Under the pieces are notes generated by a model. The model worked only from the letters and a program-made list of their open reading frames with translations, had not been told where the DNA came from and did no database searches. This document shows positions 1 through 64,000 of a stretch of 64,000 nt of DNA, one piece after another. Each line of letters begins with the position of its first letter. Within the stretch, counting starts at the first letter, position 1. Location: NCBI GenBank assembly GCA_022775905.1, contig JALFJX010000037.1:83-64082 (forward strand). Reading direction: 5' to 3'. The position numbers and the translations under genes were made by a program. This stretch comes from Methanobrevibacter sp. (lineage in GTDB: Archaea; Methanobacteriota; Methanobacteria; Methanobacteriales; Methanobacteriaceae).

Positions 1-336
1 TTTGAAACCAAAATCGAAAAAACGATTTTGAAAATCAACAAAGTTTTTGAAAGAGTCTAATGGGCTTATTCGAAGTGCTCCAAAAATTTTATAATTGTCA
101 AAAAATAAATTTTTTATCAGAGTTTAGTAGTTCAAATCGATAAGGTTGCGAACTATATCATACGTTTTATACGAATTGTTTTAAAGTTCGTAACCTCTTG
201 CCTGCATAATACTCGATGTTAATGTTGAGAAATTCAATAGCTACTTTTTTTGTTTTCATTTCCTTAGATGATATTGACTTAACGGCAGTGATTTTGGAAA
301 TCAAATATGATTTTGGACTGAGATATATGAAGCGTT

Positions 337-837
337 TCAGAATGTGAGTTTTGAATAGCTAATGGCATCTGTCTTTCTTTTTGCAGTTTTTGTTATTTCT
401 TCATGATAGAAATAATTTACAACAATTGGAGGTTCATCAAAAGGTTGTATGATAGAGTCATTATCCCTAAGATACAGCAATCCTTGATTTTCGCAGTATT
501 CCTTAATTTCATTATTCAGGCTCTTCCAATAGCTCCTATCTTTTTTATTATATGTCAAATCATATAATGGAAATAAATCAGGGTACTTTTCTTTAATATA
601 ATTTAAGATGGTTGATTTATACTCGCCCCTCAAGTTTAAATTTTCAAGCCAAATCAAATTGCAATAATCTTTTGTCTTGTTAATAATGGATGGAACATTG
701 GTAATTTCGGGAATCGCAATAATTTTAATATTTATATCAAACTTATATGCATTCCTAATTTGAATCTTGATTATAACTGTTGGCAGTTTTGAAATTTTAG
801 TAATGAAATATAAAAAATATTTAAGTGAATGAAAGAT
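337..837 (-). pseudogene. 5'-truncated gene remnant (C-terminal ~165 codons only; possibly radical-SAM/SplB-like C-terminus)
   Basis: The frame is open from 837 down to the stop at 337 but has no ATG. The ORF-track piece 337..657 begins at a TTG. The frame is closed by TAA at 838-840, about 30 nt from the phoU stop, so the N-terminal majority of any parent gene is missing. The family guess rests only on my memory of similar ...KEKYPDLFPLY... tails and is weak. Confidence 0.3.
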
Positions 838-869
838 TTATACTCACTAGAAATAAAATTATTCAAAAT

Positions 870-1541
870 TCAATCATCAATACTTGGTCTTCTCAATGTT
901 AACATGAATATTGTTCTAGATCCTATGCTAACTGATTTATCTGCAATTCTCTCAAAGTATCTGGCCAGAAAAATAACATCAACAAAATAGGGAATCAACT
1001 CATTATTTTTAATCATATTTTCGGTAACTTCATTTAAAATTGAGTCATACATCTCATCGATTCTATCATCATCAATAGGTAATTCTTTTGCTTTATCCAA
1101 ATCCTGATTTGAAAATACAAAGAACGATTTTTTTAATATAATCAAGGTATAATCTCCCATATACTCCAATTCTTTAAGAATTTTTTCAGGAATGTCTGCA
1201 CATTGAATGTTTTTAATTAATTTAGCAATTTTTAAACATATATGAGAAATTCTTTTAAAATGGCTTATTACCCGAAGTGTTGATTCGATAAACATCAAAT
1301 CCTTAGCTAAGGGCTGTTCTGTAGCCATGAATTTAATACATTCTCTTTCTAAATCAATTGTTTTAATATCTATTGTAGTAGAACATTCTTCAATATTTTC
1401 AAAATCTGTTTCATCATAGTTTTCAAGCAATCTGACAACAGTTCCAGTTAATTTAATGGTTAAATTTCCTAATTCTTCATAACCTTCTTTAATATTGTTA
1501 ATTCTATTTTGAAATGTGATGCTTGGAGATTTTTCATTCAT
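870..1541 (-). CDS. phoU: phosphate transport system regulatory protein PhoU
   Basis: 223-aa helical two-repeat protein with C-terminal PhoU repeat motif FERIADKSVSIGSR. It lies directly after pstB in the canonical pstSCAB-phoU order. A G-rich RBS (GGGGG) sits a few nt upstream of ATG 1541. Confidence 0.9.
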   Translation of the reverse strand: MNEKSPSITFQNRINNIKEGYEELGNLTIKLTGTVVRLLENYDETDFENIEECSTTIDIKTIDLERECIKFMATEQPLAKDLMFIESTLRVISHFKRISHICLKIAKLIKNIQCADIPEKILKELEYMGDYTLIILKKSFFVFSNQDLDKAKELPIDDDRIDEMYDSILNEVTENMIKNNELIPYFVDVIFLARYFERIADKSVSIGSRTIFMLTLRRPSIDD

Positions 1542-1566
1542 TATTATACCCCCTTAATTTAATTTA

Positions 1567-2319
1567 TTATCCGAACCTTCCGGTTATATATTCTTCTGTT
1601 TTTTGTTCTTTTGGACTTACAAATATCTGTTCTGTCCTTCCACTTTCAATAATCTCTCCATTTAAGAAAAAGGAAGTGTAATCTGAAACTCTTGATGCCT
1701 GTTGCATATTATGCGTTACAATAATGATTGTGTAACCTTTTTTAAGTTCATGAATCAAATCCTCAATTTTTAATGTTGAAATTGGATCTAGAGCAGAACA
1801 GGGTTCATCCATTAAAATAACTTCAGGATTATTGGCTATCGTCCTTGCAATACATAATCTTTGTTGTTGACCTCCAGATAATCCCATTGCGGATTTATCA
1901 AGTTTATCTTTAACTTCATCCCAAATTGCTGCTGATTTTAAACTTTCCTCAACTCTTTGTTTTATAAAATCTTCATCTTCTTCTCCATGAATTCTTAAAC
2001 CATAAGCTACATTTTCAAAAATGGATTTTGGAAAAGGATTGGGTTTTTGAAAAACCATTCCTACTTTTCTTCTCAAATCCACAACATCCATTTCAGGAGC
2101 ATAAACATCTTCATCATCAAGAAGGAGAGTTCCATCACATTTAAATGCTGGTATTAAATCATTCATCCTATTAATTGACCTTAAAAAAGTTGATTTGCCA
2201 CAACCTGATGGACCGATTAATGCAGTGACTGTGTTTTCAGCTACTTTAAAATTTATGTCTTTAAGAATATGAGCATCTCCGAAATAAGTATTTAAATGCT
2301 CAACAGTAATTTTTTCCAT
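1567..2319 (-). CDS. pstB: phosphate ABC transporter ATP-binding protein PstB
   Basis: Walker [13 protein letters not shown] signature LSGGQQQRL, Walker [15 protein letters not shown]-loop VTHNM and PstB-type C-terminus [17 protein letters not shown] upstream. Confidence 0.95.
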
Positions 2320-2340
2320 AATTAAATCTCCTTACTTTAT

Positions 2341-3192
2341 TTATTTTCCCATCATTTTATTTTGATATCTTTCTGTGAAATAATTAGTTAAAAATGTAAT
2401 AATCAATACAATAATCACTAGAACGGCTGCAGTTCCAAAGGCATTAGGTAAAGAAATGCCTTCAGTTGCTAAAATATACAAATGAAGCGGCAATGGCCTA
2501 CCCGGATCGAGTATTGAAATTGGCATGGTAATGGATGAGCCTACAGCATACATTACAGCGGCTGCTTCAGAAATTGCTCTTGTCATTCCCAATATAATTC
2601 CAGTGACAATTCCGGAAAGTGCTGCAGGCAGGACAACTTTATAAATGGTCTGCCATTTTGTAGCGCCCAATCCATAACTTCCTTCTGTATATATGCTTGG
2701 CACTGAGCGTATAGATACTTCTGAAACTTGAAATATTGTTGGAATCCCCATAATAGCTAAAACTAAACTGGCTGAAAATATGGACCATCCCAAATTTAAA
2801 AATATGACAAAAAAAGATAATCCAAACAAACCATACACTATTGAAGGAATTGAAGCTAATATTTCGGCTCCAAAACGTATTATCCTAGTTAATTTTCCAT
2901 CATTTGCATATTCCACCATATAAATAGCAGCACCTACTCCCAATGGAGTGGATATTAAAACTGAAAGCAAAGTTACATATAAACTTGATACGATTATTGG
3001 AAATATCCCGCCTGATGCACCCTGATTTTCAACTTGACCGAAAATAAATTCTAAATTTATTACCGGAAGGCCCTTAATTAAAATATATGCTAAAATAATT
3101 ACCAGAATTGTTAATGTAATAATTCCTGAAAGTAGAAATATTGAATTCATTATTTTTTGAGAAATTTTTGCAGATATAAAATTAAAATTCAT
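2341..3192 (-). CDS. pstA: phosphate ABC transporter permease PstA
   Basis: 283-aa polytopic membrane protein with permease EAA-type loop [25 protein letters not shown]. It sits between pstC and pstB. GGAGG RBS upstream. Confidence 0.9.
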
Positions 3193-3213
3193 TTTTCATA
3201 CCTCCTTTTGTAT

Positions 3214-4089
3214 TCATAATGTTCCTCCACCAATATCCATACTGTATTTCCTTTGAATATGATTTGCAATAATTAACAATGAAATAATTACTATAAACAG
3301 CACGACTGCAGTAGCAAATAAAGCATTATAATGAATGCCGATTGCATAATTCATTTCCAATGCGATATTTGAGGTCAAAGTTCTAGCAGGACTTAAAATC
3401 GATGCTGGTATTTTTGCAACATTGCCTATGACCATTAGTACAGCCAATGTTTCACCCACAGCCCTGCCCATTCCTAAAATAATTGAGGTAATAATGCCCG
3501 GCAGTGCTGATGGAAAAACAACTCTACGAATTGTTTGCCAGTTTGTTGCTCCTAAACCTAAAGATGCTTCTTTGTAGTCCTGCGGAACTGCTCTTAATGA
3601 ATCATAAGAAACCGAAATTATAGTCGGCAAAATCATGATGGACAATATGATTGCTGCAGTAAGTATGCCGAAGCCAGTTCCCCCAAATTGAGATCTTATA
3701 AATGGGACTAATAAAATTAGACCAAAAAATCCATAAACAACAGAAGGGATTCCAGATAATGTTTGAATAACGGGTTTTAAAAACTTTCTAACTTTACTGC
3801 TTGCAACTTCTGCCATAAATATTGCGCATGAAAGAGATAAAGGAACTGACATTAAAAGTGCAATGAATGTAACATATAATGATCCAATTATCATTGCAAA
3901 AACACCAAATTGCCCTTCATTTGGCGCCCAGATATTTCCAAATAAAAATTGGGCGATTCCATATTCCTGTATTGCAGGGAAAGCCTCGATAAATATAAAA
4001 CTTATTATAAGTAAAATCACCAAACAAGAGAATAATGCAATAATAAACAATGATTTCTCTATTATTGTTTCAGATGTAAGTTTAGACAT
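3214..4089 (-). CDS. pstC: phosphate ABC transporter permease PstC
   Basis: Polytopic membrane protein with EAA-type loop [23 protein letters not shown] moved the start to ATG 4089 (MSKLTSE...), which has GGAGGG about 7 nt upstream. The track start at 4143 adds 18 unlikely residues. Confidence 0.9.
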
Positions 4090-4185
4090 GTTAAATCCCT
4101 CCAGTATAAAAAAATTAAGAATAAAAAAATATAATGAAAACATTAGTTATCATATTTATTTTTTAAATTCCTGTTGTCGGGTTAT

Positions 4186-5001
4186 TTATTTTGATTTGAT
4201 AATTTTTTCTCCTTTTAAAACATTATCTGCTTCAGTGCTATTTATCCAGTCGATAAAGTCTTTTAAATCACCTGATGGTTCTCCTTTAACAAGGAATAAA
4301 AATGGTCTTTTTAATTCATAAGAACCGTCTGCGATACTTTCAGTGCTTGGAGCTACTCCTTCGATACTTAAAGATTTCACATCATCAGACATGTGTGCGA
4401 ATGAAATAAAACCAATAGCGTTTTCATCTTGTTTGACAGATTGTTTTACAGCTTCAGTTGAACTTTGAACAATGGCATCACTTTTGATTTTTGTATTTCC
4501 CATTACAATACTTTTAAATGCATCTAAAGTACCTGATCCCTCTTCACGGACTATAACATGGATTTTACCATCATTTCCACCAACTTCTTTCCAGTTGGTG
4601 ATTTTTCCGGAAAATATGTCTTTTAATTGGGTACTAGTTAAATCTGATACATCATTATTTCTGTTAACAGCTAATACAATTCCATCCTGACCAAGTTCAT
4701 ATTCTTTTAATCCTTCTTTTTCATTATCGTCCAATTCTTTTGAACTTGTACCAATTTCTGCACTTCCTTCATGGACACTTTTAATGCCTACGCTAGATCC
4801 TCCACCTTGAACATTAATGTTTGCATTGGGGTGAGTAATTTTATATTCTTCTACTAGTTTTTCAGCTACCGGTTGTACAGATGTGGAACCTACTATATCA
4901 ATTCTTTCGGAGCTTCCAAATCCTGAAAATAGTAAAATTCCACTCATAATGATTAACACGGTTGCAATAACAATAACTGCAATTCTATGGTTCTTTTTCA
5001 T
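4186..5001 (-). CDS. pstS: phosphate-binding protein PstS (N-terminally membrane-anchored)
   Basis: N-terminal TM helix without a lipobox Cys, followed by PstS/PBP motifs [17 protein letters not shown] and REEGSGT. First gene of the operon. Confidence 0.9.
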
Positions 5002-5095
5002 TTATTTTGCCTCTTTGTAATTGATTAAATGTAGGATCTGATTTTCTCCTACAATTTGAAAGTCTTTTTTTACATTATTTAAGTGTTACTATTTA

Positions 5096-5122
5096 GTGAA
5101 ATAAAATTCACATAATGTGAAT
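5096..5122. promoter_or_regulatory. overlapping palindromes GTGAA-N6-TTCAC-N5-GTGAA upstream of pstS (candidate operator)
   Basis: Read directly: GTGAAATAAAATTCACATAATGTGAAT, 95-121 nt upstream of the pstS ATG. A closely related 16-mer occurs upstream of the HTH-PhoU gene (7367-7382). Confidence 0.35.
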
Positions 5123-5478
5123 AATAAATGATGGGGCATGTAATAAAAAAATAAAAAAATACCTAAAAAATGAACAGATTTTTTGCTGAAGAAAAAATAA
5201 GCATCATTTGAAAAGTAACTTCGCGGTAATTTTCTTTTTTCCAAAATTAACATGATTTGTAATTTATCAATTGTATACTCAACATGAATGTGAACATTAA
5301 ATTTCCCAGGTATTCTGCGATATTAATTAACCTGAACAATTTCAGCTTATGATGGATGACTCCTCAATGCTAACAGCAAAATGGATGATGATACCAAACA
5401 TCACAATCCAAAGCCAATTGAGTTTTAGAGTTGTTTTCATATATTAAAAATGAATGCCAGACTGAAACACACCGCTCA

Positions 5479-5943
5479 CTAAAATAACATATCTACCATT
5501 GCATATCCCATATAAGAAGATAAAATAACTAATATTGTAAATATAATCACGCGCAATCTGTCTTCTTTAAACTCAGTTTCATTTCCGATCAGGCCAATTC
5601 CAACATACCCTATAAAAACTGTACCTATTGATAAAATTTCAATTTGAGACACATAATATAAAACAAAATGTGAAGTAGGCATTGCGGGAAATGCTACAAT
5701 AATGCCTATTATAATAATAAAGATAATTGATGGAATTTTAATTGGTAATTTTCGTTCTAAAAAAACGCTTAAAAGGACAATAGATGATAAAATCACTATT
5801 CCAACTAAAGAATCTGATATGGGATGTTTATAACCCGCACAATTACCAATTACTGTGATAATTGAAAATATGGTTAAAAGCAAAATCCAATTTAAAATGC
5901 CCTCTGATGTCATTTCAGTTATTTCATCGATTAAATCAGACAT
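5479..5943 (-). CDS. small integral membrane protein (about 5 TM), unknown function
   Basis: 154-aa, strongly hydrophobic protein. The gene starts 10 nt downstream of the stop of the 306-aa membrane protein gene, so the two are probably co-transcribed. No family recognised. Confidence 0.6.
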   Translation of the reverse strand: MSDLIDEITEMTSEGILNWILLLTIFSIITVIGNCAGYKHPISDSLVGIVILSSIVLLSVFLERKLPIKIPSIIFIIIIGIIVAFPAMPTSHFVLYYVSQIEILSIGTVFIGYVGIGLIGNETEFKEDRLRVIIFTILVILSSYMGYAMVDMLF

Positions 5944-5953
5944 TCATTCTTCC

Positions 5954-6874
5954 TCATTTTTGGTTTATATCTTTTCTTCCGATTTTTGGTTCTAAAATTG
6001 TATATAATTTTTCAGTGAATGGCAGAGCCAAAAACATGACGATATATATTCCCACAGAAAAGGACAACAAATTACTGAATCCTGCAAATGCTTCAATTTG
6101 AGTTTCTAAACCTGGAAATGCCGCAAGTGTGGGTCCAAGAGAAGCAGCATTCATACTTGCACTGCCTACTCCACTTGCCATTGCAAATGCAAAAGGATGT
6201 AATGGTAGAATTGAAACACTAATACTTGTTAAAAAACTAATGAATACAGTTCCAATTATTGTTCCGACTATGAATAGTGCAAATATCCCTCTTGCTTCAG
6301 GAGAATTAAATCCATACTTGTCAACAACAACTGCAACTTCAGGTTCACGGCCAATGGAATTTGTCAAGCCAATTGATTCTCGTTTAAATCCTAAAAGTAA
6401 GGCTACAGGAAGTGCGATTAAAATTGTTGCAAGGTGCCCTAACTCCTGTAACATTAATGCAGGCCCCATTTCCAATAATAAATGTATTGATTGACCGCTG
6501 GATATTGCTAATTTTGCGATTAAAATTCCAATGAAAAGCATCATGGCACCTTCAGCAATTCTGGATTGTTTTCTTTGGATCCATTTTATTGGTTTTGCAA
6601 GGTAGAATATTAAGCCTAAAATCATTGTGTATAACAAGGGCATTACTGAAACTGTAACCCCTTTTGTAGGGGTTATTTCAATTGGACCGATATACATTGC
6701 AACAATTGTCAAAAAAAGCACAGTTAAATGTAGGCCATAATCTCGCCACGGATTTCTTTTTAAAACACGTTTATCTGTCTTTTCCCGGTAGGGATGTTGA
6801 ATTTTTCTTGAATTGTCTTTATTTATAATAGTGTCCACCTTCACTTTACACAACATGCTAATTAAAATAGTCAT
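5954..6874 (-). CDS. polytopic membrane protein, putative transporter (DUF3100-like by memory)
   Basis: 306-aa protein with multiple TM helices and the Gly/Ser-rich motif MASGVGSASMNAAS. The resemblance to DUF3100-type proteins is from recollection only. Confidence 0.6.
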   Translation of the reverse strand: MTILISMLCKVKVDTIINKDNSRKIQHPYREKTDKRVLKRNPWRDYGLHLTVLFLTIVAMYIGPIEITPTKGVTVSVMPLLYTMILGLIFYLAKPIKWIQRKQSRIAEGAMMLFIGILIAKLAISSGQSIHLLLEMGPALMLQELGHLATILIALPVALLLGFKRESIGLTNSIGREPEVAVVVDKYGFNSPEARGIFALFIVGTIIGTVFISFLTSISVSILPLHPFAFAMASGVGSASMNAASLGPTLAAFPGLETQIEAFAGFSNLLSFSVGIYIVMFLALPFTEKLYTILEPKIGRKDINQK

Positions 6875-7354
6875 TTAAAAAATAGGTATATAAATTAATA
6901 TCATTTAACTCTCAAAATTTCATAGAATATGAATTAAAAGCACCTATTTTATCCATATTAAGCAAGATAATTCAGATTTTGTGCATTAAAAATGAATTTT
7001 ATGATCAAATAGATTATGAATTGGATAAAATTAACTTCACTATGAGGTGGAAATTTCCTTTTGAATATTATATATTGTGATATAAATATTAAGTAATAGC
7101 AATTTTTTTTATCTTAACATTAATGGACGTTTTTGAATAGTGGTCTGATTTTAAACTAAGATATAATAAAGTATTTTTTTGAGAATGATTTTAAGGAGTA
7201 TTTGTGATGAATATTGCCTATGATTCTTCCTATTTCTTATTCAAGACATATTAAAACTCTTACATTTTTTTGTTTCATTTAAATATATTTTTCATTATTT
7301 TCTATTCTCATTATTGGAATTGTTAAATTTATTAATATTTTTTTCAATTAATTT

Positions 7355-7382
7355 GATTCACTTTTTATGAATGAAAATTCAC
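7355..7382. promoter_or_regulatory. ATTCAC x2 (21-bp spacing) including aTGAA-N6-TTCAC palindrome upstream of HTH-PhoU gene
   Basis: The sequence GATTCACTTTTTATGAATGAAAATTCAC is read directly. The 16-mer ATGAATGAAAATTCAC matches GTGAAATAAAATTCAC of the pstS upstream region in 13/16 positions and in geometry. Confidence 0.3.
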
Positions 7383-7587
7383 ATTTTAGCAAAGTTTAAA
7401 TAAGTCTAAAATCATTGTTTTAATTAAGGAATATGAAAATATTTGCATTCAAAAAATCTGGATTATCCTAAAGATGAATAATGCATATTAATTAAATTAA
7501 ATGAGGAATGGATATTGAGTATATAAAATACAGATAAAACAGTCACTGTTTATTTAATTTTTTATTTTAAATATTGGAGAGGATTTT

Positions 7588-8475
7588 ATGGCACGGAGTG
7601 ATAAAACATTAGAAGATATCTTGGATGTTATTTTTTATGATAAACCCTCTACTCAAGATGAAATTGCAGATAAATTAAGAATTAGCCGTAGATATGTTAC
7701 TCAGTTACTTAAACCATTGATTGAAGAAGACATTGTCAAAAGGGCATATGTCATTGATTTAAATAAATATGATGAAAAATATGGTTCTTCAAATCCAATT
7801 TTTAACATCAAACAGCATTCCGCCTTTTTCTTAATTGAAAACATGTTAGGCAGCATGAGCGGACATGTTAAGGAACAGGTCCAGATGTCTTTTGATGCTA
7901 TTTTAAATAATGATAAGAAATTAGCAGAAGAAGCTTTAAAATTAGATTTTACCACTAATAACATGTATGAAAAAGTTCGTTCCTCTGTTGAAACTGTTGT
8001 TGATGTTGATCCTCATTCCAAACTTTCTAAAATCTTGTTATTCAGCGAGGCAGCATACAATTACGAGCGCATTGGGGATTATTCAGGCCATATTGCTAAA
8101 TTTGTTATCAATGAGAAGTCCCCCGTTGATGATGAACTTTTAAAGATATTAAAAAAAATGCATAAATATTCACAAAGGTCTATTTCATATGCAACTGATG
8201 CTTTTATTAAAGGCAGTATAGAATTACGCGGAGATTTGATGGATACGGAAGAAAAAATTCATGAAACCCAACAGAAAGCCATGAATCTCATCGCTAATCA
8301 GATGGTTGAAACTTCTTTTGATGATGTTGAAATGTCGAATTATTATATTTACATATCTCGTGTGGTGAAATCATTCGAAAGAATGGGTGATATCTCAGTG
8401 GAAATTATGGATTTGGCTCTTGAATTCCATAAGGATATTCCAAGACCCACTACTCCACGTTCGTTTAGAGAATAA
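7588..8475 (+). CDS. HTH-PhoU fusion protein (putative phosphate-responsive transcription regulator)
   Basis: 295 aa. An N-terminal winged-helix-like segment (STQDEIADKLRISRRYVTQLLKPLIEEDIVKR) is fused to two PhoU repeats (ERIGDYSGHIAKF and ERMGDISVEIMD). GGAGAGG RBS upstream. Confidence 0.8.
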   Translation: MARSDKTLEDILDVIFYDKPSTQDEIADKLRISRRYVTQLLKPLIEEDIVKRAYVIDLNKYDEKYGSSNPIFNIKQHSAFFLIENMLGSMSGHVKEQVQMSFDAILNNDKKLAEEALKLDFTTNNMYEKVRSSVETVVDVDPHSKLSKILLFSEAAYNYERIGDYSGHIAKFVINEKSPVDDELLKILKKMHKYSQRSISYATDAFIKGSIELRGDLMDTEEKIHETQQKAMNLIANQMVETSFDDVEMSNYYIYISRVVKSFERMGDISVEIMDLALEFHKDIPRPTTPRSFRE

Positions 8476-8561
8476 TTTATTGAAGTTAAAGCAATATTAC
8501 AATATCAAAAATTGCATTAATTTTTAAATTTTCAACATTTCAAAAAAATTTAATTACAACA

Positions 8562-8880
8562 ATGAAAGTTGATGTGGTGATGGTAAAATGAGTATGAAAA
8601 ATTTATTTCATTGATCAGCTTGCAGAGGGTGCTGGTGTGATATTGGCTTCTCCGATTTACTTCGGACATTGACGGAAAAGCAGCAATCATAGATCATGCT
8701 TATCCTGATGAGGATATTTACAAACCACATGTTGAATTATTGGAAAACCAGCCATTTAAAATGAACACTGAATTGGAATTCATTGAATCATTAATAGCTC
8801 CTGGCGTTAAATTCATAGGTGATGTGGATGAACATGAGGAGTATCTTGAAAAGGCTTATGAAATAGGCCAGAAATTTTAA
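8562..8880 (+). pseudogene. remnant of a flavodoxin-fold flavoprotein (NAD(P)H-dependent FMN reductase / iron-sulfur flavoprotein type)
   Basis: MKVDVVMVK is followed by a stop. Next comes DQLAEGAGVILASPIYFGH with a stop at 8670-8672. In the +1 frame this continues as DIDGKAAIIDHAYPDEDIYKPHVELL...EKAYEIGQKF. The (A/L)SPIYFG motif is typical of this fold. About 50-60 codons between the N-terminus and this motif are missing. Confidence 0.55.
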
Positions 8881-8943
8881 ACCTAATTTAAACACAACCT
8901 ATATATAATATTTTTTAATATATTATATATAGGGAGTGTTAGA

Positions 8944-9207
8944 TTGGATGATGAAACATTAAAGAAATATGCTTATGTAAACATTTCAAGCTACAGAAAA
9001 AAAGCAGTAAAATCCTTGAATGATGATATGAAAATCCCAACACAGCTTGCAGCAGATACTGGAATTAGAAGAAACCATATCTCCAAAGTACTACGTGAAC
9101 TTAAGGAAAAGGGTGTTGTAGAATGCATCAACGAGGAAGCAAAAAGGGGAAGACTTTATCGTCTGACCAAAGTCGGTGAGGATATTGCCGATAAAATTGA
9201 TGATTGA
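8944..9207 (+). CDS. small winged-helix DNA-binding protein
   Basis: 87 aa with HTH core IPTQLAADTGIRRNHISKVLRELKEKGVVE and wing RGRLYRLTKVG. TTG start 5 nt after a GGGAG RBS. Confidence 0.7.
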   Translation: MDDETLKKYAYVNISSYRKKAVKSLNDDMKIPTQLAADTGIRRNHISKVLRELKEKGVVECINEEAKRGRLYRLTKVGEDIADKIDD

Positions 9208-9908
9208 AATTTCTATTTTTAAAAAGGTTTGATTGATTAATCTATGTTAAAATAAATATTGTTTTGATTACTTTTAATCAAATGAAAGTAAATAAAAAAT
9301 AATTTAATTAGTCAATGTCTTTATTGAAGAGAAGAATACTCTACAATATCCCAGTAAGACATGTTTCATCTGGAGATTATCCTAAGATAACTCTCTTGTA
9401 GGTTATTTTATGGAATGTCATATAATAAATATAATTATCTTTTATTTTAATTGAGCAATTGAATAATTTTTCTAGGCAAAAACCTCACAAAAAGGAGAAT
9501 TTTTAAAAATCCATCATTGAAAATAATAATGTTCAATTGCTCGAAAAGAGGTGAAATTTAAGTGTTATACTCCAGATATTATTCTAACAATTTGGAGTAT
9601 ATTAAAATAATATGTTCCAAATAGAGTATAAAGAACTCCAAAAATTCACCTCCAGAGGAAAAAATGAAGGAATGTTATAACATTTATTTGAATTGCAGAT
9701 TAAATAATTGACAATCAAAATCATGTGTATCAACTTCCATTGATTATTATTTTTGAGGTTTTTATAAGTTAACTATTCTTTGAATTGATATTTAAGGCTT
9801 GTTGAAGCTATTTTAAAAAATTGAAGTCCAAAAATCATATTATTTAAATTTTATACACAATATTAATATAATAACGAACAATACAATATTAATTAGATTG
9901 GTGGAATT

Positions 9909-10706
9909 ATGGATTTGATGAACAATTCAAAACTTGAAGAACTGATAAAAAGATTTAATGCAGAACCGAACAGCCAGACACAGAATGAATTCCTAAGTGA
10001 ACTTGTACGCTCACAGTTGTTTTTAACTGTTGTTATGAGTGAAGAAATGTTTGATGAAATCAAGAAATTTGAAGCAGGTGAAGTTCAAACATTTGATGAG
10101 GAAGTGGGATTCAGCATCAACTACCTGACAGGTGAAGGCGGCAAAAAGGCAGTGCCACTTTTTACAGACGCCAAACTCATGGATGAAACAGATATTGAAA
10201 GCTCTGCTATTGTTCTTCAAATGAGTCATCTTGCAGGCATGCTAAAACAGTCAAATGGAAAATATTCAGATATCCTGATAAATCCATTCACCGGTTTGGA
10301 AATAGGAATGCCCGTTGATGTGTTCATAAGCCTGTTTGAAGTGAATCACAATGAAGACTTGACAAATATGATTCTGGATCTTTTACATGAAAGCTCAGTT
10401 GAACTTGAAAAGGAAACAGTATTCTTCTCAAGAAGCGACAGCGATCACATGAAACAGAGTGCAGTTGATGGGGTTTTCACACCAAAATTGCCGTTTAATG
10501 TAAGTTCAAGGGATAGTGAAGAGGATTTGAAGTATTTGAATATTCTGATGATGCCTGAATCTTCAAAGATATTGGACATTGGTGATGAACTGTCAAAGTA
10601 TTTCCTGGACATTTTCATTGCACCTGGAAGTGAATTCGAGTTTGTTGAGGATATTGATGAGTTTACTTCAGTTTGGAAATGTGTCAGGCAGCCGTTTTAC
10701 GATTGA
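9909..10706 (+). CDS. SseB-like family protein (unknown function)
   Basis: 265 aa. It has a hydrophobic strand QLFLTVVM and the segments GGKKAVPLFTDAKLMDE and ILINPF. It shares the (V/T)PLFTD and (I/L)NP pattern with the ORF at 26607. The SseB assignment is from memory of the family pattern. Confidence 0.5.
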   Translation: MDLMNNSKLEELIKRFNAEPNSQTQNEFLSELVRSQLFLTVVMSEEMFDEIKKFEAGEVQTFDEEVGFSINYLTGEGGKKAVPLFTDAKLMDETDIESSAIVLQMSHLAGMLKQSNGKYSDILINPFTGLEIGMPVDVFISLFEVNHNEDLTNMILDLLHESSVELEKETVFFSRSDSDHMKQSAVDGVFTPKLPFNVSSRDSEEDLKYLNILMMPESSKILDIGDELSKYFLDIFIAPGSEFEFVEDIDEFTSVWKCVRQPFYD

Positions 10707-10757
10707 TTCGAAATTATTTTAAGTTATATTTTATATAATATTTTTTGAGGATTTACT

Positions 10758-11689
10758 ATGCAATTAGGTAATTTACAAAGAGTAAGGGATTTGCGTTCTG
10801 TTTGGAAAAATGAAGCTTATGATTTTACAAAATGGCTTGCAAAAGAAGAAAATTTAGCTATTTTAAGTAATGAAATTGGTATTGAAATGGAACTTATTGA
10901 TACTGAGGTATCTACAGGTTCTTTTAGTGTTGATATTCTTGCTGTAGAATCAGGCAGTGATAATAAGATTGTAATTGAAAATCAGCTTGAAAAAACAGAT
11001 CATGATCATTTGGGAAAAATTATTACTTATGCATCAGGGCATGATGCTAAAACAATTATCTGGTAGTTAAAGATGTTAGAGAAGAGCATCGTCAAGCTGT
11101 TGATTGGTTAAATGAACATACAGACAGTGAAATTAACATATTTTTATGTAGAATAGAATTATGGAAAATTGATGACTCAAAATTAGCTCCAAAATTTCAG
11201 ATTGTTTCAAGTCCTAATAATTGGTCTAAAATAATTAGAATAACTGGTAATGATAAGTATTCAGCTACTCAAATGTTACAGTATAATTATTGGGAACAGT
11301 TAACCTATGAAATTGATGAAAATTTCCCTGAATTAATTTCTCATAGTCCATATCCTCAAAATTATTACAATTTATCTTTAGAAAAACATTTAGCTCATGT
11401 TTCTTTAGTTATCAATACAGTTAAAAAAAGATTAACAACACAACTTTGGATTGATGATGATAAAGAGTTATTTGATTTTTTATATGAATATAAAAATGAT
11501 ATTGAAGATGAAATTGGTTTTGAGTTAACCTGGGAAAGATTGGATAACAAAAAAGCTTCACGTATTGATATCTATAAAAATTTTGATGTTAAAAAGAATA
11601 AGAATTGGGATGAAGCTATTAAATGGCATTTGGAGATGGCTTGCAAATTCCAGAATGCATTCAATGACAAATTGAAACAATATGAATAA
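10758..11689 (+). pseudogene. DUF4268-type protein with N-terminal PD-(D/E)XK-like nuclease domain, disrupted by one frameshift
   Basis: ORF 10758..11066 ends ...GHDAKTIIW-TAG. Restoring one nt after TGG (about 11061) gives IVKDVREEHRQAVDWLNEHTDSEINIFLCRIELWKIDDSKLAPKFQIVSSPNNW..., which runs straight into ORF 11273..11689. The joined protein matches the very common LEKTDHDHLGK(L/I)ITYA...IIWIVKDV...H family as I remember it. Confidence 0.75.
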
Positions 11690-11761
11690 ATTAACAGTTG
11701 AGTTATTAATAAATTAAAAATAATTTATATATCTTTTTTCATAAAGTATTACTAGAGAATT

Positions 11762-12505
11762 ATGAATACTAAAAAATTAATTATTATTGCATTGATAGCA
11801 GTCATTTTTGTTCTGGGAGGTTTAATTGCATATACAGTATTCACTCAAAATCAGGTTGAATACCAGACAATTGCAATAAGCAATGCAACAACAATGGAAG
11901 TGCCGGTTTCTGAAAATTCCACTTTTTTTAATGATTCACTTGGAATCAAGTATTATCAGGATGAAAAGAGTGGTGTTCAGGTAATCAGCTGGAACGGTCA
12001 GGAACAGGCATCAACTGATGGTGCTCAAAAGATAGGAACTCAGTTTGAAAAACAGAAGGTAAATACAACACAGACATTTGAGGACGGCGTTCCGGTATAT
12101 GAAAATAAGAAACTGGGATGCTTTATTATTGAAGTCAAGAATGCAACAACAAACGACAACATAATAATCGTTGCAAAAGACAAGGATGTTGCATTGCACA
12201 TGCTTAAAAGCATCAAGTTTGGAGTAAGTAACATTACAAATGCCGCTCAGGTGCAGCCATATACAGGATCTTCAGGAAGTGGAAGTCATTCAGGTGATGA
12301 CAACAATACAGTTGTTGTTTTCTATCCTTGGTATATTGATGATACTGATTATGACTCATATGACTATTCTTATGATTCAGGATACAGTGACAGCGGTAGT
12401 TATGATGATTCCAGTTATGATTATGATGATGAGTCTGATTATGATGATTATGATGATACTGACTACTCAGAAGATGATTATGAAAGTGAGGATGATTTTA
12501 ATTAA
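11762..12505 (+). CDS. N-terminally anchored extracellular protein with extreme Asp/Tyr/Ser C-terminal tail
   Basis: 247 aa with an N-terminal TM helix (LIIIALIAVIFVLGGLIAYTVF), N-x-S/T sequons, and a C-terminal ~70 aa composed almost only of D, Y, S and E. Confidence 0.7.
   Translation: MNTKKLIIIALIAVIFVLGGLIAYTVFTQNQVEYQTIAISNATTMEVPVSENSTFFNDSLGIKYYQDEKSGVQVISWNGQEQASTDGAQKIGTQFEKQKVNTTQTFEDGVPVYENKKLGCFIIEVKNATTNDNIIIVAKDKDVALHMLKSIKFGVSNITNAAQVQPYTGSSGSGSHSGDDNNTVVVFYPWYIDDTDYDSYDYSYDSGYSDSGSYDDSSYDYDDESDYDDYDDTDYSEDDYESEDDFN
12290..12502 (+). repeat. low-complexity GAT/TAT/AGT-rich coding repeat (D/Y/S tail)
   Basis: Encodes YDSYDYSYDSGYSDSGSYDDSSYDYDDESDYDDYDDTDYSEDDYESEDD. It also generates the spurious M/I-rich alternative-frame ORF 12240..12512. 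Confidence 0.8.
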
Positions 12506-12944
12506 CTTTTAATCCTCTTTTTTCTATTTTTTCTTTAATTGAATCATCTTTGGTTTTTAATTCCAATTTTACTTTGAATTTATTATCTGATTTTTTCAAT
12601 TCTAGTTTTTCAATATCTGATTTGAATTCAGTGAAAAACTCCATAAAATCATTGGCTTTAATAGATCCTTCAGCTTTGATGATTGTTTCTTTTACTGTTT
12701 CTTCTTTCTGGATTAGATATTCACTTAAAAAATTGTTGCAGGTAAAAATATCTGCAATATAATAGTTATTTGAAAGTATATCCTGGTTTAATAAATCGTT
12801 TTCAATAAGCAATTTGATTTTTAAATCCGCTTCCTTTTCACTTTCAAAATAACTGAAAAGATCTTCTTTTGTAAATTCAACACCAAAACCGAATTTGTCG
12901 ATTAGATTGTTTAAGTCATTTGCAAGGTCATTCATTTTAAACAC
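12498..12944 (-). CDS. hypothetical protein
   Basis: 148-aa acidic/lysine-rich ORF, convergent with and overlapping the previous gene by 8 nt. No motif recognised. Confidence 0.45.
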   Translation of the reverse strand: MFKMNDLANDLNNLIDKFGFGVEFTKEDLFSYFESEKEADLKIKLLIENDLLNQDILSNNYYIADIFTCNNFLSEYLIQKEETVKETIIKAEGSIKANDFMEFFTEFKSDIEKLELKKSDNKFKVKLELKTKDDSIKEKIEKRGLKVN

Positions 12945-13023
12945 TAGTTATTATTTTATAAAAAAAGCTATTTAAATTTTGATTTAAATAAAAAAAGTAA
13001 AAATAATCCAGTTTGGTAATGGA

Positions 13024-13461
13024 TTATATCTCCAAAGGTTCAAAATCATTCTCTTTGTTGAATTCTTTTAAGTCATCATATAACTCTTTGGCTTTGGACA
13101 TGTCATTGTCATCATTATGATCGATAACCCAATTGGTACCGATGATGCTTATAGTATAATTGTCACCGTCGATTTCAACAGCTTCCCTTACACCGGAATT
13201 ATTGTTTGTTTTATCAACAAAAAGATATATGTTGTCTTCTATTTCAGAGATTCCATAATCAGTTCCGTTTTCATATAATAAATTTGTATCGTTCCAACTG
13301 CTGATTACAACAGCAACATCACTGTCGGATGTGCTGACAAACCCGTCACCTGCAGCAGTGTAGCCGTCAGGTGCAGTGATACTCGGAACCGCACAGACAA
13401 CACCAATGCATGCAACTAAAATTATCAAACCTATAATTAATTTTTTTAACATATTAAACAC
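13024..13461 (-). CDS. secreted or N-terminally anchored small protein
   Basis: 145 aa with a signal/anchor helix LIIGLIILVACIGVVCAV, then a beta-rich acidic domain with N-x-S/T sequons. Confidence 0.6.
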   Translation of the reverse strand: MFNMLKKLIIGLIILVACIGVVCAVPSITAPDGYTAAGDGFVSTSDSDVAVVISSWNDTNLLYENGTDYGISEIEDNIYLFVDKTNNNSGVREAVEIDGDNYTISIIGTNWVIDHNDDNDMSKAKELYDDLKEFNKENDFEPLEI

Positions 13462-13570
13462 CTTATATAAGTTTAGGTTTATTTATTTGATTTTAAATAA
13501 TTTATTATCAGTAAATTGAATTTTACATTTTTAGAAATAAGTAAATATTGATAAAAAAATATCATAGATT

Positions 13571-13864
13571 ATGGATGAATTAAGGGATGAAATAATTAAA
13601 TTTCAAAAGGAAAGAGACTGGAAAAAGTTTCACACACCTGAAAACCTCGCAAAATCAATATCAATCGAAGCAGCAGAACTTCTCGAACACTTTCAATGGG
13701 GAAAAGAATATGATATTGATGAAGTTGCAGATGAACTTGCAGATGTGCTGAATTATTGCATTTTGATGGCAGATGCACTTGATTTGGATGTTAAAGAGAT
13801 TGTTTTAAATAAGATGGAAAAGAATGCTTTGAAATATCCTGTTATTAATAATTTAAAAGAATAA
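13571..13864 (+). CDS. MazG-like nucleotide pyrophosphohydrolase (small all-alpha NTP-PPase)
   Basis: 97 aa. It carries RDWKKFHTPENLAKSISIEAAELLEHFQW and ELADVLNYCILMA, the EEXXE/D-type metal-binding helices of the MazG/YpjD-like family. Confidence 0.85.
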   Translation: MDELRDEIIKFQKERDWKKFHTPENLAKSISIEAAELLEHFQWGKEYDIDEVADELADVLNYCILMADALDLDVKEIVLNKMEKNALKYPVINNLKE

Positions 13865-13879
13865 TAGTAAGGTGAAAAG

Positions 13880-14221
13880 ATGTCTGATATTAAAGAAATT
13901 CGTATTTTACCAATGTCAAATAGTGATGTTGTTAGTCCAACATATGATGATGCAATTGATTTTTCATTGAATAAACTAATAACTCAAAATAACTGTTGTT
14001 TTTATTTCAAAAGTAAATTTAATTTCATTGGCAAAACTTTGATTTTATTCCAATATGAAGGTAAACTAATTGGGAAAGGAATATTCATTGATATTTCAGA
14101 AGAAAGTAATGGTGAATATTCAGGTTATTATTTAGTAGATAAAGATTCAATTCAGGTTTTTAATAAAAATATTTATCTCAATGATTTAAATGAATATGTT
14201 CCTGTTAATAAACTTTATTAA
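13880..14221 (+). CDS. hypothetical protein
   Basis: 113-aa ORF starting 16 nt after the MazG-like gene (AGGTGAAAAG RBS). No motif recognised. Confidence 0.5.
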   Translation: MSDIKEIRILPMSNSDVVSPTYDDAIDFSLNKLITQNNCCFYFKSKFNFIGKTLILFQYEGKLIGKGIFIDISEESNGEYSGYYLVDKDSIQVFNKNIYLNDLNEYVPVNKLY

Positions 14222-14224
14222 AGT

Positions 14225-15253
14225 TAATATTGTATCTAAAATAATCATAATGTTCTTTTACATCATCGCACACCGATAATTCTTTAAATTTTAATTTATA
14301 AAATGTCCGCAGCAATTGGATTAGTGTAAAATGCAGCTAGAATTTTCCTAGTTTCATAAGGTAACAAATCATGAAACAGCCTTCCAATTAAATCGTTTCT
14401 ACTAATTCCGGTTTTACTAATTGAAAAACGGCTATAATTTCATTTAGAGAATTTAAAATATTATTATTTTCAGGTAATCTTGAAATAATGTCAATTTGAT
14501 AAATAGATTTATAATCTATATTAGTTATATTCTTAAATTGTAATTTTAAACTATTTAAGGTATCTAATTCTTTTAATTCTGGAATTCTACCGGATTTTTT
14601 ACTAAAAACGTGATAAAATAACATTTGATTAACTAGTAAATAACTTATTAAGTTTAAAACCATATCTTGAACTTCATCTTCCTTTTTTAATTCAGATAAA
14701 GCCATAAATAAGTCTAATTTTCCAGTTATCAAATCCATCAAATTAGCCAAATCATTTGCATTTAATCTCTTTAAAGTAGATTTAATCGAGTTTATAGATT
14801 CAGAAATAGCTTTAACCACTAATTAACATCGACCAAATCCGTTTTTCTATTGAACAATTAAATTATTTAATTCATCAAATAAGTCTTTAGGAGAAACATC
14901 TTTTGAATCATTTAAATAGTCCGTAGATGAAAAAGTATTAGTTATAGTAGTTAAAGCTTTATATTTAAATCTTCAACATTTTCTGTTCTAATTTCATTCG
15001 GATAATTAATTACTATAACATTATGAGTATCGTTATCTTTAGCATATTTTAAAGCTTGAGCTAATCCTTGTATTATCTTTTCTTGAGGATTACCAATTTT
15101 AACTTCAATAATATATTTTTTCCCGTCTTTCATTGCAATAATATCTAATTGTCCTTCTACATCTCGAATTTCGGAGGCGCTATTAAACCCCAATTCTTTT
15201 AAATATCCATCTAAAGGAGGATACAAACTCCTTTCAGTTATTCTAGCAGTCAT
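14225..15253 (-). pseudogene. remnant of a restriction-modification enzyme (N-terminal PD-(D/E)XK-like domain plus N-terminal part of an N6-DNA-methyltransferase-type protein)
   Basis: Fragment 1 (15253..14951) has a D..EVK nuclease-like core (QLDIIAMKDGKKYIIEVKIG). The 14950..14820 stretch still reads as protein but contains stops and a frame change. Fragment 2 is 14819..14388. A third frame at about 14385..14300 reads GRLFHDLLPYETRKILAAFYTNPIAADIL followed by a stop, a motif I associate with the region preceding the SAM-binding domain of gamma-type N6 methyltransferases. The catalytic domain is absent. Confidence 0.6.
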
Positions 15254-15403
15254 ATTAATCCAGAATAATTATTAATAATTTTAAATCAACTTAATATAAA
15301 TTATATACTTAATTAAATATATGAATTAAAAAATTAATAAACTTATAGAAAAAAATAATTAAAAAATAAAAAATAATTAATATAAAAATCTCAAAAAAAG
15401 CAG

Positions 15404-15772
15404 TTAATAAACTTCTTTAAGAACCATCTCACCTTTTTCAGTTACCCTAAACAATCTTCCATTTTCTGCATCATAACTGACAAATTCTATTACTCCTAGC
15501 TCTATTAAGTTTTTAATATTACTATAAAAGAAATTCCTGCTCATACAGTTTCTAAAATCCTTACAGAGAATATCTTCAATGTCCTCCATATTCCACTTCT
15601 CACGCCTAATCTGTTTATTCCATTTATAGATTTGAGAGCAAGTCTCTTTTGAGATTAGATCATTTTCTAGACAATATTTTATATCGTCGGATGACTCTAC
15701 TAGACAAAAATAATCCGTAAGAGAATAAAATCCATATTTTTGAACTCTATTCCTTTTAGGAATTGAAAGCAA
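15404..15772 (-). CDS. hypothetical protein with C-terminal winged-helix-like segment
   Basis: 122 aa with a TTG start. The C-terminus NLIELGVIEFVSYDAENGRLFRVTEKG resembles a wHTH wing. Upstream sequence reads as protein in another frame, so this may be part of a decayed gene. Confidence 0.4.
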   Translation of the reverse strand: MLSIPKRNRVQKYGFYSLTDYFCLVESSDDIKYCLENDLISKETCSQIYKWNKQIRREKWNMEDIEDILCKDFRNCMSRNFFYSNIKNLIELGVIEFVSYDAENGRLFRVTEKGEMVLKEVY

Positions 15773-16077
15773 ATATTTTTAGCTTCGTATCTGGAACTAG
15801 TCCACCTTAGCCCAGATTTATCATCTTTGTCTGTAAAATCAACGATATTTTCATGAACCTAATGCAATAGATGTTTATCATTTTTACGAATCATATATTC
15901 GAGCTCTTAAATTTGAAATTTTAATATTTAATTATTGTTTGATTAAACGGAGTATATAAAAAAATAGAGAGAGAATTTGGTAAGTAATAAATTAAAGAAA
16001 TTACAAAAATAAAAGATATTTTAATATGATATTATATTAAGTAATTAATCCTCTTCTTTAATTTTTGAAAATAATAA

Positions 16078-16929
16078 TTATAATTCTTTCATTAAATAAT
16101 TATTAACCTTCTTTAACCTATTTTTAAACCATTCATCATAATTTTCACTTTTATTTAATGTAGGATTTTCAAAATAAGAGTTTAAAAGTTCAAGTTCAGA
16201 TTCAAAGTCACCAATCTTCTCATAACAATAACATAATCTTTGATAGAATCGATTAAGTTTATATTTGCCTGAAATTATGTCTAAATAATGGGAGATGGCC
16301 ATTTCATAATTTTCATGTTTTTCATATATTCTCCCAATTTCCTCAAGACGATAAACTTCTTCATGAATCTCGAATGCATTTCTGCTTTGCACTTTTATGA
16401 CTTCATCTCTTTCTTTTATTCTATCTGCATGAATCTTAGGTGACTTGAATGATTTATCAAGTTCAAAATATTCAATCCATTTTTGGACTTCTTTATCTTC
16501 AACAGGGAATTTTTCAAGTGCAATTCTTAATTTATTCAAAAACCAGTAATATTGATATCCATCGAGATAGATATTACTTAAAAATAGTTCACGTATGACA
16601 TCTAAGGTTAATTCATAATTTTTTATTTTGGTTGAAATGATAACTAGTTGTCTGTGGGGGTACCAGTCATTTTCGAAATAGGAGTTTTTTGTTAGATATT
16701 TGAAATATAGTATTGCATCATCAAATCTTTTTTCTTTGCTTAAGATCATGCCTCTCTTTTTTAATATATATTTCCTTTTGATATTTTCAATATCTGTCAG
16801 ATTTTCATCATATTCGTAGAATATGAATGGTGAATCCAAGTCAATTTCAAGACTGATCATTGAAATTTCATAGTCAAATTCCTTTTTTACTCCTAAACTT
16901 TTTGCAATTGTTGGTCCTCTTGATGTCAT
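16078..16929 (-). CDS. TPR-like helical-repeat protein
   Basis: 283 aa with repeated about 34-aa helical hairpins (..DDAILYFKYLTKNSYFENDWYPHRQL.. and ..YEMAISHYLDIISGKYKLNRFYQRLCYCYEKIGDFESE..). Divergent from the DUF2779-like gene. Confidence 0.6.
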   Translation of the reverse strand: MTSRGPTIAKSLGVKKEFDYEISMISLEIDLDSPFIFYEYDENLTDIENIKRKYILKKRGMILSKEKRFDDAILYFKYLTKNSYFENDWYPHRQLVIISTKIKNYELTLDVIRELFLSNIYLDGYQYYWFLNKLRIALEKFPVEDKEVQKWIEYFELDKSFKSPKIHADRIKERDEVIKVQSRNAFEIHEEVYRLEEIGRIYEKHENYEMAISHYLDIISGKYKLNRFYQRLCYCYEKIGDFESELELLNSYFENPTLNKSENYDEWFKNRLKKVNNYLMKEL

Positions 16930-17026
16930 AAAATCATCTAATTATTATTTTATCACATCAATTATAAATAATTTAGATACAATATTATTATACGGAAACA
17001 TAATGATGATTTTATGGAGTCATATC

Positions 17027-18511
17027 ATGAATAAAACATTTTTATCTAAATCAAGATATTGTCAATGCGTACAGTGTGAAAAGATTCTCTGGTTAAATGA
17101 ATACTGCTCAAATGGTTCAGCAGTTGAGGATAATGAAGCTATTTTTGAAACCGGGCGAAAAGTGGGCGAACTTGCAAAAGGACTATTTGGTGATTATGAG
17201 GATGTCAAATATGATAAAAGAAGCAATATGATTAAAAAAACAGATGATTTGCTTCAAAACAAGCCAAATATCATAACTGAAGCATCATTTAGTTTTGATA
17301 ATAATTTCTGCAGTGTTGATATTCTAAAGAATGATGTTGATGGTGTGGAAATATATGAAGTTAAAAGCTCTACTAAAGTCAAGGATATTTACATTGATGA
17401 TGTCGCATACCAGTATTTCGTCTTGTCCAATGTAGGATTAAATGTAAAAAAAGCATGTATTGTCTATATAAACAATGAATATGTCAGAAACGGGGATTTG
17501 GATATGACCCAATTGTTTAAGATTGATGATCTGACTGCTGAGGTTCTAGAAAAACAGGATGAAATCAGAAACAATATTTACATGATCAATGAGCTGATGG
17601 AAACATATGATGAAAACAATGAACCTGTTAAGGAAATAGGAAGATTCTGTTTTGATCCATATTTATGTGATTTCTGGGACTATTGTACAAGGGATTTACC
17701 GAAACCTAACGTTTTTGACATTAGTGGAATGCAGACCAAATCTAAATTCAAACAGTATAATGAGGGTAATATTTCATTTGAAGATTTGGCAAATGAAAAA
17801 CTCAATAAAAAATACTTGGAGCAGATTGATTTTGAATTAAACGACAGGGAACCTAAAATTGTAAATGAAGCAGTAAAAGATGTACTGGACTCTCTTAATT
17901 ATCCATTGTATTTCATTGACTATGAAAGCTGCAATTTTGCAATTCCAGAATTTGATGGAACAAAACCCTATCAGCAAATCCCTTTCCAGTACTCCTTGCA
18001 TATCATCAATGAGAATGGTGAAGTTGAACATAGGGAATTTTTGGCAGAAGCCGATGATACAAACATCATTAGGCACTTTGCAGAAAGCATGATTGAAGAC
18101 ATGCCTGAAGACGGCAGTGTCATTGTCTATAACAAAGCGTTTGAAGCTACCCGTAATAAGGAAATTGGAAAAATGTATCCTGATTTAAATGATGAAATGG
18201 AAAGATTCAACAGTAATATGGTTGATTTGATGATTCCATTTAGAAATAGGGATTACTATACAAAAGAAATGAAAGGATCTTATTCAATCAAATATGTGCT
18301 GCCTGCATTGTATCCGAATGACCCTGATTTGGATTACACTCAATTATCCGGAGTACATAATGGTGGTGAAGCATCAAATGCATTCCTAAATCTGAAAAAT
18401 CAAACACTTGAAGAACAACAAAAGACTAGAAATGATTTGCTTAAATATTGTGAACTTGACACTTGGGCTATGGTAAAAATATGGGAAAAATTCAAAGAAG
18501 TGTTAATCTAA
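17027..18511 (+). CDS. DUF2779-like dual nuclease (RecB/Cas4-like PD-(D/E)XK domain with Cys cluster plus DEDD/RNase-H-like exonuclease domain)
   Basis: The N-terminal half has Cys clusters (CQCVQC and CFDPYLCDFWDYC) around a D..EIYEVKSS core. The C-terminal half has YFIDYES and YCELDTWAM exonuclease-like motifs. Start chosen at ATG 17027 (MNKTFLSKSRY), with GGAG 7 nt upstream. The track start is 17003. Confidence 0.75.
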   Translation: MNKTFLSKSRYCQCVQCEKILWLNEYCSNGSAVEDNEAIFETGRKVGELAKGLFGDYEDVKYDKRSNMIKKTDDLLQNKPNIITEASFSFDNNFCSVDILKNDVDGVEIYEVKSSTKVKDIYIDDVAYQYFVLSNVGLNVKKACIVYINNEYVRNGDLDMTQLFKIDDLTAEVLEKQDEIRNNIYMINELMETYDENNEPVKEIGRFCFDPYLCDFWDYCTRDLPKPNVFDISGMQTKSKFKQYNEGNISFEDLANEKLNKKYLEQIDFELNDREPKIVNEAVKDVLDSLNYPLYFIDYESCNFAIPEFDGTKPYQQIPFQYSLHIINENGEVEHREFLAEADDTNIIRHFAESMIEDMPEDGSVIVYNKAFEATRNKEIGKMYPDLNDEMERFNSNMVDLMIPFRNRDYYTKEMKGSYSIKYVLPALYPNDPDLDYTQLSGVHNGGEASNAFLNLKNQTLEEQQKTRNDLLKYCELDTWAMVKIWEKFKEVLI

Positions 18512-18695
18512 AAGGTAGTTTATTTGAATTTAATTATTTTATAATTCAATAGTGACATATTAGTTAAAATATTTAAACATTTGATTGTACCTCTTTTCTT
18601 GATAATAAAATTTCCAAAACATTTATAAACTACATTATACTAACACTTTATACACACTATTATTAAATTGTGTCTACTTTGATAATTTTAAAGGA

Positions 18696-19337
18696 TTGAT
18701 AAAAATGACTGTAAAAGAATTATTGAAGGAATGTGATTTTTCATACTTCCTCAAAGATTACAAGGAATTGCTTATAAAGTGTGATGAAGTATTAAAAATT
18801 GATGATAAAAATCCCATTGCCTTAAACTACAAAGCGATTGCATATTACTACTTGGGTATGTATGATTTTGCTTTAAATCTGTTAAACAAAACTCAGAAAC
18901 TATATCCTGAAAACTACTATACATTAAACAACAAGGCTCTTGTTTTCATTGCTTTAAAAGAATATGAAAAAGCTCTGGAGTGCTGCAACAGAGGTCTTGA
19001 AATCGAGGACTTTGACTGGCTTGAAACAAACAAGATTAAAGCATTATTGTATCTTGACAGGGTGGATGAAGCCAAAAAATTCTACAATTCACTGGAATGT
19101 CATGAATCAACATTTGTGGAACTGCTCTTTGAATGCAATAAATTCAGTGAGGTCATTGATTATTATCTGAAAAATCCATCTGTACTGATTCCAATGGATA
19201 TGGCAAATGCACTTGAAGAGGCTGAGCTTAAGCTGCTTGCAGATTATTATAATGGGAAGCTAAAGGAAAATCCTACAGATATTGAAGTCATTGATAGGCT
19301 AAAAACATTAATGGTAAAGTATGACCTTGATATATAA
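18696..19337 (+). CDS. tetratricopeptide repeat protein
   Basis: 213 aa with canonical TPR units (ALNYKAIAYYYLGMYDFALNLLNKTQKLYPENYYTLNNKALVFIALKEYEKALECCNRGLEI). ATG 18705 is an alternative start. Confidence 0.75.
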   Translation: MIKMTVKELLKECDFSYFLKDYKELLIKCDEVLKIDDKNPIALNYKAIAYYYLGMYDFALNLLNKTQKLYPENYYTLNNKALVFIALKEYEKALECCNRGLEIEDFDWLETNKIKALLYLDRVDEAKKFYNSLECHESTFVELLFECNKFSEVIDYYLKNPSVLIPMDMANALEEAELKLLADYYNGKLKENPTDIEVIDRLKTLMVKYDLDI

Positions 19338-19361
19338 CCTAACTGGGATGGCGAGTTTTAT

Positions 19362-19814
19362 ATGTCATGGATCTATCGCATTGGTTATAAAAACGATACA
19401 GAGACATGTCCGAAGTGCGGATCAAAACTGATTCCTATTATATATGGATTTCCAAATGAAATATTGATGGAACAGTATAAAGCAGGTGAAGTTGAACTTG
19501 GAGGATGTGTGATTTCTTCTGATGATGATAATATGCACTGTCCAAACTGCAAAAGCAGTTTCAGACTCGAACCACTTAATGCTGATGCTACCGGTCCATT
19601 ATATTCATACATTTACTCAATATTCTATGATGTAATCAGGATCATATCAAATGAAGAGGAGTGTTGTCTTACTAAAAAAATCAGACAGGAAACCGGATAT
19701 CTTGATGACAATGAGTATGAAGCACTAATCATACAGTTAATGTCAATGGGATATATTTATGAACCTGTTGAAGGGTATGTTAAACTGGTTAACAGCAGAG
19801 AAACTTATGATTGA
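19362..19814 (+). CDS. zinc-ribbon protein
   Basis: 150 aa with CPKCGSK...CPNCKSS forming a 4-Cys ribbon. The C-terminal helical part is unassigned. Confidence 0.6.
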   Translation: MSWIYRIGYKNDTETCPKCGSKLIPIIYGFPNEILMEQYKAGEVELGGCVISSDDDNMHCPNCKSSFRLEPLNADATGPLYSYIYSIFYDVIRIISNEEECCLTKKIRQETGYLDDNEYEALIIQLMSMGYIYEPVEGYVKLVNSRETYD

Positions 19815-19868
19815 CTTGGCATATACAGAATACATGTAGGTGCAGTAAATATGGTAAAAAAAATATCC

Positions 19869-20132
19869 AATGGATTTTGATGAATTAGAAAAAAGAGTAA
19901 CTGAACTGCTTTTTGAAGTTGCAGGAGATGAAAGAAAATAGAATGTTCTTTGCTTTATTGACGAGCTTCGCGATGACTACAAAAAAGACTGTAAAAACTT
20001 CATTAAAAACCTATATGATGATGTCTGCTTTATCTATGATTCACCTGATATCTATGGGGAAAACTGTAAGGATGCATTTTGTGATGACAGGCTTAAGGCA
20101 ACATCAGTAAGCACATTATATATGTTGTATAG
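19869..20132 (+). pseudogene. small acidic ORF interrupted by an in-frame TAG
   Basis: MDFDELEKRVTELLFEVAGDERK is followed by TAG (19938-19940), then NVLCFIDELRDDYKKDCKNFIKNLYDDVCFIYDSPDIYGENCKDAFCDDRLKANISKHIIYVV in the same frame. This reading is more protein-like than the track ORF 19913..20110 in another frame. Confidence 0.3.
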
Positions 20133-20351
20133 TGATGACGGCTACATTAAAAAAGCCTAATTCACTATTTTTTTAATTATTTTAATATAATAAAATTGTT
20201 ATAATACTAAAATATTGATTTAAAATACTTATTTTTACATTTAACAAATCATAAATAGTTAATTTTATATTTTAAAAATACAATACTTAATATTGTAGTT
20301 TTCAGCTGAAAAATTTGGATTTTATACGATTTAAAACTAAATTTTGATATT

Positions 20352-20639
20352 ATGACAACAAGATTGGAACTTTTTAGAAAACGAATGGAGCCTTCAGAAA
20401 AATTGTATACAAGTGAAATTTTAGATTTCACTGAGAAATTCGATGAATTGGGTGAAATGACATTAATAGAAGATCCTGACATAGATACACAGGAGTACAT
20501 CTACCAATTTGAAAAATTAAATGGAACTACTGAAGAAGCCTTGGATAAAATTCTTATTGAAATATGCAATCATATGGATAAGTTCACTAAGAATAATGGA
20601 ATTGAACAATTTGATCAATATGTTTGTATTTGGATTTAA
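20352..20639 (+). CDS. hypothetical small acidic protein
   Basis: 95-aa ORF with no motif recognised. Confidence 0.45.
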   Translation: MTTRLELFRKRMEPSEKLYTSEILDFTEKFDELGEMTLIEDPDIDTQEYIYQFEKLNGTTEEALDKILIEICNHMDKFTKNNGIEQFDQYVCIWI

Positions 20640-20889
20640 AGAGTGATTTAGTATGAATATCTCAAAATATCTCCAATACCATTATATCTGTTGACTTTAA
20701 AACTTTTAATGTTTCAATGATGCCATTAGATACATGAAAAGAATATTCAGCCATCTGAAATTCGAATAAAAACTATTTTTTTTAAACTCACAAAAAATTG
20801 CACTGAACTCATGAAATTATAATAAATATTACTTTTCAAATGCTCTTGGATTAATTGATTTAATTATTAAATTTAAATATCAGACTATA

Positions 20890-22785
20890 ATGATGGACTG
20901 GCAATATAGTAATTATTCAAAAGTAAATCCTAAAGCAAGGGAAAATTTCCCATTTGAAAATCCCCGCGATGATCAGCTTGAGACAATCTCTGAAATTATG
21001 GATGCAATTAATCAGGGCTATAAGTATATAGTACTTGAAGCAGGAACCGGTACAGGTAAATCCGCAATTGCAGCAACATTAGCCAATATGTCAGAATCAT
21101 CATACATTTTAACCGTCACCAAACAACTCCAGGAACAGTATTTAAGGGATTTCAATGATTTCAAAGTGGTTAAGGGAAGATCAAACTTCCAATGCCAGAA
21201 TTACATAAATCAATCCTGCAAGGAAGGCAAATGCCTGATTGAAGGATATGACTGCAAATTCTCTTTAAAAAACAGGGAAAATGAAATAAGAAAAGACAAT
21301 ACCTGTCCATATTATTATCAGAAATATTTAGCGTTAAATACAAAAACAGTCATTTCCAATTACTATTACATGTTCCTGGAGCTCAATTACGTCAAGGATT
21401 TTCAGAAGAGAAATCTGCTGATTTTTGATGAAGCACATAACCTGGAGTCAACATTAATGGATGAATTGACTCTTGAATTCTCCAAAAGCGACCTTGAAGA
21501 ATATATCAATTACAAATTGACATATGATAAGATTGAAGAATTATACAATCCTCATTATTCAAAATGGATTAAATTCATCAATGAGATTAAGGAAGGATAC
21601 CAGGAAGAATTGGATAAACTTGAAAGCTTAAATAAAGTAGAGCTTGGAGAAAAAATAGCTTTCATCAAACATCAAATCAATGACTGCAGCAGGTTTATTG
21701 ACCATTTGATACATGACCCTGAAACATGGATTTTTGACTGGGATGATGATTATCAGCTGGCACAGTTTAAACCCTTGAAAATTGACAATTACGCTAAAAA
21801 TACATTATTCGATTATGCTGATGTATGTGTATTCATGAGTGCAACAATCCTTGACTGGGAACTGTTTTCCAAATGGCTTGGAATACCTCGTGATGAGATA
21901 TATGCAATAAGGAGAAAAAGCCCATTTGACATTAAAAACAATCCTATTACTGCATTTGACGAGTATAATTTATCAAGAAACTTCATCAGGGCCAATGCTC
22001 CCAAAAGCATCAGGTCAATTAATGAAATCCTCGAAAAGCACAAAAATGAGAAAGGAATAATTCATACTGTCAGCATGAAATGCAGAGATTTCCTGATGGA
22101 CAATATTGACAATTCCCGACTGATAACTCATGATAGCAAAAACAGAACTGAAATTCTTGATGAATTCATCGCTTCAGATGAACCTCTGGTTTTAATATCC
22201 CCATCTATGGGTGAGGGTGTTGATCTTCCAGGAGACTTATGTCGTTTTCAGATAATCTACAAACTGCCGTTTCCCGATTGGGGAGACAAGCAGATAAATC
22301 AGAGAACAGAAATCGACAGGGAATGGTACGACTACAAAACCTGCCTTAACATTGTCCAGACACATGGAAGGGGAATGAGGCACAATGAGGATTATTGCCA
22401 CACTTATGTTATTGACAGTCGATTCAAGACATATATAAAGGAAACATTTCCAAACAACTTCCTTCCAGATACATTTAAAGAGGCAATTGAAGGAAATGAA
22501 CTCGATTTAAAAGAAAAGAATAGATTAATGGAAATCGGCGATTCATACATAAAAAACAATGACTATGAATCAGGAATCATGTTTTTTAAGGAGTTATTGG
22601 ATAATGAACTCTTTCAAAATGACCTATATCCATATCTCTGTTTATCAAAAATGTTTCATGAAACTGGGATGTATGAAAATGAAGTTCAAATAATCATGCA
22701 ATTCTTAAGCACCGGCGCTAAATCCAGTCAATTAACTAAAAGATTAGAGAAACTTGCAGCTATGGGGTACTTTGATTTTGCATAA
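20890..22785 (+). CDS. XPD/Rad3/DinG-family Fe-S helicase with C-terminal TPR-like tail
   Basis: Walker A EAGTGTGKS and DEAH box LIFDEAHNLE, with a Cys-rich insert between them (FQCQNY..C..C..C...TCPYY). Motif VI is VQTHGRGMRH. The last about 90 aa are helical repeats (..YESGIMFFKELLDNELFQNDLYPYLCL..). Confidence 0.85.
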   Translation: MMDWQYSNYSKVNPKARENFPFENPRDDQLETISEIMDAINQGYKYIVLEAGTGTGKSAIAATLANMSESSYILTVTKQLQEQYLRDFNDFKVVKGRSNFQCQNYINQSCKEGKCLIEGYDCKFSLKNRENEIRKDNTCPYYYQKYLALNTKTVISNYYYMFLELNYVKDFQKRNLLIFDEAHNLESTLMDELTLEFSKSDLEEYINYKLTYDKIEELYNPHYSKWIKFINEIKEGYQEELDKLESLNKVELGEKIAFIKHQINDCSRFIDHLIHDPETWIFDWDDDYQLAQFKPLKIDNYAKNTLFDYADVCVFMSATILDWELFSKWLGIPRDEIYAIRRKSPFDIKNNPITAFDEYNLSRNFIRANAPKSIRSINEILEKHKNEKGIIHTVSMKCRDFLMDNIDNSRLITHDSKNRTEILDEFIASDEPLVLISPSMGEGVDLPGDLCRFQIIYKLPFPDWGDKQINQRTEIDREWYDYKTCLNIVQTHGRGMRHNEDYCHTYVIDSRFKTYIKETFPNNFLPDTFKEAIEGNELDLKEKNRLMEIGDSYIKNNDYESGIMFFKELLDNELFQNDLYPYLCLSKMFHETGMYENEVQIIMQFLSTGAKSSQLTKRLEKLAAMGYFDFA

Positions 22786-22854
22786 AATATTAACACAACT
22801 TATATTAACTTTTTAAACACAAATATATTATCAAGAAAGTTAAAGGTATTTTCT

Positions 22855-24303
22855 ATGTTGGAGTGGACCATTTGTAAAAACTGCGGTACAATATTGGATA
22901 ATTCTCAAAATAAATGTCCAAATTGTCAAGGGGAAGTCGAAAAAGCAAATATTGATTATCTAAAAGATTATCTAAACAATTTGAACTTTCTTTTAAAGAC
23001 ATTGAATATTTTTACTCCATACTGCAGTTCCACAAAGGACATGTCAAATATCACACTGGAAAGCATCATAATCGATGATTTGTTTAAATACTTTTCATAT
23101 CTTGGTTTGGGAGATGGCAAAGTCACAGACAATGAAGTTGAATTCATAAATTCACTTTTGAACACCAATTTTTCAAAAGAAGATATTACAGCTTTGGCTG
23201 ATGCTAAAATCGATACACTGCCATATTCCTTCAAATGCATTGAAGAAGTGGATGAGTACTGCCAAAACTTTGATATGCATCAGCTTAACTCCTGCAATGA
23301 ACTGTTCAACTGCTTTAAGATATTTGGAAAATTCTTCATAACTGTCGATAATGAGCTTGACGAGGATGTACTGAAAATCTATTCCAATTATATTACAAAG
23401 CTGGAAGATTCTCTTAAAAGCAAAAACGTTACAATCAAACCGATTGACCGTCCAAATAACAAAACAATGCCTGAAGAGGAAAAACATTCATTTGATGAAT
23501 ATATGGATGAACTGAATAAGCTTGTTGGCCTTGAAAAGGTTAAAAAGGATGTCAATTCATTAATCAATCTGGTTCAAATCAGAAAGCTAAGAGCAGAACG
23601 TGGAATCAAACAGCCGCCGATGAGCCTTCATCTGGTTTTTTCAGGAAATCCCGGAACCGGAAAGACAACAGTTGCTAGACTGTTGTCCAAAATATATCAC
23701 GAAATCGGTTTATTGTCAAAGGGACATCTCATTGAAACCGACCGCTCAGGTCTTGTTGGCGGATATGTCGGACAGACTGCAATTAAAACCCAGGAAGTCA
23801 TCCAGTCTGCACTTGGTGGAATACTGTTTATCGATGAAGCTTACAGCTTAACATCAAAAAGTGAAAACGACTATGGAAACGAAGCAATAGACACACTTCT
23901 AAAGGCAATGGAAGACCACCGTGACGATTTGATTGTAATTGTAGCAGGATATCCTGCATTGATGGAAAAGTTCCTATACTCAAATCCCGGCCTTGAGTCA
24001 AGATTCAATAAATTCATCTGTTTTGAGGATTACAATGAAGATGAACTCTACAATATATTCTGGCTCATGTGTGAAGACTCATCACTAACGTTGGATGCTC
24101 CTGGAGATAAGTATATAAATGACTACTTTAAAAGAATATATGAAAATAGATCACCTAATTTTGCTAACGGAAGGGCTGTTAGAAATCTATTTGAAGAAGT
24201 GATAACTAATCAGGCTAACAGATTAGCTGCAAAAGACAATATAACTGACGAAGAATTAAATACTTTAACATACGAAGATTTTTTGGTTGATGAAAATGAG
24301 TGA
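22855..24303 (+). CDS. Zn-ribbon / TerB-like / AAA+ ATPase (CbbX-SpoVK-type)
   Basis: N-terminal CKNCG...CPNC ribbon and a TerB-like segment YLGLGDGKVTDNEVEFINSLL. The AAA+ core has Walker A GNPGTGKTT and Walker B ILFIDEAYSL, plus the C-terminal NGRAVRNLFE typical of the CbbX/SpoVK clade. Confidence 0.85.
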   Translation: MLEWTICKNCGTILDNSQNKCPNCQGEVEKANIDYLKDYLNNLNFLLKTLNIFTPYCSSTKDMSNITLESIIIDDLFKYFSYLGLGDGKVTDNEVEFINSLLNTNFSKEDITALADAKIDTLPYSFKCIEEVDEYCQNFDMHQLNSCNELFNCFKIFGKFFITVDNELDEDVLKIYSNYITKLEDSLKSKNVTIKPIDRPNNKTMPEEEKHSFDEYMDELNKLVGLEKVKKDVNSLINLVQIRKLRAERGIKQPPMSLHLVFSGNPGTGKTTVARLLSKIYHEIGLLSKGHLIETDRSGLVGGYVGQTAIKTQEVIQSALGGILFIDEAYSLTSKSENDYGNEAIDTLLKAMEDHRDDLIVIVAGYPALMEKFLYSNPGLESRFNKFICFEDYNEDELYNIFWLMCEDSSLTLDAPGDKYINDYFKRIYENRSPNFANGRAVRNLFEEVITNQANRLAAKDNITDEELNTLTYEDFLVDENE

Positions 24304-25369
24304 AAAAATTTGTACAAACTGCGGAAATAAAGTGGATGGAAATGTCAACTTCTGTCCCAAATGCAAATCACAATCATTTAGAAACGTTAATGAGCTTGCA
24401 AAGCCAAAAGCTACCTTTGTTCAGAATTTACTTTACAAATATCAGAACAATTATTATGTATTATCAAAAGCTAAGGTTGGAGCATTAATTACATTTATCG
24501 TATTTGGAACTTTAGCATTTCAAACTCCTGGAACAATATTAATTTCATTGATTATAGCATTTTTAGTTTATGCAATGGGTTATGCTCTTAGAAGAGCTTT
24601 AATGGATAAGAATAGCAGATCACAGATTTACTTTAAGAATAATAATTTAGGTTTAATTCAAGATTTAATACATTTATTCGGATATTGGCAGGATAGGGAA
24701 AATGGTGAATATAAAATATCAAAAACTAAACTAGTTTCACTTATTATCTTCTTTATCTTTGCGTGTGTTGGTATTGCACAAGTGCCGGGAAATCCATTTG
24801 CATTTTTCGTTTTCGGTTTTTTCTTTTCAGCACCAGCATTTGCCGTTGGATATGCAATCCACAGATTCCTCACTTCAAGACCTGTTAAAAAGGTAGCTAA
24901 AAAGGCAGAACCTTTAATTGAAAAAACAACCGGAATCAAGGTTGAAAAGCCAAAAACATCTTCAAATACATATAATGTACATGAATTTGACAAATACAGG
25001 AAAAAATTAAGTGAATTATCCATAATGTATGAAATCAAAGAGAAAAACGCAAGAAGTTTAATTGAAAAACGTTTCACACCACCTCAATTGACTTATGACA
25101 GATTCATTGCATCTGTTGACAACTCAACCAAGATGTTTAACATGCACTCAGATGCTGTTTCAAACATTATTGGGCTTGCTTCACAGGACAGTGCAAAAAT
25201 AGATCATGAAATCAACAACAGACTTGACATTCTCGAGTCACTTGTCAAAAAGATGGATGAACTTGTAAATGAACTTGTATTGAGCTTAAATGAAAACGAA
25301 GAGGAAGACAATGTCTCCAATGTCTTTGAGGATATGGATAGCTTAATTGATTCTGTTAAAAATTATTGA
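24290..25369 (+). CDS. Zn-ribbon membrane protein (4 TM, duplicated 2-TM unit) with long helical C-terminal domain
   Basis: CTNCG...CPKC ribbon, then two copies of a 2-TM unit ending (A/V)(M/V)GYA(L/I)(R/H)R(A/F)L, then an about 130-aa helical tail. The start (ATG 24290 or 24296) overlaps the stop of the AAA+ gene (24301-24303). Confidence 0.7.
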   Translation: MKMSEKICTNCGNKVDGNVNFCPKCKSQSFRNVNELAKPKATFVQNLLYKYQNNYYVLSKAKVGALITFIVFGTLAFQTPGTILISLIIAFLVYAMGYALRRALMDKNSRSQIYFKNNNLGLIQDLIHLFGYWQDRENGEYKISKTKLVSLIIFFIFACVGIAQVPGNPFAFFVFGFFFSAPAFAVGYAIHRFLTSRPVKKVAKKAEPLIEKTTGIKVEKPKTSSNTYNVHEFDKYRKKLSELSIMYEIKEKNARSLIEKRFTPPQLTYDRFIASVDNSTKMFNMHSDAVSNIIGLASQDSAKIDHEINNRLDILESLVKKMDELVNELVLSLNENEEEDNVSNVFEDMDSLIDSVKNY

Positions 25370-25375
25370 TGAAAA

Positions 25376-25972
25376 ATGTTTAAAAAAGTTCTGATTGCAT
25401 TGATTGCAGTATTTGTATTGATGAGTGCAGCAAGTGCTGTTGACTCATCAAACTGGAATACAACCACTGTCGGTTATGAGACATTCAAGATACCTCCGCA
25501 GTACAATAACCCATACATCAGCGACTTTGACATGTATGAGTTTGATGAGAATATTGATGTTTTCACACTCAGATATGTAAATCCCAATCTTATGAGTTTA
25601 TACGGCTATTTCATAAGCCAGTATCATGCAAAAAAGGTCAATGTATCAGGACATGATGCAGTTCACTTCACATACTATGACAGACATGACGGGACAAACA
25701 ATTCAATTTTATGGTTTTCAGCAGGAGATGAATTCTATTATATCAACTGGATTGGACATAATATAACCTCAGACATTAAGGAAATAGTCAAAAGCGGATC
25801 AAAATCAGCATACACTCATAAGGAATTCTACAGTACATTAAATGAAGAATACAATAACTATGAGATTGTACATGCAATAGAATCACAGCCTTCAGATTAT
25901 CCTCAAAAGGAATCCTCACGTACCTTTGTATCATTCGGAACAAACGGTTTTGGAATTGGAAAAATATTTTAG
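25376..25972 (+). CDS. secreted protein (signal peptide), unknown function
   Basis: 198 aa with N-terminal LIALIAVFVLMSAASAVDSS. The gene starts 6 nt after the previous gene. Confidence 0.65.
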   Translation: MFKKVLIALIAVFVLMSAASAVDSSNWNTTTVGYETFKIPPQYNNPYISDFDMYEFDENIDVFTLRYVNPNLMSLYGYFISQYHAKKVNVSGHDAVHFTYYDRHDGTNNSILWFSAGDEFYYINWIGHNITSDIKEIVKSGSKSAYTHKEFYSTLNEEYNNYEIVHAIESQPSDYPQKESSRTFVSFGTNGFGIGKIF

Positions 25973-25980
25973 GTGTTTAA

Positions 25981-26593
25981 ATGGATGATGAAATCCCAAT
26001 TAAAAGAAAAATAGAAAAAAAGAGACATACACTTTTAGACAGGATTAAAACAACAAAGGAATTTGTTGAAGACACTGCAATCAATGTGGTTACAGCACCT
26101 AAGGAAATAGTTGATGATGTGCTCAGGCAAAAAGAAAACAATATGCCTCAGAAAGGCTTTGAAGAGTCTTTAAAATATATCATGGAGCATAATAAGTCAA
26201 AAGTTGAATTTCCTGTTGACTCCAAATCAAAAGAAAAGATATCCAAAATGCTTTCACCTGAAATAGTCGGAAGTGCAGGAGGCTTGATTGGAGCTGCTGC
26301 AACCGTAGGACTTATAGGTTCAACACTTGGTGCCGGTGCATTGATCGGTGGAGTAATAGCTAAAAACTCCAAAGACATGTCCTGGGTTGGGGCGGAACTT
26401 GTAATCCTTGAGGAGGAACTTGTCATTTCAAAAATTCACACTTCATTTCGATGAAATAAAGCACGTAAGCGTTGACAACGGACTGGTTGTTCTTACACTG
26501 AAGGATGATGCATTGGCATTCAGAACATATAATGCAAAGGATCTTAAAACTGTCATCGTTGAGCGAATGAATAAATATTATAACAATAATTAA
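25981..26593 (+). pseudogene. Gly-rich TM protein with PH-like tail, split by a +1 frameshift in an A5 run
   Basis: ORF 25981..26454 ends ..AELVILEEELVISKIHTSFR. Dropping one A from AAAAA at 26430-26434 gives ..LVISKFTLHFDEIKHVSVDNGLVVLTLKDDALAFRTYNAKDL.., which is ORF 26408..26593. This could be a real pseudogene or a homopolymer sequencing error. Confidence 0.5.
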
Positions 26594-26606
26594 CAGATTA
26601 CCATTA

Positions 26607-27500
26607 ATGACTAATCACAAACACCTACGTACTGTTATTGAAGACATATATTCAAATGGAAATAAACTAACTGAAGAACTCACTGCTCGTCTGATACATG
26701 AATTCAGATACTCCAACTTGTATATTCCCGCCAAAAGGGAAAATGATACCTTAAATTTCATTATCTATGAAGATGGTGATACAAAATTCACTCCATTGTT
26801 TACGGATATGGATGAATTCAGGAAGTTCTATAAAAATGATGAATCCATTCAGATTTTACAGAACCCGTTTGAATTATACCAAAATGTCCTCAAAACAACA
26901 GATATTGGAGGTTATGTCTTAAATCCTGCTTCTGAAAAGTATCTCTTCCAGAAGGAATTCATATTGGCAATAGACAATATTCCAAAAACTAATTTTTACA
27001 CTACAAACCCGTATTCAGAAGAGGAATTATTGGCTTTAAAAAAATCAGCTGACAATAAAGATCTTGAAGAGTTCATTTCAAACAGGGCCAATATCGGTGA
27101 CTTTGAAGGATTGTTTGAGAAGATGGCGCAATCACAGCTGCTTGCACTGATGCTTTCTGACTTGAAGCTCAAAAATGAGATGACTTCACTTAAGGAAAGC
27201 GGACCTGTCGCTTCAATGTATACTGACAAGGTTGGAGGAATCTATGCAACAGTATTTACCTCAGAAGAAAAGATGAATGCGGTAAACACCAAAAAGCACA
27301 AGTATTCCCAACTGGTAAATCTTGCAACTCTTGTCAATTTCATCCTGACTGAGGATATGGACGGTCTTATTTTAAATCCTGAAACTGATAATGTTCTGGT
27401 TCCAAGAACTACACTTCTCAGATATTCTCTTGGCTTTGAGATGTATGCAAATGATGAAAGGTTATCAGAAGCCATGTTTTATCTCTTTAAAATAATATAA
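26607..27500 (+). CDS. SseB-like family protein (paralogue-type of 9909..10706)
   Basis: 297 aa carrying SNLYIPAKRENDTLNFIIYEDGDTKFTPLFTDMDEFRKF and GGYVLNPASEKY. This is the same pattern as the 9909 ORF. Confidence 0.5.
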   Translation: MTNHKHLRTVIEDIYSNGNKLTEELTARLIHEFRYSNLYIPAKRENDTLNFIIYEDGDTKFTPLFTDMDEFRKFYKNDESIQILQNPFELYQNVLKTTDIGGYVLNPASEKYLFQKEFILAIDNIPKTNFYTTNPYSEEELLALKKSADNKDLEEFISNRANIGDFEGLFEKMAQSQLLALMLSDLKLKNEMTSLKESGPVASMYTDKVGGIYATVFTSEEKMNAVNTKKHKYSQLVNLATLVNFILTEDMDGLILNPETDNVLVPRTTLLRYSLGFEMYANDERLSEAMFYLFKII

Positions 27501-27534
27501 AATTTTAATAATCATATGTTATATACTCATTATT

Positions 27535-28146
27535 ATGTCAGAATTATCAGAATTGATTCAAATTAATAAAAACATTGAAAAGCAGAATGAGGAAATCATT
27601 CGTCTTTTAAAAATAATCGCTAATGAGAAGAAAGAGGAACCTCCTAAACCGCAAATTGATTTAGGTGAATTGTACTTGTCAAATGAAGCGCTCAAAAAGG
27701 CACTTGGAGAGGAAGACAAAGAACCTGAAGTAGTTGAAAATACCTGGAGAATAGGATCTTTGCTTGACACTTCACTTGATGTTGGTGAAGTGCATTTCCT
27801 TGAAGGTTCAGACATCTTCAAAATATCTATTAAAAATAATGAAACTATAATCGATAATTTAACTGGTGATGGTGAACCTAATACATTTGCTTTTGAGGAA
27901 ATGATTGCAAATGAATCAGTCAATCAAAATAAAAGTTTGGAAGATGGTACAGTAATACTAAGTAATGAACATTCACAAAACTTGCCTGAAACTTTAAAAA
28001 TTTGTATTGAACAGGGAGCTAAAAAAGCATACATGCCAATTTTTACAGCAACACAGCTTGTTGGAGCACCAAATTCCCTAATGGAACTTGTGAAACTTGA
28101 CTTTTATAAAAATGAAGATAACTTAATTGAAAAATTATTTAAATAG
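27535..28146 (+). CDS. coiled-coil protein with degenerate Lon-protease-like C-terminal domain
   Basis: 203 aa. The N-terminal about 55 aa are coiled-coil/charged. The C-terminus (GSLLDTSLDVGEVHFLEG...LTGDG...CIEQGAKKAYMPIFTATQLVGAPNSLMELVKLDFYKNEDNLIEKL) resembles the S16 Lon/BrxL-type proteolytic-domain outline but lacks an obvious Ser-Lys dyad. The CDS call is solid and the domain call is weak. Confidence 0.45.
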   Translation: MSELSELIQINKNIEKQNEEIIRLLKIIANEKKEEPPKPQIDLGELYLSNEALKKALGEEDKEPEVVENTWRIGSLLDTSLDVGEVHFLEGSDIFKISIKNNETIIDNLTGDGEPNTFAFEEMIANESVNQNKSLEDGTVILSNEHSQNLPETLKICIEQGAKKAYMPIFTATQLVGAPNSLMELVKLDFYKNEDNLIEKLFK

Positions 28147-28154
28147 GTGATTTA

Positions 28155-28484
28155 ATGTCAAAATTCTGTCCAAAATGTGGTGAAAAATTAACAGATGAAG
28201 CTAAATTCTGCAAAAACTGCGGAGCAAGTCTGGAAAACAGACAAACAAATACTCAAAATTTCCAGCAATCAAACCAGTATTATCAAGTTCCAAAAGTTGA
28301 AAATGAACACAAAGCCGCAACAATCATAGGTTATATCTGTGCTGTTTTAATACCTCTGTTTGGATTGATTTTTGGTATTTATTTGGTAACCCGTAATGAC
28401 TCTGATAAAGCAAACCGTCACGGAAAGATTATAATTGGTGTTTCTGTAATAATTTGGATCATATCATTCTTATTAATGAGATGA
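28155..28484 (+). CDS. Zn-ribbon membrane protein (2 TM)
   Basis: 109 aa with a CPKCGEKL...CKNCGASL ribbon, a Q/N-rich linker and two TM helices. Confidence 0.75.
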   Translation: MSKFCPKCGEKLTDEAKFCKNCGASLENRQTNTQNFQQSNQYYQVPKVENEHKAATIIGYICAVLIPLFGLIFGIYLVTRNDSDKANRHGKIIIGVSVIIWIISFLLMR

Positions 28485-28491
28485 ATATTTT

Positions 28492-29676
28492 ATGTATAGT
28501 GGATTATCAGATTATTTAAGATTAGACAGCAAAAAAAGAAGGGCAATCGATGAATTAATCCGTTCTATTGAAAATGAAGTCCTTTTTGAATCCAGTGAGT
28601 TTGTCCCTGAATTATCAGATTCAGAATATTATTCACATGAAGATTGTAATGAGGATGCTTGCATTTGTCTTGAAGAACCAGAAATTCCAAAGACAAAATA
28701 CTGTCCAAAATGCCATAGGCAATATCCTGAAATGGAAAATTTCTGTTCTGAATGTCTGATTCGTCTTAAAAGAATTGATGATATCACAAAAGTTAGGGAT
28801 ATTCAATCAAAACCAAGTTTTGAGGTTGAAGGATTTAAATCCTATACAACATTTGAGGAGATTTTCACTCCTGAAAACATGGAAAAAATCCAAAATTTTA
28901 AATTTACACCTCAAAAATACAATAATATAATAAAAAACATCAAAATAGCTGCTTTAAGTGAATTCGACAATCTGGTCAGGTCAAATGAAATGGTTCTTGA
29001 CTACTTAAGCATATTGGATAAAGTGCTTCTGTTTACAAAATCATTTGTTGAAGTCGACTATAAATCATACGGCCAGGAATTGGGTGTATTCACATTTAAT
29101 AAAATAGATATTGATGACAGACAGGTTGATGGACTTCAAATAACCACATTGACTCATGAACTTTCACACTTTTTAATAAAAGAGATATTGTCTCAAATCA
29201 TTTGCAGCATACTTGACTGCAATAAAAATTCATTGATAGATGCAATTTCCACATTCATATTGACATATTCGCCGTTAAATAGGCTGATTGATGAATATTC
29301 AGCGCATACTGTTGAAGGAAGATTCACTGCATACGGATATCAGGATTACTCTTCATTCATCCAGATACAGGAATCCCTTAAAGGTGAAATGCCTGAAGAG
29401 GAAATAGAGATAGCAAAATCCATTGGAAACACATTTTCCATAACAATCAAGGACATTCTTGAATCATATCTTGATGATGATTTAAGGCGTGAAATCAAAG
29501 ACCAGTTCCTCAATGATACAAGAGACAGTCCAAAATATGAAATGCTTGCATATGAAAACTGCAAGCAGCTTACAAAAAAAGGTTTTATGCAGGCAATATG
29601 GCTTATATTAAGCGAAGGATTTGAAGTTGCAAACAGACATATTGAAAAACTAGAATCATACGAAAAGGCTTTTTAA
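28492..29676 (+). CDS. Zn-ribbon protein with HExxH metallopeptidase-like motif
   Basis: 394 aa with a CPKCHRQ...CSEC ribbon at residues about 71-88 and HELSH within ITTLTHELSHFLIKE. No TM helix. Confidence 0.6.
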   Translation: MYSGLSDYLRLDSKKRRAIDELIRSIENEVLFESSEFVPELSDSEYYSHEDCNEDACICLEEPEIPKTKYCPKCHRQYPEMENFCSECLIRLKRIDDITKVRDIQSKPSFEVEGFKSYTTFEEIFTPENMEKIQNFKFTPQKYNNIIKNIKIAALSEFDNLVRSNEMVLDYLSILDKVLLFTKSFVEVDYKSYGQELGVFTFNKIDIDDRQVDGLQITTLTHELSHFLIKEILSQIICSILDCNKNSLIDAISTFILTYSPLNRLIDEYSAHTVEGRFTAYGYQDYSSFIQIQESLKGEMPEEEIEIAKSIGNTFSITIKDILESYLDDDLRREIKDQFLNDTRDSPKYEMLAYENCKQLTKKGFMQAIWLILSEGFEVANRHIEKLESYEKAF

Positions 29677-29690
29677 AATTAAATACAAAA

Positions 29691-29990
29691 ATGATTACCA
29701 TGAATATTAAGGAAAGAATTATACAATTACACTTTGAGCAAACAGGAAACACCGTTGAAATCAGTGATGTGCTCTTGACCATCATTTCAAAATTTCAATT
29801 ATTTGAACCATGCCAATATTTATCTGAAGATGACGACTGGGTAAATGTATCTTTGGTTTCTATTGAAGATGAAAAGTCTTCACAGGCAATGTCAATTCTT
29901 AAAAAGGAAATAACTGCATTCGGTGTATTCAAAAAAGATGATGATGAAGAAATTACCGCACCTGCAGTATCACAGGACTTGTACCAATGA
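29691..29990 (+). CDS. hypothetical small acidic protein
   Basis: 99-aa ORF. Its stop overlaps the next start in ATGA (29987-29990). Confidence 0.5.
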   Translation: MITMNIKERIIQLHFEQTGNTVEISDVLLTIISKFQLFEPCQYLSEDDDWVNVSLVSIEDEKSSQAMSILKKEITAFGVFKKDDDEEITAPAVSQDLYQ

Positions 29991-30280
29991 AGGAAATATT
30001 CATAGAAGCTGATTTTGATGTAGATGAGATTACATCAAAAATTAACAGTTTAATGTCAAAATGGTCCATTCAGCTTCTGGATATCAATGGACCCAATTGG
30101 ATCGTATTTGACTATGATATGGAAATCAAATATGTATTCATATTCAATGTTGATTTTAGTGACATTGAAACACGTATAAAACTAGAAGATTTGAAATTGA
30201 ATGTTATCCATCATATTGAAGGCTTAAAAGACGAGACTACATATAGGGATAACTTGATTAATGGTGTTTTTTTCGATTAA
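29987..30280 (+). CDS. hypothetical small acidic protein
   Basis: 97-aa ORF, translationally coupled to the previous ORF. Last gene of the same-strand cluster. Confidence 0.5.
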   Translation: MKEIFIEADFDVDEITSKINSLMSKWSIQLLDINGPNWIVFDYDMEIKYVFIFNVDFSDIETRIKLEDLKLNVIHHIEGLKDETTYRDNLINGVFFD

Positions 30281-30294
30281 AAAAATAAAAAAAG

Positions 30295-30320
30295 CAAGAA
30301 TTAAAATTAATTAATTCTTG
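30295..30320. terminator. AT-rich 10-bp inverted repeat between convergent genes
   Basis: CAAGAATTAA-aattaa-TTAATTCTTG read directly, preceded by A-runs and followed (on the other strand) by T-runs. The right arm overlaps the stop of the minus-strand gene. Confidence 0.35.
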
Positions 30321-30654
30321 TATTGTAATATCTAACACCTTGGTCATCGTAGGTATACCATCTGTTTACCTCTTCATCGAACTTTTCACCAATAACCGGC
30401 ACGTATGAATCGGACTGAGGATTGTATACCTTGTAGGTAGTATTGTTGTTGGTTAAATTTTCATCATTACGCGGGGAATTGTCTCCAACGACAGTGGTAT
30501 TCTCTTCAACACTGGTGTTAGTGTCTGTTGCAGTGGTGTTGTCAGTGATGTTTAAATGGGTGTCATTGCCATTAAACATTGTGTAAGCACCCACTGCTAT
30601 TAATGCAACAACAAGAATTGCTATTGCAATGAGTAAAATATTTTTATTTTCCAT
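30307..30654 (-). CDS. N-terminally anchored Asn/Thr-rich small surface protein
   Basis: 115 aa with a TM helix ILLIAIAILVVALIAVGAYTMF, followed by at least 6 N-x-S/T sequons (NIT, NTT, NTS, NTT, NLT, NNT). Confidence 0.6.
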   Translation of the reverse strand: MENKNILLIAIAILVVALIAVGAYTMFNGNDTHLNITDNTTATDTNTSVEENTTVVGDNSPRNDENLTNNNTTYKVYNPQSDSYVPVIGEKFDEEVNRWYTYDDQGVRYYNTRIN

Positions 30655-30725
30655 AATTACACCTTGATTATTAGTTTTAATGAACTACTATATTAATCTG
30701 ATATGTCATAATCATCAATAATGAA

Positions 30726-31640
30726 CTATTCAAATTCAGGGTGTTCTGCTTTAATTTCATTGTAGATTTTTTCTTTTACTTTATTACGGTCAGCATCAAA
30801 GTCAACGATTATATCAAAATTGATTAATTTCTTGTCTTCCTCTACATGAATCCGTGAATCTCAAGTACTTCCTCATATTTTGATGCAATTTCATATAGTC
30901 GTCACGAATTTCATTATAATTATCATTTTTAGCATAGATTCCAATAGTTAATCCTATTGAAAATTCATCATATATTTTATAGGAAATATTCCTGGTTAAT
31001 TTTTGAATGTCATGTGCGGTATATCATCATCAACCTCAATATGGACTGATCCATGCATATCTTCAGGTCCGTAGTTGTGAAGGCTTAAATCATATGCTCC
31101 ATAAACTCCAGGAACCTCACATATTGATTCTTTTATTTTACGGGAAAGTTCCGGGTCAACCCTTGCACCAATCATGCTGTCAACGGTTTCCCTGAGCATA
31201 TCAATACTTGCCTTGATGATAACAATGGAGATAATAACACCTAAAATTCCTTCAAGGGAAATGTGGAAGAATATGGATACGATAGCTGCGATTAATGTTG
31301 AAAGGGATAAAATTGCATCAAAGAATGCATCGCTTCCGGAAGCTACAAGTGCCTGTGAATTGATTTCTTCACCAACATTTTTAACGTATTTTCCAAGTCC
31401 CAATTTTACCAATACTGCAACTGCAACGATGACAAGTGAAACTGTAGTGTATGCAGTAACATCAGGGTTAAATATCTTTGGCCATGATTCCATAAATGCA
31501 GTAACTCCCGCCCAAAGCACAATAGCTGCAATGATTACTGATGCAAAGTATTCAATACGTCCATATCCATAAGGATGGTTCTTGTCAGGTGCCTTACCTG
31601 CAAGCTTTGTTCCGATAATAGTAATAATTATTATTTTTGA
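30726..31640 (-). pseudogene. cation diffusion facilitator (CDF) transporter, 5'-truncated with at least 3 frameshifts
   Basis: The open frame starts without ATG at ..IIGTKLAGKAPDKNHPYGYGRIEYFASVIIAAIVLWAG.. (CDF TM2-3 signature), so TM1 is missing. ORF 30996..31520 carries the rest of the TMD and ..VPGVYGAYDLSLHNYGPEDMHGSVHIEVDD... The C-terminal domain continues in other frames (HDIQKLTRNISYKIYDEFSIGLTIGIYAKND.., LYEIASKYEEVLEIHGF, VEEDKKLINFDIIVDFDADRNKVKEKIYNEIKAEHPEFE-stop at 30726). Confidence 0.75.
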
Positions 31641-31693
31641 GTAAAAAGTTTAAATACTGTAAATTTTAATAATACCTTTAATGAGGTTTATTC

Positions 31694-32233
31694 ATGTCTA
31701 TTTATGATTTTGAAGTAAACGATGGTGAAGGTAACACTGTTTCCCTTTCACAATATAAAGATAAAGTGCTTTTAATAGTAAACTCAGCTACCAAATGCGG
31801 TTTTACACCACAGTATACAGAATTGAATGAAATTTATGCAGAATTCAATGAAAACGGTTTTGAAATATTGGATTTTCCATGCAACCAGTTCGGAGGACAG
31901 GCACCGAGATCTACAGAAGAGATTACTCAAGTATGCCGTTCAAAATGGCTTGTTCCATACACAATTTTCGACAAGATTGAAGTAAATGGTGAAAATGAAT
32001 CACCTTTATACACCTATCTTAAAAAGGAACAGCCTTTCAAAGGAATTACAGGTAAGGGTGCAACAAAGCTTAAACTGGTTTTGACTGCAGTTGACAGACA
32101 TTACAAGGACAATGATGACATCAAATGGAACTTTACCAAATTTTTGGTTGACCGCCAGGGAAATGTCATAAGACGCTTTGAACCGACCGAAGATTTAAAT
32201 GATGTAAAAGAGGCTATCAAGTCCCTTTTATAA
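31694..32233 (+). CDS. glutathione peroxidase-family thiol peroxidase (Cys type)
   Basis: 179 aa carrying LIVNSATKCGFTPQY, FPCNQFGGQ and KWNFTKFLVDRQG, which are the GPx family signatures. The catalytic residue is Cys (TGC), not Sec. Confidence 0.9.
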   Translation: MSIYDFEVNDGEGNTVSLSQYKDKVLLIVNSATKCGFTPQYTELNEIYAEFNENGFEILDFPCNQFGGQAPRSTEEITQVCRSKWLVPYTIFDKIEVNGENESPLYTYLKKEQPFKGITGKGATKLKLVLTAVDRHYKDNDDIKWNFTKFLVDRQGNVIRRFEPTEDLNDVKEAIKSLL

Positions 32234-32336
32234 TTTTTCTTTTTTTGATGCTGTTTTTCACAGAATTATTTCAATAATGATTTATATCTGAATTTATAAA
32301 TATAACGACAATAAAAGTGAGGTCGTTGATACAATT

Positions 32337-35183
32337 TTGATTAAATATCATAAGAAAATTTTAACAATTTTATTATTATTTGCATTATTGTTTTTAACAA
32401 TCGGTTGTATTTCCGCAAGCGATAATGTCACTGATGCTAATTCAACAGAACAGTATAATGCAAATAATATTTCTACGGTAAATAATACAGTAAATGATGA
32501 ATCTGATGCTCATTTGAGTAATTCAAGCAATTCTTCTTCTAATTTTAATAATAATTCATTAATTACATATGATGATGCATACGAAAAGACCACCATGGAA
32601 TACTCTTCCATCATATCTGACTATACATCAGGAAATGTAATCTACAATGTTAAAGTCTATTCAGTATTGAATTTCAATGGAACTAAATATAAAGACCCTA
32701 AATATAACTCTCTTGTCAAATTAAGAGTATATACTGGTAGTAATTATAAAACTTATTCTGCATATATAGGTAATGACGGTATAGCTTCAATTAAAGTGCC
32801 TAATTTATCAATAGGATATCACAAAGTTGAAATATTTTTCGATAATGTGAAAAGGGCAACATCCTATATCAAGGTAATCAAATCCACAACAAAAGTTTAC
32901 GCTCCAGCCAAGACCATAAAATTCAGGAAAAATACCAGCTATAAAATCAAGGTTTTGGATACACACAACAATTACGTTAAATATGTTATTCTTAAAGTTA
33001 AGGTGTATACCGGAACTAAATATAAAACATATAGTCTCAAGACAAACTATAAAGGTATAGCAACATTTAAAACCAGTGGCTTGTCCTTGGGAACCCATAA
33101 GATTATTATAAGTACATCCAACAAGAATTATAAAGTCAGTAAAACTTCAAAGATTGTAATTAAAAGAACTGTTTCTTCAATTACAACATTAAAAGCGATT
33201 GCATCTGCTAAAACGGTGCAGAAAGGCAATTCATATGATATTAAAATTGTGAATGCATATGATGATCCTGTAAAAAAAGTTTCACTCAAAATCAATGTCT
33301 ATACAGGTAAGAAAATTAAGGCATACTATGCTACAACCAATACCAATGGTATAGCGTTGCTTAAAACAAGTACAATGTCACTGGGAAGTCATAAATTAAT
33401 CATCACTTCAAATACTAAAAACTACAGAATCAGCAAAAGCTCTTCTGTGACAGTAAGCAAATCAGTTCCTTCAAATACCATTAAAACTACAGTATTGAAA
33501 AACGTGACCTATTATCCAACATCAGATGGAAAGTATAAGGTTAAATTAGGTTGGATTTCAAAGGCTGGAAGTTCATATCAAGTTTTAAGAAAAACAAATG
33601 GAAGCTATGCATTGCTTTCTACAGTCAAATCCACTTCATCTGTTGCAACATTCACTGATGAAATAGATGACAGTGCCAAATACATATACTCCGTTAGGGA
33701 AATAATTGTAAAAAGCGGCACTAACATTTTAGGACCATATGATTCAGAGGGTTTAAAGTTATTGAAAAGCCCTAACGTGTCTGTAGATTTCCAGAACCTT
33801 AAAGCAGAAATCACATGGGACAAAGTTAAAGGTGCAACAAAATATATTATTTTCAGAAAGGTTGGCCGTGACGGATCATTTAAATCCATAGGAAGCGTTA
33901 GTGCAAACGTATTCAGTTATACTGATGTTTATTCAAAATCCGCTAGCCAATTAAGCAGCATTCTCAACAGTGGCACATTTGCAGATCCAAGTTTCAATAG
34001 TCTGTTTTATACAGTACGTGCATGCACATCCAAAACTGCATATAGCATCACAAAGACCAGTTATGGTTTATACTTGGTTGATGGTGATTTTCATCTGGAA
34101 GCTCCATGTATCGTTTCACTTAAAGATAATAAAATTAAATGGGGTAAAGTTCCAAATGCCGACGGATATCTGATTCTTAAGATGAACAGTACTGATGAGG
34201 ACTGGGTTGTTATAGGTAACGTTACTCAAAAATCATCAACAACAATTACATTGAATTTGGATGATGTTGATAATGATTCATATTATACTGTAAAGGCATT
34301 TGCAGTTAAAAATGGTCAGATTGTCTATAGTGATTTTGACACAGGATTTTCTCTAATGAACTACTCACAGGAAAATTCAAAATATAGAATATTGTACTTT
34401 GGAGACAGCATTACATATGGTTCACCGTATAAATCAACTTCAACAAGACACATATTCTCCATTCCATATAGGGTAGCTGAATTGCTTGGATGCGTTTACT
34501 ATAATCCTTCCATTCCAGGTTCCACTTACCATGATTTGGGACAGAAAAATGGAGTGAACATTGAAAATACAAATTATTACAGATATCGTATTTGTAGGGA
34601 AGTTGTTGACGCGATAGCTGTTGGAAATCTCCCTGGAAACTGGAAAGATCTTGATACTTCAAAAAACAGTGAAGGGGAAACTAATACTTCCATAGATGAT
34701 TACAATATTGTTGTTTTATCCGCAGGAACCAATGACTATCTTGACAATACAATTTTGGGATCAATAAATTCCAAAGATACAAAGACTTTCTATGGTGCAT
34801 TAAACCATATTATGGATAAAATAGAAGAAGCAAGCAAAATGCGTGTTGAAAGAGGTGAAGAACCTATTAAAGTAGTCTTTGTCGATTTATATTATTCTGA
34901 CCGTACATATACTAATTCAATAAGGGAAAACAGGGATGTTACTCCAAACAAGATTGGTTTAACATTAACTGATTATCAGGATGCTTTAGATAACATATAC
35001 GATAAATGGAACAGCTGTGAATATTTAACATTATATAATTTCGATACAAGGGCTTATGACATTGTTAATCAGGACAATTGTCCATATACTGCATCAGACA
35101 ATTTGCATTTCTCAAAATTCACTTATGGACAATATGGTAATGCATTTGCAAGTTTCCTTGAAGAAAATGTTTTTTCTGATTAG
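32337..35183 (+). CDS. large surface (adhesin-like) protein: Ig-like repeats, FN3-like region and C-terminal SGNH/GDSL hydrolase domain
   Basis: 948 aa with a TTG start, an N-terminal signal/anchor and an N/S-rich stalk. Three about 95-aa repeats carry (V/I)(K/R/N)VYTG..YK(T/A)Y...G(I)A..K...(L/M)S(L/I)G.HK(I/L/V). The C-terminal domain has SGNH blocks ILYFGDSITYGSP (I), LSAGTNDY (III) and DNLHFS (V). Confidence 0.8.
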   Translation: MIKYHKKILTILLLFALLFLTIGCISASDNVTDANSTEQYNANNISTVNNTVNDESDAHLSNSSNSSSNFNNNSLITYDDAYEKTTMEYSSIISDYTSGNVIYNVKVYSVLNFNGTKYKDPKYNSLVKLRVYTGSNYKTYSAYIGNDGIASIKVPNLSIGYHKVEIFFDNVKRATSYIKVIKSTTKVYAPAKTIKFRKNTSYKIKVLDTHNNYVKYVILKVKVYTGTKYKTYSLKTNYKGIATFKTSGLSLGTHKIIISTSNKNYKVSKTSKIVIKRTVSSITTLKAIASAKTVQKGNSYDIKIVNAYDDPVKKVSLKINVYTGKKIKAYYATTNTNGIALLKTSTMSLGSHKLIITSNTKNYRISKSSSVTVSKSVPSNTIKTTVLKNVTYYPTSDGKYKVKLGWISKAGSSYQVLRKTNGSYALLSTVKSTSSVATFTDEIDDSAKYIYSVREIIVKSGTNILGPYDSEGLKLLKSPNVSVDFQNLKAEITWDKVKGATKYIIFRKVGRDGSFKSIGSVSANVFSYTDVYSKSASQLSSILNSGTFADPSFNSLFYTVRACTSKTAYSITKTSYGLYLVDGDFHLEAPCIVSLKDNKIKWGKVPNADGYLILKMNSTDEDWVVIGNVTQKSSTTITLNLDDVDNDSYYTVKAFAVKNGQIVYSDFDTGFSLMNYSQENSKYRILYFGDSITYGSPYKSTSTRHIFSIPYRVAELLGCVYYNPSIPGSTYHDLGQKNGVNIENTNYYRYRICREVVDAIAVGNLPGNWKDLDTSKNSEGETNTSIDDYNIVVLSAGTNDYLDNTILGSINSKDTKTFYGALNHIMDKIEEASKMRVERGEEPIKVVFVDLYYSDRTYTNSIRENRDVTPNKIGLTLTDYQDALDNIYDKWNSCEYLTLYNFDTRAYDIVNQDNCPYTASDNLHFSKFTYGQYGNAFASFLEENVFSD
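32611..33465 (+). repeat. three diverged tandem coding repeats (about 285 bp each) encoding Ig-like modules
   Basis: The protein-level periodicity is read directly from the translation (LRVYTGSNYKTYS.., VKVYTGTKYKTYS.., INVYTGKKIKAYY..). Confidence 0.7.
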
Positions 35184-35193
35184 TATTAAATAA

Positions 35194-35228
35194 GATGTAG
35201 ATTTTCTACATCACTTTTATTTTTTTTA
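35194..35228 (+). terminator. hairpin plus T-tract after the adhesin-like gene
   Basis: GATGTAGA-ttt-TCTACATC is a perfect 8-bp stem, followed by ACTTTTATTTTTTTT. Confidence 0.5.
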
Positions 35229-35391
35229 ACTCAAATTCATCTGAAATTCAATCATATATCGATAATAATTTATTTTAAAAAATGAATATATGATAATTAT
35301 TAATAATTTAAAAAAACATATTTTATTATAATAACTTCGTTTAAACAGTATAAACATTAATTTATTTTATAATTTTATAGGAGATAATTGC

Positions 35392-37050
35392 TTGAGTAAT
35401 ATGAACTCTATACAAAAAAATTTATTTCAGTTGCTAGTGGAATTTGATGAAATCTGTAAAAAGTATGATGTCAAATATCTTTTGGCTGCAGGTGCATCAT
35501 TGGGTGCAGTCAGAAATCGTAGCTTTATGCCATGGGATGATGATATTGATTTATACATTACAAGAGAAAATTGGAATAAATTAAGGCATATCCTGGAAAC
35601 AGAAGAGAATGTTCTCCCAGAAGGCCGTTCTTTTGTATATAAGGAAAACACTCCATATTACTCCAATGTACTTCCAAGATATATTGATGATACTACAACA
35701 ACACTTTATAGAAATCAGGCTTTGGCTGGAAAAGCTTGCGGCCAACATTTAGAATTGTTCATATTTGATCCGATTCCAAGTGATGAAACGGAAAAACAGG
35801 AATATCTTGACTTATTACATGTTTATACTGAATTGGTTTCACCTTACTTTATTGTAAACAAGCATGCAACCTATGAAAATTGGGACAGACACTACAATCT
35901 CTATAAAAAATACTGCGATAGGATTGATAAGGAAGGTGAAGATAAAGTAATCAATGAACTTGAAGCTATACTGCAACAGTATTCCATTGATGATTGTAAC
36001 GAGTATTGTATGTGTTGGGGAACAAAGGATTATATCTACGACAAGAAGCTATTCCAGGAAGGTCAAATGGGAATGTTTGAAGGTAAAGAATTCCCAATCG
36101 GTATACACCCGGAAGGTATTCTAAGAATAGCTTACGGAGATAGTTGGATGTATGTTCCTGAAGTTGAAGAGCAGATTGTTCATAATGGAATAAAAGAAGG
36201 TGAGAGATCTTTTAAAGATTACACTGATAAGTATCTCCATAAGATTAATCGTGAATCTGCATTTGAAAAGTTCAAGATTAATAAACGTAACAACATTGAT
36301 ACATTCTATCTTCGTCAAAAAAGGGAAATGTTAGTTACAAAAGAGAAAGTTCTAGTTGGATGCATGCATTTCAAATATAACTTTAAGGAAAATGAGGATT
36401 CATTGCGTTCCTTGCTTGAAAATGGAGAATATTTGGAATTGTCTGAAAAGTTTAGCGAATATTCATCATTGCAGGGAAATAGTAATGTCAGAAAATATAA
36501 GATTACTGTTCCGATAACTGATCAGAATCTTGCAACATTCCTATTGAATCTATTGAAACAGGGAAAATATTATGATATCAACAAATATCTAAGCATCCGT
36601 AAATTAAGTGAAGCTCCACTTACTGATGAATTGAAATCAATTGAAAAAGAAGTTGAATTCTGCAGAAAATTATCCATAGCAAGATATGATGATAAGGATG
36701 AAAGTTTAGTTCAGAAACTCATTGATGATTATGATGGTATTGTCACTGACCTACTGGATATTCTTAGGGCAAAACTATGGATTGAGGAAATCAATGCAAA
36801 ATCCACTGAAGATTATAATGAAATTGATAGGTTATGTGATGAGATATTGGAAAAATATTCATTTGACGGTGAGACCATGGCAATTCAGGCAAAAGCTAAA
36901 TCTGAATTAGGTCAAAATGATGAATCAATTGAGTTATATAAAAAAGCAATTATGAATACTAGAAACGGATTGATATGGCAAAAAGTAGAGGATGAATGTG
37001 GCATTAGCCGTATGGAAATGGAACGTGAAATAATTGAGGGGGAACAATAA
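35392..37050 (+). CDS. LicD-family phosphotransferase with C-terminal TPR-like region
   Basis: 552 aa carrying LLAAGASLGAVRNRSFMPWDDDIDLYITRENW, the LicD nucleotidyltransferase-fold signature including the acidic DDD(I)D cluster. TTG start 9 nt after AGGAGA; ATG 35401 is an alternative. Confidence 0.85.
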   Translation: MSNMNSIQKNLFQLLVEFDEICKKYDVKYLLAAGASLGAVRNRSFMPWDDDIDLYITRENWNKLRHILETEENVLPEGRSFVYKENTPYYSNVLPRYIDDTTTTLYRNQALAGKACGQHLELFIFDPIPSDETEKQEYLDLLHVYTELVSPYFIVNKHATYENWDRHYNLYKKYCDRIDKEGEDKVINELEAILQQYSIDDCNEYCMCWGTKDYIYDKKLFQEGQMGMFEGKEFPIGIHPEGILRIAYGDSWMYVPEVEEQIVHNGIKEGERSFKDYTDKYLHKINRESAFEKFKINKRNNIDTFYLRQKREMLVTKEKVLVGCMHFKYNFKENEDSLRSLLENGEYLELSEKFSEYSSLQGNSNVRKYKITVPITDQNLATFLLNLLKQGKYYDINKYLSIRKLSEAPLTDELKSIEKEVEFCRKLSIARYDDKDESLVQKLIDDYDGIVTDLLDILRAKLWIEEINAKSTEDYNEIDRLCDEILEKYSFDGETMAIQAKAKSELGQNDESIELYKKAIMNTRNGLIWQKVEDECGISRMEMEREIIEGEQ

Positions 37051-38252
37051 TGAAATCAAAACAGGATATTCAATTGGAATTGCTTCAGGAACTTGATGAA
37101 ATCTGTTCTAAAAATGGTTTGAAATACATTTTTACTGGAAATAATTCATTCAATGCTTATATTAATCATACAATAAAGAACAATTATGATTATGTTTCTG
37201 TTGCAATGACATTAGGTGATATTAATCGTTTTTGTGCTATTGTTGAAAATAAGAATAATCCTAATCGTTATGTGGAAGGAATGTTCAACAATCCTAAATA
37301 TCTTCCTGTGTATGTGTCATACGGCAATGAAAACACAACCAATTATCATATGATTAGTTTAAACAACAATATTCATCATGGAATTCACATTCGTATTTAT
37401 CCAATTATCCCTGCATATACATTAGATGATGAAAAAATTGAGATAATGGATTCCAAATTAATAAAAGAGAATAAACTTCGCAGATTTTTAAATAAAAAAG
37501 TCGTTAACAAAAAATATCTTCTTATTAAAGCAGGTATTTCTCTTTTGGATGCAGCATATGATATTTCTGGTTTTAGAAAAAAATATCCTGATAAAATTTT
37601 TAACAGGATTTTCATTGACAGATGGGAGGATATCCAGAATTACTCAAAAGTACGTATTTCTAATTGCATAATTAATTCTGAATACTTTAATGAACTTTCA
37701 ATATATCAAGTGGATAATCTGGAATTGTCTTATCCTAAGGACACAAATAATTTCTTTAAACAGGTTTATGGTAGAAATATAGATGATATTGATGTTATAC
37801 TTAAACCAGAGCGAATAAATGCTATTGTTGATACTGAAATAGGTTATAAAAAGATTATTGGTGAGACAAAAGAACTGCTAAATGAAATCAGATCAACACA
37901 TGAAGAATTGTTGATGGGAAGGGACAAAGTTAAAACTGAAAAGAAATGTGTTAACGATGTTTGGAAGTTAGTCCAAATGACAGATGCTCAAATCAGATAC
38001 ACAGAATTCTTTGAAGAAAATATTGATTACTTATTAAGTTTGGATTTAAATGATGAATCTCAATTGCAGGAACTTGAAATTACATTAAATCCTGTTATTA
38101 AAAAATTGGAGATGTATGCTAATAATGGAATGACATTTTCCATTGATGAAAAAACAGATGCATTGATTAGAAGATTATTATTGTTAAAAGGTAAAAAACA
38201 TTTAGTAAACAAAATTGATGAGATTATAAAACTTGAATATTATATTGAATAA
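37050..38252 (+). CDS. LicD-like paralogue with degenerate active-site motif
   Basis: 400 aa. The N-terminus aligns by eye with the upstream LicD (LLQELDEICSKNGLKYIF..), but WDDDID is replaced by NYDYVS. The start overlaps the upstream stop by 1 nt (TAATG). Confidence 0.65.
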   Translation: MKSKQDIQLELLQELDEICSKNGLKYIFTGNNSFNAYINHTIKNNYDYVSVAMTLGDINRFCAIVENKNNPNRYVEGMFNNPKYLPVYVSYGNENTTNYHMISLNNNIHHGIHIRIYPIIPAYTLDDEKIEIMDSKLIKENKLRRFLNKKVVNKKYLLIKAGISLLDAAYDISGFRKKYPDKIFNRIFIDRWEDIQNYSKVRISNCIINSEYFNELSIYQVDNLELSYPKDTNNFFKQVYGRNIDDIDVILKPERINAIVDTEIGYKKIIGETKELLNEIRSTHEELLMGRDKVKTEKKCVNDVWKLVQMTDAQIRYTEFFEENIDYLLSLDLNDESQLQELEITLNPVIKKLEMYANNGMTFSIDEKTDALIRRLLLLKGKKHLVNKIDEIIKLEYYIE

Positions 38253-38304
38253 TCACTAAAGTTATTAATTAAATAATGATATACTATATAATAGGTAGAA
38301 TGAT

Positions 38305-39096
38305 ATGATTATAGAATGTACAAATAATAAGATTGAAACAGTGTTTGATTATATTGGTGAAGATTATGGGAAGTGCTTGTACATTTTCATTGATATGAAA
38401 AAATATGGTTTGGATGATGAAAATTTTAATGTATGGATCCAATATGATAATGATGAAATTTGTGCTGTAATCAGCGAGTATTATGGTGGAGTTCAAATTT
38501 ATAGTAAAGATGAAGATTTAATTGTTGAAGAAATTGTTGATTTCATCAAACAAAAAGAAACCAATGTATTATTTGCTGTTAAACCGGTCACTGACAAAAT
38601 AAAAGAGTTATTACCGGATTATGCTCAAAGTACAGGAATTGTTGGTGAATTAAAGGAATTGAATATTGAACCTAACCCTGATGCATACTCTGCTTCATTA
38701 GAAGAACTTGAAGAGATTGTAAGAATCATATCAGAAGATGAAGGTATAGGAAAACCATATGGCTTCGATTCATTATACTCACAATATTACGAAAGAAAAA
38801 CCACTAATTTTGGCCGTAACATTATTTTACGTGATGAAGAAAACAGTGATATCATTTGTCATGCTGGTACATATGCTGAAATTCCAGAATTGGCTGTAGT
38901 TGGTGGTGTAATTACTTCATTACCATATAGGGGAAAAGGATTTTCCAAAGGAACTGTTTCCGCTTTATGTAGTCAATTAATGTCTGAAAATAAACGTATA
39001 TTCTCATATTATTATATTGAATCTGCAACTAGAATGCATATTTCTATAGGATTTGAACAAGTTGCTGAATGGTCCAAATTAACAAAAACTGAATAA
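38305..39096 (+). CDS. putative GNAT-fold acetyltransferase
   Basis: 263 aa. The C-terminal part AVVGGVITSLPYRGKGFSKGTVSALCSQL resembles the GNAT motif A (R/Q-x-x-G-x-G/A). Weak. Confidence 0.45.
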   Translation: MIIECTNNKIETVFDYIGEDYGKCLYIFIDMKKYGLDDENFNVWIQYDNDEICAVISEYYGGVQIYSKDEDLIVEEIVDFIKQKETNVLFAVKPVTDKIKELLPDYAQSTGIVGELKELNIEPNPDAYSASLEELEEIVRIISEDEGIGKPYGFDSLYSQYYERKTTNFGRNIILRDEENSDIICHAGTYAEIPELAVVGGVITSLPYRGKGFSKGTVSALCSQLMSENKRIFSYYYIESATRMHISIGFEQVAEWSKLTKTE

Positions 39097-39161
39097 CTTT
39101 AGGATAATATTTTTATAATTATAACTAAAAAATTAATTAACAACGCAATGTAGGGATTGAA

Positions 39162-39587
39162 ATGTATAGTAAAATTATATTACCAACTGACGGGTCAGGA
39201 TACGCTGACCAGGAAATTGACAGAGTAACTAATTTGATAAAAGACGATGGTGAAATAATAGTTTTATCCGTTGCAAGCAAATTAACAACCAGTGCTTTTC
39301 AAAGAAGAAAAGATGTTAATGAATTAAACAAAGCATTCTTAGAAGAAGCTCAGGATGCTGTTAAGAATATGGAAAAGAAGTTTCCTGAAGGATACAATGT
39401 TAAAACTGTTGTAAAATGCGGTTTTCCTGCTGAAACTATTATTGATGTTGCTGAAGAAGAAAATGCTGATTTGATTGTTATTTCTGCTTCAGGAAAAAGT
39501 GGAATCCATAGATTTGTTATTGGAAGTGTAGCTGAAAAAGTGCTCAAGCTTTCAGATATTGATGTTTTATTGGTCCACAATAAATAA
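39162..39587 (+). CDS. universal stress protein (UspA family)
   Basis: 141 aa carrying MYSKIILPTDGS.., ..ADLIVISASGKSGIHRFVIGSVAEKVLKLSDIDVLLV, the typical Usp ATP-binding G-2x-G-9x-G(S/T) region. Confidence 0.9.
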   Translation: MYSKIILPTDGSGYADQEIDRVTNLIKDDGEIIVLSVASKLTTSAFQRRKDVNELNKAFLEEAQDAVKNMEKKFPEGYNVKTVVKCGFPAETIIDVAEEENADLIVISASGKSGIHRFVIGSVAEKVLKLSDIDVLLVHNK

Positions 39588-39598
39588 GGAGACAGTAA

Positions 39599-39982
39599 AT
39601 GGATGCAAAAAAGATTGCAATTGCAGTTATTGTAATTCTTATAATAGCTATTGGAGCATTTGCATATATCTCCATCAGTACTCAGGATACAAAAATCAAT
39701 ATACTTACTAATGATACAATACAGAATGGTGACTCAATTACTGTAGAACTTAAGGACCTGTACAGAAATGGAATTGCAGATCAGGTTATTGATTTGAAAA
39801 TTTTAGATGATTCCGGTTGGGCTCATAACTACAATGCAACCACAGATGATACTGGCTGTGCTCAAATTCAGGTATTGGGTCTTGAAAACGGAAATTACAC
39901 TGCTCATGCTAAATTCAATGGAACTTTATTCTTAAAAGAATCAAAAAGCCAAGTTTCATTTGCAATAGATGATGGGTATTAA
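39599..39982 (+). CDS. N-terminally anchored single Ig-like-domain protein
   Basis: 127 aa with a TM helix IAIAVIVILIIAIGAFAYI. The domain resembles one unit of the adhesin repeats (..TDDTGCAQIQVLGLENGNYTAHAKFNGT..). Confidence 0.6.
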   Translation: MDAKKIAIAVIVILIIAIGAFAYISISTQDTKINILTNDTIQNGDSITVELKDLYRNGIADQVIDLKILDDSGWAHNYNATTDDTGCAQIQVLGLENGNYTAHAKFNGTLFLKESKSQVSFAIDDGY

Positions 39983-39988
39983 TACTTT

Positions 39989-40016
39989 AGGAGTTTATTG
40001 ACTCCTCTTTTTTTAC
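39989..40016 (+). terminator. hairpin plus T-tract
   Basis: AGGAGT-ttattg-ACTCCT followed by CTTTTTTTAC, read directly. Confidence 0.55.
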
Positions 40017-40160
40017 TTTTTTAAATAATTCTAATTCTTTTTAATCATTGTTAATTTATTTTAATGACAATTATATATTACATTAAAATAATGATAAAAA
40101 AATATTACATTGTCAAAAAATTTAAAAATAGATAGAAACAAATTTAATAATTGAAATATT

Positions 40161-41235
40161 ATGTCAGTCAATGTTAAAAAAAGAATAATTTAGATTACTT
40201 AAGAGTTTTAGCAATTTTTGGTGTTCTTCTTAATCATATTTCTGCAAATTGGGAAAATGCATTATTCTAAACAGCGAAATTGCATTAGTTTATAACTCAC
40301 TGGGACGTATTGGTGTTCCCTTATTTTTAATGTTGAGCGGAGTTTTACTTTTAAATAATAAACTGCCCATTAAAGAGTTTATTAAAAGAAGATATCCTAG
40401 AGTAATCATTCCATTTTTATTCTGGATGACCTTGCTGATTATGTTCTTCATCTTATTAAATCCTCATATTCTTGATGGAAACGTTGCTGTATATGTCATA
40501 AAGTGTTATCTGTCTGACAGATGGTATGTTTGGATGATTTTGGGTGTTTATCTTTTGATTCCAATAATGGCCAGCTTTATCAAAACATCAAAACTTGAAG
40601 GAGTAAAATATTTTCTAATAATCTGGTTAATTACTACTGCAATGATTACATTATCAAAGATTTTCGGATTTTCACTCCATTATTTGGATTTGACATTGTT
40701 TTCAGGTCCGATCGGTTATCTGATGTTGGGTTATTACCTTCACAACAATGAATTTAATATGTCTCCAAAGAAGATTATTACTGTTTCACTAATTGTTTTC
40801 ATCTCAATGACTTTGATTAAAACATTTGTTGCAAACCAGACTGCATTTGATCCATATAGCTTTAGATATATGATTTTCTCAACAAAAAGTCGTTTGGAAA
40901 TCGATACAATCAGTATAGTTCAGGTTTCAGCCCTCTATCTGATATTCAAATATATGTCAAATGTGTCTTCAGGCATTTATAAAAGATTATCTGAATTTGG
41001 AAATAGAAAGATGGTTCTTGCATTAATTATATCAATCAGTTAGGCAAGTTATGGTATTTATTTGAATCATTATTTTATAACAACAACATTAAAGCATATT
41101 AATTTCCCATTTGTGGATTTACCGTCTTTAATTTTTGTTCCTTTGATTGCAGTCATTATTTTAATGATTTCATATGGTGTTATAATGATTTTAAATAATG
41201 TTCCAATTATAAACAAACTAACGGGGTATCATTGA
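40161..41235 (+). pseudogene. acyltransferase family 3 (AT3) O-acyltransferase, 2 frameshifts and 1 in-frame TAG
   Basis: MSVNVKKRII (frame a), then LDYLRVLAIFGVLLNHISANWENALF (frame b), then ..ILNSEIALVYNSLGRIGVPLFLMLSGVLLLNNK.. (track ORF 40249..41043). TAG at 41041-41043 is followed in frame by ASYGIYLNHYF...NKLTGYH-stop (41233-41235). Collinear by eye with the intact paralogue at 54877. Confidence 0.8.
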
Positions 41236-41244
41236 GGTGTTATT

Positions 41245-42225
41245 TTGGAAATAAAAAACAGTTATTTGGATTTGATAAAAGTATTTTCAATCATTCTTAT
41301 TTCAGCATATGTTATCTCACAGGCCGGCTATGAATTGAATGCATCCCATAAGCTAACATATGTACTCACAAGATTGTTTTCCAATTTGGGATTTCCATTA
41401 TTATTGATGGTATTTGGTGTCATTGTCCTAAAAACAAAGGAACATTCATTTGCAGTTGTTAAGAAATGCTACAGATATCTCATTCCACCTTTTGTACTTT
41501 TAAATATTGTATTGGGATTACTGATTCTATATTTCGATGGAACCCATTCATTTGCAACTAATATGACTGCATCAAATTGGTTCATATGGATTGTTCTCTC
41601 ATGTGTACTTGTCATTCCAATATTGATTGAATTCTTAAGACTGGAAAAGGAAAATGGAATAAGATATATTCTTGGATTATTTATTTTAACAAGCATATTA
41701 TGGTCATTAAGTGTACAGTTTGATTTTAGCATGTATTATATTGATTTGGTGTTCTTTGCTGAACCATTGATGTTTATGGTTTTAGGATATTATCTGGATA
41801 ATAAGGATTTCAATTTGTCCAAAAAGAAATTAATCATTATTTCATTGGTTATATTTACAGCTGCATTGTCAATTAGGACTTTATTGATTACAAATTCAGT
41901 GAACGAATGGAATAGCTTTTTCATGCTTTTATTTAAGAATACAACTTTACAGATTAGCATTGATCCTTTTACTATTGTTGAAGTTTCAGCATTGTTCATA
42001 TTGTTCAAATCAGCAGATGTGTTTTCAGATTCTTCATTAGTCAATTTCTATTCAAAAATATCTTATTTATTCCTGTTGATTCAACCGATATTTTCAATTA
42101 TAGTGATAAATTTACCATTGGATGTGTCATGGATTCATCTTACTGTAATCGGAACCATTGCAATGTTAATTATTTCAGGCATAATGCTGTATGTTTTTAA
42201 CATTTGTAAATTTGTTTACAAATAG
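41245..42225 (+). CDS. AT3-like polytopic membrane protein lacking the conserved TM1 Arg/His
   Basis: 326 aa with a TTG start 5 nt after GAGGTG. It aligns by eye with the AT3 paralogues, but YLDFIRALAIILVILAHV (54877 copy) corresponds here to YLDLIKVFSIILISAYV (R to K, H to Y). Confidence 0.65.
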   Translation: MEIKNSYLDLIKVFSIILISAYVISQAGYELNASHKLTYVLTRLFSNLGFPLLLMVFGVIVLKTKEHSFAVVKKCYRYLIPPFVLLNIVLGLLILYFDGTHSFATNMTASNWFIWIVLSCVLVIPILIEFLRLEKENGIRYILGLFILTSILWSLSVQFDFSMYYIDLVFFAEPLMFMVLGYYLDNKDFNLSKKKLIIISLVIFTAALSIRTLLITNSVNEWNSFFMLLFKNTTLQISIDPFTIVEVSALFILFKSADVFSDSSLVNFYSKISYLFLLIQPIFSIIVINLPLDVSWIHLTVIGTIAMLIISGIMLYVFNICKFVYK

Positions 42226-42426
42226 GGAAGTTAATTCCTAGAATGTATTGTTTTTATTACATTAATTGTGGTATTTGTATACAAATTAAACCCAACATCT
42301 AAATATATAAATGATAAAAAAATAAACATATAATTATAAAAATAAACATATCACAATACAAACAATTGATTTACATTATGAGACAAATTGTTTATTAATC
42401 GCTAATTCAATACAGATGGTTCATAT

Positions 42427-45099
42427 ATGAAAATAAAACTCCAAAAACTAACTAAAAAGAAATTTTCACTAATAATTGCTTTTCATGACGAACATCAATA
42501 TCTTGAAGATGCTATGTCTTCAGTTATAAATCAAACTTGCGGATTTAAAGATAATATTCAAATTATTTTAGTTGATTGTGCAAGTGATGATGAAACACAT
42601 GAGATTGCAGTTAGATATGAAAGCAAATTTCCTGAAAATATCCTGTTATTGACTCAGGATTCCCCATCAATTTTTGATGGACGTAATCTGGGTCTTGAAT
42701 ATTCAACAGGAGATTACGTTAACTTTTTGGATTTCCATGATTATCTGGATGAAAATGCAATTAAAGAACTGGACAAGGCACTTGGTAAATATAATCATGA
42801 TGTAATTTGTTTACCTGTTGCAACTTTCAAAGAAGATGATGAGAGAAAATTCCCTAGAAAATATGGAAAAACAGGTTTAATTGATCTTAACGAATTCCCC
42901 AACTTTTTTTTAAAATTTATCTACTCATCATTCATTAAAAGAGACATTTTAGAAGATATTCGATTTGATTCACGTATTGTGGATGGTGAAGAGATTGCTT
43001 TTGCAAATAAAGTTCTCATAAAAAGCGAAAGTTATGTTCTTTTAGAAAATGAATCATATTACTATTATAAAAAAAGAAGAATGGTTCACAAGGAACTGAT
43101 GGACAGTAAAGAATACTATTTAACTCAAATGAACTATTTTTTATTGGACTTGATTAAATACTCTCTTGAGCAGCATAATGAAGTAAAAACATTTATCAAG
43201 CGTTTAATAATAAGAAAATTGATATTTTTAATGGATGATACAGAAATCCCCGAATTATTGAGTGAAAACGAGCTTGAACAATTCTTTAATTCATTGCACT
43301 ACATATTATCCTATTTTGATATTGATGAAATAATCGAAATATGCGACAACATAAACCGTTCCTCCTTTTTCATTGCAGTAAAAACAGGTGAAATTGGATT
43401 TAATAATATTTTAACTGGAAAAACTCCTGATTTAAACATTAATACAAATGATAATAATGTTCAGATATTTTCAAATGAACATCTGATTTATGATTTATCC
43501 TCAAAACAGTTAATACTGGACTTTGCAACATTAAGGGATGACGTATTATATTTCTCAGGATACTTTGAAAGCCTAATTGATAATGATGACATCTCCATTA
43601 CCGGAATAAGAGAATTTAAAAATGGGGATACAGAAACAATCGATGCATCATATTATCATTATCCAACAAGAGATTTCAATTCAATGCTTGGCCTTAGATG
43701 GTTAAACTTCTATAATTTTGACTTAGCAATCCCAATTACAAGCAAAAATGAAAAATCAAGCATTAAGATAATCGTAAAATATAAAAATTCTGTTAAATTT
43801 AATCCTAAGCTCAGATTCAGAACTTACTGCAATATAACATACGAAAGCAATTACTATGTAAAAGAAGGCATGATCATAATGTTTGACAACAATGTATTTA
43901 ATGTCATGCCCTATTCATATATCAAAATGTTTGGATTTGAAGTTAAAGGATTAATTGGTATTCTTATTAATAGGGAATTGTTCTATAAGCAGGCATTATT
44001 CTTTAGAGTGATGTATCTGGTATTATATCCTATCATGAAAAATAGAGAAATCTGGATAATAATGGACAGAAAACAGGTAGCAGACGACAATGCAGAACAC
44101 TTCTTTAAATATGCATTAAAACAAAATGACGGTATCAAAAAGTTCTTTTCAATTAATAGGACAAGTGAAGATTATGACAGACTTCAAGAGATATATGGAA
44201 ATGTTTTGGCTTTTGAATCAATAAAACATAGGTTCTATTACACCTTTGCAAGCAAAATTATCTCTTCACAGGGATCTGAATTTTACTTGAATCCGTTTAG
44301 ACACAGAGAATATTATCAAACAGCAGGAATATCCAATATTGATTTTTATTTCCTGCAGCATGGAATCATAAAGGATAACATGTCTTCATGGCTTAGAAAA
44401 TATGACAGAAATCCAAAGCTCATCGTCACATCCACCCAAATGGAATATGAATCACTATTTGATGAAGGATACAACTATGGAGATAAAGTAATACAACTGT
44501 TAGGTCTTCCAAGATATGATAATCTAAACAATAAGGGTCTTAAAAAGCAAATTGTAATAATGCCCTCATGGAGAAATTACCTTACAAATGAAGAAATATT
44601 TAAAGAATCAGAATACTTCAAAAGATTCAATTCATTAATTAACAATGAACGATTGATTAAACATGCAAATGAAAAAGGCTATGAAATATTATTTAAGCCT
44701 CATCCTGAATTATTGCGTTACTTGGATCTGTTTGATAAAAATGACTATGTTCAGATTGATGAACATAAGAAATATCAAGTGATATTCAACGAATCAGCAG
44801 TTTTGGTAACTGACTATTCATCAATATTTTTCGATTTCGCATATCTTAAAAAACCGTTGATCTATTATCAGTATGCAAATGACTACCATTATGATTCTGA
44901 AAACAGTTACTTCCAGTATGAAACAATGGGATTCGGTCCAGTCATCAAAGACGAGGATGAATTGGTTGATAAACTCATAGAATACATGAATAACGATTGC
45001 ATAATGGAAGATAAATATAAGAAACGTGTGGATGAAATCTTTAAGTATAATGATCATAACAATTCAAAAAGATGTTATGATTGGATTTACAATCATTAA
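42427..45099 (+). CDS. GT2-like domain fused to TagF-type CDP-glycerol glycerophosphotransferase domain
   Basis: 890 aa. The N-terminal domain carries FSLIIAFHDE..VINQT..ILVDCASDDE..FLDFHD. The C-terminal domain carries FLQHGIIKDN, GLPRYDNL, MPSWRNY, FKPHPEL and VTDYSSIFFDFAYLKKPLIYYQYANDY, which are TagF/TarF family signatures. Confidence 0.85.
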   Translation: MKIKLQKLTKKKFSLIIAFHDEHQYLEDAMSSVINQTCGFKDNIQIILVDCASDDETHEIAVRYESKFPENILLLTQDSPSIFDGRNLGLEYSTGDYVNFLDFHDYLDENAIKELDKALGKYNHDVICLPVATFKEDDERKFPRKYGKTGLIDLNEFPNFFLKFIYSSFIKRDILEDIRFDSRIVDGEEIAFANKVLIKSESYVLLENESYYYYKKRRMVHKELMDSKEYYLTQMNYFLLDLIKYSLEQHNEVKTFIKRLIIRKLIFLMDDTEIPELLSENELEQFFNSLHYILSYFDIDEIIEICDNINRSSFFIAVKTGEIGFNNILTGKTPDLNINTNDNNVQIFSNEHLIYDLSSKQLILDFATLRDDVLYFSGYFESLIDNDDISITGIREFKNGDTETIDASYYHYPTRDFNSMLGLRWLNFYNFDLAIPITSKNEKSSIKIIVKYKNSVKFNPKLRFRTYCNITYESNYYVKEGMIIMFDNNVFNVMPYSYIKMFGFEVKGLIGILINRELFYKQALFFRVMYLVLYPIMKNREIWIIMDRKQVADDNAEHFFKYALKQNDGIKKFFSINRTSEDYDRLQEIYGNVLAFESIKHRFYYTFASKIISSQGSEFYLNPFRHREYYQTAGISNIDFYFLQHGIIKDNMSSWLRKYDRNPKLIVTSTQMEYESLFDEGYNYGDKVIQLLGLPRYDNLNNKGLKKQIVIMPSWRNYLTNEEIFKESEYFKRFNSLINNERLIKHANEKGYEILFKPHPELLRYLDLFDKNDYVQIDEHKKYQVIFNESAVLVTDYSSIFFDFAYLKKPLIYYQYANDYHYDSENSYFQYETMGFGPVIKDEDELVDKLIEYMNNDCIMEDKYKKRVDEIFKYNDHNNSKRCYDWIYNH

Positions 45100-45118
45100 T
45101 TAATAAAATTTAATATAT

Positions 45119-47386
45119 TTGGGGTTGTTTTTAATTAATAAATATATCTGGCTATTTGGTGAAAACTTTGGTACTACATTAAATAATAATTCATATTATT
45201 TTTGGAAGTATTGTGTAAATATTAAAGATGATATTGAGAAGTATTTCATTTTAAAAAAAACTGAAAATAACTTAAATCATTTAAATAATTTATCAGATTA
45301 TGAAAAACAGTTTATTGTATGGCGTGATTCAAATAAACATCATAAATTATATAATGATGCAGATTTGCTTTTTATAAGTCATTCATATAAAGATGTTACA
45401 CCAGAAGACATAATACAGAGTAATAGGAAGTTTACTTTTGCAAAAGCGTTCATTCATCTCCAACATGGAGTTCATGGATTGAAACAATATTCCGTTAAGG
45501 GTAAATCCTATGGTAATAAAATTATTAAATTTTTTAATTACAACAAAACAATTTCCGATAGTTTAATTGAAAATAATAATTTTAAGGAATATCAACTTGA
45601 ATATATGGAATATATGCCCAAATATGGAGATTTATTAGTAAAAGATACAGAAAATACTGATAAAAATCAAATTTTATGGTTTTTAACATCCCGTGAATAT
45701 TTTAGCAATGAAATTGACACTAAAACTTTTATTAAATATATCAAAGTAGTACTTCAATCAGAAAAGTTAATTGAATTTCTTAAATTAAATAATTTGACTC
45801 TGAAAATCTGTTTTCATAAGTTTTTCAGAAAATCAGTCATTAAAAAAATTTCTAAATTCATTGATAAAGATTTAATGAAAATTTGTTATCAAGAACAATC
45901 AGATTTGAATTTAGAATTATCTAAAAGTAAACTGTTGATTACAGATTATTCATCAATAGCTTATGATTTCATTTTTTTAAATAGACCTGTTTTATTGTTC
46001 CAGCCAGATTATTTGCCATATATTGAAAGAAGAAATCTTACTTTTGATATTAATGAATTAAATGATTATATTATAAAAAATCCTTTTGAATTAATAGAAA
46101 AAATTAGTAATAAAGAATTTAGTGAAATTCCATATTTAAGAAATGCTTTTCCAGATCAAATAGATTATGATTTTGTAATGAATGATGAGCATTTAAAAGA
46201 AATTTATAATAATCTTTCAAGTTTCCAAAAAAATAAGATTACATTCATAGGATATAATTTTTATGGTATTGGAGGTACAGTTAATGCAACAATGGCATTA
46301 GCAGAAGGTTTATTGGAAAAAGGATATCTTGTTGAATTACTTTCTTTAAAAAGGTTAAGAAAATTTAAACAAAATAGACCTAACGGTTTAAATGTCCAAT
46401 TTTTATATTATGATAAAACACCAATTTTTAAGGAGAAATTAACCTATTTTATTAATGGAATAACTCATAATTATGGTTATTTAAAGTATGATTTTAGTAA
46501 AGAATTCTTACATCCATATGTGAATTATCGTTTAAATGAACTGATGAAAAAAATCAAATCAAATACGATAGTTTCAACTAGAGAATCACTTCACTTATAC
46601 ATTAATGACTGCACTTCAAAACATGTGAATAATAAGATTTTCTATTTTCATACTCCTGTTGATATGATTGATGAAGCTTTTCCTAATTTAATGGAGGAAC
46701 TTAAACAAATAAGATTAGATAATGCATTATTTGTTACAGAAATGAACAGACAAGCTATTGAAAATAAATTTAATTATAATAATTATAGATTATATGAGAT
46801 TACTGGAAATTCATTAGTTAATTTAAAAATGATTGATAAAGATGAAATTATTCCAATTGAAAAAAAAGATATATATAATGCAATTTATTTAGTAAGAATA
46901 ACTGAAGATAGAAAAGATGATCTTGATAATCTAATTAACTTTGGAAAATATATTAAAGAAAATAACTTTAATACTTTAATTATTAATGTATATGGTGGTG
47001 GAAATTATGTTCCAATTTTTATTGATTTATTAAACAAATATGGTCTTTTAGATATTATTCAATATAAAGGCGAAACAAACAAAGCCACTGAAAAAATTAT
47101 TGAAAATGATTTCATGATTGATTTTTCTTTAAATCATAGCTTTGGTATGACTTATATTGAAGGTATTTTAAATGGTAAAAAAGTGTTCTGTATGAAAAAT
47201 CCAGGATCACTTGAAGTAATGGAAAATATTCCTAATTCATATATAGAATCATATGAATGGTTATGCTCTCAAATAAAAGATATTGATAAATTATCATTAG
47301 ATGAATTAATCGAAAATTACAATAAAATTCAGAAAAAATTCTCTAGAGACACAGTATCTGAAAAATTTTTAAGATTACTAAAATAA
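45119..47386 (+). CDS. TagF-type glycerophosphotransferase domain fused to GT4/GT-B-like domain
   Basis: 755 aa. The N-terminal domain has LQHGVHGLK and ITDYSSIAYDFIFLNRPVLLFQPD. The C-terminal domain has ITFIGYNFYGIGGTVNAT and SFGMTYIEGILNGKKVF. The track start is a TTG and the exact start is uncertain. Confidence 0.8.
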   Translation: MGLFLINKYIWLFGENFGTTLNNNSYYFWKYCVNIKDDIEKYFILKKTENNLNHLNNLSDYEKQFIVWRDSNKHHKLYNDADLLFISHSYKDVTPEDIIQSNRKFTFAKAFIHLQHGVHGLKQYSVKGKSYGNKIIKFFNYNKTISDSLIENNNFKEYQLEYMEYMPKYGDLLVKDTENTDKNQILWFLTSREYFSNEIDTKTFIKYIKVVLQSEKLIEFLKLNNLTLKICFHKFFRKSVIKKISKFIDKDLMKICYQEQSDLNLELSKSKLLITDYSSIAYDFIFLNRPVLLFQPDYLPYIERRNLTFDINELNDYIIKNPFELIEKISNKEFSEIPYLRNAFPDQIDYDFVMNDEHLKEIYNNLSSFQKNKITFIGYNFYGIGGTVNATMALAEGLLEKGYLVELLSLKRLRKFKQNRPNGLNVQFLYYDKTPIFKEKLTYFINGITHNYGYLKYDFSKEFLHPYVNYRLNELMKKIKSNTIVSTRESLHLYINDCTSKHVNNKIFYFHTPVDMIDEAFPNLMEELKQIRLDNALFVTEMNRQAIENKFNYNNYRLYEITGNSLVNLKMIDKDEIIPIEKKDIYNAIYLVRITEDRKDDLDNLINFGKYIKENNFNTLIINVYGGGNYVPIFIDLLNKYGLLDIIQYKGETNKATEKIIENDFMIDFSLNHSFGMTYIEGILNGKKVFCMKNPGSLEVMENIPNSYIESYEWLCSQIKDIDKLSLDELIENYNKIQKKFSRDTVSEKFLRLLK

Positions 47387-47408
47387 TATCAGCATAGGAG
47401 TTAATTAA

Positions 47409-49622
47409 ATGGTAAATAATTATATATGGCTTTTTGGTGAAAATTTAGGTAAAACCGCTGATAATAATTCTTTTTACTTATGGAAAAAAGTGGTAAACAT
47501 TAATGATGATGTTGAAAAATATATTATTTTTGAGCGAAATAAAAATACGTTAGAAACCTATGTTAATCTCACAGAGTATGAAAAAAAATATGTATTATGG
47601 CGTAATTCCTATAAACATTTTAAAAAATTCTTTGATGCTGATTTATTTATAGTTACATTATCCTATAAAGATGTATTTCCAGATAAAATATTATTTCAAA
47701 AATTAAATTTAAAAAACAAAAAACCAATTTTTTATTTAGGTCATGGCTCTGTAGGTATTAAAACTATAGGGTATAAAGGTGACTCTTATAATAATAATAT
47801 GTTTAGACTGTTTTTGTATAATAATTATGTGCATGATATTTTTGCTAAATATAATAATTTTAGAAAATATCAATTACCTAATTTCTGTTTTCAATCTAGA
47901 TTTGGTGAATTAGTACGTAGAAATCAACAAATTAAAAATAAAAAACAAATTTTATGGTTTATAACCTGGAGAGAATATTTTGGAGATAATGCTGATACTA
48001 GATTATTTATAAGACATATTTCTAATGTTTTAGAATCACATAAGTTAAAAAAATTTTTAATTGATGAAAATGTTACTTTAAAGTTATGTGTTCATCAGTT
48101 TTTTGATAATGAGATTTTTGAAGAAATACATAACACCATAGAAAAAGGCATTATTGAAATTGTTAAATCATCCGAAATTAATGTAATGAATGAATTAGTA
48201 AGTAGTGAACTTTTGATTAGTGATTATTCTTCTGTTGTTTATGATTTTACATTTTTAAATAAACCTGTGTTATTATTTCAACCAGATATTGAAACATATA
48301 TGAAAAAGAGAGATTTTTATTGTAATCTTGAAGAACTTAATGAGATTAATAGTAAAATTTCTTCTGAATTAATTGAAAAAATCATTAATAAAAATTATAA
48401 AATAAATGAATTTTTTAGAAAGACTTATCCTGAAAAAATAGATTATGAGTACATAAAACAGGACAATCATAATATTGATATTTATAATTATATTTATTCT
48501 CTTCAAAAGAATAAAATTACAATCATTGGAACTGATTTCTTTGAAAATTCTTATGAAAATGATGTTATTTTAAGATATGCTGAAAGTTTATTGAAACAAA
48601 ATTATCTTGTTTCATTATTATCTTTAACTAAATCAAAATCAAAGAAAAACATGCCATTTGGTTTAAATATTAATTATTTACATTGGAATAAGTCCCATCC
48701 TTTAAAAAGGAAATTAATAAATTCCATTTTCAAATCTGATAAATACTTCAGTTATCTAAATCATGAACAAGATAAAAATAATCTACATCCATATATGGGG
48801 TATAAATTATCTGAAGTGCTTAAAAATTTAAGATCGAATACTGTAATTTCTACAAGGGAATCATTACATTTATTTTTAAATGATGTTGATTCTGATGAGA
48901 TAAACAATAAAATATACTTATTCCCACATGATTCTAATCAAATTGATAAAATGTTTCCATATATTGCAGAAAAACTTGAAAAACTAGATATCCAAGATAC
49001 AATATTCTTTGATAAATCCACTCAAGATGACATACATGGAAAATTGAAGTATTCTAATTGTAATTCAGAAATATTGAATACATTATTGATTCCTGGAGAC
49101 TATCCTACAATTGAAGAATTAACTGAAACTTTTGAGAACAATGAAAATAAATTAGCAAAATCTGTATTTCAGGGCATTTCATTTGTTATTGACAAAGCAA
49201 GTATAATTAATCTTATGGAATTTGGATGTTATTTGAAAGAAAACAATATCAAAAACATAATGATTGATGCTCATGTAAAATCAGAAGATTTTGAAGAATT
49301 CATGAAATTAATTAATGATAATCAGTTATATGGAATAATTACCTGCAGAGATTGGACCGAAGACTATGTAAAAAGCATTACGAATAAAGATTTTACTTTA
49401 GATATGTCTAATAATAATTCAAATATTTATAATGTTAGTTCAATATTGAATGGAAAAAAGGTATTTTACAATACTAAAAATAATGATTCCATTATAAATA
49501 GTATTCCAGAGTCTTATATTGAATCTCATAGCTGGTTATATGAAAAAATTAACTCTTTAAATGAATTATCATATGATGAATTGATAAATAGCTATTTATT
49601 AATAACAGAACAAGATAAATGA
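47409..49622 (+). CDS. paralogue of 45119 gene: TagF-type domain plus degenerate GT4-like domain
   Basis: 737 aa with the same N-terminus (NNYIWLFGENLG), LGHGSVGIK and ISDYSSVVYDFTFLNKPVLLFQPD. In the GT4-like half the Gly-rich motif reads FFENSYENDV and the FG..E motif reads SNIYNVSSILNGKKVF. Confidence 0.75.
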   Translation: MVNNYIWLFGENLGKTADNNSFYLWKKVVNINDDVEKYIIFERNKNTLETYVNLTEYEKKYVLWRNSYKHFKKFFDADLFIVTLSYKDVFPDKILFQKLNLKNKKPIFYLGHGSVGIKTIGYKGDSYNNNMFRLFLYNNYVHDIFAKYNNFRKYQLPNFCFQSRFGELVRRNQQIKNKKQILWFITWREYFGDNADTRLFIRHISNVLESHKLKKFLIDENVTLKLCVHQFFDNEIFEEIHNTIEKGIIEIVKSSEINVMNELVSSELLISDYSSVVYDFTFLNKPVLLFQPDIETYMKKRDFYCNLEELNEINSKISSELIEKIINKNYKINEFFRKTYPEKIDYEYIKQDNHNIDIYNYIYSLQKNKITIIGTDFFENSYENDVILRYAESLLKQNYLVSLLSLTKSKSKKNMPFGLNINYLHWNKSHPLKRKLINSIFKSDKYFSYLNHEQDKNNLHPYMGYKLSEVLKNLRSNTVISTRESLHLFLNDVDSDEINNKIYLFPHDSNQIDKMFPYIAEKLEKLDIQDTIFFDKSTQDDIHGKLKYSNCNSEILNTLLIPGDYPTIEELTETFENNENKLAKSVFQGISFVIDKASIINLMEFGCYLKENNIKNIMIDAHVKSEDFEEFMKLINDNQLYGIITCRDWTEDYVKSITNKDFTLDMSNNNSNIYNVSSILNGKKVFYNTKNNDSIINSIPESYIESHSWLYEKINSLNELSYDELINSYLLITEQDK

Positions 49623-49729
49623 GTTCTTCATAGCATTAACAAGTTCACATAAATATTTATCTAAATAGATAATTTTTAAATAATGCGAATAATAAATTTA
49701 ACAATTATATAAAGTATTGTGGAATTTTT

Positions 49730-52297
49730 ATGAGCGTTATGAAGAAAACTAATAATTTACAGTATGATTTTACAATTGTATTATATAATATGGAAAATTG
49801 TATTGAACATTCAATTAGGTCAATCATCAGTCAGGAATATGATTTAAGTAAAGTGGAAATACTTTTTATCAATTCAGAAGACAATATTCCTGAAATTGCT
49901 CAAAAATATAGGAAGGAATATCCTGAAAACTTCTTTATTATAGATAATTCTGATAAAACCATTAATTTAGGTTTAAAATATTCTAATGGAAAATATCTTA
50001 ACTTTTTAAATAGTGGAGATGTTTTATCCAATAATACTTTAAGTGAAATAAGTGCTTTTTTTAATAAAATAAATTCATTGGATGTTGCAGCTATTCGTGT
50101 AGAAGAAAGCAAAGGAAAATTTCCAATTGACTATGGATTTACACAGTCAAATAAAGTCATTGATATATCTCAACACCCAGAATTCATTAATTCGATTTCA
50201 GGTTCATTTTTTATAAAAAAAGAAAACATTAATATATCTGATGTAACATATATCGAGGAACTATTACTAGATTCCAAGTTGGGATTTGCAATTGATCCAA
50301 AAGTTGAGAAATTAAGCTTAAACTATATGGATAATGAAACAAGCTTTGAAAAATTCATTAATTATTATGAAAATATATCTAAGTTCTGCAGTGAAAAAGT
50401 AGGTTATATTCCAAATTATATTCAATATAAGCTTGCAATTGAACTTGCAGATATTGTTGAAATCGAAGATATTGATGATGTATTAACCAATGGTTTAACT
50501 TCCAGTGACATATATGATTATCTAAATAATGTATTTAATCATATTAATGCGAGCAATATCAAAGGAAATGTTTTCATTAACAATCATACTCAGAATTTCA
50601 TGTTATATTTAAAAAATAATGATTTTCACATTACTATTGAAGAGGATAATGAGGTCGTAGTATATTCAAAAAACCATGCATTGAATGTTTTAAACAGACA
50701 GGATATCTGGATGGACATCATTGAAGTCAAAGATGACTTTATTAATTTCTCAGGAAGCATTACCAGCTACTGTGAATATGATTTCATAGCCATTGAAGCT
50801 TTAAAGGAAATGAATAATAAAACTGAAGTATTTTCATGTGAATTTGTAGATTATAGTTCTACAGAGCGTAAAGTTAAAACATTCCTGTCAATTCCTTGGG
50901 TATATATGTATAATTTTGATGTACAGATTCCAATTTCAGACTGTCAGAACTGCAAGATATCCTTCAGATTCACTTATTCTGATGATGAAACTGAGATTAC
51001 AGTAAATCCGAATATTAAATTCAGAAGATTTGCCAGTTTATCTGCATTTAGCCATTATTTCATTAAAGATTCAAGAATTGTATTGTTTACAATGAACTCA
51101 TTTTTAATAATGCCATATTCCTTTAAAAAGGTTTTAAGATTTGAACTGAGCTCAATTAAAAAGATACTTCAAAGCAATGCAACAAATAAGATTAAAACAC
51201 TTGGCTATAAAGGAATATATTTGACTCTGTTGCCATATATGAAAAACAAGAAAATATGGCTTATGGGAGACAGGGTCGAAGCCGGCGATGACAATGCTGA
51301 ACATCTATTCAAATACTGTATTAATCAAGATGATGATGTCAACAAATATTTTATCATAGGTAAGGACTCACCAGATTATAATAGATTAAAAAAGGAATGC
51401 AAAAACATTGTTGCTTTTAGATCTGCAAAACATAAGATACTCTTTACATTTTCAGAAAAGCTAGTATCCTCACAGGTAAACAAGTTCATTTTAAATCCTT
51501 TTTTAGCTAGTAACGAGTTCTTGTATAATGGTGCAGTGCTGCACGATGAGTGTTTCATCCAGCATGGTGTAATTTTACATGACTTATCAAATTGGATTAG
51601 AAAGTACGTTTATAATCTGTCATTATTCGTTACTAGTGCTGAAGCGGAATGGGAATCAATTGCACATACAAATTATAACTTTGAAACTGATAGAATACAG
51701 CTGCTAGGTCTTCCAAGATATGATAAGCTGGTCAACAATGACAATAAACAGATACTGTTCATTCCAACATGGAGACGTAATTTAGATGACCCTCGTCTGT
51801 TAGTTGATTCAGAGTATTTTAAGAATATCAATAATGTTTTAAATAATGAAAGATTGATTGAACTTGCCCATGAATATGGATATTCATTGGTTTTCAGACC
51901 ACATCCCGAATTATGGAGATATCTTGATTTATTTGATATTCCTGATGAATTTAGAATATCTGAGGAATCCTATACAAAATTATTCAGTGAATCATCAATT
52001 ATGATTACAGACTACTCATCAATTGCATTCGATTTTGCATATCTTCAAAAACCTTTAATATACTATCAGACCCAGGACTTTGAGGAATTCCATTATGAAA
52101 AGGGATACTTTGATTATGAAACAATGGGATTCGGTGAGATTATTAAAACGGAAAATGATTTGATTGATAAAATTGAATTTTATTTGAAGCATAATTGTGA
52201 ACTTGAAGATGAATATAAACAGAGATCATCAAAGTTTTTCAAGTTCCATGATACAGACAATTCTAAAAGGATATATGAGTGGTTAATTAATCATTAG
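49730..52297 (+). CDS. GT2-like domain fused to TagF-type glycerophosphotransferase domain
   Basis: 855 aa. The C-terminal domain has FIQHGVILHD, GLPRYDKL, IPTWRRN, FRPHPEL and ITDYSSIAFDFAYLQKPLIYYQTQD. The N-terminal GT2-like fold has diverged acidic motifs (INSEDN, FLNSGD). Confidence 0.85.
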   Translation: MSVMKKTNNLQYDFTIVLYNMENCIEHSIRSIISQEYDLSKVEILFINSEDNIPEIAQKYRKEYPENFFIIDNSDKTINLGLKYSNGKYLNFLNSGDVLSNNTLSEISAFFNKINSLDVAAIRVEESKGKFPIDYGFTQSNKVIDISQHPEFINSISGSFFIKKENINISDVTYIEELLLDSKLGFAIDPKVEKLSLNYMDNETSFEKFINYYENISKFCSEKVGYIPNYIQYKLAIELADIVEIEDIDDVLTNGLTSSDIYDYLNNVFNHINASNIKGNVFINNHTQNFMLYLKNNDFHITIEEDNEVVVYSKNHALNVLNRQDIWMDIIEVKDDFINFSGSITSYCEYDFIAIEALKEMNNKTEVFSCEFVDYSSTERKVKTFLSIPWVYMYNFDVQIPISDCQNCKISFRFTYSDDETEITVNPNIKFRRFASLSAFSHYFIKDSRIVLFTMNSFLIMPYSFKKVLRFELSSIKKILQSNATNKIKTLGYKGIYLTLLPYMKNKKIWLMGDRVEAGDDNAEHLFKYCINQDDDVNKYFIIGKDSPDYNRLKKECKNIVAFRSAKHKILFTFSEKLVSSQVNKFILNPFLASNEFLYNGAVLHDECFIQHGVILHDLSNWIRKYVYNLSLFVTSAEAEWESIAHTNYNFETDRIQLLGLPRYDKLVNNDNKQILFIPTWRRNLDDPRLLVDSEYFKNINNVLNNERLIELAHEYGYSLVFRPHPELWRYLDLFDIPDEFRISEESYTKLFSESSIMITDYSSIAFDFAYLQKPLIYYQTQDFEEFHYEKGYFDYETMGFGEIIKTENDLIDKIEFYLKHNCELEDEYKQRSSKFFKFHDTDNSKRIYEWLINH

Positions 52298-52314
52298 AAG
52301 GGAGGTTAATATAT

Positions 52315-54876
52315 ATGGCTAATTTCAAGTTTACAATCATTATTCCAAACAATTCAGGATATAAAGTGTCTATTGATTCAGTAATATCCCAACAGCTTGA
52401 CTTTATTGAAAATACTCAAGTGATTGTTGTTAAAGAGAATGATGAAATTGCTTTAGATATTGATGAATATATATCCCAATATCCTGATAACATTCTAGTT
52501 TTAGATAATGGATCCAGAAATTCAGCACTAAGACATGCAAATGGAGACTTTATCAGCTTTATGAAAGCAGGTGACTCATTTGATGTCAAATGCTTAAAAC
52601 TTGTCAGTGAAATGTTCGATACAAATAAGGACATTAATTTAATTTCCGTTCCATTGTTTGATAATATTTATAAAAATCCATTATATGACTTGCCAGCATC
52701 AGACAATAGAATAATTAATGTTAATGATGAAGATGTGAACTATTATTTTCATTTACCTATCTGTTCTTCGTTTATTCGCAAAAACAACTATGAATTTGAA
52801 GACAAAGATATTGATGAAAATGGAATAAGCGTAACTTCCAGGATATTAATTGATGATGGGAAATTTGGATTTATCAAAGACATATTCTGCTATCACAATC
52901 CAGAAAATAGCAATAACATGAACTATTGCAGCGTTATGGGAAAATTAAATCTATTGAATAGCTTAATAAAATATTCAAAAGACAATCCGGAATTCCTGCA
53001 GCATATTATTGTAAAAGAATTGGAATCAATTGTTCGAATCGAGGATTTAGATTTCATTACTGTTGATTCAAATCAATTGGATGGATTTTGGAATTTGCTG
53101 TGTGAAATCTTGGATAATATTTCTAAAAAAGCCATTGAATACAATAATTTCATTGACAGTTTTGTAGCCTCATTTTTATTATTCATTAAAAATCAGTCAT
53201 TCAATATCGATTGCAGACAACATAAGGTATTTTTCAAGACAAATAACTACAATATGTTTAATTTACATAGTCATGGATTGTATTTTGATGTAGTAGAAAT
53301 AAGAAAAGGTGTACTGAATTTATCAGGTTTTCTAAAGAGCATTTGCTACAGTGAAAATATTACTGTTGAAGCATGCGTTGAAGACAAAAACGGAGATATT
53401 GCATATTATGAAGGAAAATTTGTTGAATATCCGACAACTGATCGCAGAACCGTCAAGTTTTTATCAATTCCATGGATATTCTCATACAATTTTGACTTTA
53501 AAATTCATTTAAATGGAAAAGAAATAGAAAAAATTTCATTCAGGACAATATATCATGAAAACGCAGAGTATGTAATATGGAAAAATAGAATTTCTGCCCG
53601 GAAATATTCTCATTTATCCAAATTTTCACATTATCTCATAAAAGATGATATTTTGATACTGCTTAAAGATAATTCGTTTTATTCAATGCCATTAAATTCA
53701 AAAAGCAAATATAAATTTGACTTAAGGGCAATTCTGCAATTGATTAAGGAAAAACCACAATACTACAGAGGAGGATTGTTTTATAGGACATTGATAATGC
53801 TGTTATATCCATTCTTGAAAAATAAAAAAATCTGGATGTTTATGGACAGACGTGATTTTGCAGATGACAATGGTGAACACTTATTTAAATATGCTTTAAG
53901 TCAAAAAGATGATGTTGATAAGTATTATGTATTGGATAAGGATACATCTGACTTTAAAAGATTGTCTAAAAGCTTTAAAAATGTTATTCCTTTTGGATCA
54001 TTTAAACATAGGTTATTGTTCTTATTTACTGAAAAAATGATTACATCACAGCCTGCCGTATCATTGTATAATCCTTTCTTCAATAAGAACATCACATTGT
54101 TTGCAGGTTTTTATCCTGATGTATATTTCCTGCAGCATGGGGTTACAAAAGATAACATTTCATCTTGGCTGCATAAGTTCAACAGGAATTTAGCGTTGAT
54201 TTCAACTACATCTGATTTGGAAAAGGAATCATTTTTAGATGTCGGATATAACTATGATGAGGAAATTATTCAAACATTAGGATTTACACGTTATGATAAT
54301 TTAAATAATGAAAATACTAAAAAGCAGATTGTTTTGATGCCGTCCTGGAGAAATTACATTAAAAATGAAGATGATTTGATAAATTCAGAATATTTCAAAA
54401 GATGGAATTCCCTGATAAACAATGAAGAGTTTATAGAATATGCTAAGCAAAAAGGTTATGAAATCATCTTTAAACCTCATTTGAACTTATACAAGTACAT
54501 TGATCTGTTTGATGCAAATGAATATGTTACTGTTGACCATGTTAAGAAGTATCAGGAAATATTTAATGAATCAGCATTGCTGATTACAGATTATTCATCC
54601 ATTTTCTTTGATTTTGCATATATCAAAAAACCTTTAATATTCTACCAATATGCAAATGACTACCATTTTGACTCAGAAAATGGCTATTTTGATTATGAAT
54701 CCATGGGATTTGGTGAAGTAATCAGGGATGAAGATAAAATGGTTAGTAAAATTAAGTATTATCTGGATAACAAATGTGTTATGGAAGATGAATACAAAAA
54801 AAGAGTTGATTATTTCTTCAAACACACAGATAAAAACAACTGTAAAAGAACATATGATTGGATTTATAAAAATTAA
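52315..54876 (+). CDS. GT2-like domain fused to TagF-type glycerophosphotransferase domain
   Basis: 853 aa. The C-terminal domain is very similar to the 42427 gene (ITDYSSIFFDFAYIKKPLIFYQYANDYHFDSENGYFDYESMGFG). The N-terminal GT2-like fold has diverged motifs (VVKENDE, FMKAGD). Confidence 0.85.
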   Translation: MANFKFTIIIPNNSGYKVSIDSVISQQLDFIENTQVIVVKENDEIALDIDEYISQYPDNILVLDNGSRNSALRHANGDFISFMKAGDSFDVKCLKLVSEMFDTNKDINLISVPLFDNIYKNPLYDLPASDNRIINVNDEDVNYYFHLPICSSFIRKNNYEFEDKDIDENGISVTSRILIDDGKFGFIKDIFCYHNPENSNNMNYCSVMGKLNLLNSLIKYSKDNPEFLQHIIVKELESIVRIEDLDFITVDSNQLDGFWNLLCEILDNISKKAIEYNNFIDSFVASFLLFIKNQSFNIDCRQHKVFFKTNNYNMFNLHSHGLYFDVVEIRKGVLNLSGFLKSICYSENITVEACVEDKNGDIAYYEGKFVEYPTTDRRTVKFLSIPWIFSYNFDFKIHLNGKEIEKISFRTIYHENAEYVIWKNRISARKYSHLSKFSHYLIKDDILILLKDNSFYSMPLNSKSKYKFDLRAILQLIKEKPQYYRGGLFYRTLIMLLYPFLKNKKIWMFMDRRDFADDNGEHLFKYALSQKDDVDKYYVLDKDTSDFKRLSKSFKNVIPFGSFKHRLLFLFTEKMITSQPAVSLYNPFFNKNITLFAGFYPDVYFLQHGVTKDNISSWLHKFNRNLALISTTSDLEKESFLDVGYNYDEEIIQTLGFTRYDNLNNENTKKQIVLMPSWRNYIKNEDDLINSEYFKRWNSLINNEEFIEYAKQKGYEIIFKPHLNLYKYIDLFDANEYVTVDHVKKYQEIFNESALLITDYSSIFFDFAYIKKPLIFYQYANDYHFDSENGYFDYESMGFGEVIRDEDKMVSKIKYYLDNKCVMEDEYKKRVDYFFKHTDKNNCKRTYDWIYKN

Positions 54877-55956
54877 GTGATATGGATGTATAAAATAGTT
54901 AATGGTAAAAAAAGAATATTTTATTTAGATTTTATAAGGGCATTAGCAATTATTTTGGTAATTTTAGCTCATGTAACTCGTGCTTTCTTTCAAAATGCTA
55001 ATCCTGGTGGTTTTAATATTCATTTCGTTGCACCATTTATTGATTTTGGTGTGCTTGGTGTTCCATTATTTTTAATGATAAGTGGAGCATTACTATTGAA
55101 TAGAGATTATGAGCTTGGAGATTTCTTAAAGCGCAGATATTCTAGAGTTTTAATCCCATTTCTATTTTGGGCAATGATATTTCCAATAACTAAAATGCTA
55201 TTTGCAGGAGAACCGGCAACAGCAGTTAATTTTATAAAATTATACTTTGATAATAATTACTGGTTTGTTTGGATGATTTTAGGTGTTTATTTATTTATCC
55301 CAATTATAAATTCATTCATTAAAGAATATGGTATGAAAGGTGTTGAGTATTTCTTATTAATCTGGGGAACAGTAATGTTTTTAAATAATATTGGCCAGTA
55401 CCCATTCCATCAACTTGAATTAAGTTATTTTGCAGGTTATTTAGGTTATTTTGTATTAGGTTACTATTTAACAAACAAAAAATTCAATTTGACTGATTCA
55501 AGATTACTAAAGATATCATTACTCATATTTTTAATATTCACCTTCATCAACATGGATTATACATTAACAATGTGTTTTTTAAAAAATAAGTTACTTTATT
55601 ATAAATATGAAACTATTGTTACTGTAATGCAGTCAGCAGGATTATTCATGTTCATAAGATACTTTGCTTTAGTCAGTTCCAATAATCCAAAATCAATTAA
55701 AAATAAGATTTATTTGATATTTAAGGAATCATTTATGTTTAAAGTAATCTTTTCAATAAGTACTTTTAGTTATGGTATTTATTTAGCACATTACAATCCA
55801 TTATTCTTCCTCAAATATGAATACACCATATTATTCACTCATAATCCAATTATCTGGTTACCAATAGTAATGATCATGATTATTGGAAGTACATGGATAG
55901 TATTGTGGATATTTGATAAGATACCTATTTTAAGAAAAATAACTGGTTCACATTAA
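54877..55956 (+). CDS. acyltransferase family 3 (AT3) O-acyltransferase, apparently intact
   Basis: 359 aa with about 10 TM helices. It carries YLDFIRALAIILVILAHV (conserved R/H), GVPLFLMISGALLLNR and a SYGIYLAH C-terminal motif. GTG start abuts the previous stop; ATG 54886 is an alternative. Confidence 0.85.
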   Translation: MIWMYKIVNGKKRIFYLDFIRALAIILVILAHVTRAFFQNANPGGFNIHFVAPFIDFGVLGVPLFLMISGALLLNRDYELGDFLKRRYSRVLIPFLFWAMIFPITKMLFAGEPATAVNFIKLYFDNNYWFVWMILGVYLFIPIINSFIKEYGMKGVEYFLLIWGTVMFLNNIGQYPFHQLELSYFAGYLGYFVLGYYLTNKKFNLTDSRLLKISLLIFLIFTFINMDYTLTMCFLKNKLLYYKYETIVTVMQSAGLFMFIRYFALVSSNNPKSIKNKIYLIFKESFMFKVIFSISTFSYGIYLAHYNPLFFLKYEYTILFTHNPIIWLPIVMIMIIGSTWIVLWIFDKIPILRKITGSH

Positions 55957-56165
55957 AAAATTAATGAAGATATATATCTTAATGTTTAAATTTAAGGTGA
56001 TTTTATTAAAAATAAATAATAAACTCACTGCCTTTTATTTTTAATTTAACATCAATTAAACAGTGTTTCAAATAAAATTAAATATAAATGCATAAATATA
56101 TCAAAAACAAAAATTTATTTGTAGATTAGAATTTCTCTATTCTATAAAAAATACTGGTGTTTTTA

Positions 56166-56984
56166 ATGAATAAAAAGATAGGTTTTATTTTAGCTTTAGT
56201 AGTTATATCTTTAATGATGTGTTCTACTGTAAGCGCAGGTTTATTTGATTTTATGGGAGGAAGCGATTCATCAAACGATGATAATACATTCATTGTTGGT
56301 TTTGATGCAGAATTCCCACCATATGGATATAAAGACGATAGTGGAAACTACACTGGTTTCGACTTAGACTTAGCAAAAGAAGTTTGTGAAAGAAATAATT
56401 GGACATTCAAAGCACAACCAATCGATTGGGATGCTAAAGATGCAGAATTAGACTCCGGTTCTATTGACTGTATCTGGAACGGATTCACCATGGATGGAAG
56501 AGAAGACAATTACACTTGGTCCAACCCTTACTTTGACAACAAACAAGTATTTGTTGTTAAATCCGATGCTGGAATCAGCTCTCCTGATGATTTAGCTGGT
56601 AAAATTGTTGAAACCCAAAAAGATTCCTCAGCTTTAGCTGCTCTCCAAGGAGACAACAAAACTTTAGCTGACACTTTCGGAACTTTAACCGAAGTTGCTG
56701 ATTACAACACTGCATTCATGGACTTAGAATCCGGTGCATGTGATGCAATCGCTATGGATATTGGTGTTGCAGAATACGATATTAAAAATAAAAACGCTAC
56801 TGATGATTTCCAAGTTTTAAAAGACTCAATTACCAGTGAAAAATACGGTATTGGATTCAAACAAGGAAACACTGAATTAAAAGATCAAGTACAATCTACT
56901 TTAGATGATATGTTTAAAGACGGTACTGTAGCTAAAATTGCACAAAAATATGGTATCTCTGAAGATGCTTTAATCCAACCATAA
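56166..56984 (+). CDS. polar amino acid ABC transporter substrate-binding protein
   Basis: Signal/anchor followed by family-3 SBP motifs (FIVGFDAEFPPYGY, GFDLDLAKEVC, IDWDAKDAELDSGSIDCIWNGFT). ATG 56166 is preferred to the track GTG 56157. Confidence 0.85.
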   Translation: MNKKIGFILALVVISLMMCSTVSAGLFDFMGGSDSSNDDNTFIVGFDAEFPPYGYKDDSGNYTGFDLDLAKEVCERNNWTFKAQPIDWDAKDAELDSGSIDCIWNGFTMDGREDNYTWSNPYFDNKQVFVVKSDAGISSPDDLAGKIVETQKDSSALAALQGDNKTLADTFGTLTEVADYNTAFMDLESGACDAIAMDIGVAEYDIKNKNATDDFQVLKDSITSEKYGIGFKQGNTELKDQVQSTLDDMFKDGTVAKIAQKYGISEDALIQP

Positions 56985-57014
56985 ATTAATTAGTTTGAAG
57001 GGAGAATTTGATAA

Positions 57015-57665
57015 ATGATATTAAGTAACGTAATTGAACAATTACTCGGAGGTATGATTACCTCAGTTGAGATATTTTTACTTACATTATTATTCTCTCT
57101 TCCTCTCGGTTTAGTTGTTGCCGGAGGAAGAATGAGTAATTTTGCACCAATAAGATGGTTAATGAAGATTTATATCTCTATTATGAGAGGTACACCATTG
57201 ATGTTACAATTAATTATTGTATTTTTCGCACCGTATTACATATTTGGTATAAATTTGTCTGCTGATTATAGATTTATTGCAGTTATCATTGCATTCACAA
57301 TCAATTATGCAGCGTACTTTGCTGAAATTTATAGAGGTGGAATTGAAGCTATTCCAAAAGGACAATACGAAGCGGCACAGGTACTCGGATATAATAAAAT
57401 AGAAACATTCTTTATAATCGTGTTACCGCAAGTAATTAAAATAGTTCTTCCTTCAATAACTAATGAAGTAATTACTCTTGTAAAAGATACTTCCCTCTCA
57501 TTCGTTATTGCAATTCCAGAAATGTTTACCGTTGCAAAACAGATTGCCGCAGCAGATGCATCCATTGCAGCATTGCTCGTTGCAGGTTTATTCTACTACA
57601 TATTCAACGTAATTGTTGCATTTGTAATGGAACATATAGAAAACAGATTAAGTTATTATGATTAG
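57015..57665 (+). CDS. amino acid ABC transporter permease (His/Glu/Gln/Arg/opine family)
   Basis: 216 aa with 5 TM helices and the EAA loop EIYRGGIEAIPKGQYEAAQVLGYNKIETFFIIVLPQ. Confidence 0.9.
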   Translation: MILSNVIEQLLGGMITSVEIFLLTLLFSLPLGLVVAGGRMSNFAPIRWLMKIYISIMRGTPLMLQLIIVFFAPYYIFGINLSADYRFIAVIIAFTINYAAYFAEIYRGGIEAIPKGQYEAAQVLGYNKIETFFIIVLPQVIKIVLPSITNEVITLVKDTSLSFVIAIPEMFTVAKQIAAADASIAALLVAGLFYYIFNVIVAFVMEHIENRLSYYD

Positions 57666-57674
57666 AGGGATATT

Positions 57675-58358
57675 ATGAGTTTACTTGAAATTAAAAATCT
57701 TAAAAAAAGCTTTGGAGATAATGTTGTATTAAAAGATATTTCCCTTAAAGTTGAAAGAGGTGAAGTATTGTCAATTATTGGTCCATCCGGATCAGGTAAA
57801 TCAACATTGCTCAGATGTATCACAGATCTTGAACAGGAAGATAGTGGTATAATCAATTTTGATGGGACATTTGGATTGGTTTTCCAAAATTTTAATTTAT
57901 TCCCGCATCATTCTGTTATTAAAAATATTACAAATGCTCCTTTAAGAGTCCAAAAAAGAGATAAAACAGAAGTATTTGACCATGCTCGTCAATTGCTTAA
58001 GAAAATGGGCCTTGAAGACAAGGAAAATGCATACCCTTGTGAATTATCCGGTGGTCAACAGCAAAGGGTTTCAATTGCAAGAGCACTTGCAATGAATCCT
58101 GACATATTATTCTTTGATGAACCTACCTCAGCACTTGATCCAGAATTGACTGGAGAAATCTTGGAAGTAATTAAACAGTTAGCTGCTGATAAAATGACAA
58201 TGGTTATTGTTACTCACGAGATGAATTTTGCTCGTAAAGTTTCTGATTCAATTATATTCATGGAAAATGGTGTGATTGTTGAAGAAGGTTCACCTGAAGA
58301 AGTATTTGCATCCGACAATAAACGTATGCAAGAGTTCCTCGGTAAATTCAATGATTAA
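57675..58358 (+). CDS. amino acid ABC transporter ATP-binding protein (short form)
   Basis: Walker [11 protein letters not shown]-loop [11 protein letters not shown], signature LSGGQQQRV, Walker [13 protein letters not shown] and H-loop VTHEM. About 15 aa shorter than GlnQ-type ATPases between the DG and GxVFQ motifs. Confidence 0.9.
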
Positions 58359-58462
58359 ATTTTTAATTTAATCTTACTTTTTTTATTTATTTTTATATTA
58401 AACATATTTTTCCAAAAAATTTAATTGTTATTATCAAATAATCTATAATCAATGGTGATAAC

Positions 58463-60004
58463 TTGTCAAAAATGGAAAATAATGATGTAGATTGTCTTGT
58501 TATTTCTTACTATTTCCCTCCACGTTTAGAAACTAGTGGTCTTGTAGTTGCAAGAAAGATAATGGAAAAGAATCTTCATGTTGATGTAATTCAAAGCTCA
58601 TATGATAAATCTTCTGATTTTAATGAAATAATTGACAAATATGTTAATGAGAGATTTCCAATTGACATTAAATCCAAACCCGATTATATACCATTTATTT
58701 TTGAATATATTAATTTGGGATTAAAATCTATTAAAAAGAACTATAACAAAATTTATAGCAGATCATATATCTATTCAAACCATTTTTTGGCTTTGGAATA
58801 TAAGTTCAATAATCCTGATGTTGAATGGACTGCAGAATTCTCAGATCCATTGCTTTTAAATCTATATGACGGGAAAATCAAAAATTATCCAAGAGTTATC
58901 CTTGACAACCCAGATTATATCAAAAAACTCAATGAGAAAATAGCCAACTTCAACAAATCCAATAATACTCATTTTAAGGATTTGGATAATCCAAGTAACA
59001 CATTCTTCATTGCAGAATATCTGACATTCATATTTGCAGATAAGATAATATTTACAAATGAAAATCAAAGAGAAGTAATGCTTTCAGTTTATGATGATGA
59101 AATAAGGCAAATTGTGGAAAACAAATCCATTTTTGAGGTTCATCCAACAATTGACAGTGAATTTTATGACTACAAAGACTGCGGACTGGAATTGGATGAC
59201 AATTATATCAATATTGCATACTTTGGTACTTACTACTACATCAGACACTTTGAACCATTATTCTATGCATTTGAAGCATTGAATCACAAATATAAAGATA
59301 AGATTAAATTTTATTTCTTTACAGAACGTGACGAATTATTGAAGATATCAACAGAGAACCTGAAGATTTCAGACAATCTGATTATTGAAAAACCATTAAA
59401 TTACTTTGAATTCTTAAATGCAACCACAAAATTTGATATTTTACTTATTAATGACACAATTACTAAAGGCAATTTCAAAGTAAATCCATTCCTTCCATCC
59501 AAATATTCCGATTATATTGGTTCTGGATCAGACATTTGGGGAATTTGTGAAGATGACAGTATATTATCTAAAAAGGAATTCAAATATAAATCTTCCATGA
59601 CGGACTATAAAAGTTCCTGTGATGTTTTGATTAGTATCTTAAATGACAATGGATATGAAGACTCTGATTGTTTCTTTGAAGATAACATATATGAAAAAAG
59701 AATAAACGAGCTCAACTGGAGATTCGGACTTGAGTTTGATGAGAGAAGAAAATATTATAATCAATCCATTAAACTAAAGGAGAATAATACTAAATTACGC
59801 AGCGAAAAACAAATCTTATTTGACAAAAAAGAGAAGCTCAAATCCAAAAATGATATTTTAAGACAAAAGAATGAGAATCTTAAAAATAAAAATGAGCAGC
59901 TTAAAAAAGAAAATAAGCTACTTAAAGCTAAATATGATGAAATTATTAATTCAAACAGTTGGAAGATTACAGAACCATTGAGAAAATTTAAAAAGAACAA
60001 ATAG
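58463..60004 (+). CDS. putative glycopolymer-biosynthesis protein with C-terminal coiled coil and S-x-S-W-K-x-T-x-P-L-R motif
   Basis: 513 aa with a TTG start. The N-terminal about 400 aa are a globular alpha/beta domain (CLVISYYFPPRLETSGLVVARK..). Residues about 430-495 are K/N/L heptad-rich, followed by NSNSWKITEPLRKF, a motif I recall at the C-termini of O-antigen/rhamnan-type glycosyltransferase-associated proteins. Confidence 0.5.
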   Translation: MSKMENNDVDCLVISYYFPPRLETSGLVVARKIMEKNLHVDVIQSSYDKSSDFNEIIDKYVNERFPIDIKSKPDYIPFIFEYINLGLKSIKKNYNKIYSRSYIYSNHFLALEYKFNNPDVEWTAEFSDPLLLNLYDGKIKNYPRVILDNPDYIKKLNEKIANFNKSNNTHFKDLDNPSNTFFIAEYLTFIFADKIIFTNENQREVMLSVYDDEIRQIVENKSIFEVHPTIDSEFYDYKDCGLELDDNYINIAYFGTYYYIRHFEPLFYAFEALNHKYKDKIKFYFFTERDELLKISTENLKISDNLIIEKPLNYFEFLNATTKFDILLINDTITKGNFKVNPFLPSKYSDYIGSGSDIWGICEDDSILSKKEFKYKSSMTDYKSSCDVLISILNDNGYEDSDCFFEDNIYEKRINELNWRFGLEFDERRKYYNQSIKLKENNTKLRSEKQILFDKKEKLKSKNDILRQKNENLKNKNEQLKKENKLLKAKYDEIINSNSWKITEPLRKFKKNK

Positions 60005-60015
60005 AAGGTTATTGC

Positions 60016-60996
60016 ATGGTAAAGATTTCAGTTATATTAACCGCTTTCAATGAAGAGAAATATATCAAAAAAGCTATTGAAAGCATATTAAATCAGACAT
60101 TAACAGATTTGGAATTGATTGTTGTTAATGACGGATCAACAGACAATACACTGGATATCATCAATAGCTTTGACGATGATAGACTCAAACTAATCAATCA
60201 TGAAAATATGGGTCCTGGAGCAAGTAGAAATAAGGCATTGACTCTTGCTGAAGGGGAATATGTAATGTATCTTGATGGTGATGACTGGTACCGTGAGGAT
60301 GCTATGGAAATTGCATATATGGAAGCAAAGGCCAAGGATACTGATTTCACATTCTACCAGATGATTAATTATGATGATAAAACGGGTGAGATTTATGAAA
60401 ATGACTGGTTTAACCTAAATATCTTTGATGAATCATTTGAAAATACCGTTTTCAACATGAATGATTTCAAGGGTTCCATTTTTGATTTGTCTGTTGGAGT
60501 GTGTCAGAAAATATACAATATTTCATTTTTAAAGAGAATTGATGCTAAGTTTCCTGAAGGAATCCTGTTTGAGGATATGCCTTTCTTTTATTATGTGCTC
60601 TTAAAAGCTGAGAAAATTTCAATTGTCAAAAAGCAGCTGTACTACAGAAGAAAGCATGAAGAGTCTATAACTAATGTTGTTGATGGGAAATTCCTTGATA
60701 CCATTCCAGCAGGTCAGGCATTAATGAGAATATTTACGGAAAATGAATGGTATGATACATACAAATTTGATTTGTTGGCCTATAAAATTAATGGACCTCG
60801 TTTTGCTTTAAGAGACATTAAAGAAAATTATAAGATTCCACTTTATGAGTTAATTAAAAAAGACTACGATTCAATTAAACAGAGCCAATATTATCAGGAC
60901 TATTTGGATAATCTTGGTCCAGTAAAGAAAAAGTTCTTCCTTGACATAATAGAATCAGAAGACTATGATGATTTTTTAAGTCTGAACTCAGAATAG
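60016..60996 (+). CDS. glycosyltransferase family 2
   Basis: Canonical motifs ISVILTAFNEEKYI, SILNQT, LIVVNDGSTDNT and YLDGDDWY. Confidence 0.85.
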   Translation: MVKISVILTAFNEEKYIKKAIESILNQTLTDLELIVVNDGSTDNTLDIINSFDDDRLKLINHENMGPGASRNKALTLAEGEYVMYLDGDDWYREDAMEIAYMEAKAKDTDFTFYQMINYDDKTGEIYENDWFNLNIFDESFENTVFNMNDFKGSIFDLSVGVCQKIYNISFLKRIDAKFPEGILFEDMPFFYYVLLKAEKISIVKKQLYYRRKHEESITNVVDGKFLDTIPAGQALMRIFTENEWYDTYKFDLLAYKINGPRFALRDIKENYKIPLYELIKKDYDSIKQSQYYQDYLDNLGPVKKKFFLDIIESEDYDDFLSLNSE

Positions 60997-61081
60997 CCAT
61001 TCTTATTAAAAAGATTACAAAACATTTTAATTAAAGTAAAAATATATTACTAATATATAAACTTTTTTAATAGGTGTATTG

Positions 61082-62053
61082 ATGAATATGACTGTCGGCG
61101 TTATTGGAGCAGGTGCCCTTGGAACTGCAATATCACAACATGTTAGCGAAAATGTATCTGAATTGTTATTGCTATTAAGAAATGAACAACTTTGCGATGA
61201 AATCAACAATTCAGGATACAATTCCCAATATTATCCAAATTTCAAATTGAATGATAATATAAAAGCAACAGTTAATATTGGTGATTTATCAGAATGCGAC
61301 ATTATTTTTTTAGCAATTCCTTCTTCTGCTTTTAGAAAAACCCTCGAAGATCTTCAGGGAACTGTGAAAAATGACGTTATTATTGTAACAACAGCAAAAG
61401 GAATTGAATACCCTTCATTAAAGACAATGGGCAATCTGATTGAAGAATATTTCGATGACAATTATGTTGCATTATCAGGGCCTAATTTTGCGTCCGAAAT
61501 AATGTTAAACTTGCCAACTGTAACCAATATTGCTTCTAAAAACTATGAAAACTCTGTTAAAGTGAAAAAAGTATTGTCAACAAAACAGTTTAAAGTTAAG
61601 ATTATCGATGACATATATGGAATCGAATTTTGCGGCATCCTGAAAAACATCAATGCAATAGCTAATGGTATCTGTGAAGGAATCAACATTAACGAGAATG
61701 CAAGATTTGCAGTATTGACTAAAGGTTTTAAGGATACAATAACAATTATTGAAGCTATTGGAGGTAAATCCGATACAGTCCATGAATATTGTGGTTTTGG
61801 AGATTTGATTTTGACTTCCACATCCCGTGAAAGTAGAAACCATACTTTAGGAGTATTATACGGCCAAAGGCTGATTATGGATGAAAGTACAATGGGAGTT
61901 TTATTTGAGGGTAAAAACTCCATCAAGGCAATTAAGGACATTTGTTCAAAAAACAATATTTGCAGCGACATTGTAAACTTCGTATATGATGTAATCATTA
62001 AAAAGGTAACACCTAAAAAAGCATTTTATAAATTATGGGACAATATTGAATAA
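61082..62053 (+). CDS. gpsA: NAD(P)H-dependent glycerol-3-phosphate dehydrogenase
   Basis: Rossmann motif VGVIGAGALGTA, plus GPNFASEI, LKNINAIANGI and GFGDLILTSTSRESRNHTLG, which matches the GpsA signature G(L/F)GDL.LT..S..SRN...G. Confidence 0.85.
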   Translation: MNMTVGVIGAGALGTAISQHVSENVSELLLLLRNEQLCDEINNSGYNSQYYPNFKLNDNIKATVNIGDLSECDIIFLAIPSSAFRKTLEDLQGTVKNDVIIVTTAKGIEYPSLKTMGNLIEEYFDDNYVALSGPNFASEIMLNLPTVTNIASKNYENSVKVKKVLSTKQFKVKIIDDIYGIEFCGILKNINAIANGICEGININENARFAVLTKGFKDTITIIEAIGGKSDTVHEYCGFGDLILTSTSRESRNHTLGVLYGQRLIMDESTMGVLFEGKNSIKAIKDICSKNNICSDIVNFVYDVIIKKVTPKKAFYKLWDNIE

Positions 62054-62065
62054 AAAGATGATTTT

Positions 62066-62833
62066 ATGATTAGTGTAATTCTATCAGCAGGAATGGGAAC
62101 CAGATTAAGGCCACTTACAGATGAAATTCCAAAACCATTACTTGAAATTAACAACCTCACATTACTTGAAAGAATGATTGGAAACTGCATGAATGCAGGA
62201 ATCCGTGAATTTATTTTAGTTGTTGGATATAAGAAAGAGAAAGTATTGGAAATTGCTCCAAAACTTGAAGATGAATTGGACATTTCAATCAAGATTATTG
62301 AAAATGAAGAATATAATGAAACCAACACATCTGTATCAACATATCTTGCAAGTTTATATATTGAAAATGAAAAACCGGATGATTTCATTTTAATCAATGG
62401 AGACAATGTAGTCGATCCCAAAATCATTGAAAGAATTGTAAAAACAGACAATACAAGTTTGATTGTAGATGATTTCAAGGATTTAAATGAAGAGTCATTC
62501 AAATTGATTTTAGACGATATGAAAACCAATGCTGATAATTCAATAGCTAACGGAATCATATCTGAAATCGGAAAAGAGATTGATATTCCATCATCTACCG
62601 GAGAATTTATAGGTGTTTCAAAGGTCATTAAAGAAGATTTACCTCATTTTAATGAAATATTATCTCAGCTAATTGACGAGGACAGGCAAAACTATTATGA
62701 TTTTGCATACAAGCCACTTTCAAGAGATACAACCATCGACTACGTGCTAACAAATGGTCTTAAATGGACTGAAATAGACGACCATAATGACTGGAAAATT
62801 GCAAATAATTTAATTGACGAATTTGAAAATTAA
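62066..62833 (+). CDS. NTP-transferase-fold nucleotidyltransferase (LicC-like phospho-alcohol cytidylyltransferase type)
   Basis: ILSAGMGTRLRPLTDEIPKPLL (G-x-G-T-R-x-P motif) and a C-terminal KWTEIDDHNDW as in LicC-type enzymes. The gene starts 12 nt after gpsA. Confidence 0.8.
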   Translation: MISVILSAGMGTRLRPLTDEIPKPLLEINNLTLLERMIGNCMNAGIREFILVVGYKKEKVLEIAPKLEDELDISIKIIENEEYNETNTSVSTYLASLYIENEKPDDFILINGDNVVDPKIIERIVKTDNTSLIVDDFKDLNEESFKLILDDMKTNADNSIANGIISEIGKEIDIPSSTGEFIGVSKVIKEDLPHFNEILSQLIDEDRQNYYDFAYKPLSRDTTIDYVLTNGLKWTEIDDHNDWKIANNLIDEFEN

Positions 62834-62889
62834 ATATTATTAACTATAACTATCAAATATATTATACATAACAATTATTTGTGATTACT

Positions 62890-64000
62890 ATGGCTTTAAT
62901 GGATAAAATCAATAACTTGAATGAATGTGCAGACAATACTGCTATTTATAAAAGTTATCATAATGATAAGATTTATGAAAATATTATCTATTTAGAGTCA
63001 AGAAACGGTTTGGATTTTACAGGAAACATTTTTAGAATTGCTGAAGAGTTATCCAATGGAAAATATGGTGATTTTAGGATATATGTATATGCAACAAAAG
63101 ACATTAAAGAAAAAATTGAATGCCTAATCAACCATTACCCTCTAAACATTACTAAAGTCATAACAGATGAAGATGAAGCAACCAAAGTATTGCATAAAGC
63201 CAAATACATTTTCACTGATTCTGGCATCAGACATAAATACATCAAAAAGCCTGGTCAAATAGTCACTAATACATGGCATGGAACTCCATTGAAATTAATG
63301 GGTTTTGACAATCCATCAGAACAGCATACTATCGGTATTATTCAAAGATCATTTTTCTTCAGTGATTATATCTTATTCCCAAATGAATATATGATGGATA
63401 AAATGTCCCATGCATACATGATTGATAAGTTCTATAAAGGAACATTTCTCCTTGAAGGTTATCCGAGAAATAGTGTTTTTTTAGAGGATAATGCTATTTT
63501 TAAAGAAAAATTAAACTTAAAAGGCAAGGAAGTCTTTGTATATATGCCTACATTCAAGGGGCTTGTTAATGACAGAAAAGATGAACAGCAAAAGAATGAT
63601 GTTGACAGGTTTTTAAGTAAATTAAACTTGAAATTAACCGATAATCAGATTTTATTTGTCAAGTTCCATCCATATAATCAGTCAAAAATCGACTTTAGCA
63701 AATATGAACATATCATGGCATATCCTACAGACTTTGAAAGTTATGATGTATTAAATGTTGCTGATGTTCTTATTACTGATTATTCCAGCGTATTTTTTGA
63801 TTTTGCAAGCACTCGCAGAAAAATCATTATATTTAACTATGATCAGGATGAATACCTAAAAGACAGAGGATTATATTTCCCTATTGAAGACTTGCCGTTT
63901 CCGAAGGTTCAAACTGTTGATGGTCTATTGGAAGAATTAAATTCACCAAAAAACTATGATGATTCTGAATTCATTGATGAATACTGCAAATATGATTCAA
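62890..64000 (+). CDS. CDP-glycerol glycerophosphotransferase family protein (TagB/TagF-like), 3' end outside window
   Basis: My translation from ATG 62890: MALMDKINNL...YLESRNGLDFTGNIFRIAEEL.., TWHGTPLKLMGFD, GYPRNSVF, ITDYSSVFFDFASTRRKIIIFNYDQDEY. The frame is open to the window end and is not in the ORF track because no stop is reached. Confidence 0.8.
   Translation, partial: MALMDKINNLNECADNTAIYKSYHNDKIYENIIYLESRNGLDFTGNIFRIAEELSNGKYGDFRIYVYATKDIKEKIECLINHYPLNITKVITDEDEATKVLHKAKYIFTDSGIRHKYIKKPGQIVTNTWHGTPLKLMGFDNPSEQHTIGIIQRSFFFSDYILFPNEYMMDKMSHAYMIDKFYKGTFLLEGYPRNSVFLEDNAIFKEKLNLKGKEVFVYMPTFKGLVNDRKDEQQKNDVDRFLSKLNLKLTDNQILFVKFHPYNQSKIDFSKYEHIMAYPTDFESYDVLNVADVLITDYSSVFFDFASTRRKIIIFNYDQDEYLKDRGLYFPIEDLPFPKVQTVDGLLEELNSPKNYDDSEFIDEYCKYDS

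Follow-up and report, generated by a model that had tools for sequence, protein, structure and literature searches.

The eleven ORFs at positions 20890-30280 of the window (the whole stretch of 64,000 nucleotides analysed here, from Methanobrevibacter sp.), all on the plus strand according to the ORF list, include a conserved core of seven or eight genes (g2, g3, g6, g7, g8, g9, g10, g11), together with accessory genes. Tentatively, this core can be read as a membrane-tethered, ATP-driven AAA+/zincin proteolytic switch, specific to rumen-type Methanobrevibacter and accompanied by defence-type accessory genes, a reading that is possible rather than probable. The initial annotation could name no defence, secretion or stress system of this composition, and PADLOC likewise finds no system match, only component-level matches to a DinG model (g1), the C-terminus of BrxL (g7) and generic AAA+ models (g2). 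The features are as follows.

Winged-helix regulator, 8944..9207, plus strand: 87 aa; outside the cluster here, 19 kb away
g0d, 20352..20639, plus strand: small acidic ORF of 95 aa; in other genomes it precedes the helicase gene
g1, 20890..22785, plus strand: XPD/DinG-type Fe-S helicase with TPR-like tail; Pfam Helicase_C_2, DEAD_2, ResIII
Promoter-like motif AACACAACTTATAT, 22792..22805, plus strand: in the g1-g2 spacer (69 nt)
g2, 22855..24303, plus strand: C4 zinc ribbon, conserved domain of ~180 aa, CbbX/SpoVK/EccA-clade AAA+; Pfam AAA, AAA_lid_6
g3, 24290..25369, plus strand: zinc ribbon, two motif + TM-hairpin repeats, conserved helical tail; ~4 TM
g4, 25376..25972, plus strand: N-terminal signal or anchor; hydrophobic segment at residues 5-23
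g5, 25981..26593, plus strand: pseudogene of a glycine-zipper membrane protein; frames 25981-26454 and 26408-26593
g6, 26607..27500, plus strand: SseB family, PF07179 (E 2.5e-17); core
g7, 27535..28146, plus strand: near-invariant N-terminal helix, acidic linker, Lon/BrxL-like C-terminal subdomain
g8, 28155..28484, plus strand: zinc ribbon + 2 TM; Zn_Ribbon_1 (4.9e-10), TM 57-75 and 90-108
g9, 28492..29676, plus strand: N-terminal helix, disordered linker, C4 ribbon, zincin-like domain (HELSH 222-226, Glu268)
g10, 29691..29990, plus strand: small acidic protein; likely start ATG 29700
g11, 29987..30280, plus strand: small alpha/beta protein; ATGA coupling to g10

The number of ORFs, their spacing, the start/stop overlaps and the four zinc ribbons are as first described when checked on the sequence of the window. 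From g1 to g11 the intergenic distances are 69, -14, 6, 8, 13, 34, 8, 7, 14 and -4 nt, where the g2/g3 overlap of -14 is counted from the g3 ATG at 24290 and the g10/g11 overlap of -4 is the ATGA at 29987-29990. Both overlaps are also found in other species. The C4 ribbons are in g2 (C7/10/21/24), g3 (C9/12/23/26), g8 (C5/8/19/22) and g9 (C71/74/85/88). In other Methanobrevibacter genomes, orthologues at 33-88% protein identity follow one another in the same order, which indicates that all eleven ORFs are real genes. Values of dN/dS of 0.05-0.22 in the six genes tested (with dS near saturation) point to purifying selection on all of them. A single operon had been proposed from the close packing, but a single transcript is doubtful because a conserved promoter-like motif (consensus AACACAACTTAT(A/T)T, 22792-22805) lies inside the block, ahead of g2. 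The motif precedes g2 in 13 of the 28 g2-carrying loci, usually 46-50 nt from the start codon (range 26-50), and is present with or without g1 before g2, whatever the upstream gene. A second copy in the window (8891-8904) stands before the winged-helix gene; two copies are not significant alone, as 15 of 100 shuffles reach two.

The block is found at one syntenic site in about 30 species-level genomes of rumen-type Methanobrevibacter, with a cation-efflux gene, a glutathione peroxidase gene and Usp as neighbours and cell-wall genes downstream, and it is present in every same-species contig examined. With this fixed site and purifying selection it is not a presence/absence island that differs between close strains. 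Such a site comes close to what the initial annotation had named as evidence against itself, namely a universally conserved core position with a known housekeeping role, save that no housekeeping role is known here. Co-localisation was counted within 6 kb of g9 in 28 orthologous loci with adequate flanks: g10 and g11 are near g9 in all 28, g6 in 27, g8 in 26, g2 and g7 in 22 each, and g3 in 20. Order and strand are identical in all loci seen, and the AAA+ part of g2 is 61-85% identical across loci. Most components do occur together in many genomes, but conservation does not extend to all eleven genes as a unit: g1 is near g9 in only 9 of the 28 loci, and g4 and g5 (the latter a dead gene) are found only in the closest relatives. 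One locus (L014) has g6-g11 without g2 or g3 within 10 kb. Human-gut Methanobrevibacter contigs seem to lack the cluster and to keep only g9 paralogues. The surroundings had been described as rich in decayed restriction-modification (R-M) and nuclease genes. A split DUF4268 gene and a truncated cation-efflux gene are indeed present, but the DUF2779/Cas4-like nuclease is intact and the scanned ORFs of the window include no R-M genes.

As had been noted, g2 is a zinc-ribbon protein with a CbbX/SpoVK-type AAA+ domain, on the evidence of Pfam, NCBIfam and PDB matches. Residues ~209-476 of g2 can be aligned over their full length with CbbX (1.7e-60, the nearest solved structure, before EccA1 at 1.3e-45) and include AAA, AAA_lid_6 and the Walker motifs. 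Walker A and Walker B are intact, and the AAA+ portion is nearly invariant in 20 orthologues. Unlike the known members of the CbbX/SpoVK/EccA clade, g2 stays below every NCBIfam equivalog cutoff (TIGR02881 2.6e-90, TIGR02880 1.7e-74, TIGR03922 1.4e-73), has a unique N-terminus (zinc ribbon and 180-aa domain of unknown fold), comes from an archaeal host, and overlaps at its stop codon with the start of the next gene, which encodes a membrane protein. The TerB-like domain ascribed to this N-terminus is unsupported, as Pfam and PDB sequence searches with a 15-sequence profile gave no TerB match; the sole signal bearing on it is a weak PADLOC PDC-M48B match (E 8e-4). The cysteines and TM segments of g3 agree with its description as a zinc ribbon, ~4 TM and a helical tail, and of 20 orthologues 6 show a weak match of this tail to LXG (PF04740; best E 1.2e-5).

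In g9, the zinc ribbon and HExxH motif (HELSH 222-226) that had been noticed are both present. In the AF2 model (pLDDT 91.6) three strands come ahead of the HExxH helix, an invariant Glu follows the second His at a distance of 42 residues, and the domain is confidently predicted to be zincin-like. There is no Pfam match (Peptidase_M78 included) and no PDB sequence match. Foldseek puts PprI/IrrE at the top (E 0.27, TM ~0.2, not significant), and the weak best fold matches include IrrE/PprI, selecase and viral metallopeptidases, the weak viral matches being mostly metallopeptidases. The family that g9 defines is small, new and without a Pfam entry; it comprises 354 clusters, of which all named members are Methanobrevibacter. 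Elsewhere the g9 domain occurs in fusions with HsdR or with McrB-N/Mrr-N, and the islands with these fusions are restriction islands that also carry a helicase 38% identical to g1. These fusions are a real link between the cluster and conflict biology.

The remaining core genes are small. The SseB assignment of g6 holds with PF07179; the protein is 62-87% identical across species, with a dN/dS of 0.05-0.09. The degenerate Lon-like domain claimed for g7 is found as a match to BrxL (PADLOC 7.7e-9, residues 106-200; TIGR02653 1.3e-6), and BrxL (8eil, E 0.032) is the only PDB family touched by a g7 profile. The similarity lies between the C-terminal ~100 aa of g7 and the end of the Lon-like domain of BrxL from BREX. 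It covers only ~100 of BrxL's 680 residues, and g7 lacks the AAA+/MCM part; a PADLOC scan of ten cluster proteins gave no other BREX match than BrxL and a weak BrxH model. The subdomain is probably non-catalytic, since 23 orthologues have no invariant or near-invariant Ser or Lys there as candidates for the Ser-Lys pair. The zinc ribbon and two TM segments of g8 are as annotated. Among the best-conserved genes of the cluster is g11, with 66-88% identity between species. Its 27 locus orthologues share 29 invariant columns, and a set of 40 database homologues shares 38; its family has 698 clusters, and all named members are Methanobrevibacter. Its AF2 model (pLDDT 86) has the FtsH N-domain as best PDB match, which is not significant (E 0.004, TM 0.34-0.47).

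The helicase g1 is an accessory gene outside the core, and its position varies. The proposed XPD/DinG-type Fe-S helicase with a TPR-like tail is confirmed by Pfam matches, the motifs GTGKS 54 and DEAH 180, Fe-S cysteines 102/110/115/122 and a consensus TPR match at residues 536-614 (E 7.5e-5). The whole helicase core aligns with PADLOC typeIV_DinG (PDLC01439, 3e-80) and with phrog_2488 (8e-108), and relatives at 31-34% identity are found in IMG/VR. It thus resembles DinG/Csf4 of type IV-A CRISPR and phage DinG-like helicases in helicase core and Fe-S cluster domain, but differs in its extra tail and its accessory status. It scores 22 against TIGR03117 Csf4 (cutoff 400); no CRISPR array was found, and none of the other type IV Cas protein models had a match.

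Between g3 and g6 there is a slot whose gene content differs among species, with TPR-HIRAN proteins (10 of 28 loci), extra SseB copies, a glycine-zipper protein and winged-helix genes. In the window it is filled by g4, which has the hydrophobic N-terminal signal expected of the signal-peptide protein first described and has orthologues only in L005, L006, L007 and L033, and by g5. The frameshift reported for g5 is a 2-bp deletion relative to strain YE315, where the intact gene encodes 202 aa (L001 12510-13118). It is common to the window and L048-L050 (four same-species contigs), and L049 and L050 have further 1-bp deletions. The window's winged-helix protein is 54-64% identical to those in the slot of other species, and this same family, with weak HTH_45 and TrmB scores, is found in the slot of many orthologous clusters. 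A member lies within 6 kb of a g9 paralogue in 17 of 26 paralogue loci, many of these being repeat samples of the same human-gut species, and in four or more divergent lineages the two are direct neighbours (66-238 nt). It is possible that the winged-helix protein is a satellite of the system, as a candidate substrate or regulator.

From the observed gene order, conservation, domain identities, fusions and adjacencies, we infer physical contacts, trigger, substrate and biological outcome along the following lines. The products of g3 and g8 would display their zinc ribbons on the cytoplasmic side of the membrane, and the AAA+ protein g2 would dock on the helical tail of g3 and work as an unfoldase or remodeller. 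The zincin g9 would be the catalytic output, gated by g6 (SseB), g7 (Lon/BrxL-like ring domain), g10 and g11 as adaptors or inhibitors. By analogy with ImmA/ImmR and IrrE/DdrO, a likely substrate would be the small winged-helix regulator of the g9 paralogues, and its cleavage would switch transcription. The slot and the flanks appear to gather exchangeable DNA-facing genes (g1, TPR-HIRAN, extra SseB, glycine-zipper), and therefore the trigger suggested is foreign or damaged DNA. This proteolytic switch is suggested because the core genes stay together near g9 with recurring overlaps under purifying selection, because the ATPase motifs of g2, a member of the substrate-threading CbbX clade, are intact, because the zincin-like model of g9 is confident and its weak fold matches are of the kinds listed above, because the winged-helix family adjoins g9 paralogues and occupies the slot, and because DNA-reading modules occur as fusion partners of the g9 domain in R-M islands with a g1-like helicase. 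As in ImmA/ImmR of ICEBs1 and IrrE(PprI)/DdrO of Deinococcus, an HExxH zincin lies beside a small DNA-binding regulator in the paralogue loci, the g9 domain is tied to DNA-sensing modules, and PprI and IrrE are the weak, non-significant best PDB fold matches. However, g9 lacks the Peptidase_M78 match of these COG2856 zincins and has a zinc ribbon as well as AAA+, SseB, Lon-like and membrane-protein company, and the partner is winged-helix (TrmB/HTH_45-like) rather than XRE and in the window lies 19 kb from g9. The missing Peptidase_M78 match, the insignificant IrrE match, the distance of 19 kb in the window and the repeat sampling of winged-helix-adjacent loci count against the proteolytic switch, and L014 indicates that the g2-g3 and g6-g11 halves may be separable.

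Synteny, conservation and restriction to one genus fit lineage-specific housekeeping equally well as defence. The AAA+ unfoldase, zincin, Lon-like domain and membrane anchors could together do the work of FtsH or LonB in split form, for membrane-protein quality control or envelope biogenesis and with no conflict role. This is unlikely, even if the fixed neighbours, the near-invariant AAA+ part of g2, the low dN/dS, the presence in all same-species contigs, the downstream cell-wall genes and the non-significant FtsH match of g11 point that way. FtsH is a membrane AAA+ zincin protease with the same parts (membrane anchor, AAA+ and HExxH protease), but in the cluster these are on separate polypeptides, g2 is in the CbbX clade rather than the FtsH or Lon clade, and the g9 fold search returned no FtsH/M41. 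The fusions to HsdR and McrB-N in R-M islands, the DNA-facing slot genes and the apparent absence from human-gut contigs also argue against it. A specialised protein-export or membrane-insertion apparatus, with an EccA-like AAA+, an SseB chaperone (a role taken from the family name), a conduit of membrane ribbon proteins and g4, g5 or g9 as cargo, is very improbable. The match of g2 to the T7SS EccA model (TIGR03922) and to EccA1 in the PDB, the LXG match of g3, the signal sequence of g4 and the glycine-zipper protein g5 are consistent with it, but the EccA score of g2 is 248, far short of the cutoff (467) and lower than its scores for SpoVK and CbbX, no FtsK/EssC-type ATPase, WXG100 protein or other T7SS part is found, the LXG match is weak and at the wrong protein end, g4 and g5 are lineage-specific, and g5 has decayed.

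A DNA-damage or replication-stress module, in which the zincin of an archaeal IrrE/DdrO counterpart cleaves a winged-helix repressor after damage, and the DinG/XPD-type helicase, HIRAN proteins and RadA/BrxL-like ring domain are sensors of DNA ends or forks, seems quite unlikely. The weak PprI/IrrE fold matches, the winged-helix genes beside g9 paralogues, the TPR-HIRAN genes, the DinG-like g1 and putative Mre11/Rad50 genes directly upstream in L014, L016 and L024 (named from their sequence only) agree with such a module. However, many loci lack the helicase and HIRAN genes, which are accessory, the module has no role for the two membrane proteins and SseB, g1 is nearest to phage helicases and the CRISPR-IV-associated DinG model, and the g9 fusions are in restriction islands and not in repair loci. 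It is also rather unlikely that the genes form no single system at all, and that the g1 cassette, the g2-g3 pair and g6-g11 are instead two or three modules without relation to each other, which became neighbours only via an insertion-tolerant site. A promoter-like motif of g2's own, the shifting or missing g1, the arrangement in L014 and the varying slot would fit this, but g2-g3 and g6-g11 are at most 6 kb apart in 20-22 of 28 loci despite deep divergence and turnover between them, order and strand are kept, and zinc ribbons are common to four products.

For the small ORFs at the two ends of the block some details can be added. A family search gave no match for g0d. In L001 and L007 a copy with 61-68% identity directly precedes the g1 orthologue, and a copy at 60% identity is also present in L019, which yielded no g1 orthologue. 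The genes g10 and g11 are not paralogues. The start of g10 is likely the ATG at 29700, because Met4 is invariant in 27 orthologues and the call in L048 is 96 aa.

The cluster at 20890-30280 consists of eleven plus-strand ORFs, here called g1 to g11 in order, in a window with a G+C content of ~30%. Their coordinates bear out the spacing and overlaps that the initial annotation had described, including a 14-nt overlap of g2 and g3 when g3 is taken from the ATG at 24290, and an ATGA overlap between g10 and g11. Because the order is the same in orthologues from many genomes and the six genes tested give dN/dS values of 0.05-0.22 (dS being close to saturation), we take these ORFs to be genes and not chance ORFs. 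A metagenomic protein has the same sequence as the g2 product, whose identity to an AAA ATPase of Methanobrevibacter gottschalkii is 84%; for g11, an identical protein occurs in a Methanobrevibacter sp. MAG. Rfam and tandem-repeat scans of the window found no RNA genes and no CRISPR arrays.

A distribution scan with one genome per GTDB species, using an SseB alignment and exact peptide patterns, returned 32 loci. All are from Methanobrevibacter, mostly from rumen or gut MAGs; since the peptide patterns were exact, absence outside this genus is likely rather than proven. When all window proteins were compared with the 32 loci by tblastn, a conserved layout appeared: g2-g3, a variable stretch that we call the slot, g6-g7-g8-g9-g10-g11, and then a fixed flank made up of a 115-aa minus-strand gene, a cation-efflux gene and a glutathione peroxidase. 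Co-location was counted in the 28 loci with adequate flanks.

Genes found within 6 kb of the g9 orthologue (28 loci)
g10 and g11: 28 of 28 loci
g6: 27 of 28 loci
g8: 26 of 28 loci
g2 and g7: 22 of 28 loci each
g3: 20 of 28 loci
winged-helix gene (a small regulator family): 12 of 28 loci
TPR-HIRAN gene: 10 of 28 loci
g1: 9 of 28 loci

Where g1 is present it stands before g2 or between g3 and g6, while g4 is found in four close relatives only and g5 in the same four and strain YE315. The rarity of g1 near g9 and the narrow range of g4 do not fit the unit of eleven genes that had been proposed. In many species the slot holds the winged-helix gene, TPR-HIRAN, a second winged-helix gene on the opposite strand and an SseB paralogue, and a GNAT acetyltransferase gene is sometimes inserted before g10. 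All eleven genes are present in contigs of the same species from other samples. Order and flanks are unchanged in the same-species contigs L048-L050 and in ~30 species, and variability is confined to the internal slot, which is not the pattern of a mobile or strain-variable defence island. Given this layout and the complete gene set in same-species contigs, the block is a fixture of the clade that has a hot spot inside it. This is worth noting for other scans: genes packed into a tight, odd-looking block can belong to a locus that is fixed in a genus and has a variable slot, and need not be a mobile island.

The 69-nt spacer between g1 and g2 holds the motif AACACAACTTATAT at 22792-22805, and 13 of the 28 g2-carrying loci have the same motif ahead of g2, whatever gene precedes. 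The distance from its end to the g2 start codon is usually 46-50 nt (range 26-50), with an AGGT ribosome-binding sequence after the motif. The motif resembles a TATA-type promoter of archaea, and this speaks for a separate transcript starting at g2; the cluster is thus probably not a single operon, as the tight packing had been taken to imply. An operator common to g2 and the winged-helix gene is not supported, as of 53 winged-helix genes only 1 has the motif in front of it. A copy of the motif lies at 8891-8904, near the winged-helix gene of the window. A sigma-70 promoter and terminator scan gave counts that match those in shuffled sequence, and is uninformative for an archaeon.

The cluster is assembled from known kinds of parts, and its central zincin family, represented by g9, is new. 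The g9 protein is a zinc ribbon followed by HELSH. Pfam, NCBIfam, PHROG and PADLOC gave no match to it, and only 122 relatives were found in 1.8 billion representative proteins; in a set of 5.8 billion proteins the family forms 354 clusters, the named ones all from Methanobrevibacter. In an alignment of 56 sequences His222, Glu223, His226 and Glu268 are conserved. The AlphaFold model (pLDDT 91.6) has three strands, the HExxH helix and then a Glu-bearing helix, and can be read as a zincin/gluzincin layout. Foldseek gave no match to this model at E <= 0.001, the weak best ones being PprI/IrrE, selecase and viral metallopeptidases. Membership in the M78 family has no Pfam match behind it, and the best Foldseek matches are weak (PprI 8slm, E 0.27, probability 0.51; IrrE 3dte, E 0.84). 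PDB sequence searches with g9 gave nothing significant. A viral origin of g9 was rejected, as no relative was found in IMG/VR. The family adds a predicted zinc protease for which there is no Pfam model.

The g9 domain also occurs as the C-terminus of longer proteins. These include HsdR forms (HSDR_N, SWI2_SNF2 and T1R_D3) with ribbons, and fusions to McrB-N with or without Mrr-N; such fusion proteins lie on the comparison contigs L038 (1413-5144), L051 (8001-11207) and L052 (8001-10220). On the contigs with McrB-N fusions (29-31% G+C) the neighbours are McrB, a LlaJI-type enzyme, two C5 methylases and HsdR, and a DinG helicase 38% identical to g1 is located 3.4 kb away. The links to conflict biology suspected in the initial annotation are therefore real, in that the g9 domain is fused to HsdR and McrB-N in restriction islands. 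That a zincin is joined to restriction modules of both type I and type IV suggests that, in these archaea, DNA sensing has proteolysis as an output. In human-gut Methanobrevibacter-type contigs there are stand-alone g9 paralogues without the rest of the cluster. In L036, L117, L122-L132 and others the winged-helix gene is 66-238 nt from such a paralogue, and it belongs to the same family as the gene in the slot of rumen-type clusters. Some paralogues instead adjoin a multi-ribbon SAP-domain protein; as an example, in L095 (9989-12237) and L008 (814-3031), from human-gut and rumen Methanobrevibacter, the paralogue is convergent with a multi-zinc-ribbon SAP-domain protein of 420-438 aa. In the window the winged-helix gene (87 aa) is at 8944-9207 and is not adjacent to g9. 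Near it is a second, divergent SseB-like gene (9909-10706, 265 aa, PF07179 6e-17).

The first two genes of the cluster belong to well-known families. g1 is an XPD/DinG-type SF2 Fe-S helicase with a TPR-like tail, recognised by GTGKS at 54, DEAH at 180 and four cysteines between these (102, 110, 115 and 122), and by Pfam matches to PF13307 (Helicase_C_2, 2.5e-21) and PF06733 (7e-9). Next to its DinG helicase, a type IV-A CRISPR-Cas system would have a CRISPR array and the effector genes Csf1/2/3/5; g1 reaches 21.6 bits against the Csf4 equivalog (cutoff 400), and the window has no repeat array, no Rfam match and no match to another type IV Cas model. g2 joins a C4 ribbon and a conserved domain of 180 aa to an AAA+ module of the CbbX/SpoVK/EccA clade (PF00004 6.7e-18; PF17866, AAA_lid_6, 2.4e-19). 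Its closest PDB sequence is CbbX (1.7e-60), with EccA1 also found, and as it falls below the SpoVK, CbbX and EccA equivalog cutoffs it is a member of this clade and not an orthologue of any of the three. The TerB-like domain that had been read into g2 was not recovered, the N-terminal 180-aa domain profile having no TerB match in Pfam or PDB sequences. Shango, which combines SngA (TerB), SngB (ATPase) and SngC (helicase), gave no Sng model match at E <= 0.1.

Among the other products, g3 has a ribbon, a unit of motif plus TM hairpin that occurs twice, and a helical tail. The tail (residues ~230-355; gene at 24290-25369) has a weak Pfam LXG match in 6 of 20 orthologues (best E 1.2e-5); LXG is the T7SS toxin N-domain, and the match is a lead only. 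g4 has an N-terminal hydrophobic signal. g5 is a glycine-rich membrane protein that is broken in the window by a 2-bp deletion common to four same-species contigs, two of them with further deletions. g6 is of the SseB family and g8 is a ribbon with 2 TM. g7 has a near-invariant N-terminal helix and, of a Lon/BrxL-type domain, the final ~100 residues. Its residues 106-200 match positions 574-675 of the BrxL profile and no other part of it, and a PDB sequence search gave a marginal BrxL match. BREX has a full-length BrxL (N-domain, AAA+ and Lon-like) with PglX methyltransferase, PglZ and BrxC, and none of the latter three was matched in the ten cluster proteins scanned (all except g11). Lon protease was likewise rejected, as g7 has only the C-terminal part of the domain and no Ser or Lys there is invariant or nearly so among 23 orthologues. 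For g11, g6 and g3, PDB sequence searches produced no significant match. Together with g2 and g6, g11 ranks among the genes of the cluster that are best conserved, and its model (pLDDT 86, fair) has a beta-alpha-beta3-alpha fold. Foldseek gave no match to it at E <= 0.001; the best, an FtsH N-domain (E 0.004, TM < 0.5), was taken as no assignment. Paralogy of g10 and g11 was rejected (hhalign probability 0.3%).

Membership in BREX, type IV CRISPR, Shango, T7SS, FtsH or Lon is thus not supported. We found no prior description of the cluster in the literature, and PADLOC, Pfam and NCBIfam scans with the membership tests matched none of BREX, type IV-A CRISPR, Shango or T7SS, in agreement with the view that no named system has this composition. 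The initial annotation was largely right in what it described, and its proposal of an undescribed conflict or stress system is partly supported. What stands of the proposal is this lack of a named match and the links to restriction; what does not is the unit of eleven genes, the mobile island, the TerB call and, probably, the single operon. The nearest working analogy for the core (g2, g3 and g6 to g11) with the winged-helix regulator is ImmA/ImmR or IrrE/DdrO. HExxH and a downstream Glu are present in g9. The small DNA-binding repressor gene that adjoins the zincin gene in ImmA/IrrE systems has a possible counterpart in the winged-helix gene, which lies beside g9 paralogues and within 6 kb of g9 in 12 orthologous clusters, but not in the cluster of the window. 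If the pairing works in the same way, it would be a candidate damage- or invader-triggered switch for archaea, which to our knowledge lack LexA. In the rumen the main methane producer is Methanobrevibacter, whose virus-resistance biology is, as far as we know, almost unexplored.

The reading we prefer, and hold only tentatively, is that the core may be a proteolytic switch of AAA+/zincin type, tethered to the membrane, whose DNA-facing accessory genes are exchangeable. We put it no higher because fixed synteny and strong conservation keep alive both a housekeeping membrane protease and a set of independent modules that happen to be neighbours. A DNA-damage response module is another rival, and so is an export apparatus. 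Of type VII (ESX) secretion the EccC/EssC ATPase, WXG100 and EccB/D/E or Ess parts were not detected among the eleven products, and T7SS-like signals are limited to the EccA-like score of g2, below its cutoff, and the weak LXG match in some g3 orthologues. A bolder reading, which we consider unlikely, is an unrecognised archaeal immune or surveillance machine. Here a membrane-anchored CbbX-type AAA+ protein and the new zincin family, whose domain is the one fused to HsdR and McrB-N readers in Methanobrevibacter, would respond to foreign DNA, once detected, with proteolytic signalling or cell suicide. New regulatory parts would then be SseB, the BrxL-like ring domain and the g10/g11 pair, and swappable sensors would dock at a site built into the cluster, the slot between g3 and g6.

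Several features around the cluster were also observed. In some species it is directly preceded by putative Mre11 and Rad50 genes, so called on sequence alone (L014 5650-9563, L016 1864-5776, L024 428-3190), and in L014 they abut g6 with neither g2 nor g3 between. In three species (L008 3616-5223; L011; L029) a gene pair is found upstream, one gene with a P-loop ATPase motif, OLD/AAA_15-like by eye, and a partner of 269-286 aa. Upstream in the window, between TPR genes, a DUF2779 protein is encoded intact (17003-18511); its N-terminus is weakly similar to Cas4-like nucleases. An apparent split gene occupies 10758-11066 and 11273-11689; the second piece is DUF4268 (6e-26), and the first has no family match and reads by eye as a PD-(D/E)xK-like N-terminal part. 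In the flank, the cation-efflux (CDF) gene at 30996-31520 on the minus strand is truncated to 174 aa, compared with 363-388 aa in other species, a truncation common to L048-L050. Further downstream, 35392-56000 holds an extended series of LicD, acyltransferase, GT2 and CDP-glycerol glycerophosphotransferase genes, a teichoic-acid-type wall chemistry that is notable in an archaeon.

Follow-up and report, generated by a model that had tools for sequence, protein, structure and literature searches.

An array of TagF-family fusion genes in a putative surface-glycopolymer island of an uncultured Methanobrevibacter

The stretch of DNA analyzed here (the window, 64,000 nt) carries five consecutive plus-strand genes of the TagF family: P1 (42427..45099, 890 aa), P2 (45119..47386, 755 aa), P3 (47409..49622, 737 aa), P4 (49730..52297, 855 aa) and P5 (52315..54876, 853 aa). 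The ORF listing reproduced exactly the positions and lengths given in the initial annotation of this DNA, and all five frames are intact. The intergenic gaps, announced as 17-107 nt, measured 19, 22, 107 and 17 nt. The start codon of P2 is TTG; public gene calls place the start 6 nt downstream, yielding a protein of 753 aa. Sizes of 737-890 aa do not merit the word "giant" that had been used for these proteins, and the interval 42427-54876 leaves out a sixth TagF-family gene (P6), which starts at position 62892, and the precursor genes at 61079-62833. P1, P4 and P5 are referred to below as family A and P2 and P3 as family B. The GC content of P2-P3 is aberrant (22.5% versus 29.8% for the window).

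The Pfam profile PF04464 (Glyphos_transf) matched all five proteins over profile positions 10-366 approximately and above the gathering threshold (22 bits), with E-values of 6e-50, 3e-16, 8e-21, 1e-47 and 4e-42 for P1 to P5, respectively. A profile of the six TagF domains, searched against the PDB, retrieved TarL (8VA1, 2e-21), TagF (3L7I, 2e-20) and Cps3D (8QOY, 4e-16). The TagF-like domain occupies residues 535-888 of P1, approximately 1-355 of P2, 502-852 of P4 and 499-851 of P5. The motifs listed in the initial annotation were recovered, namely QHG (GHG in P3), (I/V)(T/S)DYSS and KP(L/V); (L/F)(P/T)RYD was found only in P1, P4 and P5. In the alignment the PRxD, P(S/T)WR and TDYSS motifs are conserved, with variation of the first two in P2, P3 and P6.

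The two catalytic histidines of TagF, whose possible absence had been named as an argument against the assignment, were found in P1 to P5 and in P6 as well. The equivalents of H444 and H584 of Staphylococcus epidermidis TagF, residues identified from the mutant sequences 3L7J and 3L7M and from PMC5974469, were located by L-INS-i alignments with the 3L7I sequence: H645/H759 in P1, H116/H233 in P2, H112/H229 in P3, H612/H725 in P4, H608/H722 in P5 and H130/H260 in P6. Among 45 family-B homologues, nine have lost the first catalytic histidine.

The models of P2 (AlphaFold, pLDDT 90.5) and P4 (pLDDT 82.9) showed the TagF-type GT-B-like fold of two Rossmann domains, matching 3L7I and 8VA1 with E-values of 1e-9 to 4e-17. 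P1, P3 and P5 are expected to share the TagF/TarL fold, given their 35-39% identity to a modelled paralogue. As in TagF, no transmembrane segment was found in any of P1 to P5.

Each TagF-like domain of the array is fused to a second, glycosyltransferase (GT)-like domain. The division into three GT2-like/TagF proteins (P1, P4, P5) and two TagF/GT4-like proteins (P2, P3), read from the letters alone at first, was upheld by Pfam, by the models of P2 and P4 and by the homology of P2 and P3. P1 consists of a TarS-like GT-A domain (residues 12-252 approximately), a helical and beta-sandwich middle part and the TagF-like domain; P4 has a GT-A-like domain, a helical linker and a beta-sandwich (300-462) in front of it, and P5 a GT-A-like domain. 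The GT2 profile PF00535 matched the N-terminus of P1 (2e-21), P4 (1.5e-10) and P5 (7e-4, below gathering). In P2, a GT4-type GT-B domain (372-755 approximately) follows the TagF-like domain; P2 alone gave a C-terminal GT1/GT4 Pfam match, a weak one (1e-3), and neither the P2 sequence nor its C-terminal half gave a match in single-sequence PDB searches. The GT4 fold of this half was confirmed with high confidence by the model, for which Foldseek returned Cps3D (8QOY) as best match (E 9e-25, 815 aligned columns), then Bcs3, TarM, BshA, TarL and TagF. The P4 model matched TarL, RmlT, full-length TarS, TagF and TarP. The best matches of the N-terminal parts of P1 and P4 were enzymes of the type that decorates wall teichoic acid (WTA), the TarS, RmlT and TarP group. 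A Campylobacter jejuni protein of the same PF00535 plus PF04464 architecture was among the sequence matches of P1.

The catalytic residues of these second domains are unequally preserved. The GT-B domain of P2 keeps them, with the G-rich loop, R593, R598 and E681 in place. P1 probably keeps them too: its GT-A motif, R/D-x-H-D, is a DXH variant of DXD that is possibly active. In P3 the TagF-like domain is intact, but the degenerate GT-B-like domain has lost the G-rich loop, both arginines and the conserved glutamate; in P4 the equivalents of TarS R75/D91/D93 are replaced by I/N/G (motif N-S-G-D), and in P5 those of D91/D93 by K/G (motif K-A-G-D). The GT domains of P3, P4 and P5 thus look catalytically dead, and the idea of five bifunctional fusions overstated the chemistry.

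The genes around the array are also on the plus strand. The interval 32337..39096 encodes a secreted Ig-domain and GDSL/SGNH protein (948 aa), a LicD-family phosphotransferase (552 aa) and two soluble proteins of no known family (400 and 263 aa); it is a species-specific left part, and no homologues of its genes were detected at the syntenic position in the related loci L007 and L009. Two AT3 membrane acyltransferases (40249-41043 and 41245-42225) lie immediately 5' of P1, and both are kept in L007 and L008. A third AT3 gene (Acyl_transf_3, E 8.5e-32; 54877..55956), encoding a membrane O-acyltransferase with eight TM-like segments, abuts P5; its product probably O-acylates the polymer. At 58463..60996 follow a soluble protein of no known family (513 aa) and a stand-alone GT2 (326 aa), both conserved in L007, the GT2 also in L008 and L009. 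The possibility that the 513-aa and 400-aa proteins are hidden TagF relatives was discarded (hhalign probability below 1%; no Pfam or NCBIfam match).

The right end of the window holds candidate genes for donor supply. At 61079..62053 is gpsA, coding for a bacterial-type NAD(P)H-dependent sn-glycerol-3-phosphate dehydrogenase (NF000942, 262 bits, above the cut-off), followed at 62066..62833 by a LicC/IPCT-like nucleotidyltransferase of 255 aa (best PDB match LicC 1JYK, E 4e-13), and directly downstream by P6 (62892..64000). P6 is a single-domain protein, 560 aa in full, whose gene runs past the end of the window; it belongs to the classical TWHGTP type, clustering with the TagF of S. epidermidis. 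The pair of gpsA and nucleotidyltransferase genes is found beside TagF genes in another Methanobrevibacter (L009) as well. The LicC-like protein may be a CTP:glycerol-3-phosphate cytidylyltransferase making CDP-glycerol, and the presence of GpsA and a cytidylyltransferase-like gene beside P6 would be in keeping with a CDP-polyol donor and phosphodiester formation by the array enzymes.

Two observations speak against glycerol-3-phosphate as the substrate of the LicC-like protein: its best solved relative acts as a phosphocholine cytidylyltransferase, and the island includes licD.

No exporter of the TagGH or KpsMT type, TagO/TagA linkage-unit enzyme, LCP-type ligase or TagD/TarIJ was found in the window, in which approximately 40 of the 57 ORFs of at least 120 aa were scanned. 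The sole ABC transporter of the island is an amino-acid-type importer (SBP_bac_3/BPD_transp_1), 80-90% conserved across species. Outside the window, approximately 6-7 kb to its left, there is a Glycos_transf_4 gene.

The window carries no tRNA, Rfam family or methanogenesis marker, so the taxon assignment rests on relatives. The cluster 99% identical to P2 bears the NCBI name "[uncultured Methanobrevibacter sp.]"; three Methanobrevibacter MAGs share the gene order of the island and of its flanks, the flank genes being 50-90% identical at the amino acid level; and archaeal DUFs and an FprA-like gene are located just left of the window. These three MAGs are also the nearest full-length relatives. 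A bacterial origin of the contig, the outcome that would have made this an ordinary Gram-positive locus, is thereby rejected. The host is an uncultured pig-gut Methanobrevibacter and hence a pseudomurein-type methanogen, as had been supposed.

P1 orthologues in the Methanobrevibacter MAGs are 60-67% identical. P2 and P3 share 39% identity over their full length, and P1, P4 and P5 share 35-39% with one another; together with the separate orthologues of the paralogues elsewhere, these values discard a recent tandem duplication. By their sequences, P1 to P5 are old paralogues of two distinct lineages. The number of TagF genes at the locus varies from one to six across the four species compared.

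The architecture of the array proteins is that of the bipartite TagF-like capsule polymerases (Litschko et al. 2018), in which one polypeptide joins a TagF-like domain to a GT-A domain on its N-terminal side or to a GT-B domain on its C-terminal side: P1, P4 and P5 are of the GT-A/TagF type and P2 and P3 of the TagF/GT-B type. The residues that mark a competent GT domain, DXD in GT-A and an Arg/Lys pair with an EX7E-type Glu in GT-B, are present in P2, appear as D-x-H-D in P1 and are lost in P3, P4 and P5. Two other features of the class are absent. No TPR domain, a feature of most class members that is required for processivity in Cps3D/Cps7D, was found in the Pfam matches or in the secondary structure of the P2 and P4 models; and the locus is not a group 2 ABC-transporter-dependent capsule locus of a Gram-negative bacterium, the host being Methanobrevibacter.

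P2 resembles most closely Cps3D/Cps7D of Actinobacillus pleuropneumoniae (PDB 8QOY; PMC5974469, PMC11666461), in which a TagF-like Gro3P-transferase is followed by a retaining GT4; the two histidines of the TagF domain and the Arg/Arg(Lys)/Glu of the GT-B domain of Cps3D are conserved. Sequence identity is only about 15%, however, and P2 has neither the N-terminal helical bundle nor the TPR. Furthermore, the archaeal host has no outer membrane, the window no group-2 capsule export genes, and the paralogue P3 a dead GT-B domain. Family A shares the order of an N-terminal GT-A and a TagF-like domain with CslB, Cps1B, Cps12B and Ccs2 (PMC5974469), whose TagF-like domain transfers hexose-1-phosphate in bacteria. 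In P1, P4 and P5, unlike in these enzymes, the GT-A domain is of the TarS/RmlT type with a beta-sandwich middle part, the TPR is missing, and DXD is changed to DXH in P1 and lost in P4 and P5.

Closer homologues of family B are encoded in a Firmicute cluster (GCA_947591045.1) and a methanogen cluster, which carry proteins 49% and 52% identical to P2, respectively, in tandem with a second TagF-family gene, as in P2-P3. Both clusters differ from the window in having a TagG/TagH-like ABC-2 exporter, and the Firmicute locus also has a TagD-type cytidylyltransferase.

Together, the bipartite architectures and the structural matches indicate a glycosyl-polyol-phosphate or sugar-phosphate backbone. 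With the GT domains of P3, P4 and P5 apparently inactive, the alternating-polymerase model can hold directly only for P2 and perhaps for P1. Of the initial description as TagF-type teichoic-acid polymerases, membership in the TagF family stands; the bipartite architectures and the matches to Cps3D and TarS/RmlT indicate that these are not simply TagF/TarL homopolymerases.

An archaeal teichoic-type locus is already in the literature, and the present one is an expanded example. In M. ruminantium M1, "teichoic acid biosynthesis" genes were described at mru2181-mru2191 and at mru1078/1079 (Leahy et al. 2010, PMC2812497, Tables S1/S2); the former were flagged as a transfer from Firmicutes, and the homologue mru_1079 is expressed. 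The phosphate content of the M. ruminantium wall is similar to that of teichoic-acid-containing bacterial walls, as that report relates from Kandler & König 1978. The initial remark that homologues had been noted in this genus with no polymer demonstrated is borne out by the same report, and no demonstrated archaeal teichoic acid was found in the literature consulted. By the published gene tables, the M1 module (GT2 mru2183, NAD-dependent G3P dehydrogenase mru2188, nucleotidyl transferase mru2190 and single TagF mru2191) corresponds to positions 58463-64000 of the window plus family A. The M1 locus has two tandem fusions versus five here, its gene list contains no TagF/GT4 (family B) members, and the report discusses neither the status of catalytic residues nor the parallel with capsule polymerases.

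Taken as one reading, we consider it fairly probable that the host carries a variable surface-glycopolymer island extending from approximately 32.3 kb to beyond 64 kb, that this island was built largely from genes exchanged with gut Firmicutes, and that it directs a teichoic- or capsule-like sugar-phosphate polymer made as follows. GpsA would supply sn-glycerol-3-phosphate, which the adjacent LicC-like protein would convert to CDP-glycerol. P6 and the soluble, membrane-peripheral P1 to P5 would transfer glycerol-phosphate to a lipid-linked acceptor at the cytoplasmic face of the membrane through their His/His TagF-type sites, although family A may transfer sugar-1-phosphate instead. Hexose would be placed between the phosphodiester links by the intact GT-B domain of P2 and probably by the DXH-type GT-A domain of P1, possibly helped by the stand-alone GT2; the degenerate GT domains of P3, P4 and P5 would most likely be acceptor-binding or scaffolding modules. 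The product would be one or more teichoic-acid-like poly(glycosyl-glycerol-phosphate) or poly(sugar-phosphate) chains, as with Cps3D/Cps7D and Cps1B, of which a poly(glycosyl-glycerol-phosphate) surface polymer is probably the one made. Once exported by a transporter encoded outside the window, the polymer would receive O-acyl groups from the three AT3 acyltransferases, perhaps together with the SGNH protein, and LicD may attach a further phospho-substituent.

A classical WTA pathway is unlikely. Here the TagF domains would be primases and polymerases of plain poly(glycerol- or ribitol-phosphate), like TagB/TagF or TarF/TarK/TarL, the TarS-/TarM-like domains would decorate the chain, and the chain would be covalently bound to pseudomurein. 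The likeness to the Gram-positive enzymes TagF (3L7I), TarL (8VA1), TarS/TarP/RmlT and TarM is real: the folds and catalytic histidines are the same, the N-terminal parts of P1 and P4 match TarS, RmlT and TarP best, the C-terminal half of P2 matches TarM, P6 has the identical TWHGTPLK motif, and the array proteins are likewise cytoplasmic, membrane-peripheral and free of TM segments. The phosphate-rich wall of M. ruminantium fits as well, and it is normal for Bacillus and Staphylococcus to have several TagF paralogues in one pathway. Nevertheless, the Gram-positive enzymes are separate polypeptides, whereas decorating-type and polymerase-type domains are fused here; the best whole-chain match of P2 is the alternating polymerase Cps3D and not a TagF with a separate decorator; and the decorating domains of P3, P4 and P5 have no catalytic residues. 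TagO, TagA, TagD, TagGH and LCP genes were not found among the ORFs scanned in the window, and the wall of the host is pseudomurein, not murein. Direct copying of the bacterial attachment chemistry would be impossible, as N-acetyltalosaminuronic acid lacks a free C6-OH.

Improbable, too, is that no long polymer is made and that the six TagF proteins are non-processive, each adding one glycerol- or sugar-phosphate to another glycan (a capsular heteropolysaccharide or the N-/O-glycans of adhesin-like proteins), the array serving variable decoration. TagB, TarF and the capsule "transition transferases" CpsA/CpsC, all of the TagF family, add a single unit or a few; modifying enzymes abound in the island (three AT3 acyltransferases, LicD and the SGNH protein), and strong copy-number variation between species is typical for decoration genes. 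The absence of TPR, needed for processivity in Cps3D/Cps7D, points the same way, but TagF and TarL polymerize with no TPR, the dedicated CDP-glycerol supply by GpsA and the NTP transferase suggests bulk demand, and the high wall phosphate of M. ruminantium fits a polymer better.

The preferred reading of a glycosyl-phosphate polymer can be extended, tentatively and with considerable doubt about the whole, to a genuine archaeal wall teichoic acid. The lipids of the host archaeon are built on sn-glycerol-1-phosphate, and sn-glycerol-3-phosphate is of bacterial stereochemistry. A poly(glycosyl-sn-glycerol-3-phosphate) might be made from the glycerol phosphate of the acquired GpsA and be bound to pseudomurein by a non-LCP ligase, with the dead GT domains of P3, P4 and P5 re-used for acceptor recognition and with polymerase-cassette swapping between strains setting serotype and recognition by viruses and host.

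Methanobrevibacter are the dominant methane producers in animal and human guts, and their surface is a target of anti-methanogen vaccines, archaeal viruses and host immunity. A phosphate-rich M. ruminantium wall was described in 1978 and teichoic gene homologues in 2010; no archaeal teichoic-acid-like polymer is known to have been isolated. With six TagF domains and its own donor-supply genes, the present locus offers more candidate enzymes at this position than any other of the four species compared, and since the capsule polymerases that it parallels are biochemically tractable, the question lends itself directly to tests in vitro. The locus also clearly exemplifies the passage of a cell-envelope pathway from one domain of life to another, in an archaeon needing both enantiomers of glycerol phosphate. 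The gain is incremental, since the concept had been put forward before and annotation of the gene family is routine.

The array occurs on seven public contigs at 99.7-100% nucleotide identity, and all five ORFs are intact in six of them. In the seventh (L002) P4 is split by a single G-to-T nonsense substitution, discarding phase variation by a repeat tract; this allele (G50180T) was found in one metagenome and one metatranscriptome. Of the variability first proposed, that between species is supported and that between strains tentatively so. That the array is largely decaying horizontal-transfer cargo, with several genes non-functional and kept transiently, is very improbable: the degenerate GT domains, the circulating P4 allele, the aberrant GC content of P2-P3, the family-B homologues that have lost the first histidine and the low RNA coverage of P2-P5 would fit, but the frames are open over 737-890 codons in six of seven contigs, all six TagF active sites are preserved, the old paralogues P1, P4 and P5 are each still open and other species carry P1 orthologues. 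In metatranscriptomes the coverage of P2-P5 is patchy and low and may include DNA carry-over. P1 was covered by contigs in four gut metatranscriptomes and is transcribed there.

The open reading frame listing for 42427-54876 reproduced exactly the coordinates, strand and lengths that the initial annotation had given for five tandem plus-strand TagF-like genes: P1 (42427-45099, 890 aa), P2 (45119-47386, 755 aa), P3 (47409-49622, 737 aa), P4 (49730-52297, 855 aa) and P5 (52315-54876, 853 aa), separated by 19, 22, 107 and 17 nt, respectively. The proposed TagF family was confirmed as well: Pfam PF04464 (CDP-glycerol:poly(glycerophosphate) glycerophosphotransferase) was found in 5/5 proteins far over the gathering threshold (E values of 6e-50, 3e-16, 8e-21, 1e-47 and 4e-42 for P1 to P5). 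BLASTP separated two paralogue families. Family A comprises P1, P4 and P5 (35-39% identity over the full length), which match GT2 at the N-terminus (2e-21, 1.5e-10 and 7e-4, respectively); family B comprises P2 and P3 (39% identity), of which P2 matches GT1/GT4 weakly at its C-terminus. No transmembrane segments were predicted in any of the five proteins.

Scans of the window for tRNAs, Rfam families and methanogenesis genes were all negative, and the taxon assignment therefore rests on relatives. When one genome of each GTDB species was scanned, full-length relatives of P1 were found only in three Methanobrevibacter MAGs (67, 60 and 47% identity); the next matches, in gut Clostridiales, Christensenella and Prevotellaceae proteins, cover the TagF domain only, at 32-34% identity. 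Tblastn with all window proteins showed that gene order is conserved between the window and the Methanobrevibacter MAG loci, to which the flanking genes outside the island (CDF transporter, peroxidase, Usp and amino-acid ABC importer) are 62-91% identical. The 90% cluster of P2 is named at NCBI [quoted passage not shown], and a 146-kb contig that continues leftwards beyond the window has an FprA-like gene, genes for DUF2115, DUF530 and DUF1699 proteins, and one for Glycos_transf_4. Pig-gut metagenomes are the main source of matches to the window sequence (94-100% k-mer identity). On the basis of these relatives we consider the assignment to Methanobrevibacter safe; the full-length P1 relatives and the syntenic MAGs bear out the suggested methanogen host. 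The alternative of a contig of Gram-positive origin is ruled out, relatives and synteny both being those of Methanobrevibacter.

The AlphaFold model of P2, built from 45 homologues, reached a pLDDT of 90.5 and a pTM of 0.88. Its top PDB match was Cps3D of Actinobacillus pleuropneumoniae serotype 3, a capsule polymerase with TagF-like/GT-B architecture (8QOY; E 9e-25 over 815 aligned columns), followed by the Hib multi-enzyme Bcs3, by the GT4 enzymes TarM and BshA, and by TarL and TagF. In the model of P4 (pLDDT 82.9) the C-terminal part matches TarL and TagF, and the first ~460 residues, a GT-A domain, a helical linker and a beta-sandwich, match the full-length wall teichoic acid (WTA) glycosyltransferases RmlT, TarS and TarP. 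TarS also matched the N-terminus of P1 in a sequence search (3e-14). Bipartite TagF-like capsule polymerases build poly(glycosyl-glycerol-phosphate) or poly(oligosaccharide-phosphate) chains through transfer of glycerol-3-phosphate or hexose-1-phosphate by the TagF-like domain and of hexose by the fused glycosyltransferase (PMC11666461).

The two catalytic histidines of TagF, located in the TWHGTP and LRMHY motifs, could be identified because the PDB holds H444N and H584A variants of the S. epidermidis enzyme beside the wild type. In an L-INS-i alignment both are matched by conserved histidines in each of the six TagF domains at the locus, including that of P6, a further TagF gene described below: H645/H759 in P1, H116/H233 in P2, H112/H229 in P3, H612/H725 in P4, H608/H722 in P5 and H130/H260 in P6. 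A loss of the TagF catalytic residues is thereby ruled out. The PRxD, P(S/T)WR and TDYSS motifs were also found, with some variation in P2, P3 and P6.

On alignment, the accessory glycosyltransferase domains are less well conserved than the TagF sites. In TarS, replacement of R75, D91, D93 or D94 by alanine abolishes activity, and D93 binds Mn2+ (PMC5156392); the equivalent residues are R, D, H and D in P1, I, N, G and D in P4, and R, K, G and D in P5. The DXH variant of P1 may retain metal binding. Most homologues keep the canonical "VDDGS ... FLDSDD" motifs. For family B, P2 departs from 19 of the 195 conserved columns, every change being conservative, and P3 from 64, with 50 of the changes in its GT-B half. 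Among the elements lost from P3 are the glycine-rich loop, the two conserved arginines and the conserved glutamate. Judged from these residues, all six phosphotransferase sites are probably active, and a working glycosyltransferase would be present only in P2 and perhaps in P1.

The first catalytic histidine is itself replaced (QHG to QPG, QNG, QTG or QSG) in 9/45 family-B homologues, e.g. P0002 and P0005 (10001-12265 of contig L018), which keep the second histidine and the GT4 domain; the closest methanogen relative of P2 is among those with the first histidine replaced. These proteins may be glycosyltransferase-only derivatives, a mirror image of P3.

The locus extends beyond the coordinates of the five-gene array. 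Downstream of P5 are located, in this order, an AT3 O-acyltransferase gene, a conserved amino-acid ABC importer, which is probably unrelated to the polymer genes, and a module consisting of genes for a 513-aa protein, a GT2 protein, GpsA, a nucleotidyltransferase and P6. The 513-aa protein (58463-60004), which heads the module, is conserved, soluble and without known family; an imperfect 21-nt tandem repeat of about 4 copies (59825-59926, 68-78% matches) falls in its coiled-coil-like C-terminal part. GpsA (61079-62053) is of the bacterial type (NF000942, 262 bits). The nucleotidyltransferase (62066-62833, 255 aa) has as its closest solved structure LicC, a phosphocholine cytidylyltransferase (4e-13); inositol-phosphate cytidylyltransferases come next. 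P6 is a single-domain protein of the classical TWHGTPLK type; its gene (62892-64000) runs past the window end, encodes 560 aa in other contigs and is complete at 10825-12507 of contig L014. GpsA, the cytidylyltransferase-like gene and the TagF gene are most simply read as a supply line for CDP-sn-glycerol-3-phosphate. The GpsA-nucleotidyltransferase pair also accompanies TagF genes in MAG SIG16 and in M. ruminantium M1 (Leahy et al. 2010, PMC2812497).

Two further AT3 acyltransferase genes lie 5' of P1. The one at 41245-42225 (plus strand, TTG start) encodes 326 aa with 10 TM-like segments and is 57% identical to a protein of a syntenic Methanobrevibacter MAG contig (L007); public gene calls omit it and place two short minus-strand ORFs (87 and 84 aa) there instead, probably an annotation error. 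Further 5', a species-specific segment encodes a secreted Ig and SGNH/GDSL protein, a LicD-family phosphotransferase and two proteins without assigned family.

The same window contains a complete pstS-pstC-pstA-pstB-phoU phosphate-uptake operon (870-5001, minus strand) and another PhoU that has an HTH fused to its N-terminus (7588-8475, plus strand); in Bacillus, teichoic acid synthesis is phosphate-controlled. About 6-7 kb left of the window start (16979-17992 of contig L022), a Glycos_transf_4 gene encodes a polyprenyl-phosphate sugar-1-phosphate transferase of the MraY/TagO/AglH type, a candidate initiating enzyme for pseudomurein or the proposed polymer. Unrelated to the TagF array are an XPD/DinG-type helicase (20890-22785), downstream of it an AAA ATPase of the SpoVK/CbbX/EccA type whose N-terminus carries a zinc ribbon (22855-24303, plus strand) and a zinc-ribbon membrane protein whose gene overlaps that of the ATPase (24287-25369, plus strand).

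We propose, with moderate confidence, that the locus makes a teichoic-acid-like surface polymer, or several, of the poly(glycosyl-glycerol-phosphate) or sugar-phosphate type. The interpretation in the initial annotation is supported in part: the taxon, the TagF family and the putative anionic polymer stand, and the enzymology needs refining. In the literature searched, no archaeon was found for which such a polymer has been demonstrated.

The locus is a real, expanded member of a kind in print since 2010, since the "Teichoic acid biosynthesis" list of M. ruminantium M1 includes the tandem GT2/TagF fusions mru2181 and mru2182, the GT2 gene mru2183, the nucleotidyl transferase mru2190, the TagF gene mru2191 and mru1078/1079, the G3P dehydrogenase mru2188 being filed under lipid metabolism (Leahy et al. 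2010, PMC2812497). For mru2181, mru2182 and mru2191 the same authors considered transfer from Firmicutes probable; they also drew attention to the teichoic-acid-like phosphate content of the wall and suggested that wall glycopolymers remain to be identified (PMC2812497). Transcription of mru_1079, and its induction by lauric acid, are on record. New here are the match to two capsule-polymerase architectures, the family-B (TagF/GT4) pair, the evidence of three catalytically degenerate accessory domains, the sixth TagF gene with its donor-supply module, and the copy-number variation between species.

Contigs of four gut metatranscriptome assemblies cover nearly all of P1 at a word depth of 5-8 and P2-P5 in patches, the adjacent ABC importer genes reaching 40-70; contig depth reflects expression poorly, and some of the coverage may stem from carried-over DNA.

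A rough NJ tree of 24 TagF domains resolved three lineages. In the first, P6 clusters with TagF of S. epidermidis and a protein from a Firmicute; the second, family A, contains methanogen proteins only and has single-domain proteins of gut Clostridiales as its sister group; in the third, a Firmicute protein falls among the members of family B. A protein of a methanogen contig carrying FTR and Hjc (L018) shares 52% identity with P2, and one of a Firmicute spore-former contig carrying Coat_F and a SleB-like gene (L020) shares 49%; each of these relatives is in tandem with a second TagF gene, beside a TagG/H-like ABC-2 exporter. The GC content of P2 and P3 (45119-49622) is 22.5%, that of P1, P4 and P5 28.6-29.3% and that of the whole window 29.8%; the low value suggests that P2-P3 is a separately acquired two-gene cassette.

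At the syntenic position, RGIG2247 has one TagF-domain gene, RUG648 two, SIG16 two with three domains, and the window six. Within the species, the seven public contigs carrying the array are 99.7-100% identical. In one of the seven, from a metagenome (L002), a nonsense allele of P4 (G50180T, GAA to TAA at codon 151) splits the protein into 150-aa and 672-aa products; metatranscriptome run X26 has the same base. Possibly the cell can do without P4, or the TagF domain of P4 can be separated from its dead GT-A domain. From 58361 to the right, contig ERZ27233567 (L016:1-6295) shares 99.4% identity with the window. Its left part, standing where the window has P5, the AT3 gene and the ABC importer, encodes a different TagF fusion, which shares 41-44% identity with P1, P4 and P5, together with a beta-helix protein of 985 aa and a protein with a CLIPPER domain, and is either an alternative cassette, replaced between strains, or the product of a chimeric assembly.

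What the first reader, a model, noticed from the sequence alone, without database searches (positions are those of the whole stretch)
61082..64000. gpsA + LicC-like nucleotidyltransferase + TagB/F-like gene: a self-contained sn-glycerol-3-phosphate activation module
Three adjacent genes could supply and use CDP-glycerol. GpsA would convert DHAP to sn-glycerol-3-phosphate. An NTP-transferase-fold enzyme could make the CDP-alcohol; no TagD/TarD-type small cytidylyltransferase is visible. A TagB/F-like transferase would then use it. Archaeal membrane lipids are built on the opposite enantiomer, sn-glycerol-1-phosphate, made by the unrelated G1P dehydrogenase EgsA. In an archaeon a GpsA-type gene embedded in a glycopolymer locus therefore implies a dedicated G3P pool for the cell envelope. 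It would also be a probable bacterial acquisition.
Basis: partly seen in the sequence, partly recalled or inferred. Interest (0 to 1): 0.65.

Follow-up and report, generated by a model that had tools for sequence, protein, structure and literature searches.

The report
Methanogen glycerol-phosphate supply cassette for wall polymers
A rumen/gut methanogen (Methanobrevibacter) carries a conserved three-gene cassette that most likely makes the 'bacterial' mirror-image form of glycerol phosphate, activates it with CTP and adds it to a teichoic-acid-like cell-surface polymer; the activating enzyme is of a different protein family from the one bacteria normally use.

Summary
gpsA lies at 61082-62053, a LicC-like NTP-transferase (NT) at 62066-62833, and a TagB/F-family glycerophosphotransferase starts at 62890 and is cut by the window end (370 of 560 codons). 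The genome is archaeal: the proteins are 86-100% identical to Methanobrevibacter proteins. No TagD-type cytidylyltransferase, second nucleotidyltransferase or choline kinase is present anywhere in the 64 kb.

The functional link is well supported but only by comparison. gpsA lies within 250 bp of the NT in 68 of 84 loci, across Methanobrevibacter, Methanobacterium, Ca. Methanoflexus, Methanoculleus (gene order reversed) and one Acidobacteriota-labelled MAG. A TagF-like gene is usually next to them. The GpsA substrate-binding residues are invariant. The best structural matches of the NT are cytidylyltransferases for small phospho-alcohols (PntC, LicC, IPCT).

The most likely chemistry is DHAP to sn-G3P to CDP-glycerol to glycerol-phosphate polymer, feeding six TagF-like genes in the locus. 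The NT substrate is untested, and a 2026 preprint suggests CDP-threonine for a Methanobrevibacter homologue.

A bacterial origin is not shown. The enzyme is bacterial-type, but all named close relatives are archaeal and the cassette is compositionally native here. The genes were already annotated in M. ruminantium M1, though not linked. I rate it a new variant of a known pathway, of moderate interest.

The parts
61082..62053 (+). gpsA: NAD(P)H-dependent sn-glycerol-3-phosphate dehydrogenase, 323 aa (an alternative TTG start lies at 61079)
   Evidence: Pfam and NCBIfam matches. It scores 145 and 143 bits against T. maritima 1Z82 and Coxiella 3K96, but only 83 bits against A. fulgidus 1TXG. GxGxxG, K106, K188-N189, D241, T245 and S251-R252-N253 are invariant in 74 aligned sequences.
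62066..62833 (+). LicC/PntC/IPCT-like nucleotidyltransferase, 255 aa; proposed CTP:sn-glycerol-3-phosphate cytidylyltransferase
   Evidence: PF00483 and DUF6564 matches. It is 100% identical to an NCBI 'phosphocholine cytidylyltransferase family protein' from an uncultured Methanobrevibacter. The AF2 model has pLDDT 95.7. The best folds are PntC 6PD2, LicC 1JYK and IPCT 4JD0. gpsA is adjacent in 68 of 84 loci.
62890..64000 (+). TagB/F-family CDP-glycerol glycerophosphotransferase; first 370 of 560 codons, cut by the window end
   Evidence: PF04464 scores 2.2e-54. The full length is taken from L001. The best solved relatives are the TagF-like capsule polymerase Cps3D 8QOY (1.7e-31), TagF 3L7I and TarL 8VA1. 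The TWHGTP (63271-63288) and KFHP (63661-63672) histidine motifs are conserved.
60997..61081 (+). Intergenic leader of gpsA: A+T-rich TATA-like stretches (61040-61062) and AGGTG (61072-61076) 5 nt before the ATG
   Evidence: Read directly from the sequence. Function is not tested, and the sigma-70 scan is not informative for an archaeon.
60016..60996 (+). GT2 glycosyltransferase, 326 aa; part of the five-gene block kept together in close relatives
   Evidence: PF00535 scores 1.8e-34. The block of unknown-510aa + GT2 + gpsA + NT + TagF is kept in L003 even though the upstream genes differ there.
58463..60004 (+). 513-aa protein with no family match and a Lys/Glu/Asn-rich C-terminal tail; first gene of the conserved five-gene block
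   Evidence: No Pfam or NCBIfam hit. It is conserved with the block in L001-L006.
42427..54876 (+). Five large TagF-like genes, two of them fused to GT2; probable consumers of the same CDP-glycerol
   Evidence: PF04464 scores range from 6e-50 to 3e-16, and PF00535 is present in 42427-45099 and 49730-52297. No other NT or gpsA is in the window.
35392..37050 (+). LicD-family phosphotransferase, 552 aa; a possible further consumer of a CDP-alcohol
   Evidence: PF04991 scores 3.2e-23. NCBIfam gives a weak match to the Mf1 cholinephosphotransferase.

Best explanation
The three genes form a supply-and-use cassette for a glycerol-phosphate surface polymer in a Methanobrevibacter.

Proposed steps:
1. 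GpsA reduces dihydroxyacetone phosphate to sn-glycerol-3-phosphate. This is the enantiomer the archaeon does not use for its membrane lipids.
2. The LicC-fold nucleotidyltransferase condenses G3P with CTP to give CDP-glycerol. It takes the place of the unrelated TagD/TarD enzyme of Gram-positive bacteria.
3. The TagF-like enzyme transfers glycerol phosphate from CDP-glycerol onto a growing glycopolymer. The five other TagF-like enzymes upstream, some fused to GT2, probably do the same. The likely product is a poly(glycosyl-glycerol phosphate) like the ones made by TagF-like capsule polymerases.

What is shown: the family membership of all three proteins, conserved catalytic residues in GpsA and TagF, conserved linkage of the three genes, and transcription in gut metatranscriptomes.

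What is inferred: the NT substrate, the nucleotide used (CTP), the stereochemistry, and the nature and anchoring of the polymer. Because gpsA is kept in the cassette even though the cell already makes G1P, either the NT or the transferases probably discriminate against G1P. This too is inference.
For: - Family matches for all three genes.
- gpsA lies within 250 bp of the NT in 68 of 84 loci, and within 3-9 kb in 7 more. This covers all Methanobacterium, Ca. Methanoflexus and Methanoculleus-type loci and the one Acidobacteriota-labelled locus. The gene order is GpsA-NT-TagF in most and TagF-NT-GpsA in most Methanoculleus-type loci.
- Two further unnamed lineages, found through GpsA rather than the NT, show the same GpsA-NT-TagF-GT4 order.
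- Pairwise identities of GpsA and NT correlate across 71 loci (r = 0.96).
- The GpsA DHAP/phosphate-binding residues are invariant.
- Top structural matches of the NT model (pLDDT 95.7) are cytidylyltransferases for small phospho(no)-alcohols: PntC (TM 0.80), LicC (0.76) and IPCT (0.78).
- In the wider NT family the neighbour or fusion partner tracks the substrate: aminotransferase, choline kinase, TagF.
- This is the only NT and the only gpsA in a window with six TagF-like genes. No TagD-type enzyme and no choline kinase is present.
- Metatranscriptome contigs at 99% identity or more cover gpsA, the gpsA/NT junction (61869-62448) and the TagF-like gene.
- M. ruminantium cell walls contain phosphate at levels like those of teichoic-acid-bearing bacterial walls, and its genome has the same genes, mru2188/2190/2191.
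- Coleman et al. consider it unlikely that the bacterial-type lipid genes found in Archaea, GpsA among them, function in membrane phospholipid synthesis (PMC6431249).
Against: - No enzyme of this fold has been shown to use G3P. In a 2021 paper, characterised glycerol-phosphate cytidylyltransferases are described as TagD-family, with two exceptions, one of them of the FAD-synthetase family (PMC8262930).
- The fold does not fix the substrate, and sugar-1-P enzymes score only slightly lower.
- A TagF-like enzyme paired with an NT of this family uses CDP-N-methylthreonine in C. difficile.
- In five M. olleyae-like loci gpsA sits next to a TagD-like/oxidoreductase fusion and a LicD gene. The NT lies 7-9 kb away, beside an aminotransferase, an octopine-dehydrogenase-like gene, GT2 and TagF.
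- Four loci with enough flanking sequence show no gpsA.
- NTs fused to TagF fall outside the gpsA-linked clade in an unsupported NJ tree.
- A TagD/RibL-like protein annotated as a G3P cytidylyltransferase exists elsewhere in M. ruminantium (mru1718).
- The RNA evidence comes from assembled contigs that may contain DNA.
Confidence: 0.68

Rival explanations
1. The NT is an FtaB-like CTP:phospho-amino-acid cytidylyltransferase (for example for phosphothreonine). The TagF-like enzyme would then be an FtaD-like transferase that decorates a glycan with a phospho-amino acid, and GpsA would serve something else.
For: In C. difficile, CD0242/FtaB is an NTP_transferase-family enzyme similar to phosphocholine cytidylyltransferase, and FtaD is TagF-like and uses CDP-N-methylthreonine. 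[quoted passage not shown] In M. olleyae-like loci an aminotransferase and an octopine-dehydrogenase-like gene lie just upstream of GT2-NT-TagF.
Against: It leaves the conserved gpsA-NT adjacency unexplained: 68 of 84 loci, in two gene orders, across two orders of methanogens. None of the genes flanking the window module matches a methyltransferase or phosphatase family.
Confidence: 0.1
2. CDP-glycerol is made by a different enzyme encoded elsewhere (a TagD/RibL-like cytidylyltransferase such as the mru1718 homologue). The NT activates another substrate, such as a sugar-1-phosphate or other polyol phosphate, for the neighbouring glycosyltransferases. GpsA still supplies G3P.
For: M. ruminantium has an annotated G3P cytidylyltransferase outside the locus. 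An FAD-synthetase-family enzyme from Aquifex (AQ185) is a G3P-specific cytidylyltransferase. The NT N-terminus matches many sugar-1-P nucleotidyltransferase models. M. olleyae-like loci pair gpsA with a TagD-like fusion.
Against: Full-length and structural matches favour the phospho-alcohol cytidylyltransferases. gpsA is tightly linked to the NT rather than to any TagD-like gene in 79 of 84 loci. From my own knowledge, archaeal 'TagD-like' proteins of this kind are usually the FAD synthetase RibL. The TagD-like fusion carries its own oxidoreductase domain, so it may make and activate a different polyol phosphate.
Confidence: 0.1
3. The NT is what NCBI calls it, a phosphocholine cytidylyltransferase. 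It would make CDP-choline for the LicD-family transferase at 35392-37050, which would add phosphocholine to the polymer.
For: The closest solved relative by sequence is LicC. A LicD-family gene is in the window, with a weak match to a cholinephosphotransferase model.
Against: There is no choline kinase in the window or in any of the 86 loci examined. LicD is 25 kb away and absent from most loci, while gpsA and TagF are adjacent. Family members that do sit with a choline kinase are distant fusions.
Confidence: 0.07
4. The adjacency has no functional meaning. GpsA would make G3P for lipid head groups or central metabolism and merely lie beside envelope genes.
For: The M. ruminantium genome paper filed mru2188 under 'lipid metabolism, bacterial'.
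Against: The linkage survives gene-order inversion and transfer between lineages, including transfer as low-GC islands. Several genomes hold two to four separate gpsA-NT loci, each with polymer genes.
Confidence: 0.03

Closest known systems
Gram-positive wall teichoic acid precursor route (GpsA or GlpK, then TagD/TarD, then TagB/TagF; B. subtilis, S. aureus, S. epidermidis)
   Same: The proposed chemistry is the same: sn-G3P to CDP-glycerol to glycerol-phosphate transfer by a PF04464 enzyme with the conserved histidines.
   Different: The activating enzyme is not TagD. It has no HxGH/RTxGISTT fold and belongs instead to the NTP_transferase (LicC-like) fold. gpsA is a dedicated part of the cassette rather than a housekeeping lipid gene. 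The host is an archaeon with pseudomurein and G1P-based lipids.
TagF-like capsule polymerases of Gram-negative pathogens (Cps3D/Cps7D of Actinobacillus pleuropneumoniae, with the cytidylyltransferases Cps3B/Cps7B)
   Same: Cps3D (8QOY) is the best solved relative of the third gene, aligned over residues 18-530. GT + TagF-like fusions upstream in the window mirror the multidomain polymerases that build poly(glycosyl-glycerol phosphate). There, the stereochemistry of the polymer is set by the CDP-glycerol supplied.
   Different: Those systems use TagD-family cytidylyltransferases and take G3P from general metabolism. Here the GT2 next to the third gene is a separate protein.
LicC (CTP:phosphocholine), PntC (CTP:2-aminoethylphosphonate) and IPCT (CTP:inositol-1-phosphate) cytidylyltransferases
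   Same: Same fold and same G-loop (LSAGMGTRLRP), with TM-scores of 0.76-0.80. All activate a small phospho(no)-alcohol with CTP.
   Different: Sequence identity is only 17-21%. The genomic partners differ: choline kinase, aminotransferase or DIPP synthase there, against gpsA and TagF here.
C. difficile flagellin Type A system FtaB (CD0242) + FtaD (CD0244)
   Same: An NTP_transferase-family cytidylyltransferase encoded beside a TagF-like phosphotransferase. The authors noted a Methanobrevibacter homologue.
   Different: The donor there is CDP-(N-methyl)threonine, and the partner genes are ftaA and a methyltransferase. Here the partner is gpsA, and no such genes are present.
Archaeoglobus fulgidus GpsA and glycerol-phosphate cytidylyltransferase activity (CDP-glycerol for compatible solutes)
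   Same: It is a precedent for an archaeon that makes G3P and CDP-glycerol for a purpose other than lipids (and my own knowledge of Borges 2006 and Rodrigues 2017, which I could not read here).
   Different: The A. fulgidus GpsA is a distant relative (83 bits against about 145 bits for the bacterial ones). The product there is a solute, not a polymer, and the enzyme responsible was not identified.
S. pneumoniae Gtp1/Gtp2/Gtp3 CDP-2-glycerol pathway
   Same: A dehydrogenase and a 'nucleotidyl transferase' are encoded together in a polysaccharide locus to make a CDP-glycerol (enzymology from my memory of Wang et al. 2010).
   Different: That pathway goes through free glycerol and glycerol-2-phosphate and needs a phosphotransferase (Gtp3). 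Here the SRN phosphate-binding motif of GpsA is intact and no kinase is present. Sequences were not compared.

Membership tests
GpsA, NAD(P)H-dependent glycerol-3-phosphate dehydrogenase (EC 1.1.1.94) | N-terminal Rossmann domain PF01210 with GxGxxG, plus C-terminal PF07479 | tested here: met
   E-values 1e-37 and 2.4e-36. NF000942 scores 262.2 bits against a cut-off of 257. GAGALGTA lies at residues 9-16.
GpsA, NAD(P)H-dependent glycerol-3-phosphate dehydrogenase (EC 1.1.1.94) | Substrate and catalytic residues (Lys of KGIE, Lys-Asn of KNxxA, Asp/Thr of GDLxxT, Ser-Arg-Asn phosphate clamp). The roles of these residues are recalled from GPD1/GpsA structures. | tested here: met
   K106, K188, N189, D241, T245, S251 and R252 are invariant in 74 of 74 sequences, and N253 in 73 of 74. 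The set includes 1Z82 and 3K96.
GpsA, NAD(P)H-dependent glycerol-3-phosphate dehydrogenase (EC 1.1.1.94) | Reduces DHAP to sn-G3P | not testable with these tools
   Needs an enzyme assay.
TagD/TarD glycerol-3-phosphate cytidylyltransferase family (PF01467) | HxGH and RTxGISTT motifs in a roughly 130-aa cytidylyltransferase fold | tested here: not met
   The NT matches PF00483, not PF01467. No window ORF matches a TagD-like query at E of 1 or below. The NT may work like TagD but is not a member of that family.
LicC-like NTP_transferase-fold cytidylyltransferases (LicC, PntC, IPCT) | NTP_transferase fold with the G-x-G-x-R-L nucleotide loop, a conserved Lys, and Asp/Glu metal ligands | tested here: met
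   PF00483 scores 1.8e-18. L6, A8, G9, R13, K23, D113, E236 and D238 are invariant in 25 relatives. TM-scores to 6PD2, 1JYK and 4JD0 are 0.76-0.80.
LicC-like NTP_transferase-fold cytidylyltransferases (LicC, PntC, IPCT) | Phosphocholine specificity, with the genomic partners licA (choline kinase), licB and licD | tested here: not met
   No choline kinase is in the window or in the 86 loci. LicD is 25 kb away and is not linked in most loci. Specificity itself was not assayed.
TagB/TagF CDP-glycerol glycerophosphotransferases (PF04464) | Glyphos_transf domain with the two conserved histidines (recalled as H444 and H584 of S. epidermidis TagF) | tested here: met
   PF04464 scores 2.2e-54. The sequence aligns with 3L7I and 8QOY with TWHGTP and KFHP conserved. 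It is below the NCBIfam equivalog cut-offs for TarF, TarB and TarL, so it is a family member but not an orthologue of any named enzyme.
TagB/TagF CDP-glycerol glycerophosphotransferases (PF04464) | Uses CDP-glycerol rather than CDP-ribitol or a CDP-amino acid as donor | not testable with these tools
   FtaD and TarL show that the family uses other donors.
FtaABCD-type CDP-threonine system | An NT encoded with ftaA and a small SAM methyltransferase next to a TagF-like gene | tested here: inconclusive
   No flanking gene between 58463 and 64000 matches a methyltransferase or phosphatase family. No Fta sequences were available for direct comparison.
Complete wall-teichoic-acid pathway (TagO/TagA linkage unit, TagGH export, LCP ligase) | Presence of the linkage-unit, export and ligation genes | not tested
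   Only the window was searched. The ABC transporter at 56157-58358 is of the amino-acid type (SBP_bac_3) and is missing from L003.

The most novel reading that the evidence does not exclude
The NT would be a third, evolutionarily independent class of sn-glycerol-3-phosphate cytidylyltransferase (LicC fold). With its dedicated GpsA it would let pseudomurein-walled and other methanogens build true glycerol-3-phosphate teichoic-acid-like polymers whose glycerol has the opposite handedness to their own membrane lipids. The gpsA-NT-TagF cassette would be a mobile unit that moves between archaeal lineages and even into bacteria.
Probability: 0.5. Interest if true: 0.7.

Novelty: new variant of a known kind. 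Interest (0 to 1): 0.55.

Why it matters
It would explain why some methanogens keep a 'bacterial' G3P dehydrogenase, a point that studies of the lipid divide have recorded but left without a function. It would give a genetic basis for the high phosphate content reported for Methanobrevibacter cell walls. It would add a new enzyme class for making CDP-glycerol. Surface polymers of rumen and gut Methanobrevibacter are targets for vaccines and inhibitors aimed at methane mitigation, and they probably serve as phage and host recognition structures. It also corrects database names ('phosphocholine cytidylyltransferase', 'choline kinase') that are probably wrong for this clade.

Tried and rejected
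- Rfam and tRNA scans of the window gave no taxonomic marker. Taxonomy rests on protein identity instead.
- An exact look-up of the 324-aa GpsA reading failed because the real start is the ATG at 61082.
- The 25-sequence NT alignment was too diverse for the genome scan. The 8-sequence alignment gave one narrow peptide pattern, so the near-absence of bacteria among the 80 loci is not evidence that bacteria lack the family.
- Naming distant relatives by cluster look-up mostly returned unnamed metagenome proteins.
- The sigma-70 promoter and terminator scan is uninformative for an archaeon.
- Wang 2010 (CDP-2-glycerol) and Rodrigues 2017 (cytidylyltransferase stereospecificity) are not held in the library.
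- I used a B. subtilis TagD sequence recalled from memory, only as a probe. It found true PF01467 proteins in five loci, and I confirmed these with Pfam.
- I considered NT-TagF fusions as 'Rosetta stone' evidence and then down-weighted them, because they fall outside the gpsA-linked clade.
- I rejected the idea that the window cassette is a recent import: its GC is 30.7% against 29.8% for the whole window.


Full report
**What is in the sequence**

The last 3 kb of the window hold three co-directional genes.
- gpsA runs from 61082 to 62053. The ORF tool starts it at a TTG at 61079. Homologues are 323 aa, which fits the ATG at 61082, and AGGTG lies 5 nt upstream.
- After a 12-bp gap comes a 255-aa nucleotidyltransferase (NT) at 62066-62833.
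- After a further 56 bp a TagB/F-family gene starts at 62890 and runs off the window. Near-identical metagenome contigs show it is 560 aa long and is the last gene of the glycopolymer locus. Unrelated redox and efflux genes follow it.

Family assignments are strong.
- GpsA matches both Pfam GPDH domains and the 'bacterial' C-terminal domain, and it passes an NCBIfam GpsA subfamily cut-off.
- The NT matches PF00483, and its nearest solved relative by sequence is LicC.
- The third gene matches PF04464 at 2e-54.

**Organism**

The window has about 30% G+C and no rRNA or tRNA genes. The NT is 100% identical to an NCBI protein from an uncultured Methanobrevibacter. GpsA is 86-89% identical to proteins named M. 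gottschalkii or Methanobrevibacter and 75% identical to M. thaueri. For the sister species M. ruminantium M1, the genome paper lists both EgsA (mru0955) and this GpsA (mru2188).

**Surroundings**

The module ends a locus of about 28 kb.
- It starts with a LicD-family gene (35392-37050) and three acyltransferase-3 genes.
- Five large TagF-like genes follow (42427-54876), two of them fused to GT2.
- Then come an amino-acid-type ABC transporter, a 513-aa protein with no family match, and a GT2.
- The whole window holds only one gpsA and one NT. No ORF matches TagD-type cytidylyltransferases or choline kinase.

The module probably supplies the whole locus rather than only the gene next to it. In one close relative (L003) the upstream genes differ but the block of unknown protein + GT2 + gpsA + NT + TagF is kept.

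**Comparative evidence for a functional link**

A scan of one genome per GTDB species with an NT alignment returned 80 loci. They came from Methanobrevibacter, Ca. Methanoflexus, Methanobacterium and other Methanobacteriaceae, Methanoculleus and other Methanomicrobiaceae (37-40% identity), and one Acidobacteriota-labelled MAG.

I searched the ORFs of all loci with the window proteins.
- Of the 84 loci that carry an NT, 78 from that scan plus the six near-identical contigs, gpsA lies within 250 bp of the NT in 68.
- It lies within 3-9 kb in 7 more.
- Of the 9 loci with no gpsA, 5 lack sequence on one side or the other of the NT.
- A TagF-like gene is adjacent in 37 loci and present in the fetched stretch in 27 more.
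- In most Methanoculleus-type loci the order is TagF-NT-GpsA. Elsewhere it is GpsA-NT-TagF.

Two more lineages, reached from the GpsA side, show GpsA-NT-TagF-GT4. GpsA and NT pairwise identities correlate across 71 loci (r = 0.96), although shared species history contributes to that figure. Linkage that survives inversion, divergence to about 38% identity and transfer between lineages is what one expects of enzymes acting in one pathway.

**The individual enzymes**

*GpsA.* It keeps GxGxxG, the KGIE lysine, the K-N pair, the D and T of GDLxxT, and the S-R-N phosphate clamp. These are invariant or nearly so in 74 aligned sequences, including the T. maritima and Coxiella structures. The roles of these residues are recalled from published GPDH structures. 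The intact phosphate clamp argues for DHAP rather than free dihydroxyacetone as substrate, as in the pneumococcal CDP-2-glycerol route.

*NT.* The AlphaFold model is confident (pLDDT 95.7). Its best PDB matches are PntC, LicC and the T. maritima inositol-1-phosphate cytidylyltransferase, with TM-scores of 0.76-0.80. All three activate small phospho(no)-alcohols with CTP. Sugar-1-phosphate enzymes follow closely, so the fold alone does not decide the substrate.

In the wider family the partner gene tracks the substrate. Fusions or neighbours include aminotransferases (phosphonates), choline kinase, TagF-like domains, and an iron alcohol dehydrogenase with a CDP-alcohol transferase in Streptomyces. 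In a neighbour-joining tree without support values, all gpsA-linked NTs form one clade separate from those fusions.

*TagF-like enzyme.* It aligns best with the TagF-like capsule polymerase Cps3D, then with TagF and TarL. Both histidine motifs are conserved.

**Expression**

Contigs from gut metatranscriptome runs, at 99% identity or more, cover gpsA, the gpsA/NT junction (61869-62448) and the TagF-like gene. These are assembled contigs without strand information, and DNA carry-over cannot be excluded. The evidence is therefore only suggestive of co-transcription.

**Most likely mechanism**

DHAP is reduced to sn-G3P by GpsA. The NT converts G3P and CTP to CDP-glycerol. TagF-like enzymes, working with GT2 domains, transfer glycerol phosphate into a teichoic-acid-like poly(glycosyl-glycerol phosphate).

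TagF-like polymerases can take either enantiomer from racemic CDP-glycerol, so the supply sets the stereochemistry (PMC8262930). In a cell full of G1P, keeping a private gpsA implies that the NT or the transferases prefer G3P. This is inference. The reported high phosphate of M. ruminantium walls (Kandler and König 1978, cited in PMC2812497) fits such a polymer. I put this explanation at about 0.68.

**Rivals**

(a) *CDP-threonine or another CDP-amino acid.* In C. difficile, FtaB is an NT of this family and FtaD is a TagF-like enzyme that uses CDP-N-methylthreonine. The authors mention a Methanobrevibacter FtaB homologue in a 'lipid biosynthesis' region, possibly this cassette seen through its gpsA. 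This leaves the gpsA linkage unexplained, and no ftaA- or ftaC-like genes flank the module. I could not compare sequences.

(b) *CDP-glycerol comes from a TagD/RibL-like enzyme elsewhere, and the NT activates something else.* Five M. olleyae-like loci place gpsA beside a TagD-like/GFO_IDH_MocA fusion and LicD, with the NT 7-9 kb away next to an aminotransferase and an octopine-dehydrogenase-like gene. However, that fusion brings its own reductase domain and may make a different CDP-polyol.

(c) *CDP-choline for LicD.* No choline kinase is found anywhere.

(d) *The adjacency is coincidental.*

**Origin**

The GpsA is of the bacterial type. It matches PF20618 and scores 145 and 143 bits against the T. 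maritima and Coxiella enzymes, but 83 bits against A. fulgidus. Published trees treat archaeal GpsAs as probable but unresolved acquisitions (PMC5059525 and PMC6431249).

I found no bacterial sister group.
- All named proteins among the best 120 relatives of the window GpsA, and among those of the one 'bacterial' cassette GpsA, are from Methanobacteriales.
- In the window the cassette has the host's composition (30.7% against 29.8% G+C).
- In the Acidobacteriota-labelled contig it lies in a 19-28% G+C island between 45-55% flanks.
- In Methanoculleus nereidis it is at 39-40% against 57-65%.

The cassette is therefore mobile, and in those two cases it was imported from a low-G+C donor. The ultimate source remains open. 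The genome scan used one narrow peptide pattern, so bacterial members may have been missed.

**Comparison with what is known**

The gene set was already annotated in M. ruminantium M1, but not connected. mru2190 and mru2191 are listed under teichoic acid biosynthesis and mru2188 under bacterial lipid metabolism, with an adhesin-like gene between them. Lipid-divide studies list GpsA in Methanobacteria without a role.

Characterised glycerol-phosphate cytidylyltransferases are described as TagD-family enzymes apart from two exceptions, one of them of the FAD-synthetase family. A LicC-fold enzyme would be a non-orthologous replacement. I found no paper in the library that assigns this function.

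**Verdict**

The finding is real. The claim of bacterial acquisition is not supported by the evidence gathered. I rate it a new variant of a known pathway, with interest 0.55.

Noticed in passing
L083 8000-17000 (Acidobacteriota-labelled MAG contig CAVSIW010000030.1): The gpsA-NT-TagF-GT4-GT4-DUF2206 block is a 19-28% G+C island between flanks of 45-55% G+C. This looks like a recent import of the cassette from a low-G+C donor, or else a chimeric or mis-binned contig.
   Followed up: partly
L074 10000-13200 (Methanoculleus nereidis): The NT-GpsA-TagF block is at 39-40% G+C against 57-65% in the flanks. In M. sediminis (L079) the same block has nearly the host's composition.
   Followed up: partly
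L025, L027, L032, L035 (one reindeer Methanobrevibacter MAG); also L013/L026, L015/L034, L029/L040, L074/L084: Single genomes hold two to four separate gpsA-NT loci, each with its own TagF-like genes. It looks as if every polymer locus carries its own precursor supply.
   Followed up: no
L040 1-12000 (likewise L038, L041, L047, L056): M. olleyae-like loci have gpsA, then a 437-aa fusion of a TagD-like cytidylyltransferase (PF01467) with a GFO_IDH_MocA oxidoreductase, then LicD, an unknown gene, an aminotransferase, an octopine-dehydrogenase-like gene, GT2, NT and TagF. The fusion may be a bifunctional maker of another CDP-polyol.
   Followed up: partly
window 870-5001 (-) and 7588-8475 (+): A complete phosphate-uptake set (PhoU, PstB, two permeases, PstS-like binding protein) and a PhoU-HTH regulator lie in the same window as the locus for a phosphate-rich polymer.
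   Followed up: no
window 46000-50000: G+C drops to 22% over two of the TagF-like genes (45119-47386 and 47409-49622). These match PF04464 only weakly and carry about 400 aa of unassigned C-terminal sequence.
   Followed up: no
window 58463-60004: A 513-aa protein has no Pfam or NCBIfam match and a long Lys/Glu/Asn-rich, coiled-coil-like tail. It always travels with the GT2-gpsA-NT-TagF block in the closest relatives.
   Followed up: no
window 9909-10706, 20890-29676: This stretch holds two SseB-like genes, a DinG/Rad3-like helicase, an AAA+ ATPase of the SpoVK/CbbX/EccA type and several ORFs with no family match. It may be a separate island of unknown function.
   Followed up: no
L090 5187-10440 (Streptomyces fungicidicus plasmid p1): A LicC-like NT lies between a DUF5941 gene and an iron-containing alcohol dehydrogenase, a CDP-alcohol phosphatidyltransferase and a glycosyltransferase, next to hopanoid genes. 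This is another pairing of a dehydrogenase, an NT and a CDP-alcohol transferase.
   Followed up: no
window 62066-62833 (database names): Public names for this protein cluster ('phosphocholine cytidylyltransferase family protein', 'choline kinase') are probably misleading for the gpsA-linked clade.
   Followed up: partly
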